A stretch of DNA of 64,000 nt from Sulfolobaceae archaeon. GTDB taxonomy: Archaea > Thermoproteota > Thermoprotei_A > Sulfolobales > Sulfolobaceae. The notes beneath the pieces were generated by a model that saw only the letters and a program-made list of their open reading frames with translations, did not search any database and was not told the origin of the DNA. The translations under genes were made by a program, and so were the position numbers. Each line of letters opens with the position of its first letter. Position 1 is the first letter of the stretch. Positions 1 to 64,000 of this stretch are shown here, piece after piece. Location: positions 32,001 to 96,000 of the forward strand of contig JAWARQ010000005.1 in NCBI GenBank assembly GCA_038893355.1. Direction: 5' to 3'.

Positions 1-416
1 AGTTCTGCTATCTTCTGAATTATTCTCTTTTCCTCTTCTGGAGATAAGGAATATGTCTGCAATTTCCATTCAAGCTCATTAATTCTCTTCTCTAATTTGG
101 CCGGATTTAGATCGGAAAGATTCTTAGCTAATTTCTTTATCTCATTAAATTCTTTTCTAATCTCTTGAATAATCTCTATTAACTGCTGCCTCTTCTTCTT
201 AAGTTCCCTTAATTCTTCTACCTTCTTTTTATAAACCTCTATGTTTTCCTTTATTTTTTTCCTAATCTCCCTTAACTTCTCTAGCTTTTCATTTTTTTCT
301 CGGATTAAATTCCTTCTTTCTTCAACTAACTGTAATTTTTTTTCTTTTAACTTTATAATTTCTTCCCTAAGTTCTGAAATTCTCTTATAAAGGTCTTCTT
401 CGGAGATTTGTGACAT
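1..416 (-). CDS. Archaeal coiled-coil protein (COG1340-like), truncated by the window edge
   Basis: Manual translation from ATG at 416: MSQISEEDLYKRISELREEIIKLKEKK...LEKRINELEWKLQTYSLSPEEEKRIIQKIAE; E/K heptad pattern; AGGT-type RBS just upstream; not in the ORF track. Confidence 0.75.
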   Translation of the reverse strand, partial: MSQISEEDLYKRISELREEIIKLKEKKLQLVEERRNLIREKNEKLEKLREIRKKIKENIEVYKKKVEELRELKKKRQQLIEIIQEIRKEFNEIKKLAKNLSDLNPAKLEKRINELEWKLQTYSLSPEEEKRIIQKIAE

Positions 417-566
417 TTACCTTACCTATCTTACTGTAGGTTAAAAATAATTCTCGCAATAGTTTATAAGAAGATTCCCTCTTAATTTACAATCTTGGGA
501 TTTGCGAGAATAACCCTTGGTATTATCAACAATGAAAAATAAACTCCCTTAAACCAGTTATTATTT

Positions 567-848
567 GTGAGATTTCAAATCATAGAGTTTGGGACTTTTG
601 AAAAAATAACTTTAAAAAATAAATGGCTTTTAAAATTAAATAATAAAAATAACTATTTAAAATTAAATCCAATAGGTAAGATAGTAATAGATGAAAATGG
701 GAATAGAGTAGGAAAGGTGTTAGATGTAATAGGAAATATTGATAACCCTTATGCACTAGTTAAACCATTAATTGACGAACAACCAAAAGGTAAACTATAC
801 TTAGAAATCCCTAGAGCAGTAGAGAAAAAGAAGAAAAGGAGGAAATAA
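567..848 (+). CDS. gar1: H/ACA RNP subunit Gar1
   Basis: VGKVLDVIGNIDNPYALVKP motif, basic tail, directly upstream of tfb2. Confidence 0.88.
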   Translation: MRFQIIEFGTFEKITLKNKWLLKLNNKNNYLKLNPIGKIVIDENGNRVGKVLDVIGNIDNPYALVKPLIDEQPKGKLYLEIPRAVEKKKKRRK

Positions 849-853
849 TAAGA

Positions 854-1735
854 ATGATGTGCTGCCCTAATTGTGGCTCTAGTGCACTAGCAGTTATTGA
901 TGGTCGTGAAACTTGTACCTCATGCGGATTTGTAATTGAAGAGTACGTAATAGATGAAGGACCAGAGTGGAGAGCTTATACTCCGCAGGACAGACTTGAA
1001 AGAGAGAGAACTGGTGCTGGACTTACTCCAAAAGTTCATGATAGGGGTTTATATACTGATATAGGAAGAAGCAGAGGCTCAAGAATTAGCTCTAGTAGAT
1101 TACTAAAAATGAAAATGTTACAAAGGAAAATAAGAGTTTCGTCGAGTGATAGAAAAATTGTAACATATCTTTCAGAGTTAAATAATGAATGTTCTAAGTT
1201 AGGTTTACCAGAGAGAATAAAAGAAACTGCAGCTACTATTCTAAGAAAAGTAGTAGAGGCAGGAGGTGATAAGAGGTTAAATAAAACCGCACTAATTTTA
1301 GTTACTATATTTTATGCATGTAGAGTCATGAGATATCCCATTGACGAGAATGAAATAATAAAGAGATATGGATTAACTAAGAGTGATATATGGAATCCTA
1401 TAAAGAGGGTTCAAATGATTGTTAAATCAAATTCTATGTTTCACTCTAGAATAAGTCCTAAGGATTATATACCAAAAATTGTCTCTAAATTAGGTTTACC
1501 TCAGTACATAGTATCAAAATCAGCGGAACTCGTAGAAAAGATGCATTCAGAAGGTTTAACAAGCGGAAAAGGTTATATCGCTATTTCAGCTGCAAGTGTA
1601 TATCTTATGAGTACATTGTTTGATAATAAAAAGACGCAGAAAGAAGTTGCAGATGTTGTGAATATTACAGAGGTTACAGTTAGAAATAGATATAGGGATA
1701 TAATAGAAAAATTTGATATAGAGGTTTATATATGA
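854..1735 (+). CDS. tfb2: Transcription initiation factor IIB (TFB2 paralogue)
   Basis: Zn ribbon CPNC..CTSC, B-reader GPEWRAY, two cyclin repeats, TQKEVADVVNITEVTVRNRY. Confidence 0.92.
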   Translation: MMCCPNCGSSALAVIDGRETCTSCGFVIEEYVIDEGPEWRAYTPQDRLERERTGAGLTPKVHDRGLYTDIGRSRGSRISSSRLLKMKMLQRKIRVSSSDRKIVTYLSELNNECSKLGLPERIKETAATILRKVVEAGGDKRLNKTALILVTIFYACRVMRYPIDENEIIKRYGLTKSDIWNPIKRVQMIVKSNSMFHSRISPKDYIPKIVSKLGLPQYIVSKSAELVEKMHSEGLTSGKGYIAISAASVYLMSTLFDNKKTQKEVADVVNITEVTVRNRYRDIIEKFDIEVYI

Positions 1736-1873
1736 ATTTTATTTACGATTAAATGCGAATATTAAATATTACAAACTATATAATCTATAAGCACTTTTGT
1801 ATATGTTATATTCCTATAGAGTGATTTAAATAAAGAAAATTAAAGTCGGGAAGGTATATTATATATATAGCGG

Positions 1874-2257
1874 TTGCATATGTCTACAGCAACTAATAAT
1901 AATTACGAGGATTTGGTATACAGACTTATAAAGGACAGTGGAAGTTCAGGGATAACACAACAAGAAATATTGAAAAGGACTGGTATTTCATCTAGAGATT
2001 TAACCATTATATTAAAGAGGCTTATTGAAAAAAATAAGGTTCAGAAAAAATCAGTGAAAGAAAACGGAAAAAGCAAGGTTAAGTATTTCCCGAATACTAA
2101 TAATTTGATTGAAATTTATGTAAAGCTAGATATAGTGCAAGAAACACCTTGTTTTAATTGTAAATACTTATATAAGTGTGGAAACGGGACACATATTTCA
2201 CCCTCTAATTGTAGTAAATTCTACAGTTGGATCTTGAGAGAAATAGGAAGTGCCTAA
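1874..2257 (+). CDS. tfeB: Transcription factor E beta subunit (wHTH plus Fe-S domain, C34/hRPC39-like); start may be ATG 1880
   Basis: N-terminal winged helix, C-terminal PCFNCxxxxxC...SPSNC four-Cys cluster motif; follows tfb2. Confidence 0.85.
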   Translation: MHMSTATNNNYEDLVYRLIKDSGSSGITQQEILKRTGISSRDLTIILKRLIEKNKVQKKSVKENGKSKVKYFPNTNNLIEIYVKLDIVQETPCFNCKYLYKCGNGTHISPSNCSKFYSWILREIGSA

Positions 2258-3393
2258 TTAATATTACTTGAGATTTTTATACATTCAACGATTTCATCAT
2301 AGCTTTTATTAGTTTTAATTCCCCTATAATCAAAATGAGTAAAAGAGCCATCACCTAAGCATTCAATAACTTTTTGCCTCTTAGGTACGTTCGTTTTAAT
2401 TCTAGAGGATAGAAAATCTAAACGCCAATAGTGATTATACTTACTTTCATTCTTTAAATATTCTAATAATTTTGAGATTCTATTATATGTTGTTAAATAA
2501 CTAAATTTCTCTAATTCATGTTTTATCTTTTCAATAAAATCTAAATCATTTAATTTACCTAACCATAAAGGTCCAGCTACTCTCATCGGGGTCTTACATC
2601 TTGGACATTCAAATTTGTGAAATTCCTTCGACTCAATAACAAACCCGCATTTTGAACATTCATAATAATAACCAAATTTTTCTAATAATTCATCAGTCCT
2701 TTTAGCACCCTTATTTACTTTAAAATACACCCTATAATAGTGATCAGCATAATAGGCTAAAATAGGTTCTAATGCTTTCTCTATAATTGCAGCCTCTGAA
2801 ATTATTTTTCCTATTAAAATTCTTAATCCTACCTCCTTAGAAAAGCTTAATTTTTCATTAATTGCTCCATACTTTCTTCTACATGAGTTTTTATGAGAAC
2901 CTTCTAAAGGAGCCAAATCAGTAGCAGTATATGCTACATAACCTCTCTTCCCAGCAGCTTTTACTGACGCTAAGACAAAAGGGATCGGACTTCCAAATGG
3001 GTCTATATCAATAAAGTCAGCGTATATTTCAAACAAAAGAGAATTCGCATCTCTATTATATACTTTAATACTACCTTGGGGGATATTATTTAATTTTACA
3101 TTCTCTATCATTAGATTATAAGCTATTGGATTCTTATCATTTAGTATTACTTCATTGACATTATTCTCGATATAATATCTTAAACCTCTTATTCCAGTTG
3201 CGGATAATGCATCAATAACGGATTTAGGCGAAATTACACTAACAAATAGTACACTTAAGTCTCTATTAAATACCATCTTTGGGTTATAGAACACTGGAGC
3301 CCATGCAGGATCTACGAAGTTATTCTTCTTCAGCTCTTCTAAATCTGGAACTAAAAGCCTTACCTTTCCTTCAACTATCTCTCTTAACTTCAT
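2254..3393 (-). CDS. trm1: tRNA (guanine-26-N2)-dimethyltransferase
   Basis: VFYNPKMVFNRDLS, DALSATGIRGLR, DIDPFGSP, Zn finger, GPLWLG. Confidence 0.95.
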   Translation of the reverse strand: MKLREIVEGKVRLLVPDLEELKKNNFVDPAWAPVFYNPKMVFNRDLSVLFVSVISPKSVIDALSATGIRGLRYYIENNVNEVILNDKNPIAYNLMIENVKLNNIPQGSIKVYNRDANSLLFEIYADFIDIDPFGSPIPFVLASVKAAGKRGYVAYTATDLAPLEGSHKNSCRRKYGAINEKLSFSKEVGLRILIGKIISEAAIIEKALEPILAYYADHYYRVYFKVNKGAKRTDELLEKFGYYYECSKCGFVIESKEFHKFECPRCKTPMRVAGPLWLGKLNDLDFIEKIKHELEKFSYLTTYNRISKLLEYLKNESKYNHYWRLDFLSSRIKTNVPKRQKVIECLGDGSFTHFDYRGIKTNKSYDEIVECIKISSNIN

Positions 3394-4273
3394 CTATTAA
3401 TTCCGAAACTTCTTCTAGTCTATATACTTTAAACCCTTCTTTCTCACTAGGTTGATTATATTTATTTATTATACATAACATTTTTAATTTAAATAATTTT
3501 GCAATTTTATTTGCTTCTTGAAACTTCTTCCTAGTCTCCGCTTCACTATTTGCCTCTAATACAATTATTCCCTTCTTGTCCTTATATTCTACTAGGAAAT
3601 CAATAGTGGTTTTTTTAAATCTAAAAGTCTTTAAACCGGATTCCTCAAACTTATTCAATAAGGTACTGTTAATAGCATCAAAATCTCTGTCCTCTTCATT
3701 TTCTTTCAAACTAACTTTATAATCCTGAATCACATCACCAATTATTTCTTCCCCAAAAACTTCTATCAGCTTCTCAGCAACCTCTATTGAGACATCAGCA
3801 TTTCCATGTTCGTAATTATAAACTGCCTGCCGAGAGACTCCCAATAACTTTGATAGATCCCCAAGGCTATAACCCATTTCTAATCTTTTCCTCTTTAGTA
3901 CCTTTGGATTAATTTTGATAAATATCCCTCCTCTTGTTCTATATATAAATAATCTCTGACCATCAATAATCTTACTCAAACCTTCTAAAGAAACACCCAT
4001 TATACCATCTCTTTCTATTACAATATCCTCCTCAGCCTTGTTTGTTAGTATTAATGGTGTGGTAGAAGGTAATACGGAGATTTTCTTTAAATCATTTAAC
4101 TCTTCATTAGCAATCTTTGCCTTATCAGAAACTTTAATAACTAATTTTCTCTTCTTAGTATTAACTACTAGATCAATAGATTTTTTAGATGTGGGATAGT
4201 CTATTAGTACATAGTCGCATTTTTGAGACTCTAATTCCTTTATAACTTCATTTAGTGTTAATGGCATTACCAA
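3371..4273 (-). CDS. Cro/C1-type HTH protein with flanking nuclease-like folds (COG1395)
   Basis: RTRGGIFIKI followed by HTH SLGDLSKLLGVSRQAVYNYE. Confidence 0.8.
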   Translation of the reverse strand: MVMPLTLNEVIKELESQKCDYVLIDYPTSKKSIDLVVNTKKRKLVIKVSDKAKIANEELNDLKKISVLPSTTPLILTNKAEEDIVIERDGIMGVSLEGLSKIIDGQRLFIYRTRGGIFIKINPKVLKRKRLEMGYSLGDLSKLLGVSRQAVYNYEHGNADVSIEVAEKLIEVFGEEIIGDVIQDYKVSLKENEEDRDFDAINSTLLNKFEESGLKTFRFKKTTIDFLVEYKDKKGIIVLEANSEAETRKKFQEANKIAKLFKLKMLCIINKYNQPSEKEGFKVYRLEEVSELIDEVKRDS

Positions 4274-4683
4274 CCTTCCTCTCTATATTCCTCAAAATTA
4301 ATTAAAGATACAGAAAGTGTTATAAATATTATTGAATCAAATTCCCTTAGTAACCTCTCTAAATCTGATGTATTGAGAATACCGTTCTTTTCTGAATTAA
4401 GTATAATATCGATAGCCCTCTTTTCCCACTCGCTACCACTTACTATATAAATTCCAGGTTCCTGCGATTTAATTATAACAATCGGAAGTCTTACAAGACC
4501 CCACATATATAATGGTAAAACTTTACTTAATTTTTCTACTTGATTCCTGTCAAATTCTACAATTTCACCACTACTCAATTTATAACTTAGTTTTCCTGAT
4601 AATGCATCTAATAACGTAATATATTCAGATGGTGAATAATTTAAAAGGCCCTTAAAGCCTAGGTTAAAAATTTTATCAATCAA
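4267..4683 (-). CDS. DUF61/UPF0216 family protein
   Basis: VRLPIVII motif, size, position downstream of fibrillarin. Confidence 0.65.
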   Translation of the reverse strand: MIDKIFNLGFKGLLNYSPSEYITLLDALSGKLSYKLSSGEIVEFDRNQVEKLSKVLPLYMWGLVRLPIVIIKSQEPGIYIVSGSEWEKRAIDIILNSEKNGILNTSDLERLLREFDSIIFITLSVSLINFEEYREEGW

Positions 4684-4685
4684 AA

Positions 4686-5387
4686 TTACTTCCCTTTATA
4701 CTTTGCAAGAACCATAGCATGGTCTTTATCGTAGGGATCCAATTGAACTATTTGAATTATTTCAAAACCTGCATTTTCTAACTTTTTAACTTCTTCTTTG
4801 TAAATCTCCCTAGGATCTCTTGTAACATCAATACTCCTAGCCTTTATTGCTAAGAACATGTATCCATTAGCCTTTAAGAAATTCTCTGCATTATAAATCG
4901 CAATATCAGTTTGATCAGGTTGTGCAATATCTACATACTGTATATCAGCATATTCAACAAAAGGTTTATATAAATTAGGAAATCTTGCATCTGCTAATAT
5001 AGGCAAAATATTTGGCCTATGTTGAGCAACCATTAATAATTCTCTAATAACTCGAGGCGAAAACTCAATTCCATATATCTTACCCTCCTGCTCAACGATA
5101 TCAGAAATATGACTTACAGTAGTACCCGATGCTGCACCAAGATAGAGTATTTTATGACCTTTACGGATAGGATTTTGAGTTAGACCTTTAAGAATTGCTG
5201 CAGCAAGCTTACTTCTGAACGCATTCCATTCTCTATATTCTACTCCCTTATATCTAATTAACTTTTCTCCATAAACGTTAATGCCGGGAGTTAAATTCTT
5301 AGTGCAAAGTTTAACAGAACCATCATTATAAATACATTCATAGATATTTTCAAAAGATGATTCTTGAACTTTAACTACTTCTGACAT
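4686..5387 (-). CDS. flpA: Fibrillarin-like rRNA/tRNA 2'-O-methyltransferase (start moved to ATG 5387)
   Basis: [42 protein letters not shown]. Confidence 0.96.
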
Positions 5388-5394
5388 AGATTTC

Positions 5395-6609
5395 TCACTT
5401 ACTCTTTCTCTTACCCTTCTCTTTTCCACCTTTTATCTTTTGCTCTTGTTGTGTAACCTTTCTAGGAGGAGGACTCGCATATTTCTGCTTAATTTCCTCA
5501 ATTCTCTTCTTCATCTGTTCTCTCAATTGATCTCCTATAAATCTACCGCTAAATGCATCAACTCTTGCAGCTATTGCTAGTTTTGCTGCTAGTGCTCTAG
5601 CAATTTTTCCTCTCTGCCATCGCGGCGAAGAATGTATTGCAGGATATTGGAATATTACACCATGTTTTGGAGGTTTACCTCCAGTCCTTAATGCTCTAAA
5701 CAATGCCTTTTCAGCACCTAGCACTTGAATTGTACTTGCTGGCATTTTTGCTAATTCTTCTAAACTTCCAGCTAGGCTTAACAATCTTGCGCCTAAACTA
5801 TGCCCAACTAGAGCGGTTATATTAGGTGCAACTTCTTTCATTACAGCTTCTAAATAATCTGTTAAAGTTCTTCTTATTTGATATAATTGTACTATAGTTG
5901 ATGATAAGTATCTTATTGCTCTTAAGTCTAAATCTGTTATATCAGCACCTATACTCTTATTCGATGCATCAACTATTTTTTTAGCTAATTGTTCTGATAA
6001 TCCTAATTCTTTTAGAGCATCAATAGTCATTGAATCCCTCGATCCAATTTCCGTAACAATCTTTGAATATAACTCATGGTCATCAATAATCTTATCTAGT
6101 TCGGGGAAGTGTAGACTATACCATTCTCTTAACCTTTCTGAGAATAAGTTTATTGTCTTATCTATATCATCGATAGCCCTAATAGCCTGAATAGCTAATA
6201 AGTCTCTCTTCTGGGCAATTCCTCTTATTTTTCTCCTAGTATATTCTAGAGTTAATTGATGTAAGAAATCATAATATTCTTTTTCTGATTTTACGAATTT
6301 ACTATCTATCGCATACTTTACTACAGAACTTCTAAAGGTTCTTGCACCAATATGATTAGGTTGTACTATTACATTTACCCCTAGCTTCTGGAGGGATTTA
6401 AGCTCTTTTTCATTCTCGATTACAACCTCTACAGCACCTATCTTTTTTAAGAGCTCAACCGTAGAAGGGAATGGTTCACCATTTTCTGCTGCTATTAGTA
6501 TCTCTACTAGCTTACCTAAATCTTGGGGGTTAGTAATATAATCTACTAATTTACCTTCTTCATCAAATGCAAAAGACCCTATAGCGTGTTCAACTAAATA
6601 TATTCTCAT
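5395..6609 (-). CDS. nop5: Box C/D RNP protein Nop5 (Nop56/58); start moved to ATG 6609
   Basis: [36 protein letters not shown]; the longer ORF-track start overlaps rps30e. Confidence 0.96.
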
Positions 6610-6671
6610 TTGTGACCACTTCTTCCTCAAATCTTTTAAGTATAAGTTTATCTTATATCTTTTGGGATAGT

Positions 6672-6842
6672 ATGCCCAGCCACGGTTCGCTAACAAAGGC
6701 AGGAAAAGTAAGGAATCAGACACCTAAATTACCGAAAAAGGAGAAACATAAAGAAGTACCAAGACTTAGGAACAGAATAGAGTATCAAAAGAGAGTATTA
6801 AATTCACAACAGAGTAGGGAAGCCGTAGCAGTGGCAAAATAA
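6672..6842 (+). CDS. rps30e: 30S ribosomal protein S30e (start ATG 6672)
   Basis: [19 protein letters not shown] signature. Confidence 0.95.
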
Positions 6843-6871
6843 ATTAATCTTTCTTTTTTATAATCCTTTTA

Positions 6872-8200
6872 ATGAAACTAGAGGGTTATAAAGGAAGAGC
6901 TTATGAAATTTTAGAAAGTATTGGAGCAGAGGTTGGAGATTTCATTGAAATTGAAAGAGATGGTCTTGTCTTGAGAGGAATATTAATGCCCTCTTATTCA
7001 CAGAATTCTGATAAGATTATAGTAGTAAAATTGGATAATGGCTACAATGTAGGGATCTCTATATATAATATAAAAAAAATTAATTTAATAAAAAAGAGAA
7101 CTCAACAGCAGGTTATAAGTAAAGAGATTAAGGAGCAAAGAAGTCAAGTTAAGATAATTAGTACGGGCGGTACAATTGTAAGTAAGATTGAATATGAGAC
7201 TGGTGCAGTAAGGCCTGCATTAACTACTGATGAAATAATTAGCTTTATGCCAGAAATAAGAGAATTAGGTGAAGTCTCGGCTGAAGTTCTATTTTCAATA
7301 CTAAGTGAAAATATGAAGCCAGAATATTGGATAAAAATAGCTAATGCTGTAAAAAAGGCATTTGATGAGGGTAATGAGGGAGTAGTAGTAGCACATGGAA
7401 CTGATACTATGTCATATACTGCTGCTGCCCTAGCGTTTTCACTAAAAAAACTTCAAGGACCAGTAGTACTTGTAGGGTCTCAAAGGAGTAGTGATAGACC
7501 AAGTAGTGACTCTGCGATTAATCTCTATACTGCAATACTTACTGCTAAAGAAGCCCCATTTGGAGAGGTTGTAATTAATATGCATGGCGAGTCTTCCGAT
7601 ACCTACACATTAGTTCATAGGGGAGTTAAAGTTAGAAAGATGCATACTAGTAGAAGAGACGCGTTTCAATCTATTAATGATATACCTTTAGCTAAGGTTT
7701 TGTGGGACAAAAAACAAATTAAAATATTAAGAAGTGATTATATTCCTAAAAAAGATGAAACGGAAGTTGATGCAAAATTCGATGATAGAGTATTTTTATT
7801 ATATTATTATCCTGGCATGAAAAGTGATATAATAGAATATCTTGCGTCTAAGTATAGGGGAGTAATAATAGCAGGAACAGGACTTGGTCATGTCTCACAA
7901 GATCTCGTAAGTAGTTTAGAAAAGGCTATTAAAGATGGTGTTTTTATAGGAATGACCTCTCAATGCTTATTCGGCAGGGTTAATATGAATGTTTATACTA
8001 CTGGCCGAATACTTCTAAAAGCGGGAGTTGTACCACTAGAAGATATGTTACCAGAAGTTGCATTAGTAAAGTTAATGTGGGGTCTAGCACATTACTCAGA
8101 CCATGAAGAGTTAAAGAGCTTTATGCTGAGAAATATCGTTGGGGAAATAAACTATGTGCATAAGATAGAACATTATCCTAGGTGGTATCATGGAGATTGA
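6872..8200 (+). CDS. gatD: Glu-tRNA(Gln) amidotransferase subunit D
   Basis: [43 protein letters not shown]. Confidence 0.97.
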
Positions 8201-10085
8201 CTATAAAAAATTAGGATTAAAGGTAGGTTTAGAGATACATCAACAATTAAATACAACTCATAAGTTATTTTGTAACTGCCCAACGACATTAAGTGAAGAA
8301 TATACTGCTACTCTAGTCAGATATTTGAGGCCGGTTATGAGTGAATTAGGGGAAGTAGATGTAGCTGCTTTATTTGAGTGGGAAAAAGGTAAGAGGTATA
8401 TATATAGGTTATCCAGACCTACTTGCCTTGTAGAATATGATGAAGAACCTCCACACAGCATCAATGAAGAAGCCTTAAAAATTGCTATAGCAATAACTCT
8501 GGCGCTAGGTGGGGAGGTAGTAGATGAAGTTTACGTTATGAGAAAGACTGTAATTGACGGTTCTAACACAAGCGGATTTCAAAGAACAGCAATAGTAGGT
8601 CTAGGAGGGAAAATACTAGATGAAGAAGGAGTTGTCGGAATTCAAACTATAGCACTAGAAGAAGATGCTGCTAGAAAGATAAGTGAAACTTCTGAAGAGG
8701 TATTATATAATTTAGATAGACTAGGGATACCACTCATAGAAATTTCTACTGCACCAGATATAAAGACTCCAGAACAGGCTGAAAGAGTTGCGTTAAAGAT
8801 AGGGCAATTATTAAGGTTAACTGGTAAAGTAAAGAGAGGTATAGGTACAATAAGGCAAGATTTGAACGTATCAATAGATGGTGGTGTAAAAACAGAGATA
8901 AAAGGTGTTCAGAGGTTAGAGTTAATTCCTATTATAGTTAGGAATGAGGCATTAAGACAATATAATTTACTAAGGATAAAAGAAGAACTTAAGAGAAGGG
9001 GTTTAACACAAGATGATGTAAAGAAATCTTTAGTGGTAAAAGATGTTACTGAATTATTTAAGGATGTTAACAGTAAATTAATTAAGAACGAGTTAGGAAG
9101 AGGGAATGTAGTAGTAGGAATAAAGATAAAGGGATTTAAAGGAATATTTGGTTGGGAAGTCCAACCTAAGAGGAGATTTGGCACAGAAATTGCTGACTAT
9201 GTGAGAGCATTAGTAGGTTTAGGTGGCATTTTGCATTCTGATGAGCTTCCGAATTACGGAATAACACAAGATGATGTAAATAAAGTATCTAAAGAATTAG
9301 GAGTTGAAAATAATGATGCATTTATATTGATAATCTCACCTAAAAGTAAGGTTGATAAAGCTTTAGAAGTGATTATGGATAGAATACTTTACTCTTTCAT
9401 TGGAGTGCCTAAAGAGACTAGAGGGGCTTTAGAAGACGGTACAACTAAGTTCTTAAGACCTCAACCAGGATCAGCAAGAATGTACCCTGAAACTGATATT
9501 CCACCAAGATTAATTGATGATAAGATCCTTGAAGAGGCAAAGATGTATATCCCAGAGCCTATAGAGGTTAAGTTCCAGAAGTATATCAAATTAGGCTTAA
9601 GCGAAGAACTTGCTAAGGCTATATTAAATAATATTAGAATTGATTTATTTGAAGAATTAGTTAATAAATATTCCCCTAAGGTTCCACCGATAGTTATTGC
9701 GAATTTACTCGAAAACAATATAAAGTATGTAAAATCTAAGGGTGGTGATATTTCCTTACTAACTGATGAAATTTTAGAATTAATAATAAAATTCTTATAT
9801 GAGGATAAAATAACTAAAGATTCTATTCAAGAAATTTTACTTGAATTTACTACTACAAAATCTAATTTAAATGATATAATTAAAAAATATACTAAAATTT
9901 CGGAAGAAGAACTTATTAATATTATTAGAGAAGAAATACAAAAGTCACGAGAAGAAATTGAGAGTAAGAAGGATAAAGCATTTAACATAATTATGAATAA
10001 GGTAATGAGTAGAGTTAGGGGAAAGGTAGAAGGTAAAAGGGCAGCTGAATTAATAAAGAGGGAATTAGAGAGTATATTAAGATGA
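8190..10085 (+). CDS. gatE: Glu-tRNA(Gln) amidotransferase subunit E
   Basis: [48 protein letters not shown]. Confidence 0.97.
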
Positions 10086-10112
10086 GGGATTACCCCCGGA
10101 CCTGATTAAAGG

Positions 10113-10162
10113 ATGAAGAAAAGGCATTTGTCCGATTTAGTGATGAACTTGACCGCTTATGA
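10113..10162 (+). ncRNA. Box C/D guide sRNA (predicted targets: 23S A1938 equivalent and tRNA G18)
   Basis: C ATGAAGA 10113-19, 12-nt guide, D' CCGA 10132-35, C' GTGATGA 10140-46, 12-nt guide, D ATGA 10159-62; guides complementary to CAAAUGCCUU and AGCGGUCAAG. Confidence 0.72.
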
Positions 10163-11255
10163 TAAAATAGATGAATTGATAAAGGTAGCCGCTGAATTTC
10201 CTATTAGAAAATTAGAGGAGATTAGCCTAACTGAAGAATTATTATATATAGATCAACTACCTCAACTATTGAAACTTCTTTCTGTTAAAAAAATAAAATG
10301 GAATTTTAATGCTAAAATAATAGGACCAGACGGTACAGTAATAAATACTCTAGGTGACGATAATGATAAGACGTTTTTAGTCAAGACACCTATAAAGAGA
10401 ATACCAATTGGATGGTTTATACCAAAAATTAAAGAAAACGAAATTAAAGATATGATTTATGACCTTATTCCTTGTAAGGAAGGTACTAGTTATTTTAATC
10501 CCTCAATGTGGCAAAGATTAGAGGTAGAGAAAAGAGAGGGAGGAAAGGTTAATATTATTAATAATTTATTTAAGTTTAGTGCAGGTGAAATTACAGAAAC
10601 TCCAAGAAAATTTGAAAGAGAAGAGGGGATTGAAATTAACTTGTATGAGAATGGTGATCTAAAACTTGATACTAGAATGTATAATCCTACATTTTACTAT
10701 CTCAATCCATTCTTTATTGGTAGTACAGAATCTTTAGAATTTGGTAGATCAAACTTTTTCTGCATTTCCCTAGATTCCACAATAAGCATAATATCTAACG
10801 ATCCATTTTTTATAGAATTTAGAGACGGTTTAGCTAAGGCGTATGGTAATCTATTTTTAGTAATTAGGAGTAAGAGTTGGAAGGAAATAAAACCCCATTT
10901 ACTTACATGGGATATGAGAAACAAGATTATAGAACTGGACTGCAAGCCACCTTTTAGAATTTCCTTATATAAAATAGAGCCACCATGGGCTATTCCGTTT
11001 TATATCTCTTACTCCACCGGAAAATTAAGGCTTGGTTTAATAAATCTTTCAGAATATGATATGATTTTTACATTTAGTATAGCAGGGAGAATAACTTATG
11101 CTAAGGTTTTGAACTCTGCTGGCAATGAGACGGAGAACCTTAATGTTGAGTTTGATAGGGTTAAAATACCTATAAGAATGTTTGGAATAGTTTTCGTGGA
11201 AATAGGGGTAAAGAGATTACTTGAAAGTTTCCTTAGAAGAAAGATGATTGAGTAA
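10113..11255 (+). CDS. Conserved hypothetical protein with degenerate GH38 alpha-mannosidase-like motifs; true start probably 10140/10143 or later
   Basis: QLPQLLK, GPDGT, FNPSMWQR and a C-terminal beta-sandwich resembling GH38; no HxHxD metal motif. Confidence 0.6.
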   Translation: MKKRHLSDLVMNLTAYDKIDELIKVAAEFPIRKLEEISLTEELLYIDQLPQLLKLLSVKKIKWNFNAKIIGPDGTVINTLGDDNDKTFLVKTPIKRIPIGWFIPKIKENEIKDMIYDLIPCKEGTSYFNPSMWQRLEVEKREGGKVNIINNLFKFSAGEITETPRKFEREEGIEINLYENGDLKLDTRMYNPTFYYLNPFFIGSTESLEFGRSNFFCISLDSTISIISNDPFFIEFRDGLAKAYGNLFLVIRSKSWKEIKPHLLTWDMRNKIIELDCKPPFRISLYKIEPPWAIPFYISYSTGKLRLGLINLSEYDMIFTFSIAGRITYAKVLNSAGNETENLNVEFDRVKIPIRMFGIVFVEIGVKRLLESFLRRKMIE

Positions 11256-11604
11256 GTTCATAAGCACAGCTGCCTATATTATATCCGTACTTATTTAAAA
11301 CTCTCCTACCTTCTGTACATAAAGAACATAATATTATTACAATATTACCTTTACCTGTTAATAAAGAGTCTACAGCCTCATCAAGCTTATTCATAAACCT
11401 TTCATCTTTTATTAAAATATTCTTCATAGTACTACCGCGCCTACCTTTTAGATAATTACTAAGAGCTGCAGGTGTAAGGTTCATTATAGTAGAGGCTTTA
11501 TATATTGATAGATTCTTCTCTCTTATTAGTCTCTCTGCTATCAATGATCTAATTGCTGGTAGCAGATCTCTAGCTGCAACTTCACATGGTACTGCCAGTT
11601 CCAT
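11233..11604 (-). CDS. HTH transcriptional regulator (COG2522-like) with Cys motifs
   Basis: PCEVAARDLLPAIRSLIA, HTH TPAALSNYLKGRRG, CSLC. Confidence 0.8.
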   Translation of the reverse strand: MELAVPCEVAARDLLPAIRSLIAERLIREKNLSIYKASTIMNLTPAALSNYLKGRRGSTMKNILIKDERFMNKLDEAVDSLLTGKGNIVIILCSLCTEGRRVLNKYGYNIGSCAYELTQSSFF

Positions 11605-11641
11605 AATCTAAACTCTCCAAACTAGATAAAAAATACTATTT

Positions 11642-14140
11642 TTATAATTCGCACGTCTTGCATCCGCCTGCAAAATCTTCTGCAACTTCAACATATTTTT
11701 TCTCTAATCTGAATGACGATGGTAAAATCTCAGTCTTCTTCTCCTTTTTTAACTCCTCTCTCTCTTTCTTAATTCCGAAGTATATTACTTGTTGACTCTT
11801 ACTTTTATCTCTATATACAGTAATTCCTTTAATCCCTAATTTCCAGGCTAGTAGATATACTCTTTCTACAGTATCTGGCAATTCCTGACTCTTTAAATTT
11901 ATAGTCTTAGAAGTACCAGAATCATTCCATTGTTGCCAACATGCTTGATGTAGTACATGATATTCTGGCGGAACCTCATGTGCAGTTCTAAATAATTTCC
12001 TTATACTCTTAGGCATGAATTTATCATTCCCAACTTCTCCCGTTTCAGCTATCTTTTGTATAACCTCTGGATCATCTAATTCATATTTTCTTAAATATTC
12101 TAGGAATAATGGGTCTATCTCAATAAACTTTCCTACTGCAACATTTCTTACAAACGCTAGAGCAAATAAAGGTTCTATCGATGAAGAAGTACCTGCAATT
12201 ATGGAAATAGTACCGGTAGGTGCGACAGATACAACGGTTGCATTTCTTAAACCATATTTAAATCTTTTTGCCTTTAGCTCAGAAAAGTCTAATTGTAAGG
12301 ATGGCTTCATTAGTTCTTTTACACTTTCACTAACCTCTCCATTTATACCAGCAATTTGTAATAATTCCTCAAAACTTTTAGCAGTCTCCCATATGTCTCT
12401 ATATAGAGTTGCATCATATGCAGGAAAAGAACCTTTTTCTATTGCAAGTTCTATAGAAGTCTCGTATGCAACATAATAGATAAATTTTGCAAGATTATAA
12501 GAGACATATAGAGCGTCAACACTATCATAAGGTATTCCTAACTTGATTAACATTCTAGCTAATCCCATTACGCCTAATCCAACCTTTCTAGTTCTCTTAG
12601 TAGCCTCTTCGATTTGCTTTAATGGATATCTATTTGCATCTATGACGTTATCTAAAAATCTCATTGCAATTCTAATAGTCCTTCTTAGATCATCCCAATC
12701 AATATATTTTCTTCCATCCTTTTCTTTTACAAATTTTTCTAAATTTATTGAGCCAAGATTACATGACTCCCACGGTAATAATGGCTCTTCGCCACATGGG
12801 TTCGTTGCATTAATTTTTCCTAAATACCATACTGGATGCCTTCTATTTATCTCGTCTATGAACAATAATCCAGGGTCTCCAGAATCCCATGCACCCTTTA
12901 CAATTTCCTCGAATAATTGCCTTGCATTAATGTACTTAACTATTGCTCCTTCTTTCTCTGCAATTACTAAAGCTTCGTCAACTGTTATTATCTTACTCTC
13001 ATCTAACCAAACCGATTCTTTCTCTTCTAGTTCTCTTAGAATCTCTTCTTGAACCCACTCTTCCGAAATATAGTTTCTTGCTTTAGAGATATAATAATCC
13101 CATTCTGTGCCTGCAATTTTTGTTTTTCTAGGATTTATAAGAGGCACTTGCTCCCCAGACTCCACAGCCTTCATGAAATAATCATAAACTCCTACTGATA
13201 TATTGAAGTTCTGTAAATGTGCATCTTTTAATTCACCAGTTTTAGATTTTATAAAATCAAAGATATCAGGATGCCAAACATGGAGTACACCCATGTTTGC
13301 CCCTCTTCTCTTTCCACCTTGCTTTACTACGTCAGTGGAGACATCGAATACCCTCATAAAAGAAATTGGACCAGAAGCTACGCCAGATGTAGATGCTACT
13401 ATATCTCCTTTAGGTCTTAACTCTGAAAAATCGAATCCAGTACCTCCACCTTGCTGATGAATTAAAGCCATTGCCCTTATTGCATCATATATTCCGTCTT
13501 GATTTGGAGTAGACATTGCATCCTTAACTGGGACGACAAAGCATGCAGAAAGTATTCCTAATCTTGTTCCAGCATTCATCAATGCAGGTGAGTTAGGTAA
13601 GAATTTTAAATTAGAAATTATATCATAAAATTCTTCTTCTATTCTTCTAATATCTTCTTCAGACTTTCCATAAATTTTTTCTACATTCGCTAAATGTCTT
13701 GCAACTCTTCTGAATAGCATTTGGGGAGTTTCTTTATATCTTAATGTCTCTGGATCCTTTATGAGATATCTTGCCTCTAGTACTTTTAAAGCATTATAAG
13801 ATAATAGTAAATCCTTTTCGTCAAAATTTTTCCACTTCCCTTTTCCAAATACATGATTATATATTCTTGCTAGTACGTACTTCTTAGCAAATTCTAATAG
13901 ATAAGGATACTGTAATGACTTCTCTACTAAGTTTCTTTCTACTATATCAGCTATAGTTTTAGACGAAATCATATTATCCTTTATATTAGCCCTTATATCG
14001 TCAACTATACTATCTAATACAGCCTCTGGAACTCCTTGTAATTTAGAGAACAATTTAGCTAGAGATAGGTCTTCTATCCTACCATCATATTTAATAACCT
14101 TAACTGTCGATAGTTGTGTTATTGCCCTTAATTCTTGCAT
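11642..14140 (-). CDS. nrdJ: Adenosylcobalamin-dependent (class II) ribonucleotide reductase with N-terminal ATP-cone
   Basis: VIKYDGRIE cone start, [42 protein letters not shown]-terminal CKTC. Confidence 0.95.
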
Positions 14141-14288
14141 AGATATCGCATCTATATTTTTACTTACATCTTTTTCAATAATATAGTTAATCTAACTAGT
14201 ATTACCCCAACTCTCCAATTTTTAGTAATATTTTTGAAGGGTCATAAATAAGAAAGCCTTTTTACAATGAAATCTTAATATAAAATAA

Positions 14289-16199
14289 ATGAGTAATATA
14301 CTGGTAAATGAATTAAGATTGTTTTCTTTCTTATCAAAAAATAAAAAAGGGAGAATGCCTAAAGATATAATTAAAATTAAAAATATTGACGAATTTTCAA
14401 AATTAACAGGTGAAGAGACTCCACGATATGATTTTATAAGAGGTGAAGAAGGAGAAGTTATTGCAGATCTTATTGATCTAAGAGGTATTGAAGATCTAGG
14501 TGATAGGATTAGAGTATTACCTGGTACGAAATGGCGTGATGTAATAAATTTTTCTCCCGAAATATTTGGAAATCTTGATTTTAGCGTAGGTGGTGATGTT
14601 CACTTTAACGAACCAGTATTCGGATTTAATGAATTTGGTGAAATAAGAAATAGAGTAGAAGTCGAGGCAATAATTAATGGAAAGAGTTATACAGGAAAAT
14701 ATGTTGGAGGTATAATTAAATCAATAATTATAAGAAAAGAAATTAAAAATATAATTTATATGAAAAAAGACATTAGTATTAATGAATTTATAGATACTAT
14801 AGATTCTTGGTTTTCAAAAACGATACCAGTATTTAGGGATATTAGAGCATTTAAAAACGGAGAAAAAGTAACCCTCTTAGTAGCATATCCGGAATTTAGG
14901 AAAGGGTTATTAAAAAAATACATAGAGGATTTTAAAGATTCTAATGTAATTTATGAAGAATTTAACATTCCGCATCGCTATTTTTATTCTGGATACGTAG
15001 AATTAAATTCATTAAAAGATATAGTTAATTCTTTAAATAGAGCTGAGCATTGGAGTATGAGGATAGGGAGAAGGAAAATATATATTACAATATTTTCAAA
15101 TACTCCTTTATCAATTCCGTTCACTTACCTATCACCATACTGCAATATTGAGGATCAATCTTTTGGAATGGATTGTATAGGTTGTGGAAGGTGTGTGAAC
15201 ATATGCCCTCATTACGATCAGGTTAAACTTAGGGCATATTCCCCCCTTGGCTTTTATTTTTTATCAAGTATAGGAATGGGTAATGAAGTATCGCGATGCC
15301 ATATGTGTGGTTTATGTAATACGGTATGCCCAGTTAAATTAGATATTGTAGGCACATTAAAATCAGTTCTAAAGATAAATGGCGAAAAAGAGGTGAAGTA
15401 TAAACTAAATTTGAAACTTCCTAAGGTGATAGTGATCACTCCATTAAGTCAGAATTTTATATTAAGGGCAATAAAGGCAATGTTATATCTTAGAAGAAGG
15501 GGAATAAGGGTAGGTATAATAACATTAAACATTCCAGTCGAGGACATGATAAAGGGAAATTTAAGTGATGAAAATGTTATTAAGGAATTAAATGGAATAG
15601 ATGAAATAATAACAATAACACCAGAGGAATATAATTATCTATCTTTTTTAAAAACTAAAAAGATAATAGAAATTTCTTATATTGAAGATTATGTTATTAA
15701 GGAATTTAGGGATAAAATTAGAGGCTTACAAATCCATGAACCTTGTTTCTTAGGAAGCGAAAAGAATTTCCCTAAAGCAATAAAAGCGTGCTCCCACTCA
15801 TTCTTAGACTTTATTAATTCTGAAGATAATATACAACAAGTTAAGGCTGATATAACCTTATGCCCATTTACTGCATTAGTATCAAAAATACCAACATTTC
15901 TCGATAAAGCAGTTCAAATGGAAAATTTTGAAGAGTATGCAGAAAAAGCCTTAGAAAGTATTATTAGTTCGGTTAAGAATTATGAGAGTGTTATTCTCGA
16001 TATAGAATGGTATAAGGATTTAGATGATACAATATATTCTATGGTAATTAAGGACATTATGTGGTCTAAAGTAAAAAGTCTAGGTGATGAATTTATAATA
16101 CCATTATACTTTTATTTATCAATCAATCCACAACTAGAAATGCCAGAGATAACTATTGTTAAGAATATAATTGAGGAATATTTATCCAGTAAATACTAA
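14289..16199 (+). CDS. Degenerate FAD-binding / 2x[4Fe-4S] / CCG-like protein (AapX-type paralogue 1)
   Basis: VLPGTKWRDV and FSVGG FAD-fold remnants; CIGCGRCVNICP and CHMCGLCNTVCP; HEPCF, TLCPF. Confidence 0.75.
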   Translation: MSNILVNELRLFSFLSKNKKGRMPKDIIKIKNIDEFSKLTGEETPRYDFIRGEEGEVIADLIDLRGIEDLGDRIRVLPGTKWRDVINFSPEIFGNLDFSVGGDVHFNEPVFGFNEFGEIRNRVEVEAIINGKSYTGKYVGGIIKSIIIRKEIKNIIYMKKDISINEFIDTIDSWFSKTIPVFRDIRAFKNGEKVTLLVAYPEFRKGLLKKYIEDFKDSNVIYEEFNIPHRYFYSGYVELNSLKDIVNSLNRAEHWSMRIGRRKIYITIFSNTPLSIPFTYLSPYCNIEDQSFGMDCIGCGRCVNICPHYDQVKLRAYSPLGFYFLSSIGMGNEVSRCHMCGLCNTVCPVKLDIVGTLKSVLKINGEKEVKYKLNLKLPKVIVITPLSQNFILRAIKAMLYLRRRGIRVGIITLNIPVEDMIKGNLSDENVIKELNGIDEIITITPEEYNYLSFLKTKKIIEISYIEDYVIKEFRDKIRGLQIHEPCFLGSEKNFPKAIKACSHSFLDFINSEDNIQQVKADITLCPFTALVSKIPTFLDKAVQMENFEEYAEKALESIISSVKNYESVILDIEWYKDLDDTIYSMVIKDIMWSKVKSLGDEFIIPLYFYLSINPQLEMPEITIVKNIIEEYLSSKY

Positions 16200-16312
16200 C
16201 TATTTCAATCTTACAATAGAACATAAATAATATAAATAAGCTATTTAATTATTATTATTATTTATAATAAGATCTTGAAATAAATTATTATAGTATAGCT
16301 TCTCATTGATAT

Positions 16313-16326
16313 AAAAAGATTTTAAG
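16313..16326 (+). promoter_or_regulatory. BRE/TATA promoter for a leaderless aapF-aapE transcript
   Basis: AAAAAGA-TTTTAAG about 25 nt upstream of ATG 16349. Confidence 0.5.
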
Positions 16327-16348
16327 AAGTGTAAAGAATATTACCATA

Positions 16349-18178
16349 ATGGCTAAATCTAATAGTAAATCTACATTTTCTACGGATTCCTTTTATCTAC
16401 TCCTTTATAGATTTCCATTAACAAACTCTATAGCAAATTCATTAAGGCCTAAATTGTTAAAAGCTGGAATAAGTGAAGACCCAAATTATTTTGCTGCAAA
16501 GATAGTCTTTTACTTCTTATTAAGCCTGATAGCATCAATACTATTTATATTTATTGGAATTCTTGCTTTTATTAGATATACAGAAACTTTAGAAGCTAGA
16601 TTTTTAGGGGCTGGATTCATATTAATCATTTTTGCAGTTGTAATACCTTCAATAACATACTTTGTACTGACTACTGTAAGCATATCTAATAGGATAGATC
16701 AGAGAAGAACTGGTTTAGATGCAGAAACCCCTGCATTTGCTGCAATGTTTATAGTTTTCCTTAAATCTGGTTTATCGCCTCGAAGCTTATTTGAAGGTTT
16801 AAGTAGAATTGTGGCGCTAAGATATGTTAGCCAAATAGCTAAATATATTGTAAAGAGAATGAAGTATCTAAGTGAAGGTTTAGAGGAAAGTCTAGAGGCT
16901 GCATTAAATATAAGTCCTTCAAGAGTTTTTAATGACTATATATCAACCTACCTTACAGCATTGAGGACGGGCGCGCCTGTATTTGAGACTATGAGTAGTA
17001 AAACTAAGGATGTAATAAAATTATTAGAACTTATGGCTTCCTCAGCTGCCGATAAATTATCTGGAGTTGCAGAAACTTATGTCGTATGGCTAGCATCTGG
17101 CTATATTACATTGTTCTTAGCAATTTTACTCTTTTCAATTTTTCCTAATTTCTCTGGAGGTCTTTCGTTACCCTTAATGGGTGTACTGCTCGTAATTTTT
17201 GTACCAATCATGAACTTAATTTTTGTCTTACTTGCTGACTCGGTCCAACTAAAGTTTCCAGAAAGACCTCTTACAGCGTATAAAGTTTTCTGGATCTCCT
17301 TTAGTATAGGGTTAATAGTAATGTTTGGATTATTAATAATCAATAATCAATTAATTAAATTTATTACACTTTCGGGCACAACTAGTGATGTACCAATAAC
17401 TTTACTTATACTCACTATCTCACTATTAATCGCATCAGTACCTCCTGCTATAGTAGCTATAAGAGAAGTAAGAAAAGGTACTGGATATGATCAATATGTA
17501 GTTAGATTTTTGAGGGCAATTTCAGAAGGTCTAAGGGCAGGATTAAGCCCAGAAGCTGTGATAAAGAATCTTAAGAACAGTAAAGAGTTAGGAAAGATGA
17601 GGAAAATATTAGTTGAGATCGATGCATATTTAAGCTTAGGGTTAACTTTAAAAGATGCCCTCAAAAAAGCTTCGGAAAAAATTGATGAATTCTCGTCTAA
17701 GGTTGCTTTAGTAAGCTTAGCAGATATGATAGAGGTAGGAAGTATGACACCAGAAACTATCGAAGTCTTAGCAGAGCAGATAGAATCCCAAATTAGGATA
17801 AGAAGAGAGTATAATGCTAAAGTAAGGATATTGTTATATATGCCTTATATAGGCATACTATTGGCAATAATTGCAACAATCTTACTTTCTAACTCAATAT
17901 TACAGCTACTTACTGGAGAATATTCCAGAATATATGCAAGCTATGGACCATTAGCTACAGCAGCAACATTAATTCCAACTGCAGTATACATAATAACAAT
18001 ATCATCAATGTGGAATTCGTTTTTAGCTGGACTTCTAGTAGGAAAAATAGGGAATGGAAAGGTGGGTTTAGGGTTTATTCACTCTGCAATTCTAGTAATT
18101 ATAACGGCTTTACTCATAATGATTTCGCTTCAAATTAGCCTTATACCCAGTATTTCACCATCAACGTATGGTTTATAA
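16349..18178 (+). CDS. aapF: Type IV pilus / T2SS F-family membrane platform protein (AapF-like)
   Basis: Two T2SSF domains (FLKSGLSP; FLRAISEGLRAGLSP), about 9 TM segments, next to a secretion ATPase. Confidence 0.8.
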   Translation: MAKSNSKSTFSTDSFYLLLYRFPLTNSIANSLRPKLLKAGISEDPNYFAAKIVFYFLLSLIASILFIFIGILAFIRYTETLEARFLGAGFILIIFAVVIPSITYFVLTTVSISNRIDQRRTGLDAETPAFAAMFIVFLKSGLSPRSLFEGLSRIVALRYVSQIAKYIVKRMKYLSEGLEESLEAALNISPSRVFNDYISTYLTALRTGAPVFETMSSKTKDVIKLLELMASSAADKLSGVAETYVVWLASGYITLFLAILLFSIFPNFSGGLSLPLMGVLLVIFVPIMNLIFVLLADSVQLKFPERPLTAYKVFWISFSIGLIVMFGLLIINNQLIKFITLSGTTSDVPITLLILTISLLIASVPPAIVAIREVRKGTGYDQYVVRFLRAISEGLRAGLSPEAVIKNLKNSKELGKMRKILVEIDAYLSLGLTLKDALKKASEKIDEFSSKVALVSLADMIEVGSMTPETIEVLAEQIESQIRIRREYNAKVRILLYMPYIGILLAIIATILLSNSILQLLTGEYSRIYASYGPLATAATLIPTAVYIITISSMWNSFLAGLLVGKIGNGKVGLGFIHSAILVIITALLIMISLQISLIPSISPSTYGL

Positions 18179-18202
18179 ACTATAAAAACATTCTTTTTAA
18201 CT

Positions 18203-19918
18203 ATGAAATTACAAATTCCATTAGTTAAGCCTAAGAAGACTAGCGAAAAGAGGCAGATTAGATCTTTCGAATCCCTACCACTTACACTCACTCCAATTTT
18301 CTCGGGCTATGTAGAAATAGGAGATATAGTAAGTGAGTACGAAATAAATTTATTTAAAGTATTACCTGCTGAAATAATAGATAATTTAAATGAGAAAAGA
18401 ATAGAATTAAATATAGCTAATCCGCATGTATTTATTTCCTTTGAGCAAAACAAGGCAATATACAAATATAATTTGATTGAACCACCTCTAGATCAAGAAT
18501 CACTAGAATTATATCTATTATTAGTTAGCGAGATAGAAAGAGAACTACTATCAGAAAAAGAACATCTAGATCTAGGTTCGATATTAGTACAGCTTCATGA
18601 AAGGGGAAAATATAAAATCTTTGAAGGTAAAAGAGGCGATTTATATATCTTATCTACAAAAGCAAAAGTAACTTTATATTACTTATTACGTAATATCACC
18701 GGCTATAATATACTAGCACCATTATTAGCAGATCCGAAAATTGAAGATATATCTTGCAATGGAATGAATTTACCGGTTTATGTGTATCATAGAGACTATG
18801 AATACATGCCAACTAATATTATATTTACTGAAAAAATTCCAGTAGTGAATTATATCGTAGATGGAAAACAGTTGTTAGACCAACTAGTTATGAAACTGTT
18901 ATCCCTATCTGGCAAATCAATATCTATAGCTAATCCTATATCGGAAGGCATGTTACCTAAAGGAGAAAGAATTGCAGCTACTTTTAAGACAGAAGTTTCT
19001 GCAACTGGTTCTAGTTTTGTGATAAGAAGATTTAGTGAAGCACCAATAACTATTTTAGATTTAATCAACAGTAATACGTTATCACCAGAAATTGCAGCAT
19101 ACTTATGGTATGCAATGGATCTTAAATTATCCTTTATGGTTATAGGGGTAACTGGTTCCGGCAAAACTACGACACTAAATTCAACCATAAATCTAGTGAA
19201 AGAGTCGTCAAAAATTGTATCAATAGAAGATATTCCAGAAATTAAGATTGCACACGAGAATTGGGTACAGTTGTATGCAAGACCTGCATACGCTGGAATA
19301 GGTAAAGAAATAACACTAATGGATTTATTAAAGCTAGCATTAAGATATAGGCCAGATCTAATTGTGGTAGGTGAAATAAGAGGTGCAGAGGCTTATGTTC
19401 TTTTCCAGGCATTTTCAACTGGTCATGGTGGTGCAACGACCTTCCATGCTTACGATACTGAATCTGCCATTAAGAGACTTATGAATGAACCAATAAACAT
19501 ACCAAAAGAATGGATTCCAATGATGAATATCGTATTAACGGTAAGGAGGGTTCCAATATATACTGGAGAAAAGATTGTGGTAAGAAGAAGGGTAGTAGCA
19601 GTAGATGAAATATTAAGCGTTAATGATATTAGGAGGGTAAGTTACTGGGATCCAAAAAGAGATGTTCATGTCTTTGAACCTATTAATGCAAAAGTGATGG
19701 CAGCAAGATTAGAGGAAGTAGGAAAGACAATAGATGATGCTGTTGCAGAATTGGAAAGAAGGGCAACCTATTTATCAGCCCTGGCATCTATTAGGGAAAT
19801 TGTAAAGAGTCCAGAGAGTTATAAGGAAGTAAAGAAATATATAATAAAGTATAGTTTAAAGCCAGAGGAAGCGTATAAGGAAGTTACTGCAATGGCAAAA
19901 ATCTCCCCTAGAGCTTAA
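18203..19918 (+). CDS. aapE: Type IV pilus assembly ATPase (AapE-like)
   Basis: DPKIEDISCNG, Walker A GVTGSGKTT, SIEDIPE, LRYRPDLIVVGEIRG, His boxes TGH and TTFHA. Confidence 0.85.
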   Translation: MKLQIPLVKPKKTSEKRQIRSFESLPLTLTPIFSGYVEIGDIVSEYEINLFKVLPAEIIDNLNEKRIELNIANPHVFISFEQNKAIYKYNLIEPPLDQESLELYLLLVSEIERELLSEKEHLDLGSILVQLHERGKYKIFEGKRGDLYILSTKAKVTLYYLLRNITGYNILAPLLADPKIEDISCNGMNLPVYVYHRDYEYMPTNIIFTEKIPVVNYIVDGKQLLDQLVMKLLSLSGKSISIANPISEGMLPKGERIAATFKTEVSATGSSFVIRRFSEAPITILDLINSNTLSPEIAAYLWYAMDLKLSFMVIGVTGSGKTTTLNSTINLVKESSKIVSIEDIPEIKIAHENWVQLYARPAYAGIGKEITLMDLLKLALRYRPDLIVVGEIRGAEAYVLFQAFSTGHGGATTFHAYDTESAIKRLMNEPINIPKEWIPMMNIVLTVRRVPIYTGEKIVVRRRVVAVDEILSVNDIRRVSYWDPKRDVHVFEPINAKVMAARLEEVGKTIDDAVAELERRATYLSALASIREIVKSPESYKEVKKYIIKYSLKPEEAYKEVTAMAKISPRA

Positions 19919-19927
19919 GGCCTAGAT

Positions 19928-22201
19928 TTAGAACTGAGTTGCTAATCTTATATTATCTAAAATTAGATTATACGAAATTGCCTTTCTTATTATCTCTTCT
20001 TTTATAACGTTAAGGAATTCCTCTTTCTCAACTATCTCTCTTACAGTGTAATCAAGTTTTTTTGAATTTCTTATACCCCTAGTTAATTCAAAAGCAATTT
20101 CATTATAATCCATACCCTTAAGTATTTCATAGATCTTCGAAGAAATTTCTTTTATAGTCGCTTCAGATGCTAAATAGCGAGCTATCTCTTCTCTATTCAA
20201 ACTATCAAGTATTAGAGCTCTAACCCTTTTAGAGAAATTCCTTCTTAAAATAGGTATTGCGAGTAATGCAAAATAACCTTTGCCACCTACACTCCACATT
20301 ATTACCTTCTCTGCAATGTCATCAATTGAAGACAGTATTGCCTCTTTATACGCTTGTACTACTATATTTATAATTTTCTCTTCAACTTCTCTACTAGTTT
20401 TAGTTGTCTTAGTTGAAATCTCAGTAGGTGCTAGATAGGAATAAACTGATGTTGCACCAAATTTCCATGTAGAAAACGGACATATAGTTAATATATCTTC
20501 TTTTTTCTCTACGCTTACTATCTTCCCTAAATAATTAGTTATAAATAATCCAGCACAATCGTTATTATCGCCACTAATTCCTAACCTTTGAGCCCAGCAT
20601 CCAGCATGAATTTTTCCTTTTATAAAATCTTTTACGATTTCATAAACTAGAATTCCCTTATCACCGCTAAGGAGATTATATATATATAAAGCCTCGGGGC
20701 AGAAGAAGTAAACATATACTGCCCCCGACTCCTCCTTGATTCTTCTTATCTCCTTAACCTTCTCTTCAGCTTCCCTTATCTTCCCACTAATGTAACTATC
20801 AAATCCGCAACAGATTCCGTCGACTATTTTAAATCTCAGGGAATAGTTCTTTATCTTATCGCCAGACTCTACTATGAATTTAAGGAAGCTTTCTACTCCT
20901 TTCCTATCATACTTATAGCTACAACCTATGAAAAGTAATACTAGTGGTTGATTTTTATAAATTGAATTAACTACTTTTTCTACTTCACCCTTTAAAACTT
21001 CAGATACCTTTTCTATTTCGATCTTTAAATCAGATGAGGGAGAAATTCTCGGAAGTTTTTCCATATCTCTTGAGATCTTTATCCCCACTGGACAAACATA
21101 CTCGCATTTGTTGCAGCCAAAGCAGTATTCAAAGACCTTTTCGCCTTTTAATATTCTATTAAATCTTCCCGGTGGAGAATTTAATATATTTTTTGTAGCA
21201 TTATAAGCTAGACATGAATTTAAACATAATCCACAATTTATACATTTTAATGCGTCTAAATAAATATCTTGAATTTCTGAATAATCCTTTGGTACTTTTA
21301 CTTCATATTTATCAAAATTATTAATTATAAATTTCTGAATTTCTGAATAATCCTTTAATGATGGATAAGGGTAGATATAAGGGTGTGCCTTCAGGAACTT
21401 AAAAATGTTACCTAATTCTTCATAATCTATTGAAGAGAAGAGCACGTAATAATTTTCTGGAGAATTATATCTTATTAGGTAACCTATTTCAAAGTCTAGA
21501 TTAAGTTCATTAACTACCTCGAACTTATCTTGAGGTACTCTAAGACTTATGGGTATTTTACCGCTCTTTAAGATTTTATATATTTTATTACTAATTAATG
21601 AAACTATGTTCTTTGTATCTTGAATAGAATCTGGCTGAACTCCTAAAATTTCTTTATAAATTGAAGGAACGAAATAAACTACTCTGTTTTCTAAAAATAG
21701 AGCACTCCAAGAATATGGGATATTGACTGAAGTTTCTATTAGTTCAGGATAGTTTACAAAGCTCATTACAGCAATGTCCTTATTTTCAAGAAAATGTACT
21801 TGCTTCTTATAATTTACAAACCCAAACTTATAACTTCCAAAACCAGAACCATTGGTGGCTATAAACCCACCTACTGTACCCTCAAGATATAAAGGAAATA
21901 TTGCAGGATATAATGAGTTTCGCGACGAAACTTCTAAAACTTCCTTAAATGTAGCTCCTGCAGCAACTCTAGCCCTAATAATTCCACCCTTCTTATCCTC
22001 AATTATTTCCATTATAGATCCGTTATCGAGTAAACTCTTAGCAACTATTGGCTTAATTCTAGAGAATTGAATAATTTCTCCTGTCATTGAAGTTAATTTC
22101 CCAACAACGACTTCAGTTTCTCTAGTTATTAGATATCTTCTAATTTTTGAAATACCCAAAGATGCAAAAGCTCTACTAAATATCGAAGCATCTAATAGCA
22201 T
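19928..22201 (-). CDS. FAD-binding / 2x[4Fe-4S] / CCG protein (AapX-type paralogue 2)
   Basis: VAAGATFKEV, GTVGGFIATNGSG; CINCGLCLNSCL, CFGCNKCEYVCP; ICCGF, HAGCW, TICPF; convergent with the ATPase. Confidence 0.8.
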   Translation of the reverse strand: MLLDASIFSRAFASLGISKIRRYLITRETEVVVGKLTSMTGEIIQFSRIKPIVAKSLLDNGSIMEIIEDKKGGIIRARVAAGATFKEVLEVSSRNSLYPAIFPLYLEGTVGGFIATNGSGFGSYKFGFVNYKKQVHFLENKDIAVMSFVNYPELIETSVNIPYSWSALFLENRVVYFVPSIYKEILGVQPDSIQDTKNIVSLISNKIYKILKSGKIPISLRVPQDKFEVVNELNLDFEIGYLIRYNSPENYYVLFSSIDYEELGNIFKFLKAHPYIYPYPSLKDYSEIQKFIINNFDKYEVKVPKDYSEIQDIYLDALKCINCGLCLNSCLAYNATKNILNSPPGRFNRILKGEKVFEYCFGCNKCEYVCPVGIKISRDMEKLPRISPSSDLKIEIEKVSEVLKGEVEKVVNSIYKNQPLVLLFIGCSYKYDRKGVESFLKFIVESGDKIKNYSLRFKIVDGICCGFDSYISGKIREAEEKVKEIRRIKEESGAVYVYFFCPEALYIYNLLSGDKGILVYEIVKDFIKGKIHAGCWAQRLGISGDNNDCAGLFITNYLGKIVSVEKKEDILTICPFSTWKFGATSVYSYLAPTEISTKTTKTSREVEEKIINIVVQAYKEAILSSIDDIAEKVIMWSVGGKGYFALLAIPILRRNFSKRVRALILDSLNREEIARYLASEATIKEISSKIYEILKGMDYNEIAFELTRGIRNSKKLDYTVREIVEKEEFLNVIKEEIIRKAISYNLILDNIRLATQF
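21270..21356. repeat. Perfect 21-bp intragenic direct repeat
   Basis: TGAATTTCTGAATAATCCTTT at 21270-21290 and 21336-21356; encodes KDYSEIQ twice. Confidence 0.85.
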
Positions 22202-22434
22202 TACAATTAATTTTTAAGTAATCTAGAATAAAAGATTGCATTCAATGTTTAATACGTTTTATAGACAAATTTTATAACAATTTTTCGTTATATATTTTAA
22301 AATTATCTATAAAATAATAATGATTGGAGTATAGATAATATAAAGATAAGATATTGTGTTTATTACACTAAATGATCATTTAAGCGAAATAGATATTAAT
22401 GTGAATTATATATTGTTCTCATAAGGGATACTAG

Positions 22435-25422
22435 TTGAATCTAAGAGAAGAATTAGAGAAGCGATTTGGTGAAAAGTTTTCCGATAGTCTATTAGAAAGA
22501 TTAGCGCACTCCGCAGATATGGGATTTGTACCCCATTTAACTTGGGCTGGGATAAAAATAAATACAATCCCAGACTATGTTGTATACCCTGAAGATGTTG
22601 AAGATGTAATTGATATAGTTAAAATAGCAAGAAAATATAATGTACCAATTGTACCATATGGAAGAGCTACTAATAGGTATGGAAATGCAATTCCAACTGA
22701 AGGAGGAATAGTCGTAGATTTTTCAAGAATGGACAAAGTTGAAGTAGATGAAAAAGAGAAAATAGCACATGTAGAACCTGGTGCTACATGGAAAATCGTA
22801 GATTTATACGCACAGCAGAAAGGGTTACAGCTTAGAACATTTCCTTCATCCTATGATTCAACTATTGGAGGCGGTATTGCAGGAGATGCACTCGGTATTG
22901 GGTCATACGAGTATGGTTTCATTTGCGATAATGTCAGCTATGTACATATGGTAAATCCAAAGGGCGAGTTAATAAAGCTAGAAGGTAAGGATTTAGCAAT
23001 AGTATGTGGAGCAGAAGGTACTACTGGATTAATAACTAAAGCGGGAATAAAATTAAGATCATTTAATGTAACAGAAGCATTGGTAGTTCCAATTGATAAT
23101 CTTGAGGGTGTAATTAAAGCTATAAGCTTATTCTATAAAGAGGCGGTACCTGCATGGCATGTTCAGATAAGAGGACCTGCAATTTCTACATATATAGCAG
23201 AAAAGTATAAGATTAACTTACAGCCCGGCAAATGGAATATGGTGATACTTTATCCGACGAGTAGAGCTACATTGGTAGAGCCTAAAGTAAACGTAATTGC
23301 AACTTATCTCTCAACTAAGCCAATGGAAACTGAGTGGACAGGCTGGTGGAACTTTAATCATGGAGTGGTAGCCGCATTAAGAACGAAACATCTCCTTATA
23401 CACCAGCACGGCTTACTTCACTTTTCTAATCTTTATAAATTCATTAAAGATCTCGAAAAATATTTAGGAAGTTTAGGGAAATTAGAGGCTAATGAGGGCT
23501 TTGATTTAGATATTGCATTGGAGAGAAGAGAAATTCTCTTAGTAAATACATTTACAGCAGTTTCATTGCAACCACAAGATAAGAAATTGATCTATGATCT
23601 TGCGAAAAATACTCTAATGGCTAATGCATTTATAGAGAATGGCGGTTCCATGCTATCTATAGGTATGTTCTTACATAAGTGGGCTAAGAATAGGTTGAGC
23701 GTGATGAGTAAGACATTTCAAGATCTAGGTGTTGATAGATATGAATATATGAGAAGATATAAGGAAGAAATGGATCCAGAAGAGCTATTTAACCCTGGAA
23801 AAGTCTTTGAGCCTAAAAAGAGGGGTAAGGTGGTATTTGAAATAGTAAGAAGGCAAAATGAAGCCTTAAGATTTAGATTTGGAATCGGATTTGTAAAGGC
23901 TATAACACCAAGAGGGGAAGTAGAAGGTTATAAGGTTGCTAGGAAGTACCTAGATATTTTTGCAGATTATGCAATGGCTTGCATAGATTGTGGAATGTGT
24001 GTAACAGTATGTCCGCAATTTAGACTCATACCAAATCAACCCTATGCTCCTAAGGGTATGTTTGACTTTGTAAAGGGCGCAATATCACATTATGAACTCA
24101 GGGGAAGTATAGATATTCCAGATTCCTTCATAGCTGAAATCTCAGGATGTCATAAATGTGGATTATGTGATGGAGTATGCCCAGCTAAAATCCCTATATC
24201 TACCTTATTGGTTAGATTAAACTCCTTAGTTGCTAAAAAACTTCCAGAAACCACTCCAGTAGAAATTCCTATACCAACTATAGACGTAAATGATGTTAGT
24301 GATAATAACAGTAATATAGTGCTTTGGATTGGAAGGAATATGGCAGAGCAAATTGGATTAATTACGCTTATTATAAAATTATTAAAACAATTAAATCTAA
24401 AATTAAAGATAATAGGGACAAAATATGATAGTGGATTTTTAGACTATATAAGCGGAAATGGGAATACCTTAATAGAGAAAATCAGAAAGAATTTAGAGGT
24501 CTTAGGTAATGCTATAGAAATTATTACATTAACGCCAGAGGATTATAAAGTATTTAGTGAGGCATATAAAGATTTTGGAAAAATTGGAGGCATAGAATTC
24601 CTAGCAGAGATTATGCCAATCGAAATTAGGTTAATTAAATTACTTAAGATTGAAGGAAAAGGTGAGGAAATTAATTTACATGTAGCCTGCTTCTCTAATC
24701 AATATGCAAATGAGATTATAAAGAGACTAAGGGAGGAAGGATTTAAAGTAAAAAAGATTGAAGGTTGTGCAGGTGCCACGTTAGAGAAGAATCTTGGAAG
24801 GAGAGCGGATAAGATGGCCAGAGCATTAGGAGAGAGATATAATGAAATTGTTACATTATGCCCATTAGCAGCAGCTAAATTTAGGAGTGTAGGAGTTAAT
24901 GCAATGACCTTAATAGAATTTATAGCAAAGAAGTTAGGATTACAAGTTACCACTACCGAGCCTATAAGGATCGAAATAACCGAAGAAGATATAAGAAGAA
25001 TTCAAAAAGTATTCATGAGTAAACTTCAGGAATCTCTATTAGCTAGAGTAAACTTAATAGTTGATACATTGTCATTTACAACTTCTGGGACAGAAGACTA
25101 TAAGAAAATTATTGAACCATTGATTGTGGAAGCATTATATGATGCGATTAGTAATATGTCGCCTATACTAGACGAAATTATATCTAAAAAGACTAAGGAG
25201 ATTACATCTCCCGATTTAGCCAGTTTCGTTAGATCTAAAATTTATATTGACGCCTCTAGAATTATGGCGCAAGTAGTACTCGACAATATTGTAGAGAATT
25301 TTGCTAAAGTTATTAGAGAAAGTACTAAAGAAGAATATGATGAAAATGTGCTAAAAACTACCGTAATAGAAATTCTAAGAGATAATTTACCTAAGATCAA
25401 AGACTGGTTAGCCTCAAAATAA
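22435..25422 (+). CDS. FAD-linked oxidase-fold / 2x[4Fe-4S] / CCG fusion protein (longest paralogue, 3)
   Basis: PYGRATNRYG, GGIVVDFSRM, VEPG, STIGG, GAEGTTGLIT, DPEELFNPGK; CIDCGMCVTVCP, CHKCGLCDGVCP; HVACF, GCAG, TLCPL. Confidence 0.85.
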   Translation: MNLREELEKRFGEKFSDSLLERLAHSADMGFVPHLTWAGIKINTIPDYVVYPEDVEDVIDIVKIARKYNVPIVPYGRATNRYGNAIPTEGGIVVDFSRMDKVEVDEKEKIAHVEPGATWKIVDLYAQQKGLQLRTFPSSYDSTIGGGIAGDALGIGSYEYGFICDNVSYVHMVNPKGELIKLEGKDLAIVCGAEGTTGLITKAGIKLRSFNVTEALVVPIDNLEGVIKAISLFYKEAVPAWHVQIRGPAISTYIAEKYKINLQPGKWNMVILYPTSRATLVEPKVNVIATYLSTKPMETEWTGWWNFNHGVVAALRTKHLLIHQHGLLHFSNLYKFIKDLEKYLGSLGKLEANEGFDLDIALERREILLVNTFTAVSLQPQDKKLIYDLAKNTLMANAFIENGGSMLSIGMFLHKWAKNRLSVMSKTFQDLGVDRYEYMRRYKEEMDPEELFNPGKVFEPKKRGKVVFEIVRRQNEALRFRFGIGFVKAITPRGEVEGYKVARKYLDIFADYAMACIDCGMCVTVCPQFRLIPNQPYAPKGMFDFVKGAISHYELRGSIDIPDSFIAEISGCHKCGLCDGVCPAKIPISTLLVRLNSLVAKKLPETTPVEIPIPTIDVNDVSDNNSNIVLWIGRNMAEQIGLITLIIKLLKQLNLKLKIIGTKYDSGFLDYISGNGNTLIEKIRKNLEVLGNAIEIITLTPEDYKVFSEAYKDFGKIGGIEFLAEIMPIEIRLIKLLKIEGKGEEINLHVACFSNQYANEIIKRLREEGFKVKKIEGCAGATLEKNLGRRADKMARALGERYNEIVTLCPLAAAKFRSVGVNAMTLIEFIAKKLGLQVTTTEPIRIEITEEDIRRIQKVFMSKLQESLLARVNLIVDTLSFTTSGTEDYKKIIEPLIVEALYDAISNMSPILDEIISKKTKEITSPDLASFVRSKIYIDASRIMAQVVLDNIVENFAKVIRESTKEEYDENVLKTTVIEILRDNLPKIKDWLASK

Positions 25423-25522
25423 TTTAATTAAATCTTTATATAGACAAGATTATTTATTAATGCAATATCTCCTCAAGTATCTGACTTAACACATTTTTAG
25501 TTTCCTAAAACTATATATCTAT

Positions 25523-25597
25523 GGACCCGTAGCTCAGCCAGGATAGAGCGTGGGCCTTCGGAGCCCAAGGTCCCGGGTTCGAATCCCGGCGGGTCCG
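25523..25597 (+). tRNA. tRNA-Arg(UCG), no intron, CCA not encoded
   Basis: Acceptor GGACCCG/CGGGTCC, anticodon arm TGGGC-CTTCGGA-GCCCA, T-loop TTCGAAT. Confidence 0.96.
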
Positions 25598-25602
25598 CTA
25601 CT

Positions 25603-25794
25603 TTTAGAGTAAATGAACAAGAAGGTATTCTAGAATTACATAATTTTATTGACAGTGGAGGACCCTTCATACCGTGTGAACTATGCTCAAAAGAGCAGAA
25701 ATGTGAGTCAGATGCCGTTTAGCTGAAGGAGACTTATGACTTACCTACCGTAAAGTTAGGCCAGTTGTTGAGGCTAAGTCCCCATACTCAATAA
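25603..25794 (+). pseudogene. Possible decayed Cys/HTH-type gene remnant directly after tRNA-Arg
   Basis: One frame reads FRVNEQEGILELHNFIDSGGPFIPCELCSKEQKCESDAV*LKETYDLPTVKLGQLLRLSPHTQ*; no start codon, internal TAG at 25720. Confidence 0.3.
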
Positions 25795-25903
25795 TGAATG
25801 ATTAAAATGAAAGAAAATGTAAAGAAAACGGAAGGTATTTGTACTAAAGATATGATATCTATAATCAGCTAACTATTAAATTTTAATAATCTCTTTTGTT
25901 ATT

Positions 25904-26581
25904 ATGGGAGATCCTAAGGAGTTCTTAGCAGATTATGTTATAGACTTTATTAAAGACAAGAAGATAATAGGCTTAGGTACCGGTTCTACAATAAAAAGAA
26001 TAATTGAAATTTTAGCAAATAAAATAGAGCTTAAAGATAAGATATTTATTTCTTCATCATTAGATACAGAATTATTACTCTCAGAACTTCAGTTACATTC
26101 TATCTCTCTAAGCCAGGGATTTGTAGCGGATATTTATGTGGATAGTTTTGACGTATTTAATGGTAATGTTCTAATAAAAGGAGGAGGTGGTGCTTTATTT
26201 AGGGAAAAGCTTCTCGCTGAGAATTCACATGAGAGAGTATTTGTAGGTGATAAGAGTAAATTCAAAATTATGAAAAGTTATGTAATTCCGTTAGAAGTTG
26301 AGATAGTAAGTGCTAAGTATGTTGTTAATAAATTAAAGAATAGAGGATATAAAGTCTTTCTTAGAAGTGTTGAGAAAGGTAAATATGGTCCAATAATTTC
26401 GGATAACGGCAATGTAATAATGGATATTGAAGTGCAAGATAATCAGAATTTATGTGAACTACATTATGAATTAAAGAGAATTGTGGGAGTTATCGAGACT
26501 GGTATCTTCTGTAAAGAGTATTATGATTATATAGTACTAGCTGATAACGATGGAAAATTGGAAATATTTAAGAAGGGCTAA
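25904..26581 (+). CDS. rpiA: Ribose-5-phosphate isomerase A
   Basis: GLGTGST, IKGGGGALFREK, GPIISDNGN, GVIETGIF. Confidence 0.93.
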   Translation: MGDPKEFLADYVIDFIKDKKIIGLGTGSTIKRIIEILANKIELKDKIFISSSLDTELLLSELQLHSISLSQGFVADIYVDSFDVFNGNVLIKGGGGALFREKLLAENSHERVFVGDKSKFKIMKSYVIPLEVEIVSAKYVVNKLKNRGYKVFLRSVEKGKYGPIISDNGNVIMDIEVQDNQNLCELHYELKRIVGVIETGIFCKEYYDYIVLADNDGKLEIFKKG

Positions 26582-26873
26582 GAAAGCTGTTTTAGAGGGT
26601 AGAATAGTTGAGGTTATAATAAAAGAGTTCTCCATCTATTTCTTTCTAGGTCATAAGTATGATTATATAGTAACTGCGAATAGTTGTAGTTGTAAATATT
26701 TTCTTTATAACTTTAAATGTTATCACATTCTAGCTCTTTCAGAAGCTCTCAAAGAGGAGAAGGTTAAAAGGATTAGTATTACTCCACAACTACTTAAAGA
26801 AATATTAATTGAAATATACACTGATGGAAAATCATTAAAACTTAGAAGATTAGTATATTCAGATAAAACTTGA
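26550..26873 (+). CDS. SWIM zinc-finger protein
   Basis: CSC...CYH (CxC-xn-CxH). Confidence 0.75.
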   Translation: MENWKYLRRAKKAVLEGRIVEVIIKEFSIYFFLGHKYDYIVTANSCSCKYFLYNFKCYHILALSEALKEEKVKRISITPQLLKEILIEIYTDGKSLKLRRLVYSDKT

Positions 26874-27004
26874 ATGATTTACAAGCTGTATACATTGCAA
26901 CCATAATAGCAATATTCTTAGGTGGTATTGCACTATCTTTATTTGAGTTAAAGTCGAAGAATATGGAAAAAAGGAAAGGAGGTAAGAAAGTTGGGAGGGC
27001 GTAA
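26870..27004 (+). CDS. Small single-pass membrane protein (44 aa), not in ORF track
   Basis: [44 protein letters not shown]; TTG start overlaps the upstream TGA (TTGA); fills the SWIM-elf1 gap. Confidence 0.6.
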   Translation: MNDLQAVYIATIIAIFLGGIALSLFELKSKNMEKRKGGKKVGRA

Positions 27005-27311
27005 AAAGAGAAAAACTAGGATAATTAAAGTTAAGCCTAAGATACCAAACATGTTTGACTGCCCTAGATGTGGTAGAAACACATTATCAATCGAATATAA
27101 AAAAGATGGAATTGCAATAATTAATTGTGGTAGTTGTGGATTATGCTCCATTTTAGAGGTACCGCAAGTTTTTGATAAAGCGAATGTGTATGGTAAATTT
27201 ATAGATTTATACTATGAAGGAAAAGTAGAAATAAAAGATGGATGTGAGGAAGGATCAAAGGAAGAGTATGAAGGGGAAAGTGGAAAACTATCTGAGCAAG
27301 TTGAAGGATGA
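26991..27311 (+). CDS. elf1: Transcription elongation factor Elf1
   Basis: MGGRKKRK, FDCPRC, CGSC, VYGKFID; GGAGGT RBS at 26978. Confidence 0.9.
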
Positions 27312-28020
27312 AGGAATTCCAATACATTTTTCCCTAATAGATCCAGCAAAAGTAAAATCCTTTGAAGAATTACGTAAAATTGCTAAATTACTTTATGAGT
27401 CCGGAACCACTGCATTTTTAGTAGGTGGTACTCTTGGTATACATAAAAGTTCTCTAGATAGTGTAGTAGAAACTTTAGCTGAATTTGAAATACCAATAAT
27501 AATATTTCCTAGTAATATTAATTTAATAACTGAAAAAGCAGATGCAATACTCTTCTTATCGTTATTAAACTCAGATGACCTATACTATGTTGTTGGGGCA
27601 CAAGTAGTTGCAGCACCACTAGTTAAGAAGTCTGGATTAGAAGTTTTACCTACAGCATATCTTATAATTGGTCATGGTGGTACGGCAGGCCATATAGGGA
27701 GGGCTAGGATAATACCATATGATAATTATGAACTTGCAGTTGCCTATTCATTAGCAGCAGAAATGATGGGAATGAGATACGTATATTTAGAGGCAGGTTC
27801 AGGTGCGCCAGAAAGTGTAAGACCAAATATGGTTGCTGAAGTTGCAAGAAATACTAATATTACAATTATTGTCGGTGGAGGAATAAGAGAACCAGAAAAG
27901 GCTAGGGAACTTTTCTTAGCAGGAGCTCATATTATAGTTACTGGAAATATAATAGAGTATAATTACGAAAAAGCTATTAAGATAGTTCAAGAATTAAATA
28001 AAGTGAGGCGAAATGCCTAG
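27268..28020 (+). CDS. Geranylgeranylglyceryl phosphate synthase (start probably ATG 27268)
   Basis: [37 protein letters not shown]. Confidence 0.92.
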
Positions 28021-28189
28021 TAGTAAGAAAAAGAAGGAGAATGTACCAGTTCTCTCAATGGCTGGTTTAATTAGATATTATGAAGAAGAAAAGGGAAGGA
28101 TTAGAATTGATCCTAAAGTAGTTATAATAGCTAGTATTGCACTGTCTGTAGGAGTGTTAGTTTTAACTAAGTTCTTTCCATTAATATAA
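28013..28189 (+). CDS. secG: Preprotein translocase subunit Sec61beta/SecG (58 aa), not in ORF track
   Basis: [39 protein letters not shown]...; AGLIRYY..DP plus C-terminal TM helix. Confidence 0.9.
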
Positions 28190-28199
28190 TAGAAGAAAA

Positions 28200-28814
28200 G
28201 TGATTCCAACTGGTAGGGATCTAAAGAGACTAAGGGAATTAGCAGGCTTAACTCAAAGTGAACTTGCAAAGAGAATTGGAGTTTCTCAATCACTTATAGC
28301 AAAAATTGAATCTGGAAAAATTGACCCTAAACTATCAATAGTCAAAAGGATTATTGAAGAATTAGTTGAAGAAATAAACGTTAACGAGACGGTAAAGAAA
28401 GTAATGACGACACCAGTAATAGTAGCAGATGAAGATGAAGATGTAAAAAGTATTATAGAGAAGATGGAAAGGTATGGTATATCCCAATTACCAGTTGTAG
28501 ATAAAGATGGAAAGGTTAAAGGAATGGTATACGATTTCGTGTTGTTAAAGAAAGTACTTAGAGCTTCTGGAAAGTCGTTGAAGGCGAAAGACGTGATGAG
28601 TGATCTACCTCCATTAGTTGACGAAAGTAAACCAATAAATATAGTTTCACAAATGCTTACAACCTACCCTGCGGTATTAGTAATAGATAATAAACTAAGA
28701 CCTATAGGTATAGTTACCAGAAGTGATATATTAAAGTATATCATAAAAAATAGTGAGGGAGCCCCAGTGGGGGGCTCACGGGGGAAATCCCCTGAGGAAA
28801 CTCCAGCCTCCTGA
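28200..28814 (+). CDS. XRE-family HTH regulator with tandem CBS domains (COG3620)
   Basis: GLTQSELAKRIGVSQSLIAKIESGKIDP, ISQLPVVD, GIVTRSDIL. Confidence 0.9.
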   Translation: MIPTGRDLKRLRELAGLTQSELAKRIGVSQSLIAKIESGKIDPKLSIVKRIIEELVEEINVNETVKKVMTTPVIVADEDEDVKSIIEKMERYGISQLPVVDKDGKVKGMVYDFVLLKKVLRASGKSLKAKDVMSDLPPLVDESKPINIVSQMLTTYPAVLVIDNKLRPIGIVTRSDILKYIIKNSEGAPVGGSRGKSPEETPAS

Positions 28815-29071
28815 CCCAAGGAGACCGCGCAAGCGGTAGGGGTAGGCCCCCTGGCAACTGCACAGAAACGAAAGCCACATAGGGCAAGATGAAGATGAAT
28901 GCTATCCTATACTCGGTAACGAGTATAGGTGCAGGAGATGCCCTATGTGGCTTGAAACGGCAGTCCCTCCTGGAGTAAGTAAGGGGGAGATGAAAGGGGT
29001 CATGATCCCCCAAGTACGCATAGCCGAATGCCCCCTCAAAACAGAAGCTGGGTTACTACTGGGGCTCCCTC
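28755..29071 (+). ncRNA. rnpB: RNase P RNA
   Basis: GC-rich island; P1 GAGGGAGCCCCAGT pairs with ACTGGGGCTCCCTC; conserved GAGGAAACTCC, ACAGAAA, TGAAACG and ACAGAAGCTGGGTTAC. Confidence 0.95.
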
Positions 29072-29568
29072 TCATTTAGAATTTCCCTTTCGATTTTCAA
29101 AATTTCTTCACTAGATTTTCCACGATAACTCTCTAGTAATTCTCTATTTAGGTTTATAAAAGTCATTCCCCATTTAATCTTACTTGCAATTTCTAAGGCC
29201 AAATCAATTTCATCTATAATATAAAACGATGCAACTATTGCCTCTAGACTAGATAAGATGTAAGCTTTTGCATAATTTATTGGATTTCCTGCAAGTAAAA
29301 ACGGTAATCTACGCGAGTTAGTATAAAATCTTTTAAAAAATGTTTCATCACTACTTTTCCACGAAGAATCAATTACTGTTATACCTCTTCTTAGTATAAT
29401 ACTCTTATCTTCTATTGACAATATCCTTTTTGAGTAAGGATTTAATATTATACCTTTAGGCCTTTTGATAAACCTACCATAACCTAACCTTACTAGCTTT
29501 TTTCCAGTACATTTTTTCGGATCGTCTTGATCAAAATCTATTATATAAACCTTAATATTGGAGCGCAA
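29056..29568 (-). CDS. tsr3: 16S rRNA aminocarboxypropyltransferase Tsr3
   Basis: QDDPKKCTGKKL, IDSSW, RRLPFLLAGNPINY, LSSLEA, KWGMTF. Confidence 0.92.
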   Translation of the reverse strand: MRSNIKVYIIDFDQDDPKKCTGKKLVRLGYGRFIKRPKGIILNPYSKRILSIEDKSIILRRGITVIDSSWKSSDETFFKRFYTNSRRLPFLLAGNPINYAKAYILSSLEAIVASFYIIDEIDLALEIASKIKWGMTFINLNRELLESYRGKSSEEILKIEREILNEREPQ

Positions 29569-29610
29569 AGTTCTTATAATTCTAAATACTTCACCAAATT
29601 GGTATTAAAG

Positions 29611-29862
29611 TTGCCGGCTGCAATAGTCCTAATAAACACAGATGCAGGAGGAGAAGATGAGGTTATGGAGAAATTAAGGGGAATAAATGAAGTAACTGAA
29701 GCTTACATAGTCTATGGTGTATATGATATAGTAGCAAAAGTAGAAGCTGAGAGTATAGAGAAATTAAAGGATATAGTAACTAACGTAATAAGAAAGATAC
29801 CAAAGGTTAGGTCCACTTTAACGATGATAGTTATGGAAGGTAAAAGTATTTCTAGAAAATAA
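29611..29862 (+). CDS. Stand-alone Lrp/AsnC ligand-binding (RAM) domain protein (start TTG 29611)
   Basis: AIVLINT, VYGVYDIVAKVE, IRKIPKVRSTLTMI; no HTH. Confidence 0.85.
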   Translation: MPAAIVLINTDAGGEDEVMEKLRGINEVTEAYIVYGVYDIVAKVEAESIEKLKDIVTNVIRKIPKVRSTLTMIVMEGKSISRK

Positions 29863-29897
29863 ATATTTATTTTTCTCTTCTTCTTTTTTAATATTAT

Positions 29898-31190
29898 ATG
29901 AAATTAATTATAGGTATTGATGATCATGATTCTCCAGAGGGTGGTTGTACTACTCATTTTGCTACATTATTGATTGAAAAATTTAAAAAAATAACTAATT
30001 TAAAAATTATTGATCTACCTTACCTTATTAGATTAAATCCTAATGTACCTTGGAAAACTAGAGGTAATGGTGCAGTTACAGTAAAGATTGAAACTGAAAG
30101 AAGTATTGAGGAAATTCTGGACATAGTATGGAATGAAAGTGTAGATTATGTAGAAAAAGTCTCAAGGGGTTTCAAGTACGATAGAAAGCCTGGAGTGGTA
30201 GTTATTCCTTATAGTGAAAGAGAACAATTTTTCCAATTTTATATTAAGGCATTGTCTGATATCATAACTAATTCAACTATTAAAGATATAATTTCAAAAT
30301 TTAACGTAAAATATAGGGGTTCTAGGGGAGTCATTGGTAGTTTAGCCGCGATAGGTTTTAAAGGTAATATTACATACGAAATTATATATTATCGAAAATA
30401 TGAGAATATTGGAAAAGATAGAAAAATTAATATTAATAATTTATTAAATTTTGATAGAAAATATTTTCCTATAACATTCGCTAATTATGATTACATTAAG
30501 GGTATACCACTTATAACCCCTAAAGGAAACGATCCCGTATTATTTGGGATTAGAGTTACAAATCTTGGAATAATAGATCCAGATGAAATTAGAAAGATTG
30601 CAGAAGAAGAAGTGGATAAAATTATGATCTTTAAAACTAACCAAGGTACTGATGCCCATTTAGTTAAGCCAGGTGAAAAGCCTTATCAGACATTTTACGG
30701 TGTTGTTACAGTTAAGGAAGTTAAGGTGCTTGAGGGTGGCGATGTTTTAATTAGTACAAATGAAGGAATGGATATTATAGTATTTAAAGAGACTGGAGAA
30801 TTAAATATTGGTGTGAGAGAACTAGAGCGAGATGACGTAATAAAAGTAATAGGTGCAGTAAAGCCTTCATTCTACGATAATAATGTGATAATTGAGGCCG
30901 AAAGAATTGAAATCCTTAAATTAGTACCGAAATATAATATAAGAAACCCTAAATGTCCATATTGTGGTTCTTCCTCTGAATCCTTAGGAAAAAATAAGGG
31001 ATTTAGATGTAAGAGATGCAATAGGAAGTTTTATAAAGAGAAAGAAATGGAAGAAGTCGCTAGGAGCATAAGTGTAGGAGTATATCAGACTAGATATTAT
31101 AGGCACTTAACGAGACCTCTATTTCTTGAACCTACTAATGATGAGTTTGAGTATGATTTAGATTCAGTATTGAGTAAATTTTTAAGATGA
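29898..31190 (+). CDS. tiaS: tRNA(Ile2) agmatinylcytidine synthetase
   Basis: GIDDHDS..GCTTH, RLNPNVPWKTRGNGA, DPVLFGIR, TNQGTDAH, C-terminal Zn ribbon. Confidence 0.95.
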   Translation: MKLIIGIDDHDSPEGGCTTHFATLLIEKFKKITNLKIIDLPYLIRLNPNVPWKTRGNGAVTVKIETERSIEEILDIVWNESVDYVEKVSRGFKYDRKPGVVVIPYSEREQFFQFYIKALSDIITNSTIKDIISKFNVKYRGSRGVIGSLAAIGFKGNITYEIIYYRKYENIGKDRKININNLLNFDRKYFPITFANYDYIKGIPLITPKGNDPVLFGIRVTNLGIIDPDEIRKIAEEEVDKIMIFKTNQGTDAHLVKPGEKPYQTFYGVVTVKEVKVLEGGDVLISTNEGMDIIVFKETGELNIGVRELERDDVIKVIGAVKPSFYDNNVIIEAERIEILKLVPKYNIRNPKCPYCGSSSESLGKNKGFRCKRCNRKFYKEKEMEEVARSISVGVYQTRYYRHLTRPLFLEPTNDEFEYDLDSVLSKFLR

Positions 31191-31208
31191 GCAGAGTATA
31201 ATAGTTAT

Positions 31209-31285
<77 letters not shown>

Positions 31286-31364
31286 TCATATTAACTATAT
31301 TATTTACAAAAATAAAATATCAAATTAAATAAAAATAAATACTTCAGTAGTATTTATTTTATAC

Positions 31365-32408
31365 GTGAATAGGAAAGCTATACCATTAATACTAAGCTGG
31401 GTATTTTGGAGTATAGGATATTATCTTTTCTACCCCTTCTTATCAATATTCTTAAGTAAGATTTTTAATGAATCAGAGATTCCAAAATTTTACTTAATAT
31501 CACAATTTTTTGGTATTTCACTACCGATAATAGGCGGAATATTAGGTGAGAAGATTGGCTATAAAAATACTATAATTATCTCAATGTCACTTAGTGGTAT
31601 GGGATTGATTTTACTTTCATTTTCATACGACTTTACCTCTGCATTATTATTTCAATTTGTTTACTATCTTTATGCCTTATCCCTACCTAACTACTATCTT
31701 TACCTATCATCTATGGGAAAAGGTTATATATCGCTAACATGGGGATACTCAATTCTGCCCTCTCTGATATGCCCTTATTTAGGAGGTTTAATAGCAGAAA
31801 ATTTTGGAATAAGAACAATATTTATCTTTGCCGGTATCTTCTTTATAACATCTGCCTTACCTATATTCCATATTCATAATATTACTGTTAATAAAATTGT
31901 TTATAATAATTATATAAAAATTAATTTAAAATTAAAAAAATTATTTATCCCCTTAATCTGTATTATTCCGATAGCAGTAGTATCACCTTTTATATATTTA
32001 TATGTTTATAATAAATATAATCTAAATTATATTGAGATAGGAATTTTATCAACATTAGCAGAAATATTGGGAATGGTTCTAGTATTTTTACATTATAAAT
32101 TAAAAAAGACAAAACACTTGTTAATAACTTCGCTTATTTTATTCTCCCTTATAGTATTAACATATTATACTCCTTTCACTGTCATTTTCTTTGGCTTATG
32201 GGAAAGTATAATCCCATTATCTTTAGAATATACTATTCCTAAAGATTCTCCTAAATTAATATCGGTTATTAATTCATTGCAATCTATTGCATGGTTAATA
32301 GGGTATCTAATTTCTTACTTAGTTAATACCCCTGATTTACTAATCATTCTATCTTCTATGCTGACTCTAGTTATTGCAATAGTTATTAATTCCATTAAAA
32401 ATCAATAA
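31365..32408 (+). CDS. MFS transporter
   Basis: About 12 hydrophobic segments, motif A-like GGILGEKIGYK, PYLGGLIAENFG. Confidence 0.8.
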   Translation: MNRKAIPLILSWVFWSIGYYLFYPFLSIFLSKIFNESEIPKFYLISQFFGISLPIIGGILGEKIGYKNTIIISMSLSGMGLILLSFSYDFTSALLFQFVYYLYALSLPNYYLYLSSMGKGYISLTWGYSILPSLICPYLGGLIAENFGIRTIFIFAGIFFITSALPIFHIHNITVNKIVYNNYIKINLKLKKLFIPLICIIPIAVVSPFIYLYVYNKYNLNYIEIGILSTLAEILGMVLVFLHYKLKKTKHLLITSLILFSLIVLTYYTPFTVIFFGLWESIIPLSLEYTIPKDSPKLISVINSLQSIAWLIGYLISYLVNTPDLLIILSSMLTLVIAIVINSIKNQ

Positions 32409-32470
32409 AATATAACTTCAATCCCAGAAAGATTATCATAGAATATAAACCTCTATTTTATATAATTTAA

Positions 32471-34456
32471 GTGATAATAATGAACATGGAAGGGTTTATT
32501 GATGAATATAAAAAGAATCAAAATGAAAAAGAAGTAAGTGATTATAATTACAATATTTATAAAAAAATATATAAGGAGAGTATGGAAGAGCCGGAAAAAT
32601 TTTGGACTAAGATTGCTAGCGAATTAATTGATTGGTTTAAACCATGGTATCAAGTATTTAAGCAAGATGGATATTTAACGAAATGGTTTATTGGTGGTGA
32701 ACTAAATGCTAGCTATAATGCTGTAGATAGACATTTAAATTCACCTAGAAAATATAAGGCTGCAATAATTTGGGAAAGTGAAATAGGGGAAAGAAGAAGT
32801 ATAACTTACCAGGAACTATTTTATGAGGTAAATAAGTGGTCTAATGCACTGAAACAATTAGGGGTAACTAAAGGTGATAGAGTTACAATATATATGCCAT
32901 TAACCCCTGAAGGAATTATAGCAATGCTTGCAACAGTTAGGATAGGCGCAATACATAGCGTGGTATTTGCAGGATTTGGTGCTCAAGCACTAGCAGATCG
33001 GATACTTGATGCCGAATCTAAAGTAATTATTACTGCAGATGGTTTCTATAGAAGGGGTAAACTAGTAGAATTAAAGAAGACAGTTGATGAAGCTTTAAAG
33101 ATCTTAGGTGATAAAAGTCCAGTAAAAAATGTAATTATTTGGAGAAGGTTAGGCATAGAAGTTTCATTTAACGAGAAGAGGGATATCGAATTTGAAAAGA
33201 TTGGTAAGTATAAATATATAGAACCAGTTAGTGTAGAAGCTACACATCCATTGTATATCCTTTATACCTCCGGAACTACCGGTAAACCGAAGGGAATAGT
33301 TCATAGTACTGGTGGATATTTAGTAGGAACTGCATATATGGGAATTTTAACTTATGGTCTAGATGATGAAGATTCAGCCTTATATAATACCTCAGATATA
33401 GGATGGGTAGTTGGCCATTCCTATATTACCTACGCACCATTAGTATTAGGTAGGACTGTAATAATTTATGAGAGTGCACCAGACTATCCTTATCCTAGCA
33501 AATGGGCTGAAATAATAGAGAAGTACAGAGCTACAGCATTTGGAACATCAGCTACTGCATTAAGGTATATGATGAGGTATGGAGAGAACATTATAAAAGA
33601 TTATGATTTATCCTCTTTAAAGGTTATAATAACTAATGGAGAACCCTTAAACTTTGCACCATGGAAATTTGGATTAGAAGTTATAGGAAGAGGTAATGTT
33701 TACATGTCGCATCAATGGTGGCAAACGGAAACGGGAGCTCCGAATATAGGATATATGCCAGGTTTAATATACTTACGCATGAAGCCTGGGCCAGTCTGCG
33801 GGTTACCATTACCTGGTAATAGGGTGAAAGTTTATACTGATTCTGGCAATGAGGCTAGTCCAAATGAGAAAGGATACTTAGTTTTACTTCCGCCTTATCC
33901 ACCATCTATGATGATAGGTATGTGGAATGATGCTAATAGTGAGAGGTTATATAAGAGCTATTTTGCAAAATTCAAGGACGTTTACTATACTGGTGATTTT
34001 GCATATTATGATGAAGATGGATATATAACAGTAAGTGGAAGAGCTGATGAGACTATAAAAGTTGCTGGACATAGAATAGGTGCAGGTGAATTAGAATCGA
34101 TAATTACATCGCATCCAGCAGTCGCAGAGGCTGGAGTAGTAGGAATACCAGACCCAGTTAAGGGCGAATCTATACATGCTTTTGTAGTACTTAAACTGGG
34201 TTTTGAAAAAAGTGAAAGTTTAGCAAAGGACATCCAAGAACATGTAAAGAGGAACATGGGACCCATTGCAGTGCCGACAATACATTTTATTAGTAAGTTG
34301 CCTAAAACTAGATCGGGAAAGGTGATGAGGAGAGTAATCAAAGCTGTATTATTAGGAAATCCTATTGGGGATCTATCTACATTAGAGGATGAGGCATCGA
34401 TGGAGGAGATAAAAAAAGTTATCGAAGAGATGAAAAAAGAAGTTAACAAACTATAA
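32471..34456 (+). CDS. acs: AMP-forming acetyl-CoA (short-chain acyl-CoA) synthetase
   Basis: [35 protein letters not shown]. Confidence 0.9.
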
Positions 34457-35149
34457 TTATTTCTTAAAATTAAAAGCCTTATTAAAATTATTTTTAATTA
34501 TCTTATTTAATTCGTTTATATCTATTTCCTTTACTTTAGATATATATTCTAAAGCTTCTATTATATGTATAGGCTCAAGCATTCTACCTCTATACTCATA
34601 TCCACCATCGCTCTCCGTTAAGATGATGCTTATATCTGCCTTCTCTACTACCTCCTGATGTTTTTTCTGAAACGTTACGGATGGGTTAACAGTTATGAAG
34701 TAACCCATAGCCTCTATATCCTTCAAGAGATCAATCGGCCCGGTATACCAATGAAATATGGCCCTCTTAACGTTATATTTTACTAATAAGTCAAAAGTTT
34801 CTCTCCATGCATCTAATGCATGTACATTTAAGGTCTTATCTTCCGAATTAAGAATAAATTTCTTAAAAACCTCAATCTGGAGGTCTTTTGGGGCCTTAGC
34901 AAATCTAAAATCTAAACCAACCTCCCCTATGAAGTCTGCATTATTTATAAGTGGTAAAACTCTTTCAATATTCTCCTCATGAACTCTCCATGGGTGAATT
35001 CCAATTCCTCTTAAAATATTCTTATCGGAAATTGAAAGAGTTTCAATTGAAGTAAGATAATCCATTGAAACTGCTGCTATTATAAAATCTTTATATTTTT
35101 TACTTTTAATAAAATTATAATGACAATGTGCATCATAAAAATAATTCAT
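34457..35149 (-). CDS. tatD: TatD-family nuclease
   Basis: DAHCH, GIHPW, IGEVGLD, FHWYTG, LTESD. Confidence 0.88.
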   Translation of the reverse strand: MNYFYDAHCHYNFIKSKKYKDFIIAAVSMDYLTSIETLSISDKNILRGIGIHPWRVHEENIERVLPLINNADFIGEVGLDFRFAKAPKDLQIEVFKKFILNSEDKTLNVHALDAWRETFDLLVKYNVKRAIFHWYTGPIDLLKDIEAMGYFITVNPSVTFQKKHQEVVEKADISIILTESDGGYEYRGRMLEPIHIIEALEYISKVKEIDINELNKIIKNNFNKAFNFKK

Positions 35150-35170
35150 ACCATGGATAATAAAATAATT

Positions 35171-35563
35171 TCAGCTTAATAAAATCGTTACTCTAACATC
35201 AATGTAGTCCCCCAAAAATCTAAACGTCAAATTCTTATTAGAGTAGAAGCTATATTTTAAATAACTGCCATACTCATTAATTACTACTTTTGAATTATTA
35301 TATAGAATTATATGAATTGGCATCACTGACGTTATGGTTATGTTAACTTTACCTGCATGATCTAAACTTATTGGGTATGAGATATCAGAAGTAGAATTAG
35401 AGGTTATATGAAATTGATAGATAAGATAAGTAAAGTTAGATAACTCCTTTGTCTCTATCGTTTGTGGTGAAGAAGATACTTGATTTGATGGAGTTAAATG
35501 CGTTAATACAAAAACGATCCCTAAAATTAAAATCATTGCAATTATTATTTTAGCTACAGCCAT
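35171..35563 (-). CDS. Membrane-anchored/secreted hypothetical protein
   Basis: N-terminal hydrophobic helix, S/T linker, beta-rich domain with several NxS/T sequons. Confidence 0.65.
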   Translation of the reverse strand: MAVAKIIIAMILILGIVFVLTHLTPSNQVSSSPQTIETKELSNFTYLIYQFHITSNSTSDISYPISLDHAGKVNITITSVMPIHIILYNNSKVVINEYGSYLKYSFYSNKNLTFRFLGDYIDVRVTILLS

Positions 35564-35628
35564 GTGGTATTTCTAACGTTGTATTATCTTTTAAATAGTT
35601 GTATTCGGTAATACAAAATAGAGTTCTA

Positions 35629-36096
35629 TTAATTATAATAATTTCTTAAATCTAATATTCCCAAAACTTCACCATCTCCATTATAAACTATCTTAAAACC
35701 TAGCTTCTTACCTAGTTTTATCATTGGAGTATTTGTTGCCAATGCATAAAATTTAATCTGTGGTAAACCGAGCTTTTTTGCCTCATTAATTATGAACTTC
35801 AGAAGATTATATCCTATACCATGATTCCTATATCTAGGGTCTACTACTATTCCAAATTCTCCATCACCACATAATGTTACTTCACCTACTATTTCTCCAT
35901 TTACCTCAGCAACTACTATTATCTTATCTTTAGAAGTCAAATTTCTTATTATATCTTCTTTAAATATTTTCCTTAAGGAAAAGAATCTATAATATATGTC
36001 TTCAGCAGATAGCCTCTGATATAATTTATAAATTTTATCAGCATCTTCAATCGTAGCAAATCTGTACTTAATTAATAATCCTTCTTGCTGTAACAT
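35629..36096 (-). CDS. pat: GNAT protein lysine acetyltransferase, Sulfolobus Pat-type
   Basis: LSAEDIYYRFF, VGEVTL..DGEF.IVV..YR..GIG, NTPMIKLGKKLGF, as recalled for S. solfataricus Pat. Confidence 0.8.
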   Translation of the reverse strand: MLQQEGLLIKYRFATIEDADKIYKLYQRLSAEDIYYRFFSLRKIFKEDIIRNLTSKDKIIVVAEVNGEIVGEVTLCGDGEFGIVVDPRYRNHGIGYNLLKFIINEAKKLGLPQIKFYALATNTPMIKLGKKLGFKIVYNGDGEVLGILDLRNYYN

Positions 36097-36233
36097 TTCT
36101 ATCTGTGTTTATACTTTTGAATTTAGATTTAAATCTTTATCCCCTATACTTATACACAAATTTACATGTTTAAATATAAGTGTAAAGCTGTGTTGCAAAA
36201 TTTATATTATATTTTATTATCAAGAAAAATATG

Positions 36234-36283
36234 ATGATGAGAAAAGGGTACAGATAAAAAATGAAGAAGGTCTTGAGTACTGA
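36234..36283 (+). ncRNA. Box C/D guide sRNA (D guide predicted for tRNA-Leu(CAA) C34)
   Basis: C ATGATGA 36234-40, D' CAGA 36251-54, C' ATGAAGA 36261-67, D CTGA 36280-83; intergenic, TATA-like element upstream, T-run downstream. Confidence 0.85.
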
Positions 36284-36314
36284 TATTTTTAATGGATAAA
36301 GACTAAGTTATATC

Positions 36315-37688
36315 ATGGGTAGGCTATTTGGTACTGACGGTGTAAGGGGTGTTATTAATAGAGAATTAACTCCAGAACTTGCACTTAGGTTAGGAAAGGC
36401 AATTGGTTCTTATTTCGGTAAAGGTTCAAAGATACTTATAGGGAGGGATGTTAGAGCTGGTGGGGAGATGATACTAAGAGCATTGGAAAGTGGCTTGTTA
36501 AGTGTGGGAGTTAGAGTATTTGAAGGTGGTTTAGCACCAACTCCTGCACTACAATATGCTGTCAAAACTTTAGGGTACGATGGGGGAGTAATAGTTACTG
36601 CTAGCCATAATCCGCCAGAGTATAATGGTATAAAGGTAATAAGTCATGAAGGTATAGAAATTAATAGAGAAGCTGAAGAGGAAGTAGAGGAGTACTTCTT
36701 TAATGAGAAGTTTCTCTCAGTAGATTGGCTAGAATTATTTAATGAAGTAAAAAAGGAGGACAAAGTCATATCGAATTATGTTCAAGGAATTTTATCACAT
36801 GTAGATAAAGAAAAGATTTGTTCAAAAAATTTTAGAGTTTTAATTGATCCAGGGAATAGTGTTGGATCATTAACGTCACCAACAATAGCTAGAGAGTTAT
36901 GCTGTAAGTATTATGTAATTAATGGAAATTTAGACCCTTATTTTCCTGCAAGACATCCAGAGCCTACTATGGAAACATTACAGGAAACATCGATAATAGC
37001 TAAGAGCCTTGGCGTAGATTTAGGTGTGGCACATGATGGTGATGCAGATAGAGCGATATTTATAGATTCGTTAGGTAGGATTCAATGGGGTGATAGAAGT
37101 GGTACTTTATTAGCAGAATATGCATGGAATAAGGAAAAAGGAGGAACTAGGCAGAAAGTAGTTGTTACTGCAGTATCTTCATCTGGGCTTGTAGAGGAGT
37201 ATCTTTCTCCTAAATCATTTAGAATTGTGTGGACTCCCGTGGGGAGTATAGGAATTGCATATAAGTTAAAGCAAGAGAACGGCATAGCGGGATTTGAGGA
37301 AAATGGTGGTTTTATTTTTCCTCCTCATCAATATGTAAGGGATGGTGGGATGACTTTTGCACTAATGCTAGAGTTACTAGCTATCGAGAATATTTCCTCT
37401 GCAGAACTTTTTAATAAATTACCAAACTATTATCCTTTAAAAACGAAAATACCTTTAAATAAAGTTAAAAACGTTAATAAGCTATATGAAGATTTGATAA
37501 GAATATATGGCAATAAAGGTACTGTAATAACTATTGATGGGGTTAAAGTTATTGGGAAAGATTTTTGGTTTCTAGTTAGAAAGAGTGGTACTGAGCCTAT
37601 ATTGAGAATCATGCTAGAGGCTAAAGATGTTGAATCTGCACAAAAATTATTAAGTGAAATTCAGAAGTTAGCATTAGAAGGAAGTTGA
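36315..37688 (+). CDS. glmM: Phosphohexomutase (phosphoglucosamine mutase / PGM-PMM)
   Basis: [34 protein letters not shown]. Confidence 0.88.
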
Positions 37689-38068
37689 AGTATAGGTTAA
37701 TGGATCTTTTAGCTTGTCCTATGTGCAAGAAATTTCCTCTAAGGCTATTTATATTTTCAAAAAATACTGTACAAAGAGAAATTAATGAAACAAAGCCTTT
37801 ATGTGAAATTTATTGTTCATATAAAGATAGGCAAGTTAGTGAACTTCAAAATCCTCCTTGCGAGGAATGTATAAAATACGAAATTGTGGAAGGCCTATTA
37901 TATTGTGATAATTGTAGGAGATGGTATCCTATAATAGATGAAATCCCTAGAATGCTACCAGATAATTTAAGAAGAAAAGAAGAGGAATTAAAATTTTTGG
38001 CTAGACATAAGGATGAATTACCTAAAGATATAGTGGAGAATGGCCTTCCATTTAACCTTAAGAGTTAA
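37685..38068 (+). CDS. trm112: Trm112-family methyltransferase activator
   Basis: [34 protein letters not shown]. Confidence 0.88.
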
Positions 38069-38106
38069 CTATTAGAGCTTATTAAGGGGGAAAGTGATAA
38101 GAAACT

Positions 38107-38541
38107 ATGGGACAACAAATGGAAAGCGGATTTCTCGCAAATTTAGATGAATGGATAAAAATGCAAAAAAATTTATTGAATACATTAAGAGAGCTTGAGA
38201 AGAAGTATGCAAATGAGACAGAGGATAGATTAGATTTAATACTAGCAGCAAGAACTGCATTCCAGCATATTATAAGAACTATAAGAGCTTTTGATCAATG
38301 GTTACAAGATCCTATGGTAATTAAGCATATGCCTAAAGAAATGCTAGAAGATGTTAGGAAAACTAGTTGGTCCTTATTACAACAATTATTAGAGCTTGAT
38401 ATTAGACATACTACTCAATTTAAAGAAATAATAATGAAGTTAAGTAAAGAAGGGAAATTAGATCCATTAATTTGGACCAGACCGTTAATTAGTGAAGAAC
38501 AAGGGGTACAAGGAAGAAGAGGTACAATGACTACGATGTAA
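38107..38541 (+). CDS. DUF2153 family protein
   Basis: [27 protein letters not shown]. Confidence 0.75.
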
Positions 38542-38542
38542 A

Positions 38543-39013
38543 TTATCTCCTAAGCATTTTTCTTTCATTCCTTAACTTTAGCATGTATTCTTGCTCTATT
38601 GCTGTAATTTTAGTTTTTAACTCGTTTAAAGCCTGATTTAAATTATTTTTAAATCCTTCATCTATACTTGAATTTTCGAGAACTTCTAAGCCTTTATTAG
38701 TAACCTTAAGGCGCTTTGTAACTTGATCTATCTCGATGTAACCTAGATATAATAATGAAGTGATATCTTCCTTTAAAGCAGGGCTCGAAATATTATTTCC
38801 TATTTGTATAATATTATAGCCTAAATCTATACTTTTATTTTTTAACTCATTTATCAATAATAACATACCTTTTTCTGAAATACTTTCCATTTGCTTTATT
38901 AAATAAAGTAGATATAATTTTTTCTTATCTTCTAGAATTATATTAGGGTTAATTACTTGTTTTGTAACTATTTTTAACTCCTTCCTGCTAGTCTGTGACC
39001 CAGCTTGTGACAA
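38543..39013 (-). CDS. Hypothetical winged-helix protein
   Basis: LLYLGYIEID...LKVTNKGLEVL wing motif. Confidence 0.6.
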   Translation of the reverse strand: MSQAGSQTSRKELKIVTKQVINPNIILEDKKKLYLLYLIKQMESISEKGMLLLINELKNKSIDLGYNIIQIGNNISSPALKEDITSLLYLGYIEIDQVTKRLKVTNKGLEVLENSSIDEGFKNNLNQALNELKTKITAIEQEYMLKLRNERKMLRR

Positions 39014-39034
39014 AATTTAACACCTAATACTAAT

Positions 39035-39724
39035 TTATTTCATCCCCTTTATTATCTTAACGATCTCGAGCGTTGAAGCATAAGGGTCTCTGCTCCTAGT
39101 TATCGCACTACCGACGACGTAAATATTTATAGGTAAATTAATAAGATTAATTATATTACTAGAATTAAGACCACCAGCAACAGAGACTAACACGCCTAAT
39201 CTACTTATTTCTTTAATCTCTTCATGCAACTCAGCTACTGTAATTCCTCTTTTTCTTTGAACATCAATACCAACATGTAAGCCTATAATATCCACTCCTA
39301 GATCTCTCAATTCTTTAGATCTTTGTACAACATCTTTTACATTAATTAGATCAGCTTCAACAAGCATTTCATTTTCTCTTGCCTTCTTTACAGCAATTTC
39401 TATAGTTGAGTCGTCCATTATGCCCAATACTGTAATTATATCTGAGCCACCAATCTTTGCAATCTCAACTTCTATATCGCCTGCATCCGCTGTTTTCATG
39501 TCTGCTAAAAGAACCTTATTACCAATGTTTTCCCTTAAGGTTCTTAAACCTCTATATCCTTCTGCCTTTATTAGGGGAGTTCCAGCTTCGATTATGTCTG
39601 CACCAGCATCAATGGCCTTCTGAGCTATCCTTACTGCATCTTGTATATTTGTTAAATCTAGTGCAACTTGTAAATTTTTCCTTTCCCTTAACTTTCTTAA
39701 TAATTCCTCTCTCACAATTTTCAA
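39035..39724 (-). CDS. hps: 3-hexulose-6-phosphate synthase
   Basis: LQVALD, IEAGTPLIK, ADMKTADAG, HVGIDVQ, VAGG. Confidence 0.9.
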   Translation of the reverse strand: MKIVREELLRKLRERKNLQVALDLTNIQDAVRIAQKAIDAGADIIEAGTPLIKAEGYRGLRTLRENIGNKVLLADMKTADAGDIEVEIAKIGGSDIITVLGIMDDSTIEIAVKKARENEMLVEADLINVKDVVQRSKELRDLGVDIIGLHVGIDVQRKRGITVAELHEEIKEISRLGVLVSVAGGLNSSNIINLINLPINIYVVGSAITRSRDPYASTLEIVKIIKGMK

Positions 39725-39800
39725 ATAGGATAGGGTATTATTAATTTAGCCTATAGTTTAGATTTAAAAGTTGTAGATGTGTAATTTCTCTGTGATTTAA

Positions 39801-41396
39801 TTGAAATATATAATTATTACTGGTGGGGTATTGTCTAGCGTAGGTAAGGGTACGGTTGCTGCATCAATTGGATTGCTATTGAAGTCTAGAGGTTATAATG
39901 TAACCTTAGTTAAGATAGATCCTTATTTAAATGTCGATGCAGGCACTATGAATCCATATGCACATGGAGAAGTATTTGTTACTGAAGATGGTGCAGAAAC
40001 TGACCTAGATTTAGGACATTATGAGAGATTCGTAGACATTCAAACGAGTAAGTATAATAATATCACTGCTGGAAAGGTTTATTTCGAGGTTATTAAAAAG
40101 GAAAGAGAGGGTAAGTATTTAGGCCAAACTGTTCAAATAATTCCACATGTAACTGATGAAATTAAAAGTATGATAAGGAAGGCGGGTAAGAATTCTAATG
40201 CAGAGATAATTGTTGTTGAAATTGGTGGAACTGTAGGTGATATCGAGGGTTTACCATTTCTTGAAGCAGTAAGACAACTTAAATTAGAGGAAGAAGATAA
40301 TGTAATTTTTATCCATGTTGCATTAGTAGAATATCTTAAGGTAACTGGAGAACTAAAAACTAAACCATTACAGCATAGTGTTCAAGAACTAAGAAGAATT
40401 GGAATACAGCCAGATATTATAATTGCAAGATCTAGTATTCCTTTAGATGAAGAGACTAAAAGAAAGATAGCATTATTCACAAACGTAAAACCGGAATATA
40501 TCTTTAGTAATTATGATGTAAATCTCGTATATGAAGTTCCTATAGTGCTAGAGGAACAAGGATTAGGAAAAGCGATTATTAAAAAATTAAAACTTGCAGA
40601 TAGAGAGCTAGATCTTACAGACTGGATAAAGTTCATTAATAATCTGAAATCTGCTGAACATGAAGTAAATATTGCATTGGTTGGAAAATATACAAAACTA
40701 AAAGATAGTTATATTAGTATAAAAGAGGCAATATATCATGCATCTGCACTACTTAAGCTTAAACCTAATTTAATTTGGATAGATTCTACTGAACTCGAAA
40801 ATAATAGTGAAGCAATGGAAAAATTAAAAAAAGTTGACGGAATAATAGTACTTCCAGGATTTGGAGCTAGAGGTGTGGAAGGAAAGATTAATGCGATTAG
40901 GTTTGCTAGAGAGAATAATATTCCATTTTTAGGAATTTGTTTCGGGCTTCAGTTAGCTGTAGTAGAGTTCGCTAGAAACGTAATAGGACTTAAAAATGCA
41001 CATACTACAGAGGTAGACCCAAATACTCCACATCCAGTAATAACTTTACTTGATGACCAGAAGAACATAACACAAATTGGAGGTACGATGAGGTTAGGCG
41101 CACAGAAGATAATATTAAAGGAAGATACGTTAATTTATTCAATTTATAAATCCAAAGTCATTACAGAAAGGCATAGACATAGATATGAAGTAAACCCAGC
41201 ATATGTAGATATTCTAGAGAAGTATGGTTTAGTTATATCTGGGGTTAGTGAAAATGGTTTAGTTGAGGTAATAGAGTTACCTTCTCATAAATTCTTTGTA
41301 GCCACTCAATTTCATCCAGAATTTAAGAGTAGACCGTTAAGACCCTCACCACTATTTGTCAGTTTCTTGAAAGCTTGTAGTGGTTTGCGAACTTAA
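39801..41396 (+). CDS. pyrG: CTP synthase
   Basis: [50 protein letters not shown]. Confidence 0.97.
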
Positions 41397-41663
41397 GTCT
41401 ATTATTATTTTGTCATATTTCAGTTTCACTAGCTTTTTTAGACCTTTAATCCCTGGGCCATAACTTATTTCAACAAGTCCTAAGGATTCTAAAAGTGAGA
41501 TCTGACTACTTATATTACCTTTACTCATTTTTAATATTTCACTTATCTCTGTAACTCCTAAACTCTCCTTTCCAATTAATTTTAATATTTTAACTCGGGT
41601 TATCGAGGATAAAGCTTCAGAGATTTTTGCTATATCCTCTGGATTAGATATAATTAATTCCAT
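41352..41663 (-). CDS. ArsR-family HTH regulator
   Basis: [39 protein letters not shown]. Confidence 0.82.
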
Positions 41664-41774
41664 AATTAATAAGTCAGAAAATAAAAACTCTTAAATCGAT
41701 TCCCTAATCATAATAATTTAGGGGAGTTTAGTGATATTATATTTATATAGCCAATTTGTACTTACGTTTAATGA

Positions 41775-42056
41775 GTGAATTACTTGAGTCAGACAAAAAC
41801 AGATAGTCCATTAAAAAATCTTAGAACTGCAGTAAATAGAATAGTATTGGTAAAATTAAAAGATGGTACAACTTATATTGGAAAACTAGAACAAAGCGAT
41901 GCTACAATGAATTTAGTATTGAGAGATTCCACAGAAATAAGAGAAGGTACTTCAGAGCCAGTTGCTAAATATGGTAGGGTATTGATAAGGGGAAGTAATA
42001 TACTTTATGTTAGCGTAGACTATGAGACTATAATGAATAAGGAGGGAACTAAATAA
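41775..42056 (+). CDS. Sm-like archaeal protein (SmAP2); start may be TTG 41784
   Basis: Sm1 [22 protein letters not shown], Sm2 VLIRGSNI; upstream of mat. Confidence 0.9.
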
Positions 42057-42057
42057 A

Positions 42058-43275
42058 ATGAGAAATATAGTAGTGCAACCTTCTAAAATTCCTGACATAA
42101 ATTCATTACCAGTAGAATTAGTAGAGAGAAAAGGAACAGGGCATCCAGATTATATTGCAGATTCCGCTTCAGAAGAAGCTAGTAGAAAGCTTTCTCTATA
42201 CTATCTGAAAAATTATTCCACAATTTTACATCACAATTTAGATAAAACACTAGTTGTAGGAGGTCAGGCATCTCCAAAGTTTAAAGGTGGAGAAGTATTA
42301 CAACCTATATACATAATAGTATCTGGAAGGGCTACAACAGAAGTTAAGACAGAGTCTGGAGTTGAACAAATACCGGTAGGTACGATAATTATTGAGAGTG
42401 TTAAGGAATGGATTAAAAATAATTTTAGATATCTTGATCCTGAGAGGCATGTAATAATTGACTATAAAATAGGAAAAGGTTCTATTGACCTAGTAGGATT
42501 ATTTGAAGCAGGAAAGAAAAGTACTCCACTTTCTAATGATACTAGTTTTGGTGTAGGATTTGCTCCATTTTCAGATTTAGAGAACTTGGTATTTCAAACA
42601 GAAAGGTTATTAAATTCAAGAGAATTTAAAGCGAAGTTACCAGAAACTGGGGAAGATGTAAAGGTTATGGGTTTAAGAAAGGGAAAAGAAATTGATCTTA
42701 CAATTGCAGTTGCTATGATTAGTAAGTTAATAGAAGATCAGCAACATTACTTATCGGTTAAAGAACAAGTTAAAAATGAAGTACTTAAACTTGCATCAAG
42801 ACTTGTTCCAGATTATGAAGTTAGAGTACATGTAAATACTGGAGACAAGATAGAGAGGGGTATATTCTACCTAACAGTAACGGGAACTTCTGCAGAACAT
42901 GGAGATGATGGTATGACTGGAAGAGGTAATAGAGCTACTGGATTAATAACTCCAATGAGACCTATGTCATTAGAAGCTACAGCGGGTAAGAATCCCGTTA
43001 GTCATGTAGGTAAAATATATAATGTTATTGCGAATCTAATAGCAAAAAAGGTTGTAAGTGAAGTTAAGGAAGTTAGGAATGTGCAAGTAGAAATTTTAGG
43101 TCAGATAGGAAGACCAATAGATGACCCGTTAGTGGCAAATGTAGAAATTTCAACATATACTGGCGAAATTACGCAGAATGTAAAGAGAGAAGTTGAAGGA
43201 ATAGTAGATGAAGAATTAGCTAATATTAATAAAATCACGGAAATTATATTAGAAGGAAAGACTATCTTGTTTTAA
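42058..43275 (+). CDS. mat: Archaeal S-adenosylmethionine synthetase
   Basis: [42 protein letters not shown]. Confidence 0.96.
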
Positions 43276-45100
43276 GGCGAGATGCTCTATATTCATTGAT
43301 TATCTTATACAAATCGAGTTTAGAGGATTCAAAGATGTTCCTTTCTTGCCTTAATATCTCTACATCTTCTATTATTTTATTATCTATAATTATAAAATTA
43401 CTACCTATATATTTTGCTATCTCTTTATTAACTCTTTCGTCCATAATATATAATTCACCATTTTCAAATCTTAGCCTACCCTTACTTTCACCATCTCTTA
43501 TTATTAAATAATTACCTCTAGATAAATTCTCTATAATATCCTTTAACTTATCTATCTCAGATTTATAAAAATCTATCTGTAATTGTAAATTTTTAATAAT
43601 TTTGCTTTTATCTTTTAATTGTAATTCTAGTTCATAAACTTTTCTATCTTTTTGAATATCTATATTTATACTTCTCTTTAATTCATCTAATCTCCTCTCA
43701 ACTTCTTCCTTCTCTCTAATTAATTTCTTTGTTAATAACTTATACCTTTCCAGTTCTCGTTTTAATTCAATTAGTTCTCTTTGTTTTTCAGGATCCTCTA
43801 TTATCTTATTCACATTACTTAAGATATTCTTTTTACTTAACTCTGAGTCAAAAGTTTTAGAATCATATGAAATAGATTTTTCTATCTCTTTCTCTATACA
43901 ACTTGAAACTGAATTCTCTTTTGCTATACACTCTAATATCTCCTCTTCATCTACATCTAATTCGAGTCTACTTATTATACTTTGAGCTTGCCTAAACTTT
44001 TCTTCTAACTCACGATATGCAGTAATTGCTGCAACTAATGAGTCTCTTATGTGAGTATTTTCTACCTTTAATCCAGAATCTTTAATAAAGTCAAAAACTA
44101 TTCTTTGCTTTTCGTCAACTGTTAGAGGTTTAGATTGATAATATATTCTTGAGCCGGTAATAGATGCTATTTTCTTTACAGCGTCTGGGACTTCTTGAAC
44201 GTCTGTTGCAATTATAACTGGATACCCATAGTTAGAAATTATATTTACTATATCATCCCTATCAATTCCACGCTTACTCGTCATTAGTACAATATTTCCA
44301 TAAAGGTCTAATGCTGATATACCAACTTCTATACCGGGGTCAATACCGACTATTAATGGCTTTTTCCTTGACTTTATATCACTTTCAAACTTTATCTTAG
44401 TCTTTAGTACTGGCTTTATATCTACAACAACATCATGCCCCTTCATTTTCTTTATTATACCATATAGTGATTCACGTGGAGAATATACTATAAATACTGC
44501 CCTTTCTATTCCACTCTTTGATCTTTTTACAATTAAGTCATAGTCAAAACCATGGGAATCTAGTTGTTCTTTTATTCTCTTCGTTACCCTTAGAACAAGC
44601 CCCCTTAAATGCCTTTTATATCTGTTCTGACTCATCCCGCCTGGACCTAAACTTCTCCCTCTAGATACTATTATCTTAGTTTTAGTCTCAACTGCCTTTA
44701 TCTTAGTTCCGATACCCCGAAGTGCTAAAAAGGCACATAAATAAGCAGTTTTTGATGGAGATAATTTCCCTTGGATATCATTGAAAAAATTTTTTGCCAA
44801 CTCCTTAATATCTTTAAATTCTCCATTTACATATGTTACCTGAATTATTGATAAGTCTGAAGGTAGCAAGGAGATTATACGCCTTAGGACCCTCTCGTCA
44901 CTTCCGAGTTCATAAATATTATCTAAAGCAAGTATAGTAGGCCTAAATTCCCATATTAATCTTATTAGGCGTGCTAAGGTTACTTCTTCAGACTTATATT
45001 CTATCTCGTTCTTATCATTTAGTATTACAACAGAATATTTAGCTTGCTTTATTGAAGAAGGGCTCGAACCCGTTTCTAAATCCACTCCAATTACTCTCAA
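43262..45100 (-). CDS. DUF460 protein (RNase H-like folds plus coiled coil)
   Basis: [40 protein letters not shown], long coiled coil. Confidence 0.85.
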
Positions 45101-45108
45101 TGTCTCAC

Positions 45109-45969
45109 CTAACTTGTAATATAATTTATAATTTCATTTAAATCTCTATTTATATTATATTTCTTTTTAAAATATTTTAAGATATTTTGAATATCCCTTA
45201 CTAACATATCAATATTATTCTTTTGAGCTTGTGGCCAATCGATTATAAATATTTTATTTTCATTTATATCATATAAAACGTTATAGGGACTTAAATCACC
45301 ATGGATAATACAGTCACAGTATTTATATGCTATACGTAAAGTTGCAAATATGTCATTTAATGCATCTTCTGGATTTTCTAGATTTAATTCTGTAATTTCC
45401 CTACCTTCAATGTAATCCATAACTACTGCATTATATGCATACCCATAAACCTTCGGCACATTCCCTCCATTTTCAGAAATACATTTTAATGCTTCGTACT
45501 CTCTTCTTGCATTTTCAACTGATATAGAGATCCAGTCTTTTCCTTTAAAATTCCTTAGCCTTTTAGCATTCTTAAAGCTCGACCTACCTATTCTATGGTA
45601 TTTAACTACAACAGTTAAATCTTCAGATGTTTTTGCAAAATATACATTACTTTCCTTTCCTTCACCAATTATAATTCCTAATGATTTAATAATGTTAGAA
45701 CTCGCTAACGTCTTTGTAGCTAAAACATCTAGCCCACTAAAATTTAATCTATAACCAACAATACCATTAGTGTATTTATATATTAGCCTTAATTTAGTTA
45801 ATTTCAAAATTGAGTCTTTTAATTCATTTTCACTCATTTTCGAACTAGCTTTAATTACATCTAGAGGAACTCTTTCATATCTGGTTCTTAATTCATATAG
45901 AATTTTAAGCACTTTGTAATCATTAGGCATTATTAATGCTACTTTTTCCGCTAATGTAGTAACTCTCAT
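45109..45969 (-). CDS. rio2: RIO2 serine/threonine kinase
   Basis: N-terminal wHTH, GEGKESNVY, KYHRIGRSSF, HGDLSPYN, IDWPQ. Confidence 0.92.
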   Translation of the reverse strand: MRVTTLAEKVALIMPNDYKVLKILYELRTRYERVPLDVIKASSKMSENELKDSILKLTKLRLIYKYTNGIVGYRLNFSGLDVLATKTLASSNIIKSLGIIIGEGKESNVYFAKTSEDLTVVVKYHRIGRSSFKNAKRLRNFKGKDWISISVENARREYEALKCISENGGNVPKVYGYAYNAVVMDYIEGREITELNLENPEDALNDIFATLRIAYKYCDCIIHGDLSPYNVLYDINENKIFIIDWPQAQKNNIDMLVRDIQNILKYFKKKYNINRDLNEIINYITS

Positions 45970-45988
45970 TCTTACTATTATTTACTCT

Positions 45989-47788
45989 TTATTCTATCTT
46001 TATTACTTTATCTATTTCTGACTTACCTGGAAGTGCCCTTATAATTTCATCTTTTAATACACTTAGACCTTTCAAATTAAGCTCTTTAGTTAAGATTTTT
46101 AAAATCTTTTCAGAAAGTTTTGATGGATCCGTATTTCCTGGAACTATTTTAAAATATATCTTGTAAGCCCTATTCTTTACTACCCTCTCACTTCCAACTA
46201 TTACCCTAAAACTATTCTCAATCTTCTCAAGACCAAGATACAATTCTAACTTTACTTTAACATAATTCTTCTTACCATAAATCATAAATGAACCCTTTTG
46301 TAAATATTCACCACTTGGTGGTGATTTAGAAACTTGAGATCCATAAACCCAATATACTTCTATAGAACCGAAACCAATTTTCCATGCCTTCGAATAACAA
46401 CCTGCTATTAATGCTGCATCATTTATATCATCTTCGCTAAACTTACCATCATCTGTCTTTAATACCGTAGCCGCAGCGCCTTGAATGTCCGCATGTAAGA
46501 ATATATCCTTATTGGTCAAGTATTTTTTAACTATACTTTCGTTTTGGCTTATATCCCTTCCCGCTAAAACTAAGAGATTATTGACTGTAAATGACCATCT
46601 ATATCTCTCATACCATTCCCTCTTCTTTATAGAAATTTTAACTTCTTCTTTTTTTTCTAGAATTTCTCTTTCTATTTCCATTAACCTCTCTTGAAGTTTC
46701 TGGATCGAATTCATAGCAGATTTAATCTTTTCTTCATATTCTTTTGCAATTTCATAATAGATTGACGCATTTTTGCCTATAGAGATCTTAGGATCTATCT
46801 CAACTTCTAATCCTTCTAATTGTAATATTATTTTATCTGATTTTATATCTTTTCTAAATTTTTGAGAATTAATAATTTCCTGAACATCCTGCATTTTTAA
46901 CATTAATAAATCTGCGATTTTTCTTGCTTGTTCTGCTTTAATTCTAAAATTAGAAATTTCGGACTTAATACTTTCTATAGTGTTAATTATCTTTTGTCTC
47001 TCTTTCTCTAATTCTTCTTTTAGCTTCTCCTCACTCTCTTTTTTCTCTATTTCTAAAAAATATTCGTCTAAGGCTTCATTATAGCTCCCTGAATACTTAA
47101 TACATCCCTCTACATTAAAGGGAACTATAGTATCTCTAACCTTACACGGAACTATATTACCACTTTTTATATTGTTTTCAATTTCTTCAATTTTTTTCTT
47201 TATTATTTCAATTTCTTCAATTTTACTAATTTTAAGATTTAATAATTCTATAATCTCTTGAGGTATTCCTAATATTTTAGATAAATTTCCTTTTTTAAGA
47301 ATTTTTTGAAAATCATCTTCTTTTAATTCTTGTCGCGGCGGTAAAACATATTTTAAATTAAGCTTTATTTTTCTGTCTTTCATCTCTCTATACTCACTTG
47401 CAAACAATATTACGTCTTCAAGGTTAGTTACTACTAAAACTCCTCTAGGTATTATCTCGATATATATAATATTTCCGTTACTTAAGGTAATTTTGACTAT
47501 TCTTTCTCTATCTATTACTTCTATATTCTGTACTATAGAGTCCCTTACTAATTCTCTTAATTTCATTACCTTAGAATCTAACTCCTTAAGCCTCGTGTAC
47601 TTAGTAAGATGAATTCTCTTACCCGGTTCAATTAGCAGAAATTTTTCTAAATTCTTGCATATTAATCTAAAAACATATACATTTCCGCTTATAGTAGAAA
47701 ATACATTATCAACTCTACACCCTACAATTTCATTATTCATCTCGTAAACAGCAGAAAGTATATCATAATAGTTCATTGAATTCTTCAA
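45989..47788 (-). CDS. rqcH: Ribosome quality-control factor RqcH/NEMF (NFACT)
   Basis: IEPGKRIH, WYERYRW, GRDISQNE, HADIQGA, QVSKSPPSGEYLQKGSFMIYG. Confidence 0.92.
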   Translation of the reverse strand: MKNSMNYYDILSAVYEMNNEIVGCRVDNVFSTISGNVYVFRLICKNLEKFLLIEPGKRIHLTKYTRLKELDSKVMKLRELVRDSIVQNIEVIDRERIVKITLSNGNIIYIEIIPRGVLVVTNLEDVILFASEYREMKDRKIKLNLKYVLPPRQELKEDDFQKILKKGNLSKILGIPQEIIELLNLKISKIEEIEIIKKKIEEIENNIKSGNIVPCKVRDTIVPFNVEGCIKYSGSYNEALDEYFLEIEKKESEEKLKEELEKERQKIINTIESIKSEISNFRIKAEQARKIADLLMLKMQDVQEIINSQKFRKDIKSDKIILQLEGLEVEIDPKISIGKNASIYYEIAKEYEEKIKSAMNSIQKLQERLMEIEREILEKKEEVKISIKKREWYERYRWSFTVNNLLVLAGRDISQNESIVKKYLTNKDIFLHADIQGAAATVLKTDDGKFSEDDINDAALIAGCYSKAWKIGFGSIEVYWVYGSQVSKSPPSGEYLQKGSFMIYGKKNYVKVKLELYLGLEKIENSFRVIVGSERVVKNRAYKIYFKIVPGNTDPSKLSEKILKILTKELNLKGLSVLKDEIIRALPGKSEIDKVIKIE

Positions 47789-47848
47789 TTCCTTCAGCCT
47801 TATGCTTAAGAAGTAATAAATTCTAAAAAGTTAAAAAGGTTCTATTAT

Positions 47849-48097
47849 TTGATGAATACTGAAGATAAGATACTTATAGCTAGAAGTATCTTAGGCTTCA
47901 TAGGCGGTATTATCTCTGGAGTATTATCTTTATTTAATATAAACATCAGCTTATTTATAATAATAATAATATATTCTTTATCTATTTTTATATCTAAAAT
48001 TTTTGGAGCCTCTTCTAAATATGATTTATATTTAAGAGGAACATTAGTATTCTTTATATCTTGGTTTTTAATACTTCTCGTTATTTATAATATATAG
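47849..48097 (+). CDS. Small three-TM protein, EMC6/Rab5ip-like
   Basis: RSILGFIGGIISGVL, GTLVFFISWFLILLVIYN; three hydrophobic segments. Confidence 0.55.
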   Translation: MMNTEDKILIARSILGFIGGIISGVLSLFNINISLFIIIIIYSLSIFISKIFGASSKYDLYLRGTLVFFISWFLILLVIYNI

Positions 48098-48101
48098 GAA
48101 A

Positions 48102-48659
48102 ATGCAATCTCAAAAATTTATAGTAGATGCAATGCTAGGTAGGGTTGCTAGATGGCTTAGAATATTAGGTTATGATACCCTATACTCAAGAACTGCAGAA
48201 GATTGGTGGCTATTAAAGAAGGCTAGTGAGGAGAATAGAATTTTAATTACTAGGGATAGGGGGTTGTACATAAGGGCTAGAAAGAAAGGTATTGAATGTC
48301 TCCTATTAAATACTAATGACGATATAATTCTTAATTTGGCTAAAATTGCAAAAAAATACAAAATAGATTTAGATATAAGCATAGAAGCTTCTAGATGTGC
48401 TTTATGTAATTCCGTTTTAGAGAAGATTGATAAGGAACGGTGGAGGTGTAGTAAATGTAAAAAAGAATATTGGAAGGGAAGGCATTGGAAGACAATGAAT
48501 GAGATACTTTTTAAGGCTAGGATGTTAATATTACGAGATGAAAGAGGAGAGCGAATTAGTGAGATTAGAAGAAATAGACGATACGATAGGGAGAATGTTA
48601 ATACAGATAGCAAAGAAGGCAGTATTTCAAAGATTCGGGTTAGAGAAATTAAATCTTAA
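48102..48659 (+). CDS. Mut7-C (DUF82) PIN-like RNase with Zn ribbon
   Basis: [44 protein letters not shown]. Confidence 0.88.
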
Positions 48660-49212
48660 TGAGTATAACCACGAGGTATTAAACAAGAAGGGTTTAGCGT
48701 TTGTAACGATAGAAGAGTTAAGCGGGAATACTTACTCACTGAGGGGTTGTATTGGGTTTGTAGATGCAGTAGCACCATTGAAAGAGATAGTGGCCAGGGC
48801 AGCAGTTGCTGCCGCGTTCTCAGATCCACGTTTTCCACCATTAAGTAAAAATGAACTTCCTAGAATTATTTTTGAAGTTACAGTACTAACTAAACCTGAA
48901 GAAATAGTTATAGAGAATAGATGGGATCTTCCTAAATTAATAAGAGTTGGAGAAGATGGACTTTTAGTAGAGTATGGAATTCTTTATAGTGGACTCTTAC
49001 TCCCCCAAGTACCTATAGAGTATAACTGGGATGAGGAGACTTTCTTAGCTGAAACCTGTATTAAAGCAGGACTTTCACCAGACTGTTGGCTAGATAAGAG
49101 GGTTAAGATAAAGAGGTTTAGTGGATTAATTATTAGAGAGATTGAGCCTAATTCATCTCATGTAAGGGTTTATAAGCCTTTCGAAGTAGGCAAAAAAAGA
49201 CCATATCATTAA
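48538..49212 (+). CDS. AMMECR1-family protein (TIGR00296)
   Basis: [27 protein letters not shown]. Confidence 0.92.
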
Positions 49213-49269
49213 TTTAATAAGACAATTTTTTAAGTAGCCTAACGTGTTATAAAAATATAGGGTTATAAG

Positions 49270-49965
49270 ATGTCAGAATATGAAGAATTCTTTACGGAAG
49301 AAGTAAGAACTGCACTTGCTGAAGCACTAAGGGACATGAAAGATCCAGTTGATGTTTATGTATTCATTGACTCTAATGATAGAACATGTAGATATTGTCA
49401 AGTTACAAAAAGATTCTTAGAGTTTATGAGTGAAAACTCGCCTAAGGGGGCTGATGGTAAGTTATTAAGAGTTCATGTAATTGATAAGGCAAAAGATGAA
49501 AAATTATTTAAAGAGTTCAATGTTGAAAGAGTTCCTACAGTTGCTCTATTAAATGGAAAAATTAGATGGACAGGAACGCCTTTAGGTGAAGAAGTAAGAG
49601 CGTTGGTAGAGACTATTATTAGGATTTCTCAAAAAGAGAGCGGGTTAAGTGAAACTACAAAGCAAATAATTAGGAGTAAATTAAACGGAGAAGTATTAAT
49701 AGAAACTATAGTCACACCATCATGTCCATATTGTCCGTATGCTGCATTAATGGCTAATATGATAGCATACGAATCTTGCATAGTAGGTAAGTGTAATGTA
49801 GTTTCTGATATAATTGAGGCATATGAAAACCAGGATATTGCAGAGAAGTATGGTGTAATGTCAGTTCCAACAATGGCAATTAATGGAAGTGTAGAATTTA
49901 TAGGAGTACCATATGAAGAGAATTTAATACAAACTATAATTGAAAAGTCTAACTCGGGACAGTAA
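49270..49965 (+). CDS. pdo: Protein disulfide oxidoreductase (two thioredoxin folds)
   Basis: CRYC and CPYC motifs, VERVPT, GVMSVP. Confidence 0.9.
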   Translation: MSEYEEFFTEEVRTALAEALRDMKDPVDVYVFIDSNDRTCRYCQVTKRFLEFMSENSPKGADGKLLRVHVIDKAKDEKLFKEFNVERVPTVALLNGKIRWTGTPLGEEVRALVETIIRISQKESGLSETTKQIIRSKLNGEVLIETIVTPSCPYCPYAALMANMIAYESCIVGKCNVVSDIIEAYENQDIAEKYGVMSVPTMAINGSVEFIGVPYEENLIQTIIEKSNSGQ

Positions 49966-50053
49966 ATACTTAAAAAGAATCTTATTTAGTACTCTGGTCT
50001 TAGATTATGCAAACTTATATGAATTTAAATCTAAAAGGTTTTTGTGAAGAAGT

Positions 50054-50728
50054 TTGAAACATATCATAATAAAATTATCAGATGAAGAGTATAGGGAGAT
50101 AGAGAAAAGGGCCAGAGAGGAAGGATTTGCTTTATTATCTGAATATGTAAAGGCTGTATTATTTGGAAAATACAAATATGAGAGTGGAATGGCTGATATT
50201 TCTCAGATAAGTAGCAAATTAGAAAGAAAAATTCAAGATTTGTTAAACCCTTATACTTCAGAGATACAAGAGCTTAAGAAAAAGATAGGAGAAATTCTTG
50301 AGAGGTTAGAAGATATAGAATCTATAATTAAGCAGAGTAGAGAAATAAAGAAGATTGAAACAACACAGAAAACCGAAAAGCAGGAAGTGAAATCAACACA
50401 GAAAACCAGAAAGACTGCTATGGAAATACTTGAGCAAGAAGGTATTATGCTTGAGTCAGAAATTAGAGTAAAAAATCCAGATATGCTATTTGATAAATTG
50501 GAAAGGCAAGGTGCAAAGGTAATAGAGACAGACTCTGGTAGAATCGCTATACATCCTAAGTTCTGGGAGGAATTTAGTAAGAAGATTTCAAATATACATT
50601 CATCAGATGTAGAAGAAGTTTCAAATAAATTAGACGAGAAAAGTGCTAAACTATTTAGAATATTCGTAACTAAGGGTCTTGCATATTATGACGGGAATTC
50701 TAAAGTTTGGAAGTTTCTTGTTGATTAA
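50054..50728 (+). CDS. Ribbon-helix-helix (CopG-like) protein with coiled coil and C-terminal domain
   Basis: [30 protein letters not shown] signature. Confidence 0.75.
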
Positions 50729-51242
50729 ATTTAGGTAATGTTACTCCCCTTTGACCTTGATATTTTCCCCTATACGGGTTTTCTACTGGTGTTAGGGTTT
50801 TTGCGAAAATTAAGTGAAGAAATCTTGTACCTCTCCTTAGCTTTATAGGAAACGATGATCCAACGACCTCAATAGTTAATTCGCCCTCAAATCCTGCATC
50901 AACAATTGTTGGGGGTATGAATAGTCCTAACCTTGCAAAGGATGACCTTAAATTTACAAAGGCCATAATGTCATGCGGTAATCTTACGTATTCTTCAGTA
51001 GTAAGTAAAACATGCTCAAATGGATGAATTATAAACTCCTCACCTCTTTCCTTGATGAAAAATTTTTCCATATCTTGGTGGCTATAAATATCAAATACCT
51101 CATTAGTTGGTCTAAATCTTACTATTTCCTTCCCCACCCTTAAATCAACACCGTTTTCCCTAATACTATCCTCCCTCAATGGCTCAATTACTATCCAACC
51201 TTTCTCTAGGTAGTATTTTAAATCTCTATCCCCTAATATCAC
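50700..51242 (-). CDS. dcd: dCTP deaminase
   Basis: [36 protein letters not shown]. Confidence 0.93.
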
Positions 51243-51334
51243 ATCAATTAACTTACAGTTATACCGTTTTTAAATATTTGGTGATTTAATATAATTGTGA
51301 AGTGTTTCATTATACCCAACAAGAATAATCTTAG

Positions 51335-51384
51335 TCAGAGTAACTCTGAATCTTCATTCTTCTGAATTGCCGGGTTTTCATCAT
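51335..51384 (-). ncRNA. Double-guide box C/D sRNA (predicted 23S A1913 and G1945 equivalents)
   Basis: Minus strand ATGATGA-AAACCCGGCAATT-CAGA-AGA-ATGAAGA-TTCAGAGTTACT-CTGA in the dcd/lig intergenic region. Confidence 0.88.
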
Positions 51385-51425
51385 AGACAATAATTACAAA
51401 TACCTTTACTCCGAATATTATTTTT

Positions 51426-53231
51426 GTGGAGTTTAAAATTATTGCTGAATATTTTGATAGGTTAGAAAGGATAACATCAAGACTACAACTTAATTCATTG
51501 CTTGCTGACTTACTTAGGAGAACTGATAAGAATGTTATTGATAAAGTCGTCTATATAATTCAAGGCAAACTCTTTCCAGATTTTATAAACGTGCCAGAGT
51601 TAGGTGTTGGTGAAAAATTCTTAATAAAGGCAATAAGTATAGCTACTAATAGAAAAGAAAAGGAAGTAGAGGATTTGCTGAAGAAGATAGGAGATCTTGG
51701 AGAAGTAACTGCTAGATTAAAGAGGGAAGAAAAGGGTTCTGGTGTATTAGACTTTTTTGCTTCGCCTCAATCAAAACCATTAACGGTAGAAGAAGTTTAT
51801 GAGACTTTAAAGAAAGTTGCATTAACTACTGGTGAAGGTAGTAGGGACATAAAGATCAGGTTAATAAGTGGACTTCTTAAAAAAGCAAATCCCTTAGAGG
51901 CGAAATTTATTGTGAGATTTATAGAAGGTAGGTTAAGGGTAGGTATAGGTGATGCGACAATTTTAGAAGCTTTAGCAATAGCATATGGTGGCGGTTCATA
52001 TACAAGAGAAATTATAGAGAGGGCATATAATTTAATGGCAGATTTAGGTTATGTCGCGAAAATAGTAGCAGAATCTAAGGGTAATTTAGAAAAATTAAAG
52101 AGTATTAAACCTGTAGTTGGAATTCCTGTAAGGCCTATGTTAGCAGAAAGGTTACAAGATCCTCATGAAATATTATCGAAGGTTAATGGGAAAGCCTTAG
52201 TAGATTATAAGTATGACGGCGAAAGAGCACAAATTCATAAAGCTTCGGATAAAATCTTTATATTTTCAAGGAGACTTGAGAACATTACGAATCAATATCC
52301 AGATGTAGTTGAATTTGTAAAAGAGAACATTATTGCTAACGAAGTAATAGTTGAAGGTGAAATAGTAGCAATAGACCCTACTACTGGAGAAATGAGACCT
52401 TTTCAAGAATTAATGCATAGAAAGAGAAAGAATGATATTAATGAAGCTATGAAAGAATATCCAGTTAGATTATATCTTTTCGATCTTATATATATTAACG
52501 GTGAAGATTATACTTTAAAGCCACTACTTGAAAGGAGAAAGAAACTCTCAGAAATCATTAAACCAAATGAAAATGTTGTAGTTGCAGATAGTATAATTGT
52601 AGATAACGTAAAAGACCTAATAGCATTCTTTAATAAGGCAATAGCAGATGGAGCAGAAGGCGTAATGGTAAAATCTATCGATAAAGATTCTATATATCAA
52701 GCAGGTGCAAGAGGATGGTTATGGATTAAGTTTAAGAAAGATTATTACAGCGAAATGGTTGACACAGTAGACCTAGTAGTAGTAGGTGGATTTTATGGTA
52801 AGGGAAAGAGAGGTGGGAAGATTAGCTCATTATTAATGGCAGCCTATGATCCTATAACTGATACTTTTAAGACCGTCTGTAAAGTTGCTACAGGCTTCAG
52901 TGATGCTGAATTGGATGAATTACAGAAGAAATTAGAAGAGATTAGAATACCGAATAAACACCCGAGGGTAGAATCTAAAATTGAACCAGATATATGGGTT
53001 ACTCCAAGTTTAGTTGCTGAGATACTCGGAGCTGAAATAACCCTATCTCCTTTACATACTTGTTGTTTAGGAATTTTATCAGAAGATTCTGGATTATCTA
53101 TTAGATTCCCTAGATTTATAAGGTGGAGAGATGATAAGAAACCAGAAGATGCAACAACTACTACAGAAATACTTGAAATGTATAAGTTAAAGTTAAAGAA
53201 GGTTGAAGAAAAGCCAGAAACATTATCATAA
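51426..53231 (+). CDS. lig: ATP-dependent DNA ligase
   Basis: [39 protein letters not shown]. Confidence 0.97.
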
Positions 53232-53294
53232 TTATATTTATTTACATAAAATGAACAGAAAAATCTTATATAATGGGATTTAGAAGAAATAAGT

Positions 53295-54281
53295 GTGCTC
53301 AATATATATCCCAATGGAGCAATAGTTGTGGGCAACAACTTTACAATAGATGGACATTGGAATAGACCATTTCGAGTTATAACTCATTTTCACTCGGATC
53401 ATATAATAGAGCTTGATAAGAGTATTAGGGAATGTGCCGGTATTATTTCAACCCCAATAACTATTGATATACTTAATGCCCTAGGTTATAAAATTCCTAA
53501 ATTTAAGGATATGAGAATGGAATACGATATAAAAGTAAAAGTAGACGAAGAGATTATAGAATTAAAAAAGTCAGAGCATGTAATTGGTTCCGCGCAAGTG
53601 CTAATTCGTCTTGAAGATGGTTTAGAAGTAGCTTATACTGGGGATTTCAAGAATCCTGGAAAGGGTACACCAATCTTAAATCCTAATATTCTTATAATTG
53701 AGGCAACATATGGAAAGCCAGGATTAAGGAGGCCATTTAAAGATGAGGTAGAGGTGTTATTAGGTGATTATGTAAGAGATTATTTAGTAAAGGGACCAGT
53801 TAGAATTTATGGATATCATGGCAAGATACAAGAAGTAATGATGAAACTTAGAGAGCAGGGTATTGATGCACCTTATATAGTTTCTGGAAAGATAGATGAG
53901 ATAACTAAAATAGCAATAAAGTATGGTCTAAGAATAGATAATGTATATAGTTCTAGTTCTGCTGATGCTGCAGAGATTATTAAATCTAATTGGTATATTT
54001 CTTTCCATCATTATCTAGAATTTAGTAAAAAACGAAATAATTCAAAGTTTACGGACTTTTTAATAACTGGCTGGGAATTTAAACAGCCCATAAGAAAATT
54101 AGACGAGAGATCTTACATAGTAGCATTAAGTGACCATGCAGATTTTGATGAATTAATTTACTATGTAGATAACTCGGCTGCAGACGTTATAATAACTGAT
54201 GGTGGTAGAAAAAGCTATGCAAGAGAGTTAGCAGAGTATATAAGCAAATATTTAGGTAAAAAAGCGTTCAGTTTGCCTTAA
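53295..54281 (+). CDS. Metallo-beta-lactamase / beta-CASP nuclease (ligase-associated)
   Basis: THFHSDH, HVIGSA, YTGDF, EATYG, LSDHAD. Confidence 0.88.
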   Translation: MLNIYPNGAIVVGNNFTIDGHWNRPFRVITHFHSDHIIELDKSIRECAGIISTPITIDILNALGYKIPKFKDMRMEYDIKVKVDEEIIELKKSEHVIGSAQVLIRLEDGLEVAYTGDFKNPGKGTPILNPNILIIEATYGKPGLRRPFKDEVEVLLGDYVRDYLVKGPVRIYGYHGKIQEVMMKLREQGIDAPYIVSGKIDEITKIAIKYGLRIDNVYSSSSADAAEIIKSNWYISFHHYLEFSKKRNNSKFTDFLITGWEFKQPIRKLDERSYIVALSDHADFDELIYYVDNSAADVIITDGGRKSYARELAEYISKYLGKKAFSLP

Positions 54282-55390
54282 ATTACTAACTTTTCTTCTA
54301 CTAGCTTGCCATACTTAAATCTATCTGGAGAGAATATATCTAGGTATTTAGACTTTTTACCATCTATTATATAATCTGAAAGTATTTTACCAGAGTATGC
54401 GGAAAACATTGCACCATGCCCACTATAGCCAGCATCTATATATAGTCCTTCTGGCCATTCTTCCCCTTGGCCAATTATATGAGAATGATCCGGAGTCATT
54501 TCATAATATCCACTCCAGCCTCTCAGTATTCCTATCCCTCTAACTCTTTCTACTAAAGATTTTAATGATTTAAGGAACTTTATAATTGCATGAAGTGAAA
54601 CTGTAAGGGGAACAAATCCTCTTCCAGTTGCTTCATCTAAGCCTCCAATAATTTCTCCCTTTAGAGTTTGTGAAAAATAAATTCCGTGCTTGTGGGCTAT
54701 TATTAATGGCTCTATAAAGAATTTTATATCTTCAGTTAGATATAATTCTCTTCTTTCTGGAAATATAGGAATATCTATATTTAGACTCTTAAATAGGGAA
54801 GAGCTCCAGGCGCCTGCTGTAACTATAACTCTTTCAGCTTTAATTAAACTTCCAGAAAGTAATTTAACACCTTTAACTCTTCCGTTTTCTACTAATATCT
54901 TTTCTGCTTTATCATATATAATTTTGTATTTATCTTTTATAAAATTATAATAACTATATAGTAGATAATCATGATGGAATGATCCATTATGAGGTACATA
55001 ATAACATATTTCATCACTTATTGCAAGATAATTAAAATATTCCTTGCATTCTATAAACTTTCCAGAAACGTTGTAATATGCCCACATTGAATGAAGTCTC
55101 TTATATTTGTCTATAATCTCTTCATCGAGTATCCAAAGATATCCGCCAGTATAAATAAGCGGGTTTAAAAATAGTTCCTTACTTTGATTTATTAGATAAT
55201 TTATTGCATCTTTAGCGTATTCTACATTGTATGGATTATAAAAGTTGTACCTAAACCTACCTGCATTTCTACTACTTGAACCATAGCCTATTCTTTTCAT
55301 TTCGACTATAGTGACATCTCTAACACCTTTTTCAAGAAAATGATACGCTAGACTAAGTCCATGTAGACCTGCTCCTATAATTACTATCAT
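54278..55390 (-). CDS. DAO-family FAD oxidoreductase (proline dehydrogenase / sarcosine oxidase beta-like)
   Basis: IIGAGLHG, GSSSRNAG, WSGYYEMTPD, GYSGHG. Confidence 0.85.
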   Translation of the reverse strand: MIVIIGAGLHGLSLAYHFLEKGVRDVTIVEMKRIGYGSSSRNAGRFRYNFYNPYNVEYAKDAINYLINQSKELFLNPLIYTGGYLWILDEEIIDKYKRLHSMWAYYNVSGKFIECKEYFNYLAISDEICYYVPHNGSFHHDYLLYSYYNFIKDKYKIIYDKAEKILVENGRVKGVKLLSGSLIKAERVIVTAGAWSSSLFKSLNIDIPIFPERRELYLTEDIKFFIEPLIIAHKHGIYFSQTLKGEIIGGLDEATGRGFVPLTVSLHAIIKFLKSLKSLVERVRGIGILRGWSGYYEMTPDHSHIIGQGEEWPEGLYIDAGYSGHGAMFSAYSGKILSDYIIDGKKSKYLDIFSPDRFKYGKLVEEKLVI

Positions 55391-56805
55391 TATACTATCA
55401 ACCTATATAACGGTGATCTAAAAGTTATCAGATCATTAGAACTAATAATACTACCTGCAAGGAATGCGCAAATTTTTCCTTGACAAGCTCCAGTAGCTAA
55501 CCCAGTAAATCTCTTAAGATGTTCTACTGTGTTATAGCCTCGATTTAATGCCTCAATTATATCATTATACATGATATCTTCACATTCACAGATATAACCA
55601 TCGTTATCAAAAAGGTACGGAGAGACATAATTATGTTCCCACTTTCCATCATAATAGTTATATAAATATGGCTCATATTTTTTAAGATTTTCTTTAAATT
55701 CATAATCCTTATTTAATAAAAATTTACTAGAAAAATAACTAAGAGATTCTATTGATATCCCTCTCATGCCTCCTACTACAAATACGTTAGGTTTATCAGT
55801 TATTCCAAACAAGTCATGAAATGGTAAATACACATGAGTTAGGTCAAAGAAATTATACGAAACTTCTAAGTTACTACTAATCTCTATCTTAGGTTGCCTT
55901 ACTACTGCATAAACTATAACATCAGCATACCATTCCCCTTTATCTGTAATTATAAAAACTCCTTTATTTTCTTCTTTGAATTTTAATCTCTTTACCCCTA
56001 TTATCTCATAACCCTTCTTCTCTACCTCTTCAAGATAAAATTTACTAAAATATCTAGCACCTTCTTTATGCAGGACTATCGCATTATCTGCATTTAATGC
56101 AGTTCTTAATGCGTCATCTGAAGAACCTAAAACAATTATTCTCTTGTACTTTTTCTTGTTCATTAGGAAGAGATTCCTAGAAATAACTTTAGGATTGTCA
56201 TTACCATTAAATAACGGCAATATATATCGTGATCCAGAAGCCAAAAATATATTCTCTGCATTAATCAATAAAATTTTCGCTCTAGCATCAAAAGCTAACC
56301 CTTCACTAAAATTTCCTAGAAAAATACCATTAATTATCTTTTCTTGATTTTCCTTATAAATAATTTTTAATCTTTTAATAATTTCATTTTTATTAATTAA
56401 AGGATCTTCTGAACTATCATATTCAACGTAACCTAACTCCCTATGACAAATTGCTATAGTATTATCCTTACCCAGTTCTTCTAATATTGATAGGCCAGAA
56501 GATCCACATCCTATTATTAGATTTTTAACTTTAATTGGAAGTATTTCTTTATTTAAGATTGTTTCATTATATTCAGTTGGAATATTTAACAATCTTGCAT
56601 AAGATTTTAAAAGGACTTCAGATCTGGCAATTTTTGAATGAAGTAGAGAGAGCGGTATTCGAATTAATGGAATACCTTCTATTTTCTCACTATCCTCAAA
56701 TCCTGAGTATCTTTTACCATTAATAATAACCTCGGAGTAAGGAGAATCAAAATCAGCATCCTGTAATGATCTAATTCTACCGTGTCTCTTACTTCTAATT
56801 TTCAT
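55390..56805 (-). CDS. Proline dehydrogenase alpha-like subunit with C-terminal BFD-type Fe-binding domain
   Basis: IIGCGSSG, ASGS, ICECED, KRFTGLATGACQGKIC, TFRSP. Confidence 0.75.
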   Translation of the reverse strand: MKIRSKRHGRIRSLQDADFDSPYSEVIINGKRYSGFEDSEKIEGIPLIRIPLSLLHSKIARSEVLLKSYARLLNIPTEYNETILNKEILPIKVKNLIIGCGSSGLSILEELGKDNTIAICHRELGYVEYDSSEDPLINKNEIIKRLKIIYKENQEKIINGIFLGNFSEGLAFDARAKILLINAENIFLASGSRYILPLFNGNDNPKVISRNLFLMNKKKYKRIIVLGSSDDALRTALNADNAIVLHKEGARYFSKFYLEEVEKKGYEIIGVKRLKFKEENKGVFIITDKGEWYADVIVYAVVRQPKIEISSNLEVSYNFFDLTHVYLPFHDLFGITDKPNVFVVGGMRGISIESLSYFSSKFLLNKDYEFKENLKKYEPYLYNYYDGKWEHNYVSPYLFDNDGYICECEDIMYNDIIEALNRGYNTVEHLKRFTGLATGACQGKICAFLAGSIISSNDLITFRSPLYRLIV

Positions 56806-58391
56806 AAAAGAATATTCCCATCCATCTTTATATTTTCCACATTCATCAGCTTTAATATTGTAGGTGCTATGTCAATAATTCTTGCATTATTGATTCTCTT
56901 TTTTATAATACCTTTACCATAGAATATTACAATACCGTATAGATCGTCCTTTTTATAGTAACCATGATCTGCAGTAATTGTAATATAATGTTCGACCTTT
57001 TCAATTTCATTTTCAGTATCTATACTACTGCTTAATGAATAACCATCCTCTACCCCTACTATAATATCACCTTCACGATCACCTGCAGGAATTTCATTTG
57101 CTATTATCGAAATAAAAATATTTTTTCCATTTTCTGGGTCTTTATAATTTTCTAAGTTTTTTACAATATACCTAACTAATTTAGAATACTCTTCTTGGCT
57201 TACAATACCCCTATCTTCCCTGCCCTTTAAGTTAATTCTTATAATACCGCCTCCTGCATAATACGCCTTAGTCTGTTTCCAATATATTTCATTATTTTTA
57301 ATTTTTAATACATTAATTTTTTCTAATATTTTATTTACATATACTCTTTTTCGAATTTTTTCTATTCCATGATCAGAAACAATAACTATAGTATCACATA
57401 AATTTAAATGAAGTCTTACAAATTCATCAGCATACTCATAAGCTTTAAATATATAGTCAAGTGCCCTGGAATCATTAACTCCATAAAGTAAGTGCTGTAT
57501 ATTATCTACTATAGGAAGATACGTTATAGCAAAGTCCCAATCATAGTTTTGCAGCATATATAAAGAGTAATTCAAGAAAAAATTGTAAGATATTTTTAAA
57601 GTCTCAAAATATTCATTAAAGTTTATTATGCCCTTTGAAAGGGAATAGTAATCACCATCTAACATCATTCCATACTTTTTGCTAACTTTCTCCCAAACTT
57701 CATTACCTACACTTTTATTATTATACCACTCATCATTTAGGAATGAAGGCGGACTTACGTAAATACTATTCCCCTTATTGTATAATATACTTACTGCACG
57801 ATATTCCCTATTCTTACAATTTCCAATAAATTCCACTGGTCTAGACCACTGACCTAAGTCTAATTCTATCTTATCAATACCATTTATAGAAGGATACTCT
57901 ATTTCGGCCTTATTGTTGTTAAAATTTACTGTCCATTTCTTTTCTAATATCATATTCTCGCCAGCCTTTAAAACAAATGGTTTACTACAAATCTTATTCC
58001 TTGCCTTGTATGGATCTAATAGTAAAAGGTTCTTAATATTCCACTTATCTGGAAGTGACTGAGGTGCAGAAAGTACTATTACCTTATAACCCTTTCTAGC
58101 TAGAATACTCCATATTGGTTCAGAGATTAAAGCCTTACTACTGAAAGCAGAGATTGGTGAGGAAATCTTATTCCCCTTAACAAATATCTTTGGATGGGTA
58201 ACACCATTATTTTTAGGTAAATTTCCAGTATATAAAGATGCTAATGCTATTGGAGTTAATGAAGGTATCACACTTTCTAATTTGCTATAAATTCCACTTT
58301 CTGCTAATTCCCCTAATGTTTTTAGTCTATATCTAAATCTCTCGAACATATTATATGCAATACCGTCAATGACAGTCAGTAGAAGTTTCAA
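56802..58391 (-). CDS. Alkaline phosphatase superfamily nucleotide pyrophosphatase/phosphodiesterase
   Basis: VIDG, PSLTP..ASLYTG, DNIQH, VSDHG, ADHG. Confidence 0.85.
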   Translation of the reverse strand: MKLLLTVIDGIAYNMFERFRYRLKTLGELAESGIYSKLESVIPSLTPIALASLYTGNLPKNNGVTHPKIFVKGNKISSPISAFSSKALISEPIWSILARKGYKVIVLSAPQSLPDKWNIKNLLLLDPYKARNKICSKPFVLKAGENMILEKKWTVNFNNNKAEIEYPSINGIDKIELDLGQWSRPVEFIGNCKNREYRAVSILYNKGNSIYVSPPSFLNDEWYNNKSVGNEVWEKVSKKYGMMLDGDYYSLSKGIINFNEYFETLKISYNFFLNYSLYMLQNYDWDFAITYLPIVDNIQHLLYGVNDSRALDYIFKAYEYADEFVRLHLNLCDTIVIVSDHGIEKIRKRVYVNKILEKINVLKIKNNEIYWKQTKAYYAGGGIIRINLKGREDRGIVSQEEYSKLVRYIVKNLENYKDPENGKNIFISIIANEIPAGDREGDIIVGVEDGYSLSSSIDTENEIEKVEHYITITADHGYYKKDDLYGIVIFYGKGIIKKRINNARIIDIAPTILKLMNVENIKMDGNILL

Positions 58392-58398
58392 TTATTCA

Positions 58399-58665
58399 TC
58401 AACTCTTATCATATATCTTTTTTTCAAGATCTTTTCTAACTTTACTAGGCATAATGAGATTAATGTGAAATCTCCTTATCTTACCATTCTTCTCATAGCT
58501 TAGTATAAACTCATAAAGTCCCTTGTCATCTTGAAATCTACCAAAGGTATCTACTCTATCCTTAAAAGACTGATAAAATTTAATTTCTAAGGATTCTTTA
58601 ATAATATTAGGATATTTTTCGCTTAAAATTTTAAAAACTGTATCCCTAATCTCGGCAATACTCAT
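58399..58665 (-). CDS. Hypothetical protein
   Basis: 88-aa ORF tightly packed between hemD and the phosphodiesterase; GGTGA RBS. Confidence 0.7.
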   Translation of the reverse strand: MSIAEIRDTVFKILSEKYPNIIKESLEIKFYQSFKDRVDTFGRFQDDKGLYEFILSYEKNGKIRRFHINLIMPSKVRKDLEKKIYDKS

Positions 58666-58669
58666 ATAT

Positions 58670-59338
58670 TCACCTTTTCATGTACTTACTTATAACCTCT
58701 AATATTCCTCCAATATTGTGAACTTTGGCTTCCTCAAACTTTATTCCCAATTTCGATAAAACTTTACTAGTTATAGGACCTATTGAGACTATTAAATAAC
58801 AATCTCCCCTTAAAAATTCCTTAACCGCATTAGCTATTTCACTACTGGTTAAAACCACGATATCTATCTTACAATTTTGTAGGAGATCCTTAGCTTCTTT
58901 CAGCTTAGAATCGTCTAATATCAATTCATAATTATGTATCTCAAGATACTTAATATTCTTAAGTATCTCCCTCATTATATTGTTAGCATTTTTACTCCTA
59001 AATACTATTATACTATTCACTCCACTATTTAGTATTAAATTTGCAAGATCTTTAGTTGTATATTCAACGGGGTACTTAATATTATTCACTTTTACGTATT
59101 TCTTTAAATAATCTGCAGTTGATGAACCAACGGTGAAAATTAGCTTGTTCTTAATCTCCTCATAATCATTAAAACATTTTATTGCATTTATACTCGTAAA
59201 TCCTATTGCCTCAAATTCAGAATACCTTGGTTTCTCGTATTTTATACATTCTGGTCTAAATATCTCGATATTTATAATGTCTATTCCAGTAATAGAAGGA
59301 ATTTGGGAGCCTTGAGGTCTAAGAAATAATACCCTCAT
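58670..59338 (-). CDS. hemD: Uroporphyrinogen-III synthase
   Basis: FLRP, FTSINAI, VGSSTA, LTSSEIA, SIGPITS. Confidence 0.9.
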
Positions 59339-60200
59339 TTTTAAGTAAATTTAACATAGTCTTCCCTAATAAATTGCCTACATCAACTGGGCTACCACTC
59401 TTCGCTATTGTTACAACTATTCTCTTTTTAGGAGTAACATAATTCATTATTCCTATAAATTCATTGCCCTCTTTCCTAAATAACACACCTAAAGGAGAGT
59501 GACATCCACCACCTATTACATTAATCGCAGTTCTTTCAGCAATTGCCTCTTCAAGGGTTTCTTCATGATTTATCTTACTAATAATCTTCTTTAGTTCGAC
59601 GTCCTTTTTCTTGCCTACTACTGCTATAATACCTTGATTAGCTTCGGGAGTAAAATCGTAAGGGTTAAGTGTAAAATACCTTATATCCTCCTTTAGTCTT
59701 AATATGGACGCTTCTGCTACTATTATACCATCATATAATCCATCTTTATACTTTCTTAGCCTAGTATCTACATTACCCCTTAGATCTTTAACTTCTAAAT
59801 CTTCTCTATAGAATTTAACTAAATATTTACGCCTAGTACTACTAGTACCTATTATGCTTCCACTTTCAAGTCTCCAAAAATCCTTTTGTGCTATAAGAAC
59901 ATCATATGGTGAATCTCGTTTTAATACTGCAAATATTTCAAGCTCAGGGTTTAAGGTTGAAGTTAGATCTTTCATACTATGTACTGCAATATCAGCATAA
60001 CCATTTAATACTGCTTCGTTTACCTCTTTTTCAAATACTCCTTTCCCCAGCTTATATAATGGTTCATTTTGGAATAAGTCTGCCCTTGTCTTTATTTCTA
60101 TAAACTCTGTCTCTATTCCTAACTTTTCTAATTCTCTACTAACCATTTGAACCTGAATTTTACTTAACTTACTACCTCTTGATGCAATTTTTATCTTCAT
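59319..60200 (-). CDS. hemC: Hydroxymethylbilane synthase
   Basis: [38 protein letters not shown]. Confidence 0.96.
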
Positions 60201-61444
60201 ATATTCTTAATCGCCTCCTTTATAGCGTTAATAGTTATGTCAATTACACTCTCATCATGGACTCCAGAAGTGAATATAACTTCAAATTGACTATGTGGAA
60301 TAAAGATATCTCTCTTCAATAATTCTTGTGCAAACTTAATATATTTCTCCCTATTAGCTTTTCTTACATCCTTAGCATTCCTTACTTGTTTAACATCAAA
60401 AAATATTTGAAACATGCTTGCTACTCTATTTAATACAAAATCACCCTTATAGAGCCTTTCTAATTCTGATGTAATCACCTTGCAGGCATTGTTAGCGATC
60501 TCGTATACTTTCTCTTTCTCTAAAACTTCCAGTGTAGATAAGCCTGCAATCATAGAAATTGGATGTGCGTTAAAAGTACCAGCATTAAATACTTTTCCTT
60601 TAGGTGTTATCATATCAATTATCTCGTTTTTAGAAGCTACAGCACCTATGGGAAAACCTCCACCAATAATCTTTCCTAATGTGACAATATCCGCCCTTAT
60701 CCCAAAATATTCTTGAGCACCACCTAAACCAAGCCTAAATCCAGTTATAACTTCATCGAAAATTAATAGAGAACCATAATTTTTAGTTAATTCTCTTAAA
60801 CCTTTTAAAAACTCAATATCTGGTAATATTAGACCGAAGTTACCAGCTATAGGTTCTACAATTACGGCTGCAAATTCTTCAGTTTTTAATTTCTTCTCGA
60901 CACATTCAATATCATTATAATCACAAACTTCAGTTAGTTTTACAACTTCCTCTGGAATTCCAGAGGAAATTGGTACATTATATTCACTTGCAGAACTCCC
61001 TGCATCTATCAAGAGAAAGTCATGGGCACCATGATAATTACCGTCAAATTTTAGGATTTTTTTCCTGCCAGTATATGCTCTAGCCAACCTTATCGCTAAA
61101 AGTGTAGCTTCAGTACCGCTATTTACAAATCTAATCTTATCCATTTTCACATATTTCAATATTTTTTTAGCTAAGTCTATTTCGAACTTAGTAGGAGTCC
61201 CGAATATCCAACCATCTTCAATTGCCTGTTTTATACTCTCAACAACTTTAGGATGTGCGTGACCTAATATCAACGGTCCATAAGCTAAGACGTAATCTAT
61301 TAATTTCCTCCCTTCTATAGTAAAAAGAAAGGGACCCTTACCACCTTTAACGTAAAATGGATAAGGTTTAACTGATGCCCTTACTGGACTATTAACTCCC
61401 CCTGCGAATATTTTTTGAGCCTCTTCCCAAAGCTTTTCACTCAA
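60197..61444 (-). CDS. hemL: Glutamate-1-semialdehyde 2,1-aminomutase
   Basis: [40 protein letters not shown]. Confidence 0.96.
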
Positions 61445-62451
61445 AAAGGCACACCTTCACTAATCCACTTAGCGATATCCCTAGCATAATATGTTATTAT
61501 CAAATCAGCACCAGCCCTTTTAATTGCAGTAGTAATTTCTAATACTGCAACTTTTTCATCTATCCAGCCGTTTAATGCGGCTGCTTTAATCATTGCATAT
61601 TCCCCGCTCACATGATATGCAGCTAATGGATATTGAGGATATGTTGATTTTACTAGTCTAATTATATCTAAGTATGTATGAGCTGGTTTTACCATTAATA
61701 TATCTGCACCTTCTTTAATATCAAGCTCTACTTCTTTAAGAGCTTCATAAGCATTTCTTGGATCCATTTGATATGATCTCCTATCGCCAAATGCAGGCTT
61801 AGAATATGCTGCATCCCTAAATGGTGAATAAAATGTAGAGGCATACTTTACACTATATGACATTATTAAAGTATCTTGATAACCATTCTGATCTAAAACC
61901 TTTCTAATCTCCCCTACTACTCCATCCATCATACTAGATGGCGCTATAATATCAGCCCCCGCTTCAGCCTGGCTAAGAGCAATTTTTGCATGCAACTTTA
62001 TACTCTCGTCATTATCAATACAATAACCACCATTATACTGCCTTACAATTCCACAGTGACCATGTGAGGCGTATTCGTCAGTACACTCGTCAGCTATTAG
62101 TATTATAGAATCTCCAAATGTTTCTCTCAATAATCTGATACTTCTTTGTATTATACCATTCTTGTCAAAAGCACTAGTAGCTAGTTCATCTTTATACTTT
62201 GGAATTCCAAATAATATGAAACTTCTTAAACCTAGTTCTTTACTATCTTCAACATATTTTATCAGTTTATCATTGGGTGGATATCTAAAAACTCCTGGCA
62301 TTGACTGAATGGGTTCTGGTTCATTAATTTCCTCCTTGATAAATATGGGTAAAATAAGGTTCTTTACATTAATATAAGTTTCAGCTATTAGGTCTCTTAA
62401 TAGTTTGTTCCTTCTTAGCCTCCTCGGCCTTAAAATTGGAAATTGTGCCAT
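61441..62451 (-). CDS. hemB: Porphobilinogen synthase
   Basis: [45 protein letters not shown]. Confidence 0.96.
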
Positions 62452-63667
62452 TATTAAAAAATTCTAATATGAGGTTAATGTAGTTTAATTCTCCGCTTTC
62501 TATTAGTCTTTTTACATTATTATATAAGGGTGAGAAGGATTTTTTAATAATCGATCTTGACATTAAATCAATAACTCTGAAAATTTCTTCTTCATTTTTA
62601 GCCTTTTTTAACTCTCTCATAGCCCTCATAACTTCGTTAGTTCTAATTTCTTCTATTCTTGACAATAATTTAGAAAGGAACATATTAATATAAACTTTCT
62701 TATAATCTTCGATAAATAATGTAAAACCTTTATTTATAATTTCTTCAGCCTTCCTTAAATCCTCCTCCCTTTTTTTAATATTTAATAAAGCTAAAGTCTT
62801 TAAACCTTCCAAGGTAATAACATTATCGCCATAAAATACTTGAGGTACAGATAAATCTACAATAATTTTCGGTCCATAGAGGTAATACTTTAAATTTGAA
62901 TCATTATTTATTGCACTAAACACAATATCATAATTATTTATTTTTTCAAAATCTAAACTTTCATATCCAATAAAATTAAATTTTTTTGCTAACTTTTCAG
63001 CTTTTTCTATAGTTCTATTAAATATAGTAACATTTTTTGTCTTTTTACTTATCAAATACGCAATTTTACTTGCAATTTCACCCGCTCCTACAATTGCAAT
63101 CTTATAATTACTAATATCACCTAACTCTTTCTCTACTAACTCTAGAGCTAAAGAGTAAGTACCAACTTTACCCTTAGAAATATTTGTTAAACTCCTAACC
63201 TCCTTGCTTACTTTAAGTGCTCTTTCGTATAACAACCTTATGTATCTACCACTTAAGTTTAGCTTTTCTGAAAACTCTAGACTTTGCTTAAATTGTCTAA
63301 TGATTTCAAATTCACCTATTGATAAAGACTCCATGCCCGAGGCAACTCTAAATGAATGTTTTATCGCATTGGAACCTAATAGCACTAGCCCCTTATCGCT
63401 TATGGGGTATGGATGGATTGAATTAAGTAAATCTAGAATACCTTCAGCAACTTCAATATTCTTTAAGTCCTGTGAATAACCATATATTTCTATTCTATTA
63501 CAAGTTTGGAGAATACTCAATTCTATATTTCTCTGTTTTATATAATCCTTGATATTATTAATCTCCTTCTCATTAATGTAATAGTTATGAAGTTTAGAAA
63601 TTTCTATATTCTTATAATTGAAAGTAATCGCAAAATACCTATTCTCAATCTCTTCTAGAATATTCAC
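62381..63667 (-). CDS. hemA: Glutamyl-tRNA reductase
   Basis: LQTCNRIEIY, RVASGMESL.IGE, VGAGEIA, NRTIEKA, DLSVP. Confidence 0.93.
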   Translation of the reverse strand: MNILEEIENRYFAITFNYKNIEISKLHNYYINEKEINNIKDYIKQRNIELSILQTCNRIEIYGYSQDLKNIEVAEGILDLLNSIHPYPISDKGLVLLGSNAIKHSFRVASGMESLSIGEFEIIRQFKQSLEFSEKLNLSGRYIRLLYERALKVSKEVRSLTNISKGKVGTYSLALELVEKELGDISNYKIAIVGAGEIASKIAYLISKKTKNVTIFNRTIEKAEKLAKKFNFIGYESLDFEKINNYDIVFSAINNDSNLKYYLYGPKIIVDLSVPQVFYGDNVITLEGLKTLALLNIKKREEDLRKAEEIINKGFTLFIEDYKKVYINMFLSKLLSRIEEIRTNEVMRAMRELKKAKNEEEIFRVIDLMSRSIIKKSFSPLYNNVKRLIESGELNYINLILEFFNNGTISNFKAEEAKKEQTIKRPNS

Positions 63668-64000
63668 TTATTATCTCCTCCGCTCTCTTAAACGCTTTGA
63701 ATTTGTCACCCTCAAATATAAATCTTTCAAATAATGGATCATTAAAAATTACTTGATAAATTTTAAATCGTTTAGAAGGATCTTTTATTCTCTCCTTTAA
63801 TATTTTCTTTACATCCCCCATTACATTTAGGAGATTCTTAATATTTTTTTCATTAATTATATTTAAAATTCGATTTAAAATTAATTTTGCAGTTAAACTC
63901 GATTTACCAAATGTAGTTATTGCTACTTCTACCTCATTATTATCATAGAAAATTGGAAAAATAAATGAAGAATTTTCGACATTAGTTGGATTATTACATA
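63645..64000 (-). CDS. Precorrin-2 dehydrogenase / sirohydrochlorin ferrochelatase (CysG-N/SirC), C-terminal part; truncated by the window edge
   Basis: Manual translation CNNPTNVENSSFIFP...VAITTFGKSSLTAK...; stop TGA at 63647-63645; upstream of hemA. Confidence 0.82.
   Translation of the reverse strand, partial: CNNPTNVENSSFIFPIFYDNNEVEVAITTFGKSSLTAKLILNRILNIINEKNIKNLLNVMGDVKKILKERIKDPSKRFKIYQVIFNDPLFERFIFEGDKFKAFKRAEEIISEYSRRD

What the first reader, a model, noticed from the sequence alone, without database searches (positions are those of the whole stretch)
14289..25422. Pilus motor pair bracketed by three paralogous flavo/iron-sulfur proteins: candidate redox-coupled pilus system
Seen: aapF-like and aapE-like genes lie between three genes (636, 757 and 995 aa) with the same layout: FAD-binding oxidase fold, two CxxCxxCxxxC ferredoxin motifs, CCG-like domains ending in T(L/I)CP(F/L), then a C-terminal helical extension. 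The flavin domain decays in steps (995 > 757 > 636 aa) while all six [4Fe-4S] motifs are kept. No pilin gene lies in the locus. Known: the S. acidocaldarius Aap pilus locus includes an Fe-S oxidoreductase-like gene, aapX, of unknown function. Inference: the three paralogues may form a hetero-oligomeric redox sensor or electron relay that acts with the pilus motor, instead of being three separate metabolic dehydrogenases.
Basis: partly seen in the sequence, partly recalled or inferred. Interest (0 to 1): 0.8.

Follow-up and report, generated by a model that had tools for sequence, protein, structure and literature searches.

The report
Adhesion-pilus motor genes beside AapX paralogues
This is the known archaeal adhesion-pilus motor (AapF, AapE and the accessory protein AapX) of a hot-spring Sulfolobaceae archaeon, and the two extra flavin/iron-sulfur genes beside it are relatives of AapX that lie elsewhere in nearly all related genomes, so a three-protein redox pilus machine is unlikely.

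Summary
Five genes lie at the stated coordinates: 636 aa, aapF-like, aapE-like, 757 aa on the minus strand, and 995 aa. The three outer proteins are true paralogues, each with two CxxCxxCxxxC motifs.

The 757-aa protein is the reciprocal best match of S. acidocaldarius AapX. Its orthologue lies within 10 kb of aapE in 29 of 46 other family genomes.

The 636- and 995-aa genes are also present family-wide. They lie within 10 kb of aapE in only 1 of 46 genomes (G134), and in 0 of 21 metagenome loci.

The S. acidocaldarius genus makes Aap pili, according to the literature. It lacks both paralogues, and its AapX has no flavin or ferredoxin part.

The FAD-domain form of AapX is already in print. What is new here is small:
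- AapX belongs to a Sulfolobaceae-specific trio derived from a roughly 1000-aa FAD/Fe-S dehydrogenase.
- Two early-branching genera keep all three genes together.

A fold test of AapE with the AapX core gave weak support only. No Aap pilin gene was found in this 84%-complete genome.

Verdict: an ordinary Aap core locus with an unusual, lineage-restricted neighbourhood.

The parts
14289..16199 (+). 636-aa paralogue (P0001). It has a compact VAO/PCMH-like fold without the flavin-binding motifs, two [4Fe-4S] motifs, an HdrB/EtfD-like CCG-like part with three conserved Cys, and a short helical tail. It is not the AapX orthologue.
   Evidence: Searches give the ORF, domains and translation. The model has pLDDT 89.7. 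Residues 4-289 match mouse D-lactate dehydrogenase 8jdb_A (Z 20.9, rmsd 3.9, 283 aligned). Residues 289-628 match EtfD 9ojn_A (Z 10.9, rmsd 4.1, 254 aligned). Residues 377-545 match HdrB 8rvu_B (Z 9.1, rmsd 3.9, 168 aligned). Orthologues occur in 43 of 46 other family genomes. Only G134 has one within 10 kb of aapE.
16349..18178 (+). aapF: membrane platform protein of the adhesion pilus (609 aa).
   Evidence: Pfam T2SSF, E 9.3e-18. 44.6% identity over 607 residues to the gene next to S. acidocaldarius aapE (L009). A TATA-like run lies 31-38 nt upstream of the ATG; calling it a promoter is my inference.
18203..19918 (+). aapE: assembly ATPase of the adhesion pilus (571 aa).
   Evidence: Pfam T2SSE, E 2.9e-36. 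Exactly one match at E<=1e-80 in each of 44 of 46 other family genomes, at 54-69% identity. In G045 that match is the protein recorded as S. acidocaldarius AAY81602.1. The only other ATPase of this type in the genome (42% identity) is on contig C4, beside two pilin-like genes.
19928..22201 (-). aapX, long form (757 aa, P0002), convergent with aapE, with 9 bp between the stop codons.
   Evidence: Reciprocal best match with S. acidocaldarius AapX (AAY81601.1). P0002 hits it in G045 at E 4.4e-45. AapX has a single hit in G000, at C5:52000-52947, which is window 20000-20947, at E 9.6e-41. The orthologue lies within 10 kb of aapE in 29 of 46 genomes.
21314..22201 (-). aapX residues 1-296: compact VAO/PCMH-type flavoprotein fold with both flavin-binding motifs kept.
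   Evidence: DprE1 4fdo: Z 15.5, rmsd 4.0, 254 aligned, model residues 1-295. Mouse D-LDH 8jdp: Z 13.7. G34, T37, G41 and the stretch G108-F128 are invariant or nearly so in 29 sequences.
21062..21274 (-). aapX residues about 310-380: two [4Fe-4S] motifs (C320/323/326/330 and C360/363/366/370).
   Evidence: Pfam Fer4_8, E 5.1e-10. In alignment A1, C366 is replaced by D or E in 10 of 28 long-form sequences (my count).
20447..20959 (-). aapX residues about 415-585: two CCG-like half-domains (C427, C464-C465-G466, C501-P-E; C535, C549, C574-P-F). This part is kept in S. acidocaldarius AapX.
   Evidence: Alignment A1. Foldseek match to EtfD 9ojn, E 7.4e-5. No Pfam CCG hit.
19931..20404 (-). aapX residues 600-757: helical C-terminal domain. 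It is kept in S. acidocaldarius AapX and no related fold was recognised.
   Evidence: Model helices run 601-756. All Atlas structure matches have TM<=0.40.
22202..22434 (.). 233-bp AT-rich divergent intergenic region shared by aapX and the 995-aa gene.
   Evidence: The same divergent pair is in G134, 303 bp apart. No promoter mapping was possible.
22435..25422 (+). 995-aa paralogue (P0003): full FAD-linked oxidase of the D-2-hydroxyacid dehydrogenase kind, fused to two [4Fe-4S] motifs, a CCG-like part and a helical tail. It is the likely parent type of the trio.
   Evidence: Pfam FAD_binding_4, E 2.1e-37. NCBIfam GlcD, E 7.5e-27, far below that model's cut-off. PDB sequence matches to D-lactate dehydrogenases at E 2.8e-19. 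Orthologues at 50-62% identity in 45 of 46 other family genomes. None in 107 genomes of 12 other families of the order. Mean column identity is 69%.

Best explanation
The locus is the core of the archaeal adhesion (Aap) type IV pilus machinery of an uncultured hot-spring Sulfolobaceae archaeon. It holds platform protein AapF, ATPase AapE and the accessory protein AapX in its long form (the 757-aa gene).

AapX is one of three old, family-specific paralogues. They derive from a roughly 1000-aa fusion of a VAO-type FAD dehydrogenase with a ferredoxin/CCG-like electron-output module. The 995-aa gene is that enzyme in intact form, most likely a D-2-hydroxyacid dehydrogenase of central metabolism. 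The 636-aa gene is a flavin-motif-less derivative of unknown role.

How it most likely works:
- AapX attaches to the AapE/AapF motor through its CCG-like and helical C-terminal half. This is the only part kept in S. acidocaldarius, where the gene is needed for piliation.
- Its flavin/Fe-S half is an optional add-on, possibly a redox input.
- The 636- and 995-aa proteins are not parts of the pilus machine.
- Their position beside aapFEX in this genus and one other is a matter of genome history. It is either a relic of the tandem duplications that made the trio or a later compaction.

What is shown: gene identities, paralogy, orthology to AapX and the synteny statistics. What is taken from papers: AapX is required for Aap pili in S. 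acidocaldarius. What is inferred: the binding mode, the redox input, the enzyme activity of the 995-aa protein and the origin of the cluster.
For: Identity of the motor and AapX:
- Pfam T2SSF and T2SSE on the two motor genes.
- One-to-one orthologues of aapE across the family.
- The G045 proteins next to each other are letter-identical to S. acidocaldarius AAY81601 (AapX position), AAY81602 (ATPase) and AAY81604 (pilin).
- Passages of PMC11178785 give aapX = saci2316, aapE = saci2317, aapF = saci2318, and say the aapX deletion lacks pili.
- Reciprocal best match between P0002 and AapX.

Synteny (built):
- The 757-type gene lies within 10 kb of aapE in 29 of 46 genomes and at 10-40 kb in 6. It lies beyond 40 kb in 3 and on other contigs in 5. 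One of the pair was not found in 3.
- It is directly adjacent to aapE in G133, G045, G035, G134 and G000.
- The 636- and 995-type genes each lie within 10 kb in 1 of 46.
- aapE and aapF lie beside the 757-type gene in 9 of 21 metagenome loci. A 636- or 995-type gene lies there in 0 of 21.

The core module:
- S. acidocaldarius AapX aligns only to P0002 residues about 390-740. It has hydrophobic N-terminal segments instead of the flavin and ferredoxin parts. This is already stated in bioRxiv 10.1101/2023.08.07.552258 (passages).
- Complex prediction of AapE with AapX 390-757 gave weak support. The score was 0.33 (runs 0.33, 0.49, 0.01) against a best control of 0.00. Partner pLDDT was at least 77, and the runs shared at least 27% of contacts.
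- The tool's calibration: 116 of 157 solved complexes and 2 of 215 mismatched pairs reached the mark. At a score of 0.60 or under, only 18 of those 157 did, as did both mismatches.

The trio:
- hhalign E values of 6.5e-25 to 9.6e-33.
- Each paralogue forms its own clade holding every sampled genus.
- All three are confined to family f1 in the order sample.
- A profile of the 757 family finds only 16 proteins at E<=1e-30 among 1.84 billion representatives.
Against: - Two early-branching genera (G000, G134) keep all three paralogues within 11 kb of the motor. In G134 the 636-type gene ends 20 bp before aapF. Chance relocation of two specific genes to one spot is unlikely, so some cause is needed, whether history or selection.
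- The genus without 636- and 995-type genes (g4) is also the one whose AapX lost its flavin/Fe-S half. That would fit a functional tie among the three, though it is one event.
- In this window aapX is convergent with aapE, so it is not co-transcribed with the motor. In six g3 genomes and in four others it lies more than 30 kb away.
- The complex prediction is only weak support.
- No Aap pilin gene was found in G000. Whether this organism makes the pilus is therefore open; the genome is 83.8% complete.
- No enzyme activity, cofactor content or expression was measured. No RNA run holds the stretch.
Confidence: 0.75

Rival explanations
1. The three paralogues form a hetero-oligomeric redox sensor or electron relay that works with the AapE/AapF motor. 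The 995-aa enzyme would be the catalytic, flavin-bearing member. The 757- and 636-aa proteins would be GlcE-like partners.
For: - All three flank the motor in G000 and G134, with a 20-bp gap between the 636-type gene and aapF in G134.
- aapX and the 995-aa gene share a short divergent intergenic region in both genomes.
- The trio is specific to the family that has this AapX.
- g4 lacks the 636- and 995-type genes, and its AapX lacks the flavin/Fe-S half.
- The 757 family keeps its flavin-binding motifs nearly invariant.
- The N-terminal fold of the 636-aa protein also matches glycolate oxidase subunit GlcE, 2yvs_B (Z 11.2, rmsd 3.9, 174 aligned). GlcD, GlcE and GlcF are known to work as one enzyme; that is established knowledge, recalled.
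Against: - The 636- and 995-type genes lie within 10 kb of aapE in 1 of 46 other family genomes each, and beyond 40 kb in 27 and 30.
- Neither lies within 9 kb of a 757-type gene in 21 metagenome loci.
- S. acidocaldarius assembles Aap pili (papers) without either gene.
- The 995-aa family is much more conserved than the other two, as expected of a housekeeping enzyme: 69% mean column identity against 50% and 45%.
- No interaction among the paralogues was tested here.
Confidence: 0.1
2. On the origin of the cluster: it is secondary. The three genes were dispersed in the family's ancestor. They were brought together in the g1/g56 lineage by inversion and by loss of the DNA in between, in small genomes, with no functional meaning. 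The alternative is that the cluster is a relic of the tandem duplications that created the trio.
For: - In several genera (g8, g2, g3) all four genes lie within about 100-275 kb in a fixed order, 636 ... 995 ... 757-aapE. One inversion plus deletions would nearly give the order in the window.
- G000 is small: 1.40 Mb at 83.8% completeness.
- g54 branches first in the 995 and 636 clades and has the dispersed state.
Against: - A tandem origin is the usual way paralogues arise.
- G134 and G000 are early branches in the best-resolved tree, that of the 995-aa protein. They are sisters in the 757 tree, with SH-like support of 0.82-0.94.
- The 995-aa gene's orientation does not fit a single inversion.
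- Both directions cost two events on the trees I have, and the rooting rests on long paralogue branches.
Confidence: 0.4
3. The 757-aa protein is a metabolic Fe-S flavoprotein in this organism. Its place next to aapE is conserved gene order only, and the pilus role of AapX is special to S. acidocaldarius.
For: - It is convergent with aapE, so it has its own promoter.
- It keeps flavin and Fe-S motifs.
- In G090 five housekeeping genes separate it from aapE.
- It is far from aapE in g3, g9 and G111.
Against: - Reciprocal best match with AapX.
- It follows aapE directly, on the same strand, in G133 and in g4.
- The part shared with S. acidocaldarius AapX is well conserved.
- The AapE + AapX-core fold gave weak support.
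- It lacks about 200 residues of the substrate (cap) region that the 995-aa enzyme has.
Confidence: 0.08

Closest known systems
Aap (archaeal adhesive) type IV pilus locus of Sulfolobus acidocaldarius (aapA, aapX, aapE, aapF, aapB; saci2314-2319)
   Same: Orthologous aapF (44.6% identity), aapE (56%) and aapX (31-34% over the shared half), with aapF before aapE.
   Different: - No pilin genes flank the motor, and none of the AapA/AapB kind was found in the genome.
- aapX is the long form, with a VAO-like and ferredoxin half and no membrane helices.
- aapX is inverted relative to aapE.
- Two aapX paralogues flank the locus; the S. acidocaldarius genus lacks both.
Long-form AapX homologues of other Sulfolobales, described as having an FAD-binding domain in place of the transmembrane helix (bioRxiv 10.1101/2023.08.07.552258, also held as PMC11178815; passages seen)
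   Same: Same family and architecture. P0002 is 36-46% identical to orthologues in the other 12 long-form genera of the family, and 72% and 57% to two metagenome proteins.
   Different: In most genomes the gene lies about 5-7 kb from aapE, with housekeeping genes between. Here it abuts aapE. The paper's Supplementary Figure 17 could not be seen.
Fused FAD-linked oxidase / Fe-S proteins of the YdiJ and GlcD-GlcE-GlcF (glycolate oxidase, D-2-hydroxyacid dehydrogenase) kind
   Same: The 995-aa protein has FAD_binding_4, two [4Fe-4S] motifs and a CCG-like module in the same order. Its best solved relatives are D-lactate dehydrogenases.
   Different: - Scores are far below the NCBIfam cut-offs: YdiJ 60.5 bits against 1350, GlcD 94.2 against 567.9.
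- The CCG cysteines are mostly lost: three Cys in the second half-domain and none in the first.
- There is an extra helical C-terminal tail.
- The substrate is unknown.
EtfD / HdrD-HdrB type Fe-S modules (ferredoxin domain plus two CCG domains)
   Same: The C-terminal half of the 636-aa model matches M. smegmatis EtfD 9ojn_A (Z 10.9, rmsd 4.1, 254 aligned) and HdrB 8rvu_B (Z 9.1, rmsd 3.9, 168 aligned). The 757-aa model matches 9ojn by Foldseek at E 7.4e-5.
   Different: There is no membrane cytochrome part. The cysteine sets are incomplete for two non-cubane clusters. No Pfam CCG match.

Membership tests
Aap adhesion pilus system (Sulfolobales type) | AapE-type assembly ATPase | tested here: met
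   Pfam T2SSE. One-to-one orthologue of the S. acidocaldarius protein AAY81602.1, at 56% identity.
Aap adhesion pilus system (Sulfolobales type) | AapF-type platform protein next to the ATPase | tested here: met
   Pfam T2SSF. 44.6% identity to the S. acidocaldarius neighbour of aapE. A 24-bp gap separates it from aapE.
Aap adhesion pilus system (Sulfolobales type) | AapX accessory protein | tested here: met
   Reciprocal best match of P0002 with AAY81601.1. It abuts aapE.
Aap adhesion pilus system (Sulfolobales type) | AapA/AapB pilins with a class III signal peptide | tested here: inconclusive
   - No match in G000 to the S. acidocaldarius pilins at E<=1, apart from one chance-level hit with internal stops.
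- The motif scan found pilin-like genes only beside the second ATPase on C4, plus larger proteins.
- Pilin_N gave matches only below its cut-off.
- The genome is 83.8% complete, and pilins diverge fast. In G134 two of the three pilin matches sit at contig ends.
Aap adhesion pilus system (Sulfolobales type) | Prepilin (class III signal) peptidase PibD in the genome | tested here: met
   Peptidase_A24 match over the cut-off at G000:C3:135147-135491 (46.2 bits).
VAO/PCMH FAD-linked oxidases (Pfam FAD_binding_4) | FAD-binding domain recognised by the family model | tested here: met
   - 995 aa: E 2.1e-37, 128.4 bits against a cut-off of 26.4.
- 757 aa: E 2.7e-6, 27.6 bits, just over the cut-off, and only over residues 75-128.
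- 636 aa: no hit at E<=0.001, but the fold is kept (Z 20.9 to 8jdb_A).

So the feature is met for the 995-aa protein, marginal for the 757-aa protein, and met by fold only for the 636-aa protein.
VAO/PCMH FAD-linked oxidases (Pfam FAD_binding_4) | Bound FAD and a substrate (cap) domain with catalytic residues | not testable with these tools
   - The cap region is about 200 residues shorter in the 757- and 636-aa proteins.
- The flavin-binding motifs are conserved in the 757 family and not in the 636 family.
- Cofactor content needs purified protein.
CCG domain (Pfam PF02754; HdrB, GlcF, LutA) | Match to the family model with the CX(n)CCGX(n)CXXC cysteines (motif recalled) | tested here: not met
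   - No CCG family at E<=0.001 in any of the three proteins.
- The 757-aa protein keeps C...CCG...CPE in the first half and C...C...CPF in the second.
- The 636- and 995-aa proteins have no Cys in the first half.
- Fold likeness to HdrB and EtfD remains.
D-2-hydroxyglutarate dehydrogenase YdiJ / glycolate oxidase GlcD (NCBIfam equivalogs) | Score over the curated cut-off | tested here: not met
   P0003 scores 60.5 bits against 1350 for YdiJ, and 94.2 bits against 567.9 for GlcD. It works like this kind of enzyme by architecture, but it is not a member of these equivalog families.

The most novel reading that the evidence does not exclude
The trio is one redox device tied to the pilus. The 995-aa dehydrogenase oxidises a 2-hydroxyacid. 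It pairs, as GlcD pairs with GlcE, with the flavin-poor 636-aa protein and with AapX. AapX carries the resulting redox state to the AapE motor through its CCG-like/helical half, so that pilus assembly or retraction follows the cell's electron supply.

On this reading the three-gene cluster around aapFE in the two early-branching genera is the ancestral form of the system. The S. acidocaldarius genus later dropped the redox part: it lost the 636- and 995-type genes and the flavin/Fe-S half of AapX, and anchored AapX in the membrane instead.
Probability: 0.1. Interest if true: 0.75.

Novelty: new member of a known kind. Interest (0 to 1): 0.33.

Why it matters
AapX is required for the only archaeal pilus shown to retract, and the papers I read all call its function unknown.

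This analysis places AapX in a family-specific trio with an intact dehydrogenase parent. It also shows that the essential, conserved part is the CCG-like/helical half. Together these narrow where to look: binding to the motor by that half, with the flavin/Fe-S half as an optional input.

The two genera that keep the trio together offer a natural test of whether the paralogues have anything to do with pili.

For the scan, the main value is a correction. Of the three genes only one is a pilus gene, and it is not the one that heads the operon-like row.

Tried and rejected
- **Pilin search.** S. acidocaldarius AapB and AapA against G000 gave nothing usable. A class III signal-peptide scan of the whole genome found only the C4 pair beside the second ATPase, plus larger proteins. 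Pilin_N matched only below its cut-off. Two small ORFs beside aapF in G118 and G133 are not pilins.
- **Closer relatives.** The metagenome scan with P0002 alone found no relative. The second scan, with alignment A1, gave 21 loci at 36-46% identity. It did not return the 57-72% relatives seen as proteins P0006, P0007, P0094 and P0095, so the arrangement in the nearest relatives is unknown.
- **Expression.** No RNA holder is listed for the stretch. Contigs of four DNA runs cover it in short pieces. No listed piece bridges 636|aapF or 757|995.
- **C-terminal helical domain.** The Atlas search gave no usable feature hit, and structure matches only at TM<=0.40.
- **VIA-align lists** are filled by the N-terminal VAO fold, so the Fe-S/CCG half of the 757-aa model was barely tested.
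- **More distant relatives.** P0171 and P0135 were looked up for names and gave only generic labels. I did not follow them. The published statement that arCOG07320 occurs in some Thermoplasmatales and Nitrososphaerota was therefore not checked.
- **Earlier findings of the scan:** nothing on this place or these words.
- **Tree scripts.** The trees were then made with FastTree directly.
- **G045 in the combined tree.** The truncated AapX of G045 was left out of the combined tree because it lacks the N-terminal half.
- **Complex test.** I considered testing a heterodimer of the paralogues in the one complex job. I rejected it, because paralogues of dimeric VAO enzymes may pass by likeness alone.
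Full report
**What is there**

The window is G000:C5:32001-96000 of a 1.40-Mb, 17-contig genome that is 83.8% complete. G+C is about 0.28-0.35.

The finding's span holds five ORFs:
- 14289-16199 +, 636 aa, P0001
- 16349-18178 +, 609 aa
- 18203-19918 +, 571 aa
- 19928-22201 -, 757 aa, P0002
- 22435-25422 +, 995 aa, P0003

Pfam gives T2SSF and T2SSE for the two middle genes and 4Fe-4S dicluster families for the three outer ones. FAD_binding_4 scores E 2.1e-37 for the 995-aa protein and 2.7e-6 for the 757-aa protein. It gives nothing at E<=0.001 for the 636-aa protein.

The flanks are housekeeping genes. Upstream lie GatD, GatE and a class II-type ribonucleotide reductase. Downstream lie ribose-5-phosphate isomerase, Elf1 and GGGP synthase. 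The rest of the window is similar.

**The three outer proteins are paralogues over their whole length**

- Pairwise BLASTP gives 21-28% identity at E 1e-8 to 1e-16.
- I aligned orthologues of each: A1 with 29 sequences, A3 with 21 and A4 with 17.
- Profile-profile comparison gives E 6.5e-25 for 757 vs 995 (655 columns, query 34-722 on template 79-976). It gives 9.6e-33 for 636 vs 995 and 8.9e-24 for 757 vs 636.

The AlphaFold models are confident: 757 aa at pLDDT 88.0 and pTM 0.77, and 636 aa at 89.7 and 0.81. Structural matches:
- Residues 1-296 of the 757-aa model align over the whole VAO-type fold: DprE1 4fdo at Z 15.5, rmsd 4.0, 254 aligned, and mouse D-lactate dehydrogenase at Z 13.7.
- Residues 4-289 of the 636-aa model match mouse D-LDH 8jdb_A at Z 20.9.
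- Residues 289-628 of the 636-aa model match EtfD 9ojn_A at Z 10.9.
- Residues 377-545 of the 636-aa model match HdrB 8rvu_B at Z 9.1.

The architecture is therefore a compacted flavoenzyme fold, a two-cluster ferredoxin domain, an HdrB-like pair of CCG-like half-domains and a helical tail. No Pfam CCG model matches, so 'CCG-like' is a statement about fold.

**Which one is AapX**

Passages of PMC11178785 give aapX = saci2316, aapE = saci2317 and aapF = saci2318. They state that the aapX deletion does not assemble pili. That result goes back to a 2012 paper that I did not read.

In G045, three genes lie in a row on one strand: a 527-aa gene, the ATPase and the platform gene. A pilin gene lies beside them. 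Their products are letter-identical to S. acidocaldarius AAY81601.1, AAY81602.1 and AAY81604.1.

P0002's best match in G045 is that 527-aa gene, at E 4.4e-45 over residues 392-736. In reverse, the 527-aa protein has a single hit in G000, inside the P0002 gene, at E 9.6e-41. It has none in P0001 or P0003. So the 757-aa gene is aapX.

S. acidocaldarius AapX has strongly hydrophobic N-terminal segments. It has no flavin or ferredoxin part.

This difference is already in print. Passages of bioRxiv 10.1101/2023.08.07.552258 say that AapX homologues of other species lack the transmembrane helix and have an FAD-binding domain instead. They also say these homologues lie within about ten genes of the ATPase and platform genes.

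**Synteny across the family**

I searched all 47 genomes held for the family with each protein and tabulated the distances to aapE in the 46 other genomes.

| Gene type | <=10 kb | 10-40 kb | >40 kb | other contig | one not found |
|---|---|---|---|---|---|
| 757 | 29 (11 genera) | 6 (all g3) | 3 | 5 | 3 |
| 636 | 1 (G134) | 1 | 27 | 13 | 4 |
| 995 | 1 (G134) | 0 | 30 | 11 | 4 |

G134 (genus g56) has the same order as the window, together with the same five upstream genes.

In 21 metagenome loci holding a 757-type gene, aapE and aapF lie within 9 kb in 9. A 636- or 995-type gene lies there in none.

In G090, whose proteins are recorded under Sulfurisphaera tokodaii, aapF-aapE sit among translation and cofactor genes. 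Five housekeeping genes separate them from the 757-type gene.

AapB-like pilin genes are found in 44 of 46 other genomes, mostly far from aapEF, and not in G000.

**Age and range of the trio**

In a joint tree each paralogue forms its own clade containing every sampled genus. The duplications therefore predate the family as sampled. The 636 and 757 clades sit on long branches.

Within the order sample:
- 636-type genes were found only in family f1: 11 of 13 genomes, with only weak ferredoxin-level hits elsewhere.
- 995-type genes were found in 11 of 13 f1 genomes and in 0 of 107 genomes of 12 other families at E<=1e-40.

A profile of the 757 family finds 16 proteins at E<=1e-30 among 1.84 billion representatives, all of that family or fragments of it. 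The next hit is a 1000-aa protein of the 995 type, at E 3.6e-21.

The 995 family is the best conserved, at 69% mean column identity, with the flavin domain and cap region full of invariant residues. Its nearest solved relatives are D-lactate dehydrogenases. It falls far below the NCBIfam cut-offs for YdiJ and GlcD.

I infer that the 995-aa protein is an active D-2-hydroxyacid-type dehydrogenase and the parent form. The other two are derived from it by shrinking the cap region.

The 757 family keeps both flavin-binding motifs nearly invariant (G34, T37, G41; G108-F128) and its cysteines. The third Cys of the second cluster is D or E in 10 of 28 long forms, by my count. The 636 family keeps all eight ferredoxin cysteines but not the flavin motifs.

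**How AapX may work**

The part common to all AapX proteins, including the S. acidocaldarius one that is genetically required, is the CCG-like plus helical half.

I used the single complex job on AapE (alignment A2) with AapX residues 390-757. The verdict was weak support:
- Median score 0.33 (runs 0.33, 0.49, 0.01); best of three controls 0.00.
- Partner pLDDT at least 77; the runs agree in at least 27% of contacts.
- By the tool's calibration, 116 of 157 solved complexes and 2 of 215 mismatches reach the mark.
- At 0.60 or under, only 18 of those 157 do, as do both mismatches.

This mildly favours a direct contact with the ATPase and nothing more. The helical domain has no recognisable relatives.

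A bioRxiv preprint reports AapX as a phosphoprotein enriched with the phosphatase PP2A in late growth (passages). That would fit a regulatory accessory role.

**What remains odd**

Two specific, normally distant paralogues sit on either side of aapF-aapE-aapX in two genera.
- In G134 the 636-type gene ends 20 bp before aapF. In the window the gap is 149 bp, and it holds a TATA-like run 31-38 nt before the aapF start.
- aapX and the 995-aa gene are divergent neighbours, 233 bp apart.
- G134 and G000 are early branches in the 995 tree and sisters in the 757 tree, with SH-like support of 0.82-0.94.

A relic of tandem duplication beside the motor genes is an attractive explanation. A secondary compaction is equally parsimonious on my trees, because g54 branches first and has the dispersed state.

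Second, the one genus without 636- and 995-type genes (g4) is the one whose AapX lost its flavin/Fe-S half. This is a single event and may reflect general gene loss.

**Assembly check and expression**

Near-identical DNA is held by hot-spring metagenome runs of several studies.

Contigs of run X2 bridge RNR|636, aapF|aapE and aapE|757. Contigs of X3 and X6 also bridge aapE|757. No listed piece bridges 636|aapF or 757|995.

The independent genome G134, with the same order, argues against a chimeric assembly. No RNA run holds the stretch, so nothing can be said on expression.

**Comparison with what is known, and verdict**

The locus passes the membership tests for the Aap system on ATPase, platform protein, AapX and the prepilin peptidase. 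The pilins were not found, which is inconclusive in an incomplete genome.

The long AapX form is already described. Its arCOG is reported as widespread in Sulfolobales, with function unknown (PMC13705601, passages).

My two literature searches listed no paper that mentions paralogues of aapX or a clustered trio. The supplements of these papers were not seen and may bear on it.

I rate the finding as a new member of a known kind, with a lineage-restricted neighbourhood of some evolutionary interest. Interest is 0.33.

Noticed in passing
window 25523-25598 (+): tRNA-Arg(TCG) lies 100 bp after the 995-aa gene. Synteny with G134 ends just here. The depth spike at 25108-25611 in all four laid runs is explained by this conserved tRNA. 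A second tRNA, Ala(TGC), lies at 31209-31285.
   Followed up: partly
G000:C4:94951-95789 (-) and C4:97617-98417 (-), outside the window: Two small genes with class III signal peptides (128 and 146 aa) lie beside the genome's only other T2SSE-type ATPase (496-aa frame, 42% identical to AapE). This is probably the UV-inducible (Ups) pilus locus. No archaellum-type third ATPase was found in this 84%-complete genome.
   Followed up: partly
alignment A1, column of P0002 residue C366: In 10 of 28 long-form AapX sequences the third cysteine of the second [4Fe-4S] motif is Asp or Glu (CxxCxxD/ExxxCP). The second cluster may therefore differ in kind between genera.
   Followed up: no
L008 (G090:C1:512000-530000) and L013, L016: In most genera aapF-aapE are embedded in a conserved housekeeping block: aIF2-beta, DUF424, NMD3, RNase HII and a DRG-type GTPase upstream; a family-2 glycosyltransferase, pyrophosphatase, HD hydrolase, ThiD/ThiN and MoaD-MoaE between aapE and the AapX-type gene. 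The glycosyltransferase directly after aapE may be worth a look, since Aap pilins are glycosylated.
   Followed up: no
window 14289-14354: The public collection records the product of the 636-aa ORF as 614 aa, starting at the Met 22 codons downstream. Orthologue alignments begin near residue 8-11, so the true start is uncertain.
   Followed up: partly
window 54278-56805 (-): A DAO-type FAD oxidoreductase (370 aa) lies next to a 471-aa protein with pyridine-nucleotide-disulphide oxidoreductase, BFD-like [2Fe-2S] and sarcosine-oxidase A3 domains. This looks like a separate flavin/Fe-S dehydrogenase pair, unrelated to the finding.
   Followed up: no
P0171 (832 aa) and P0135 (618 aa), from the representative search: Two metagenome proteins outside the three families align to the ferredoxin, CCG-like and part of the helical region of AapX and the 995-aa type (for example profile positions 292-662 of the 757 family). 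Their N-termini are different. They carry only generic names. They may be the more distant AapX-like proteins reported outside Sulfolobales.
   Followed up: partly
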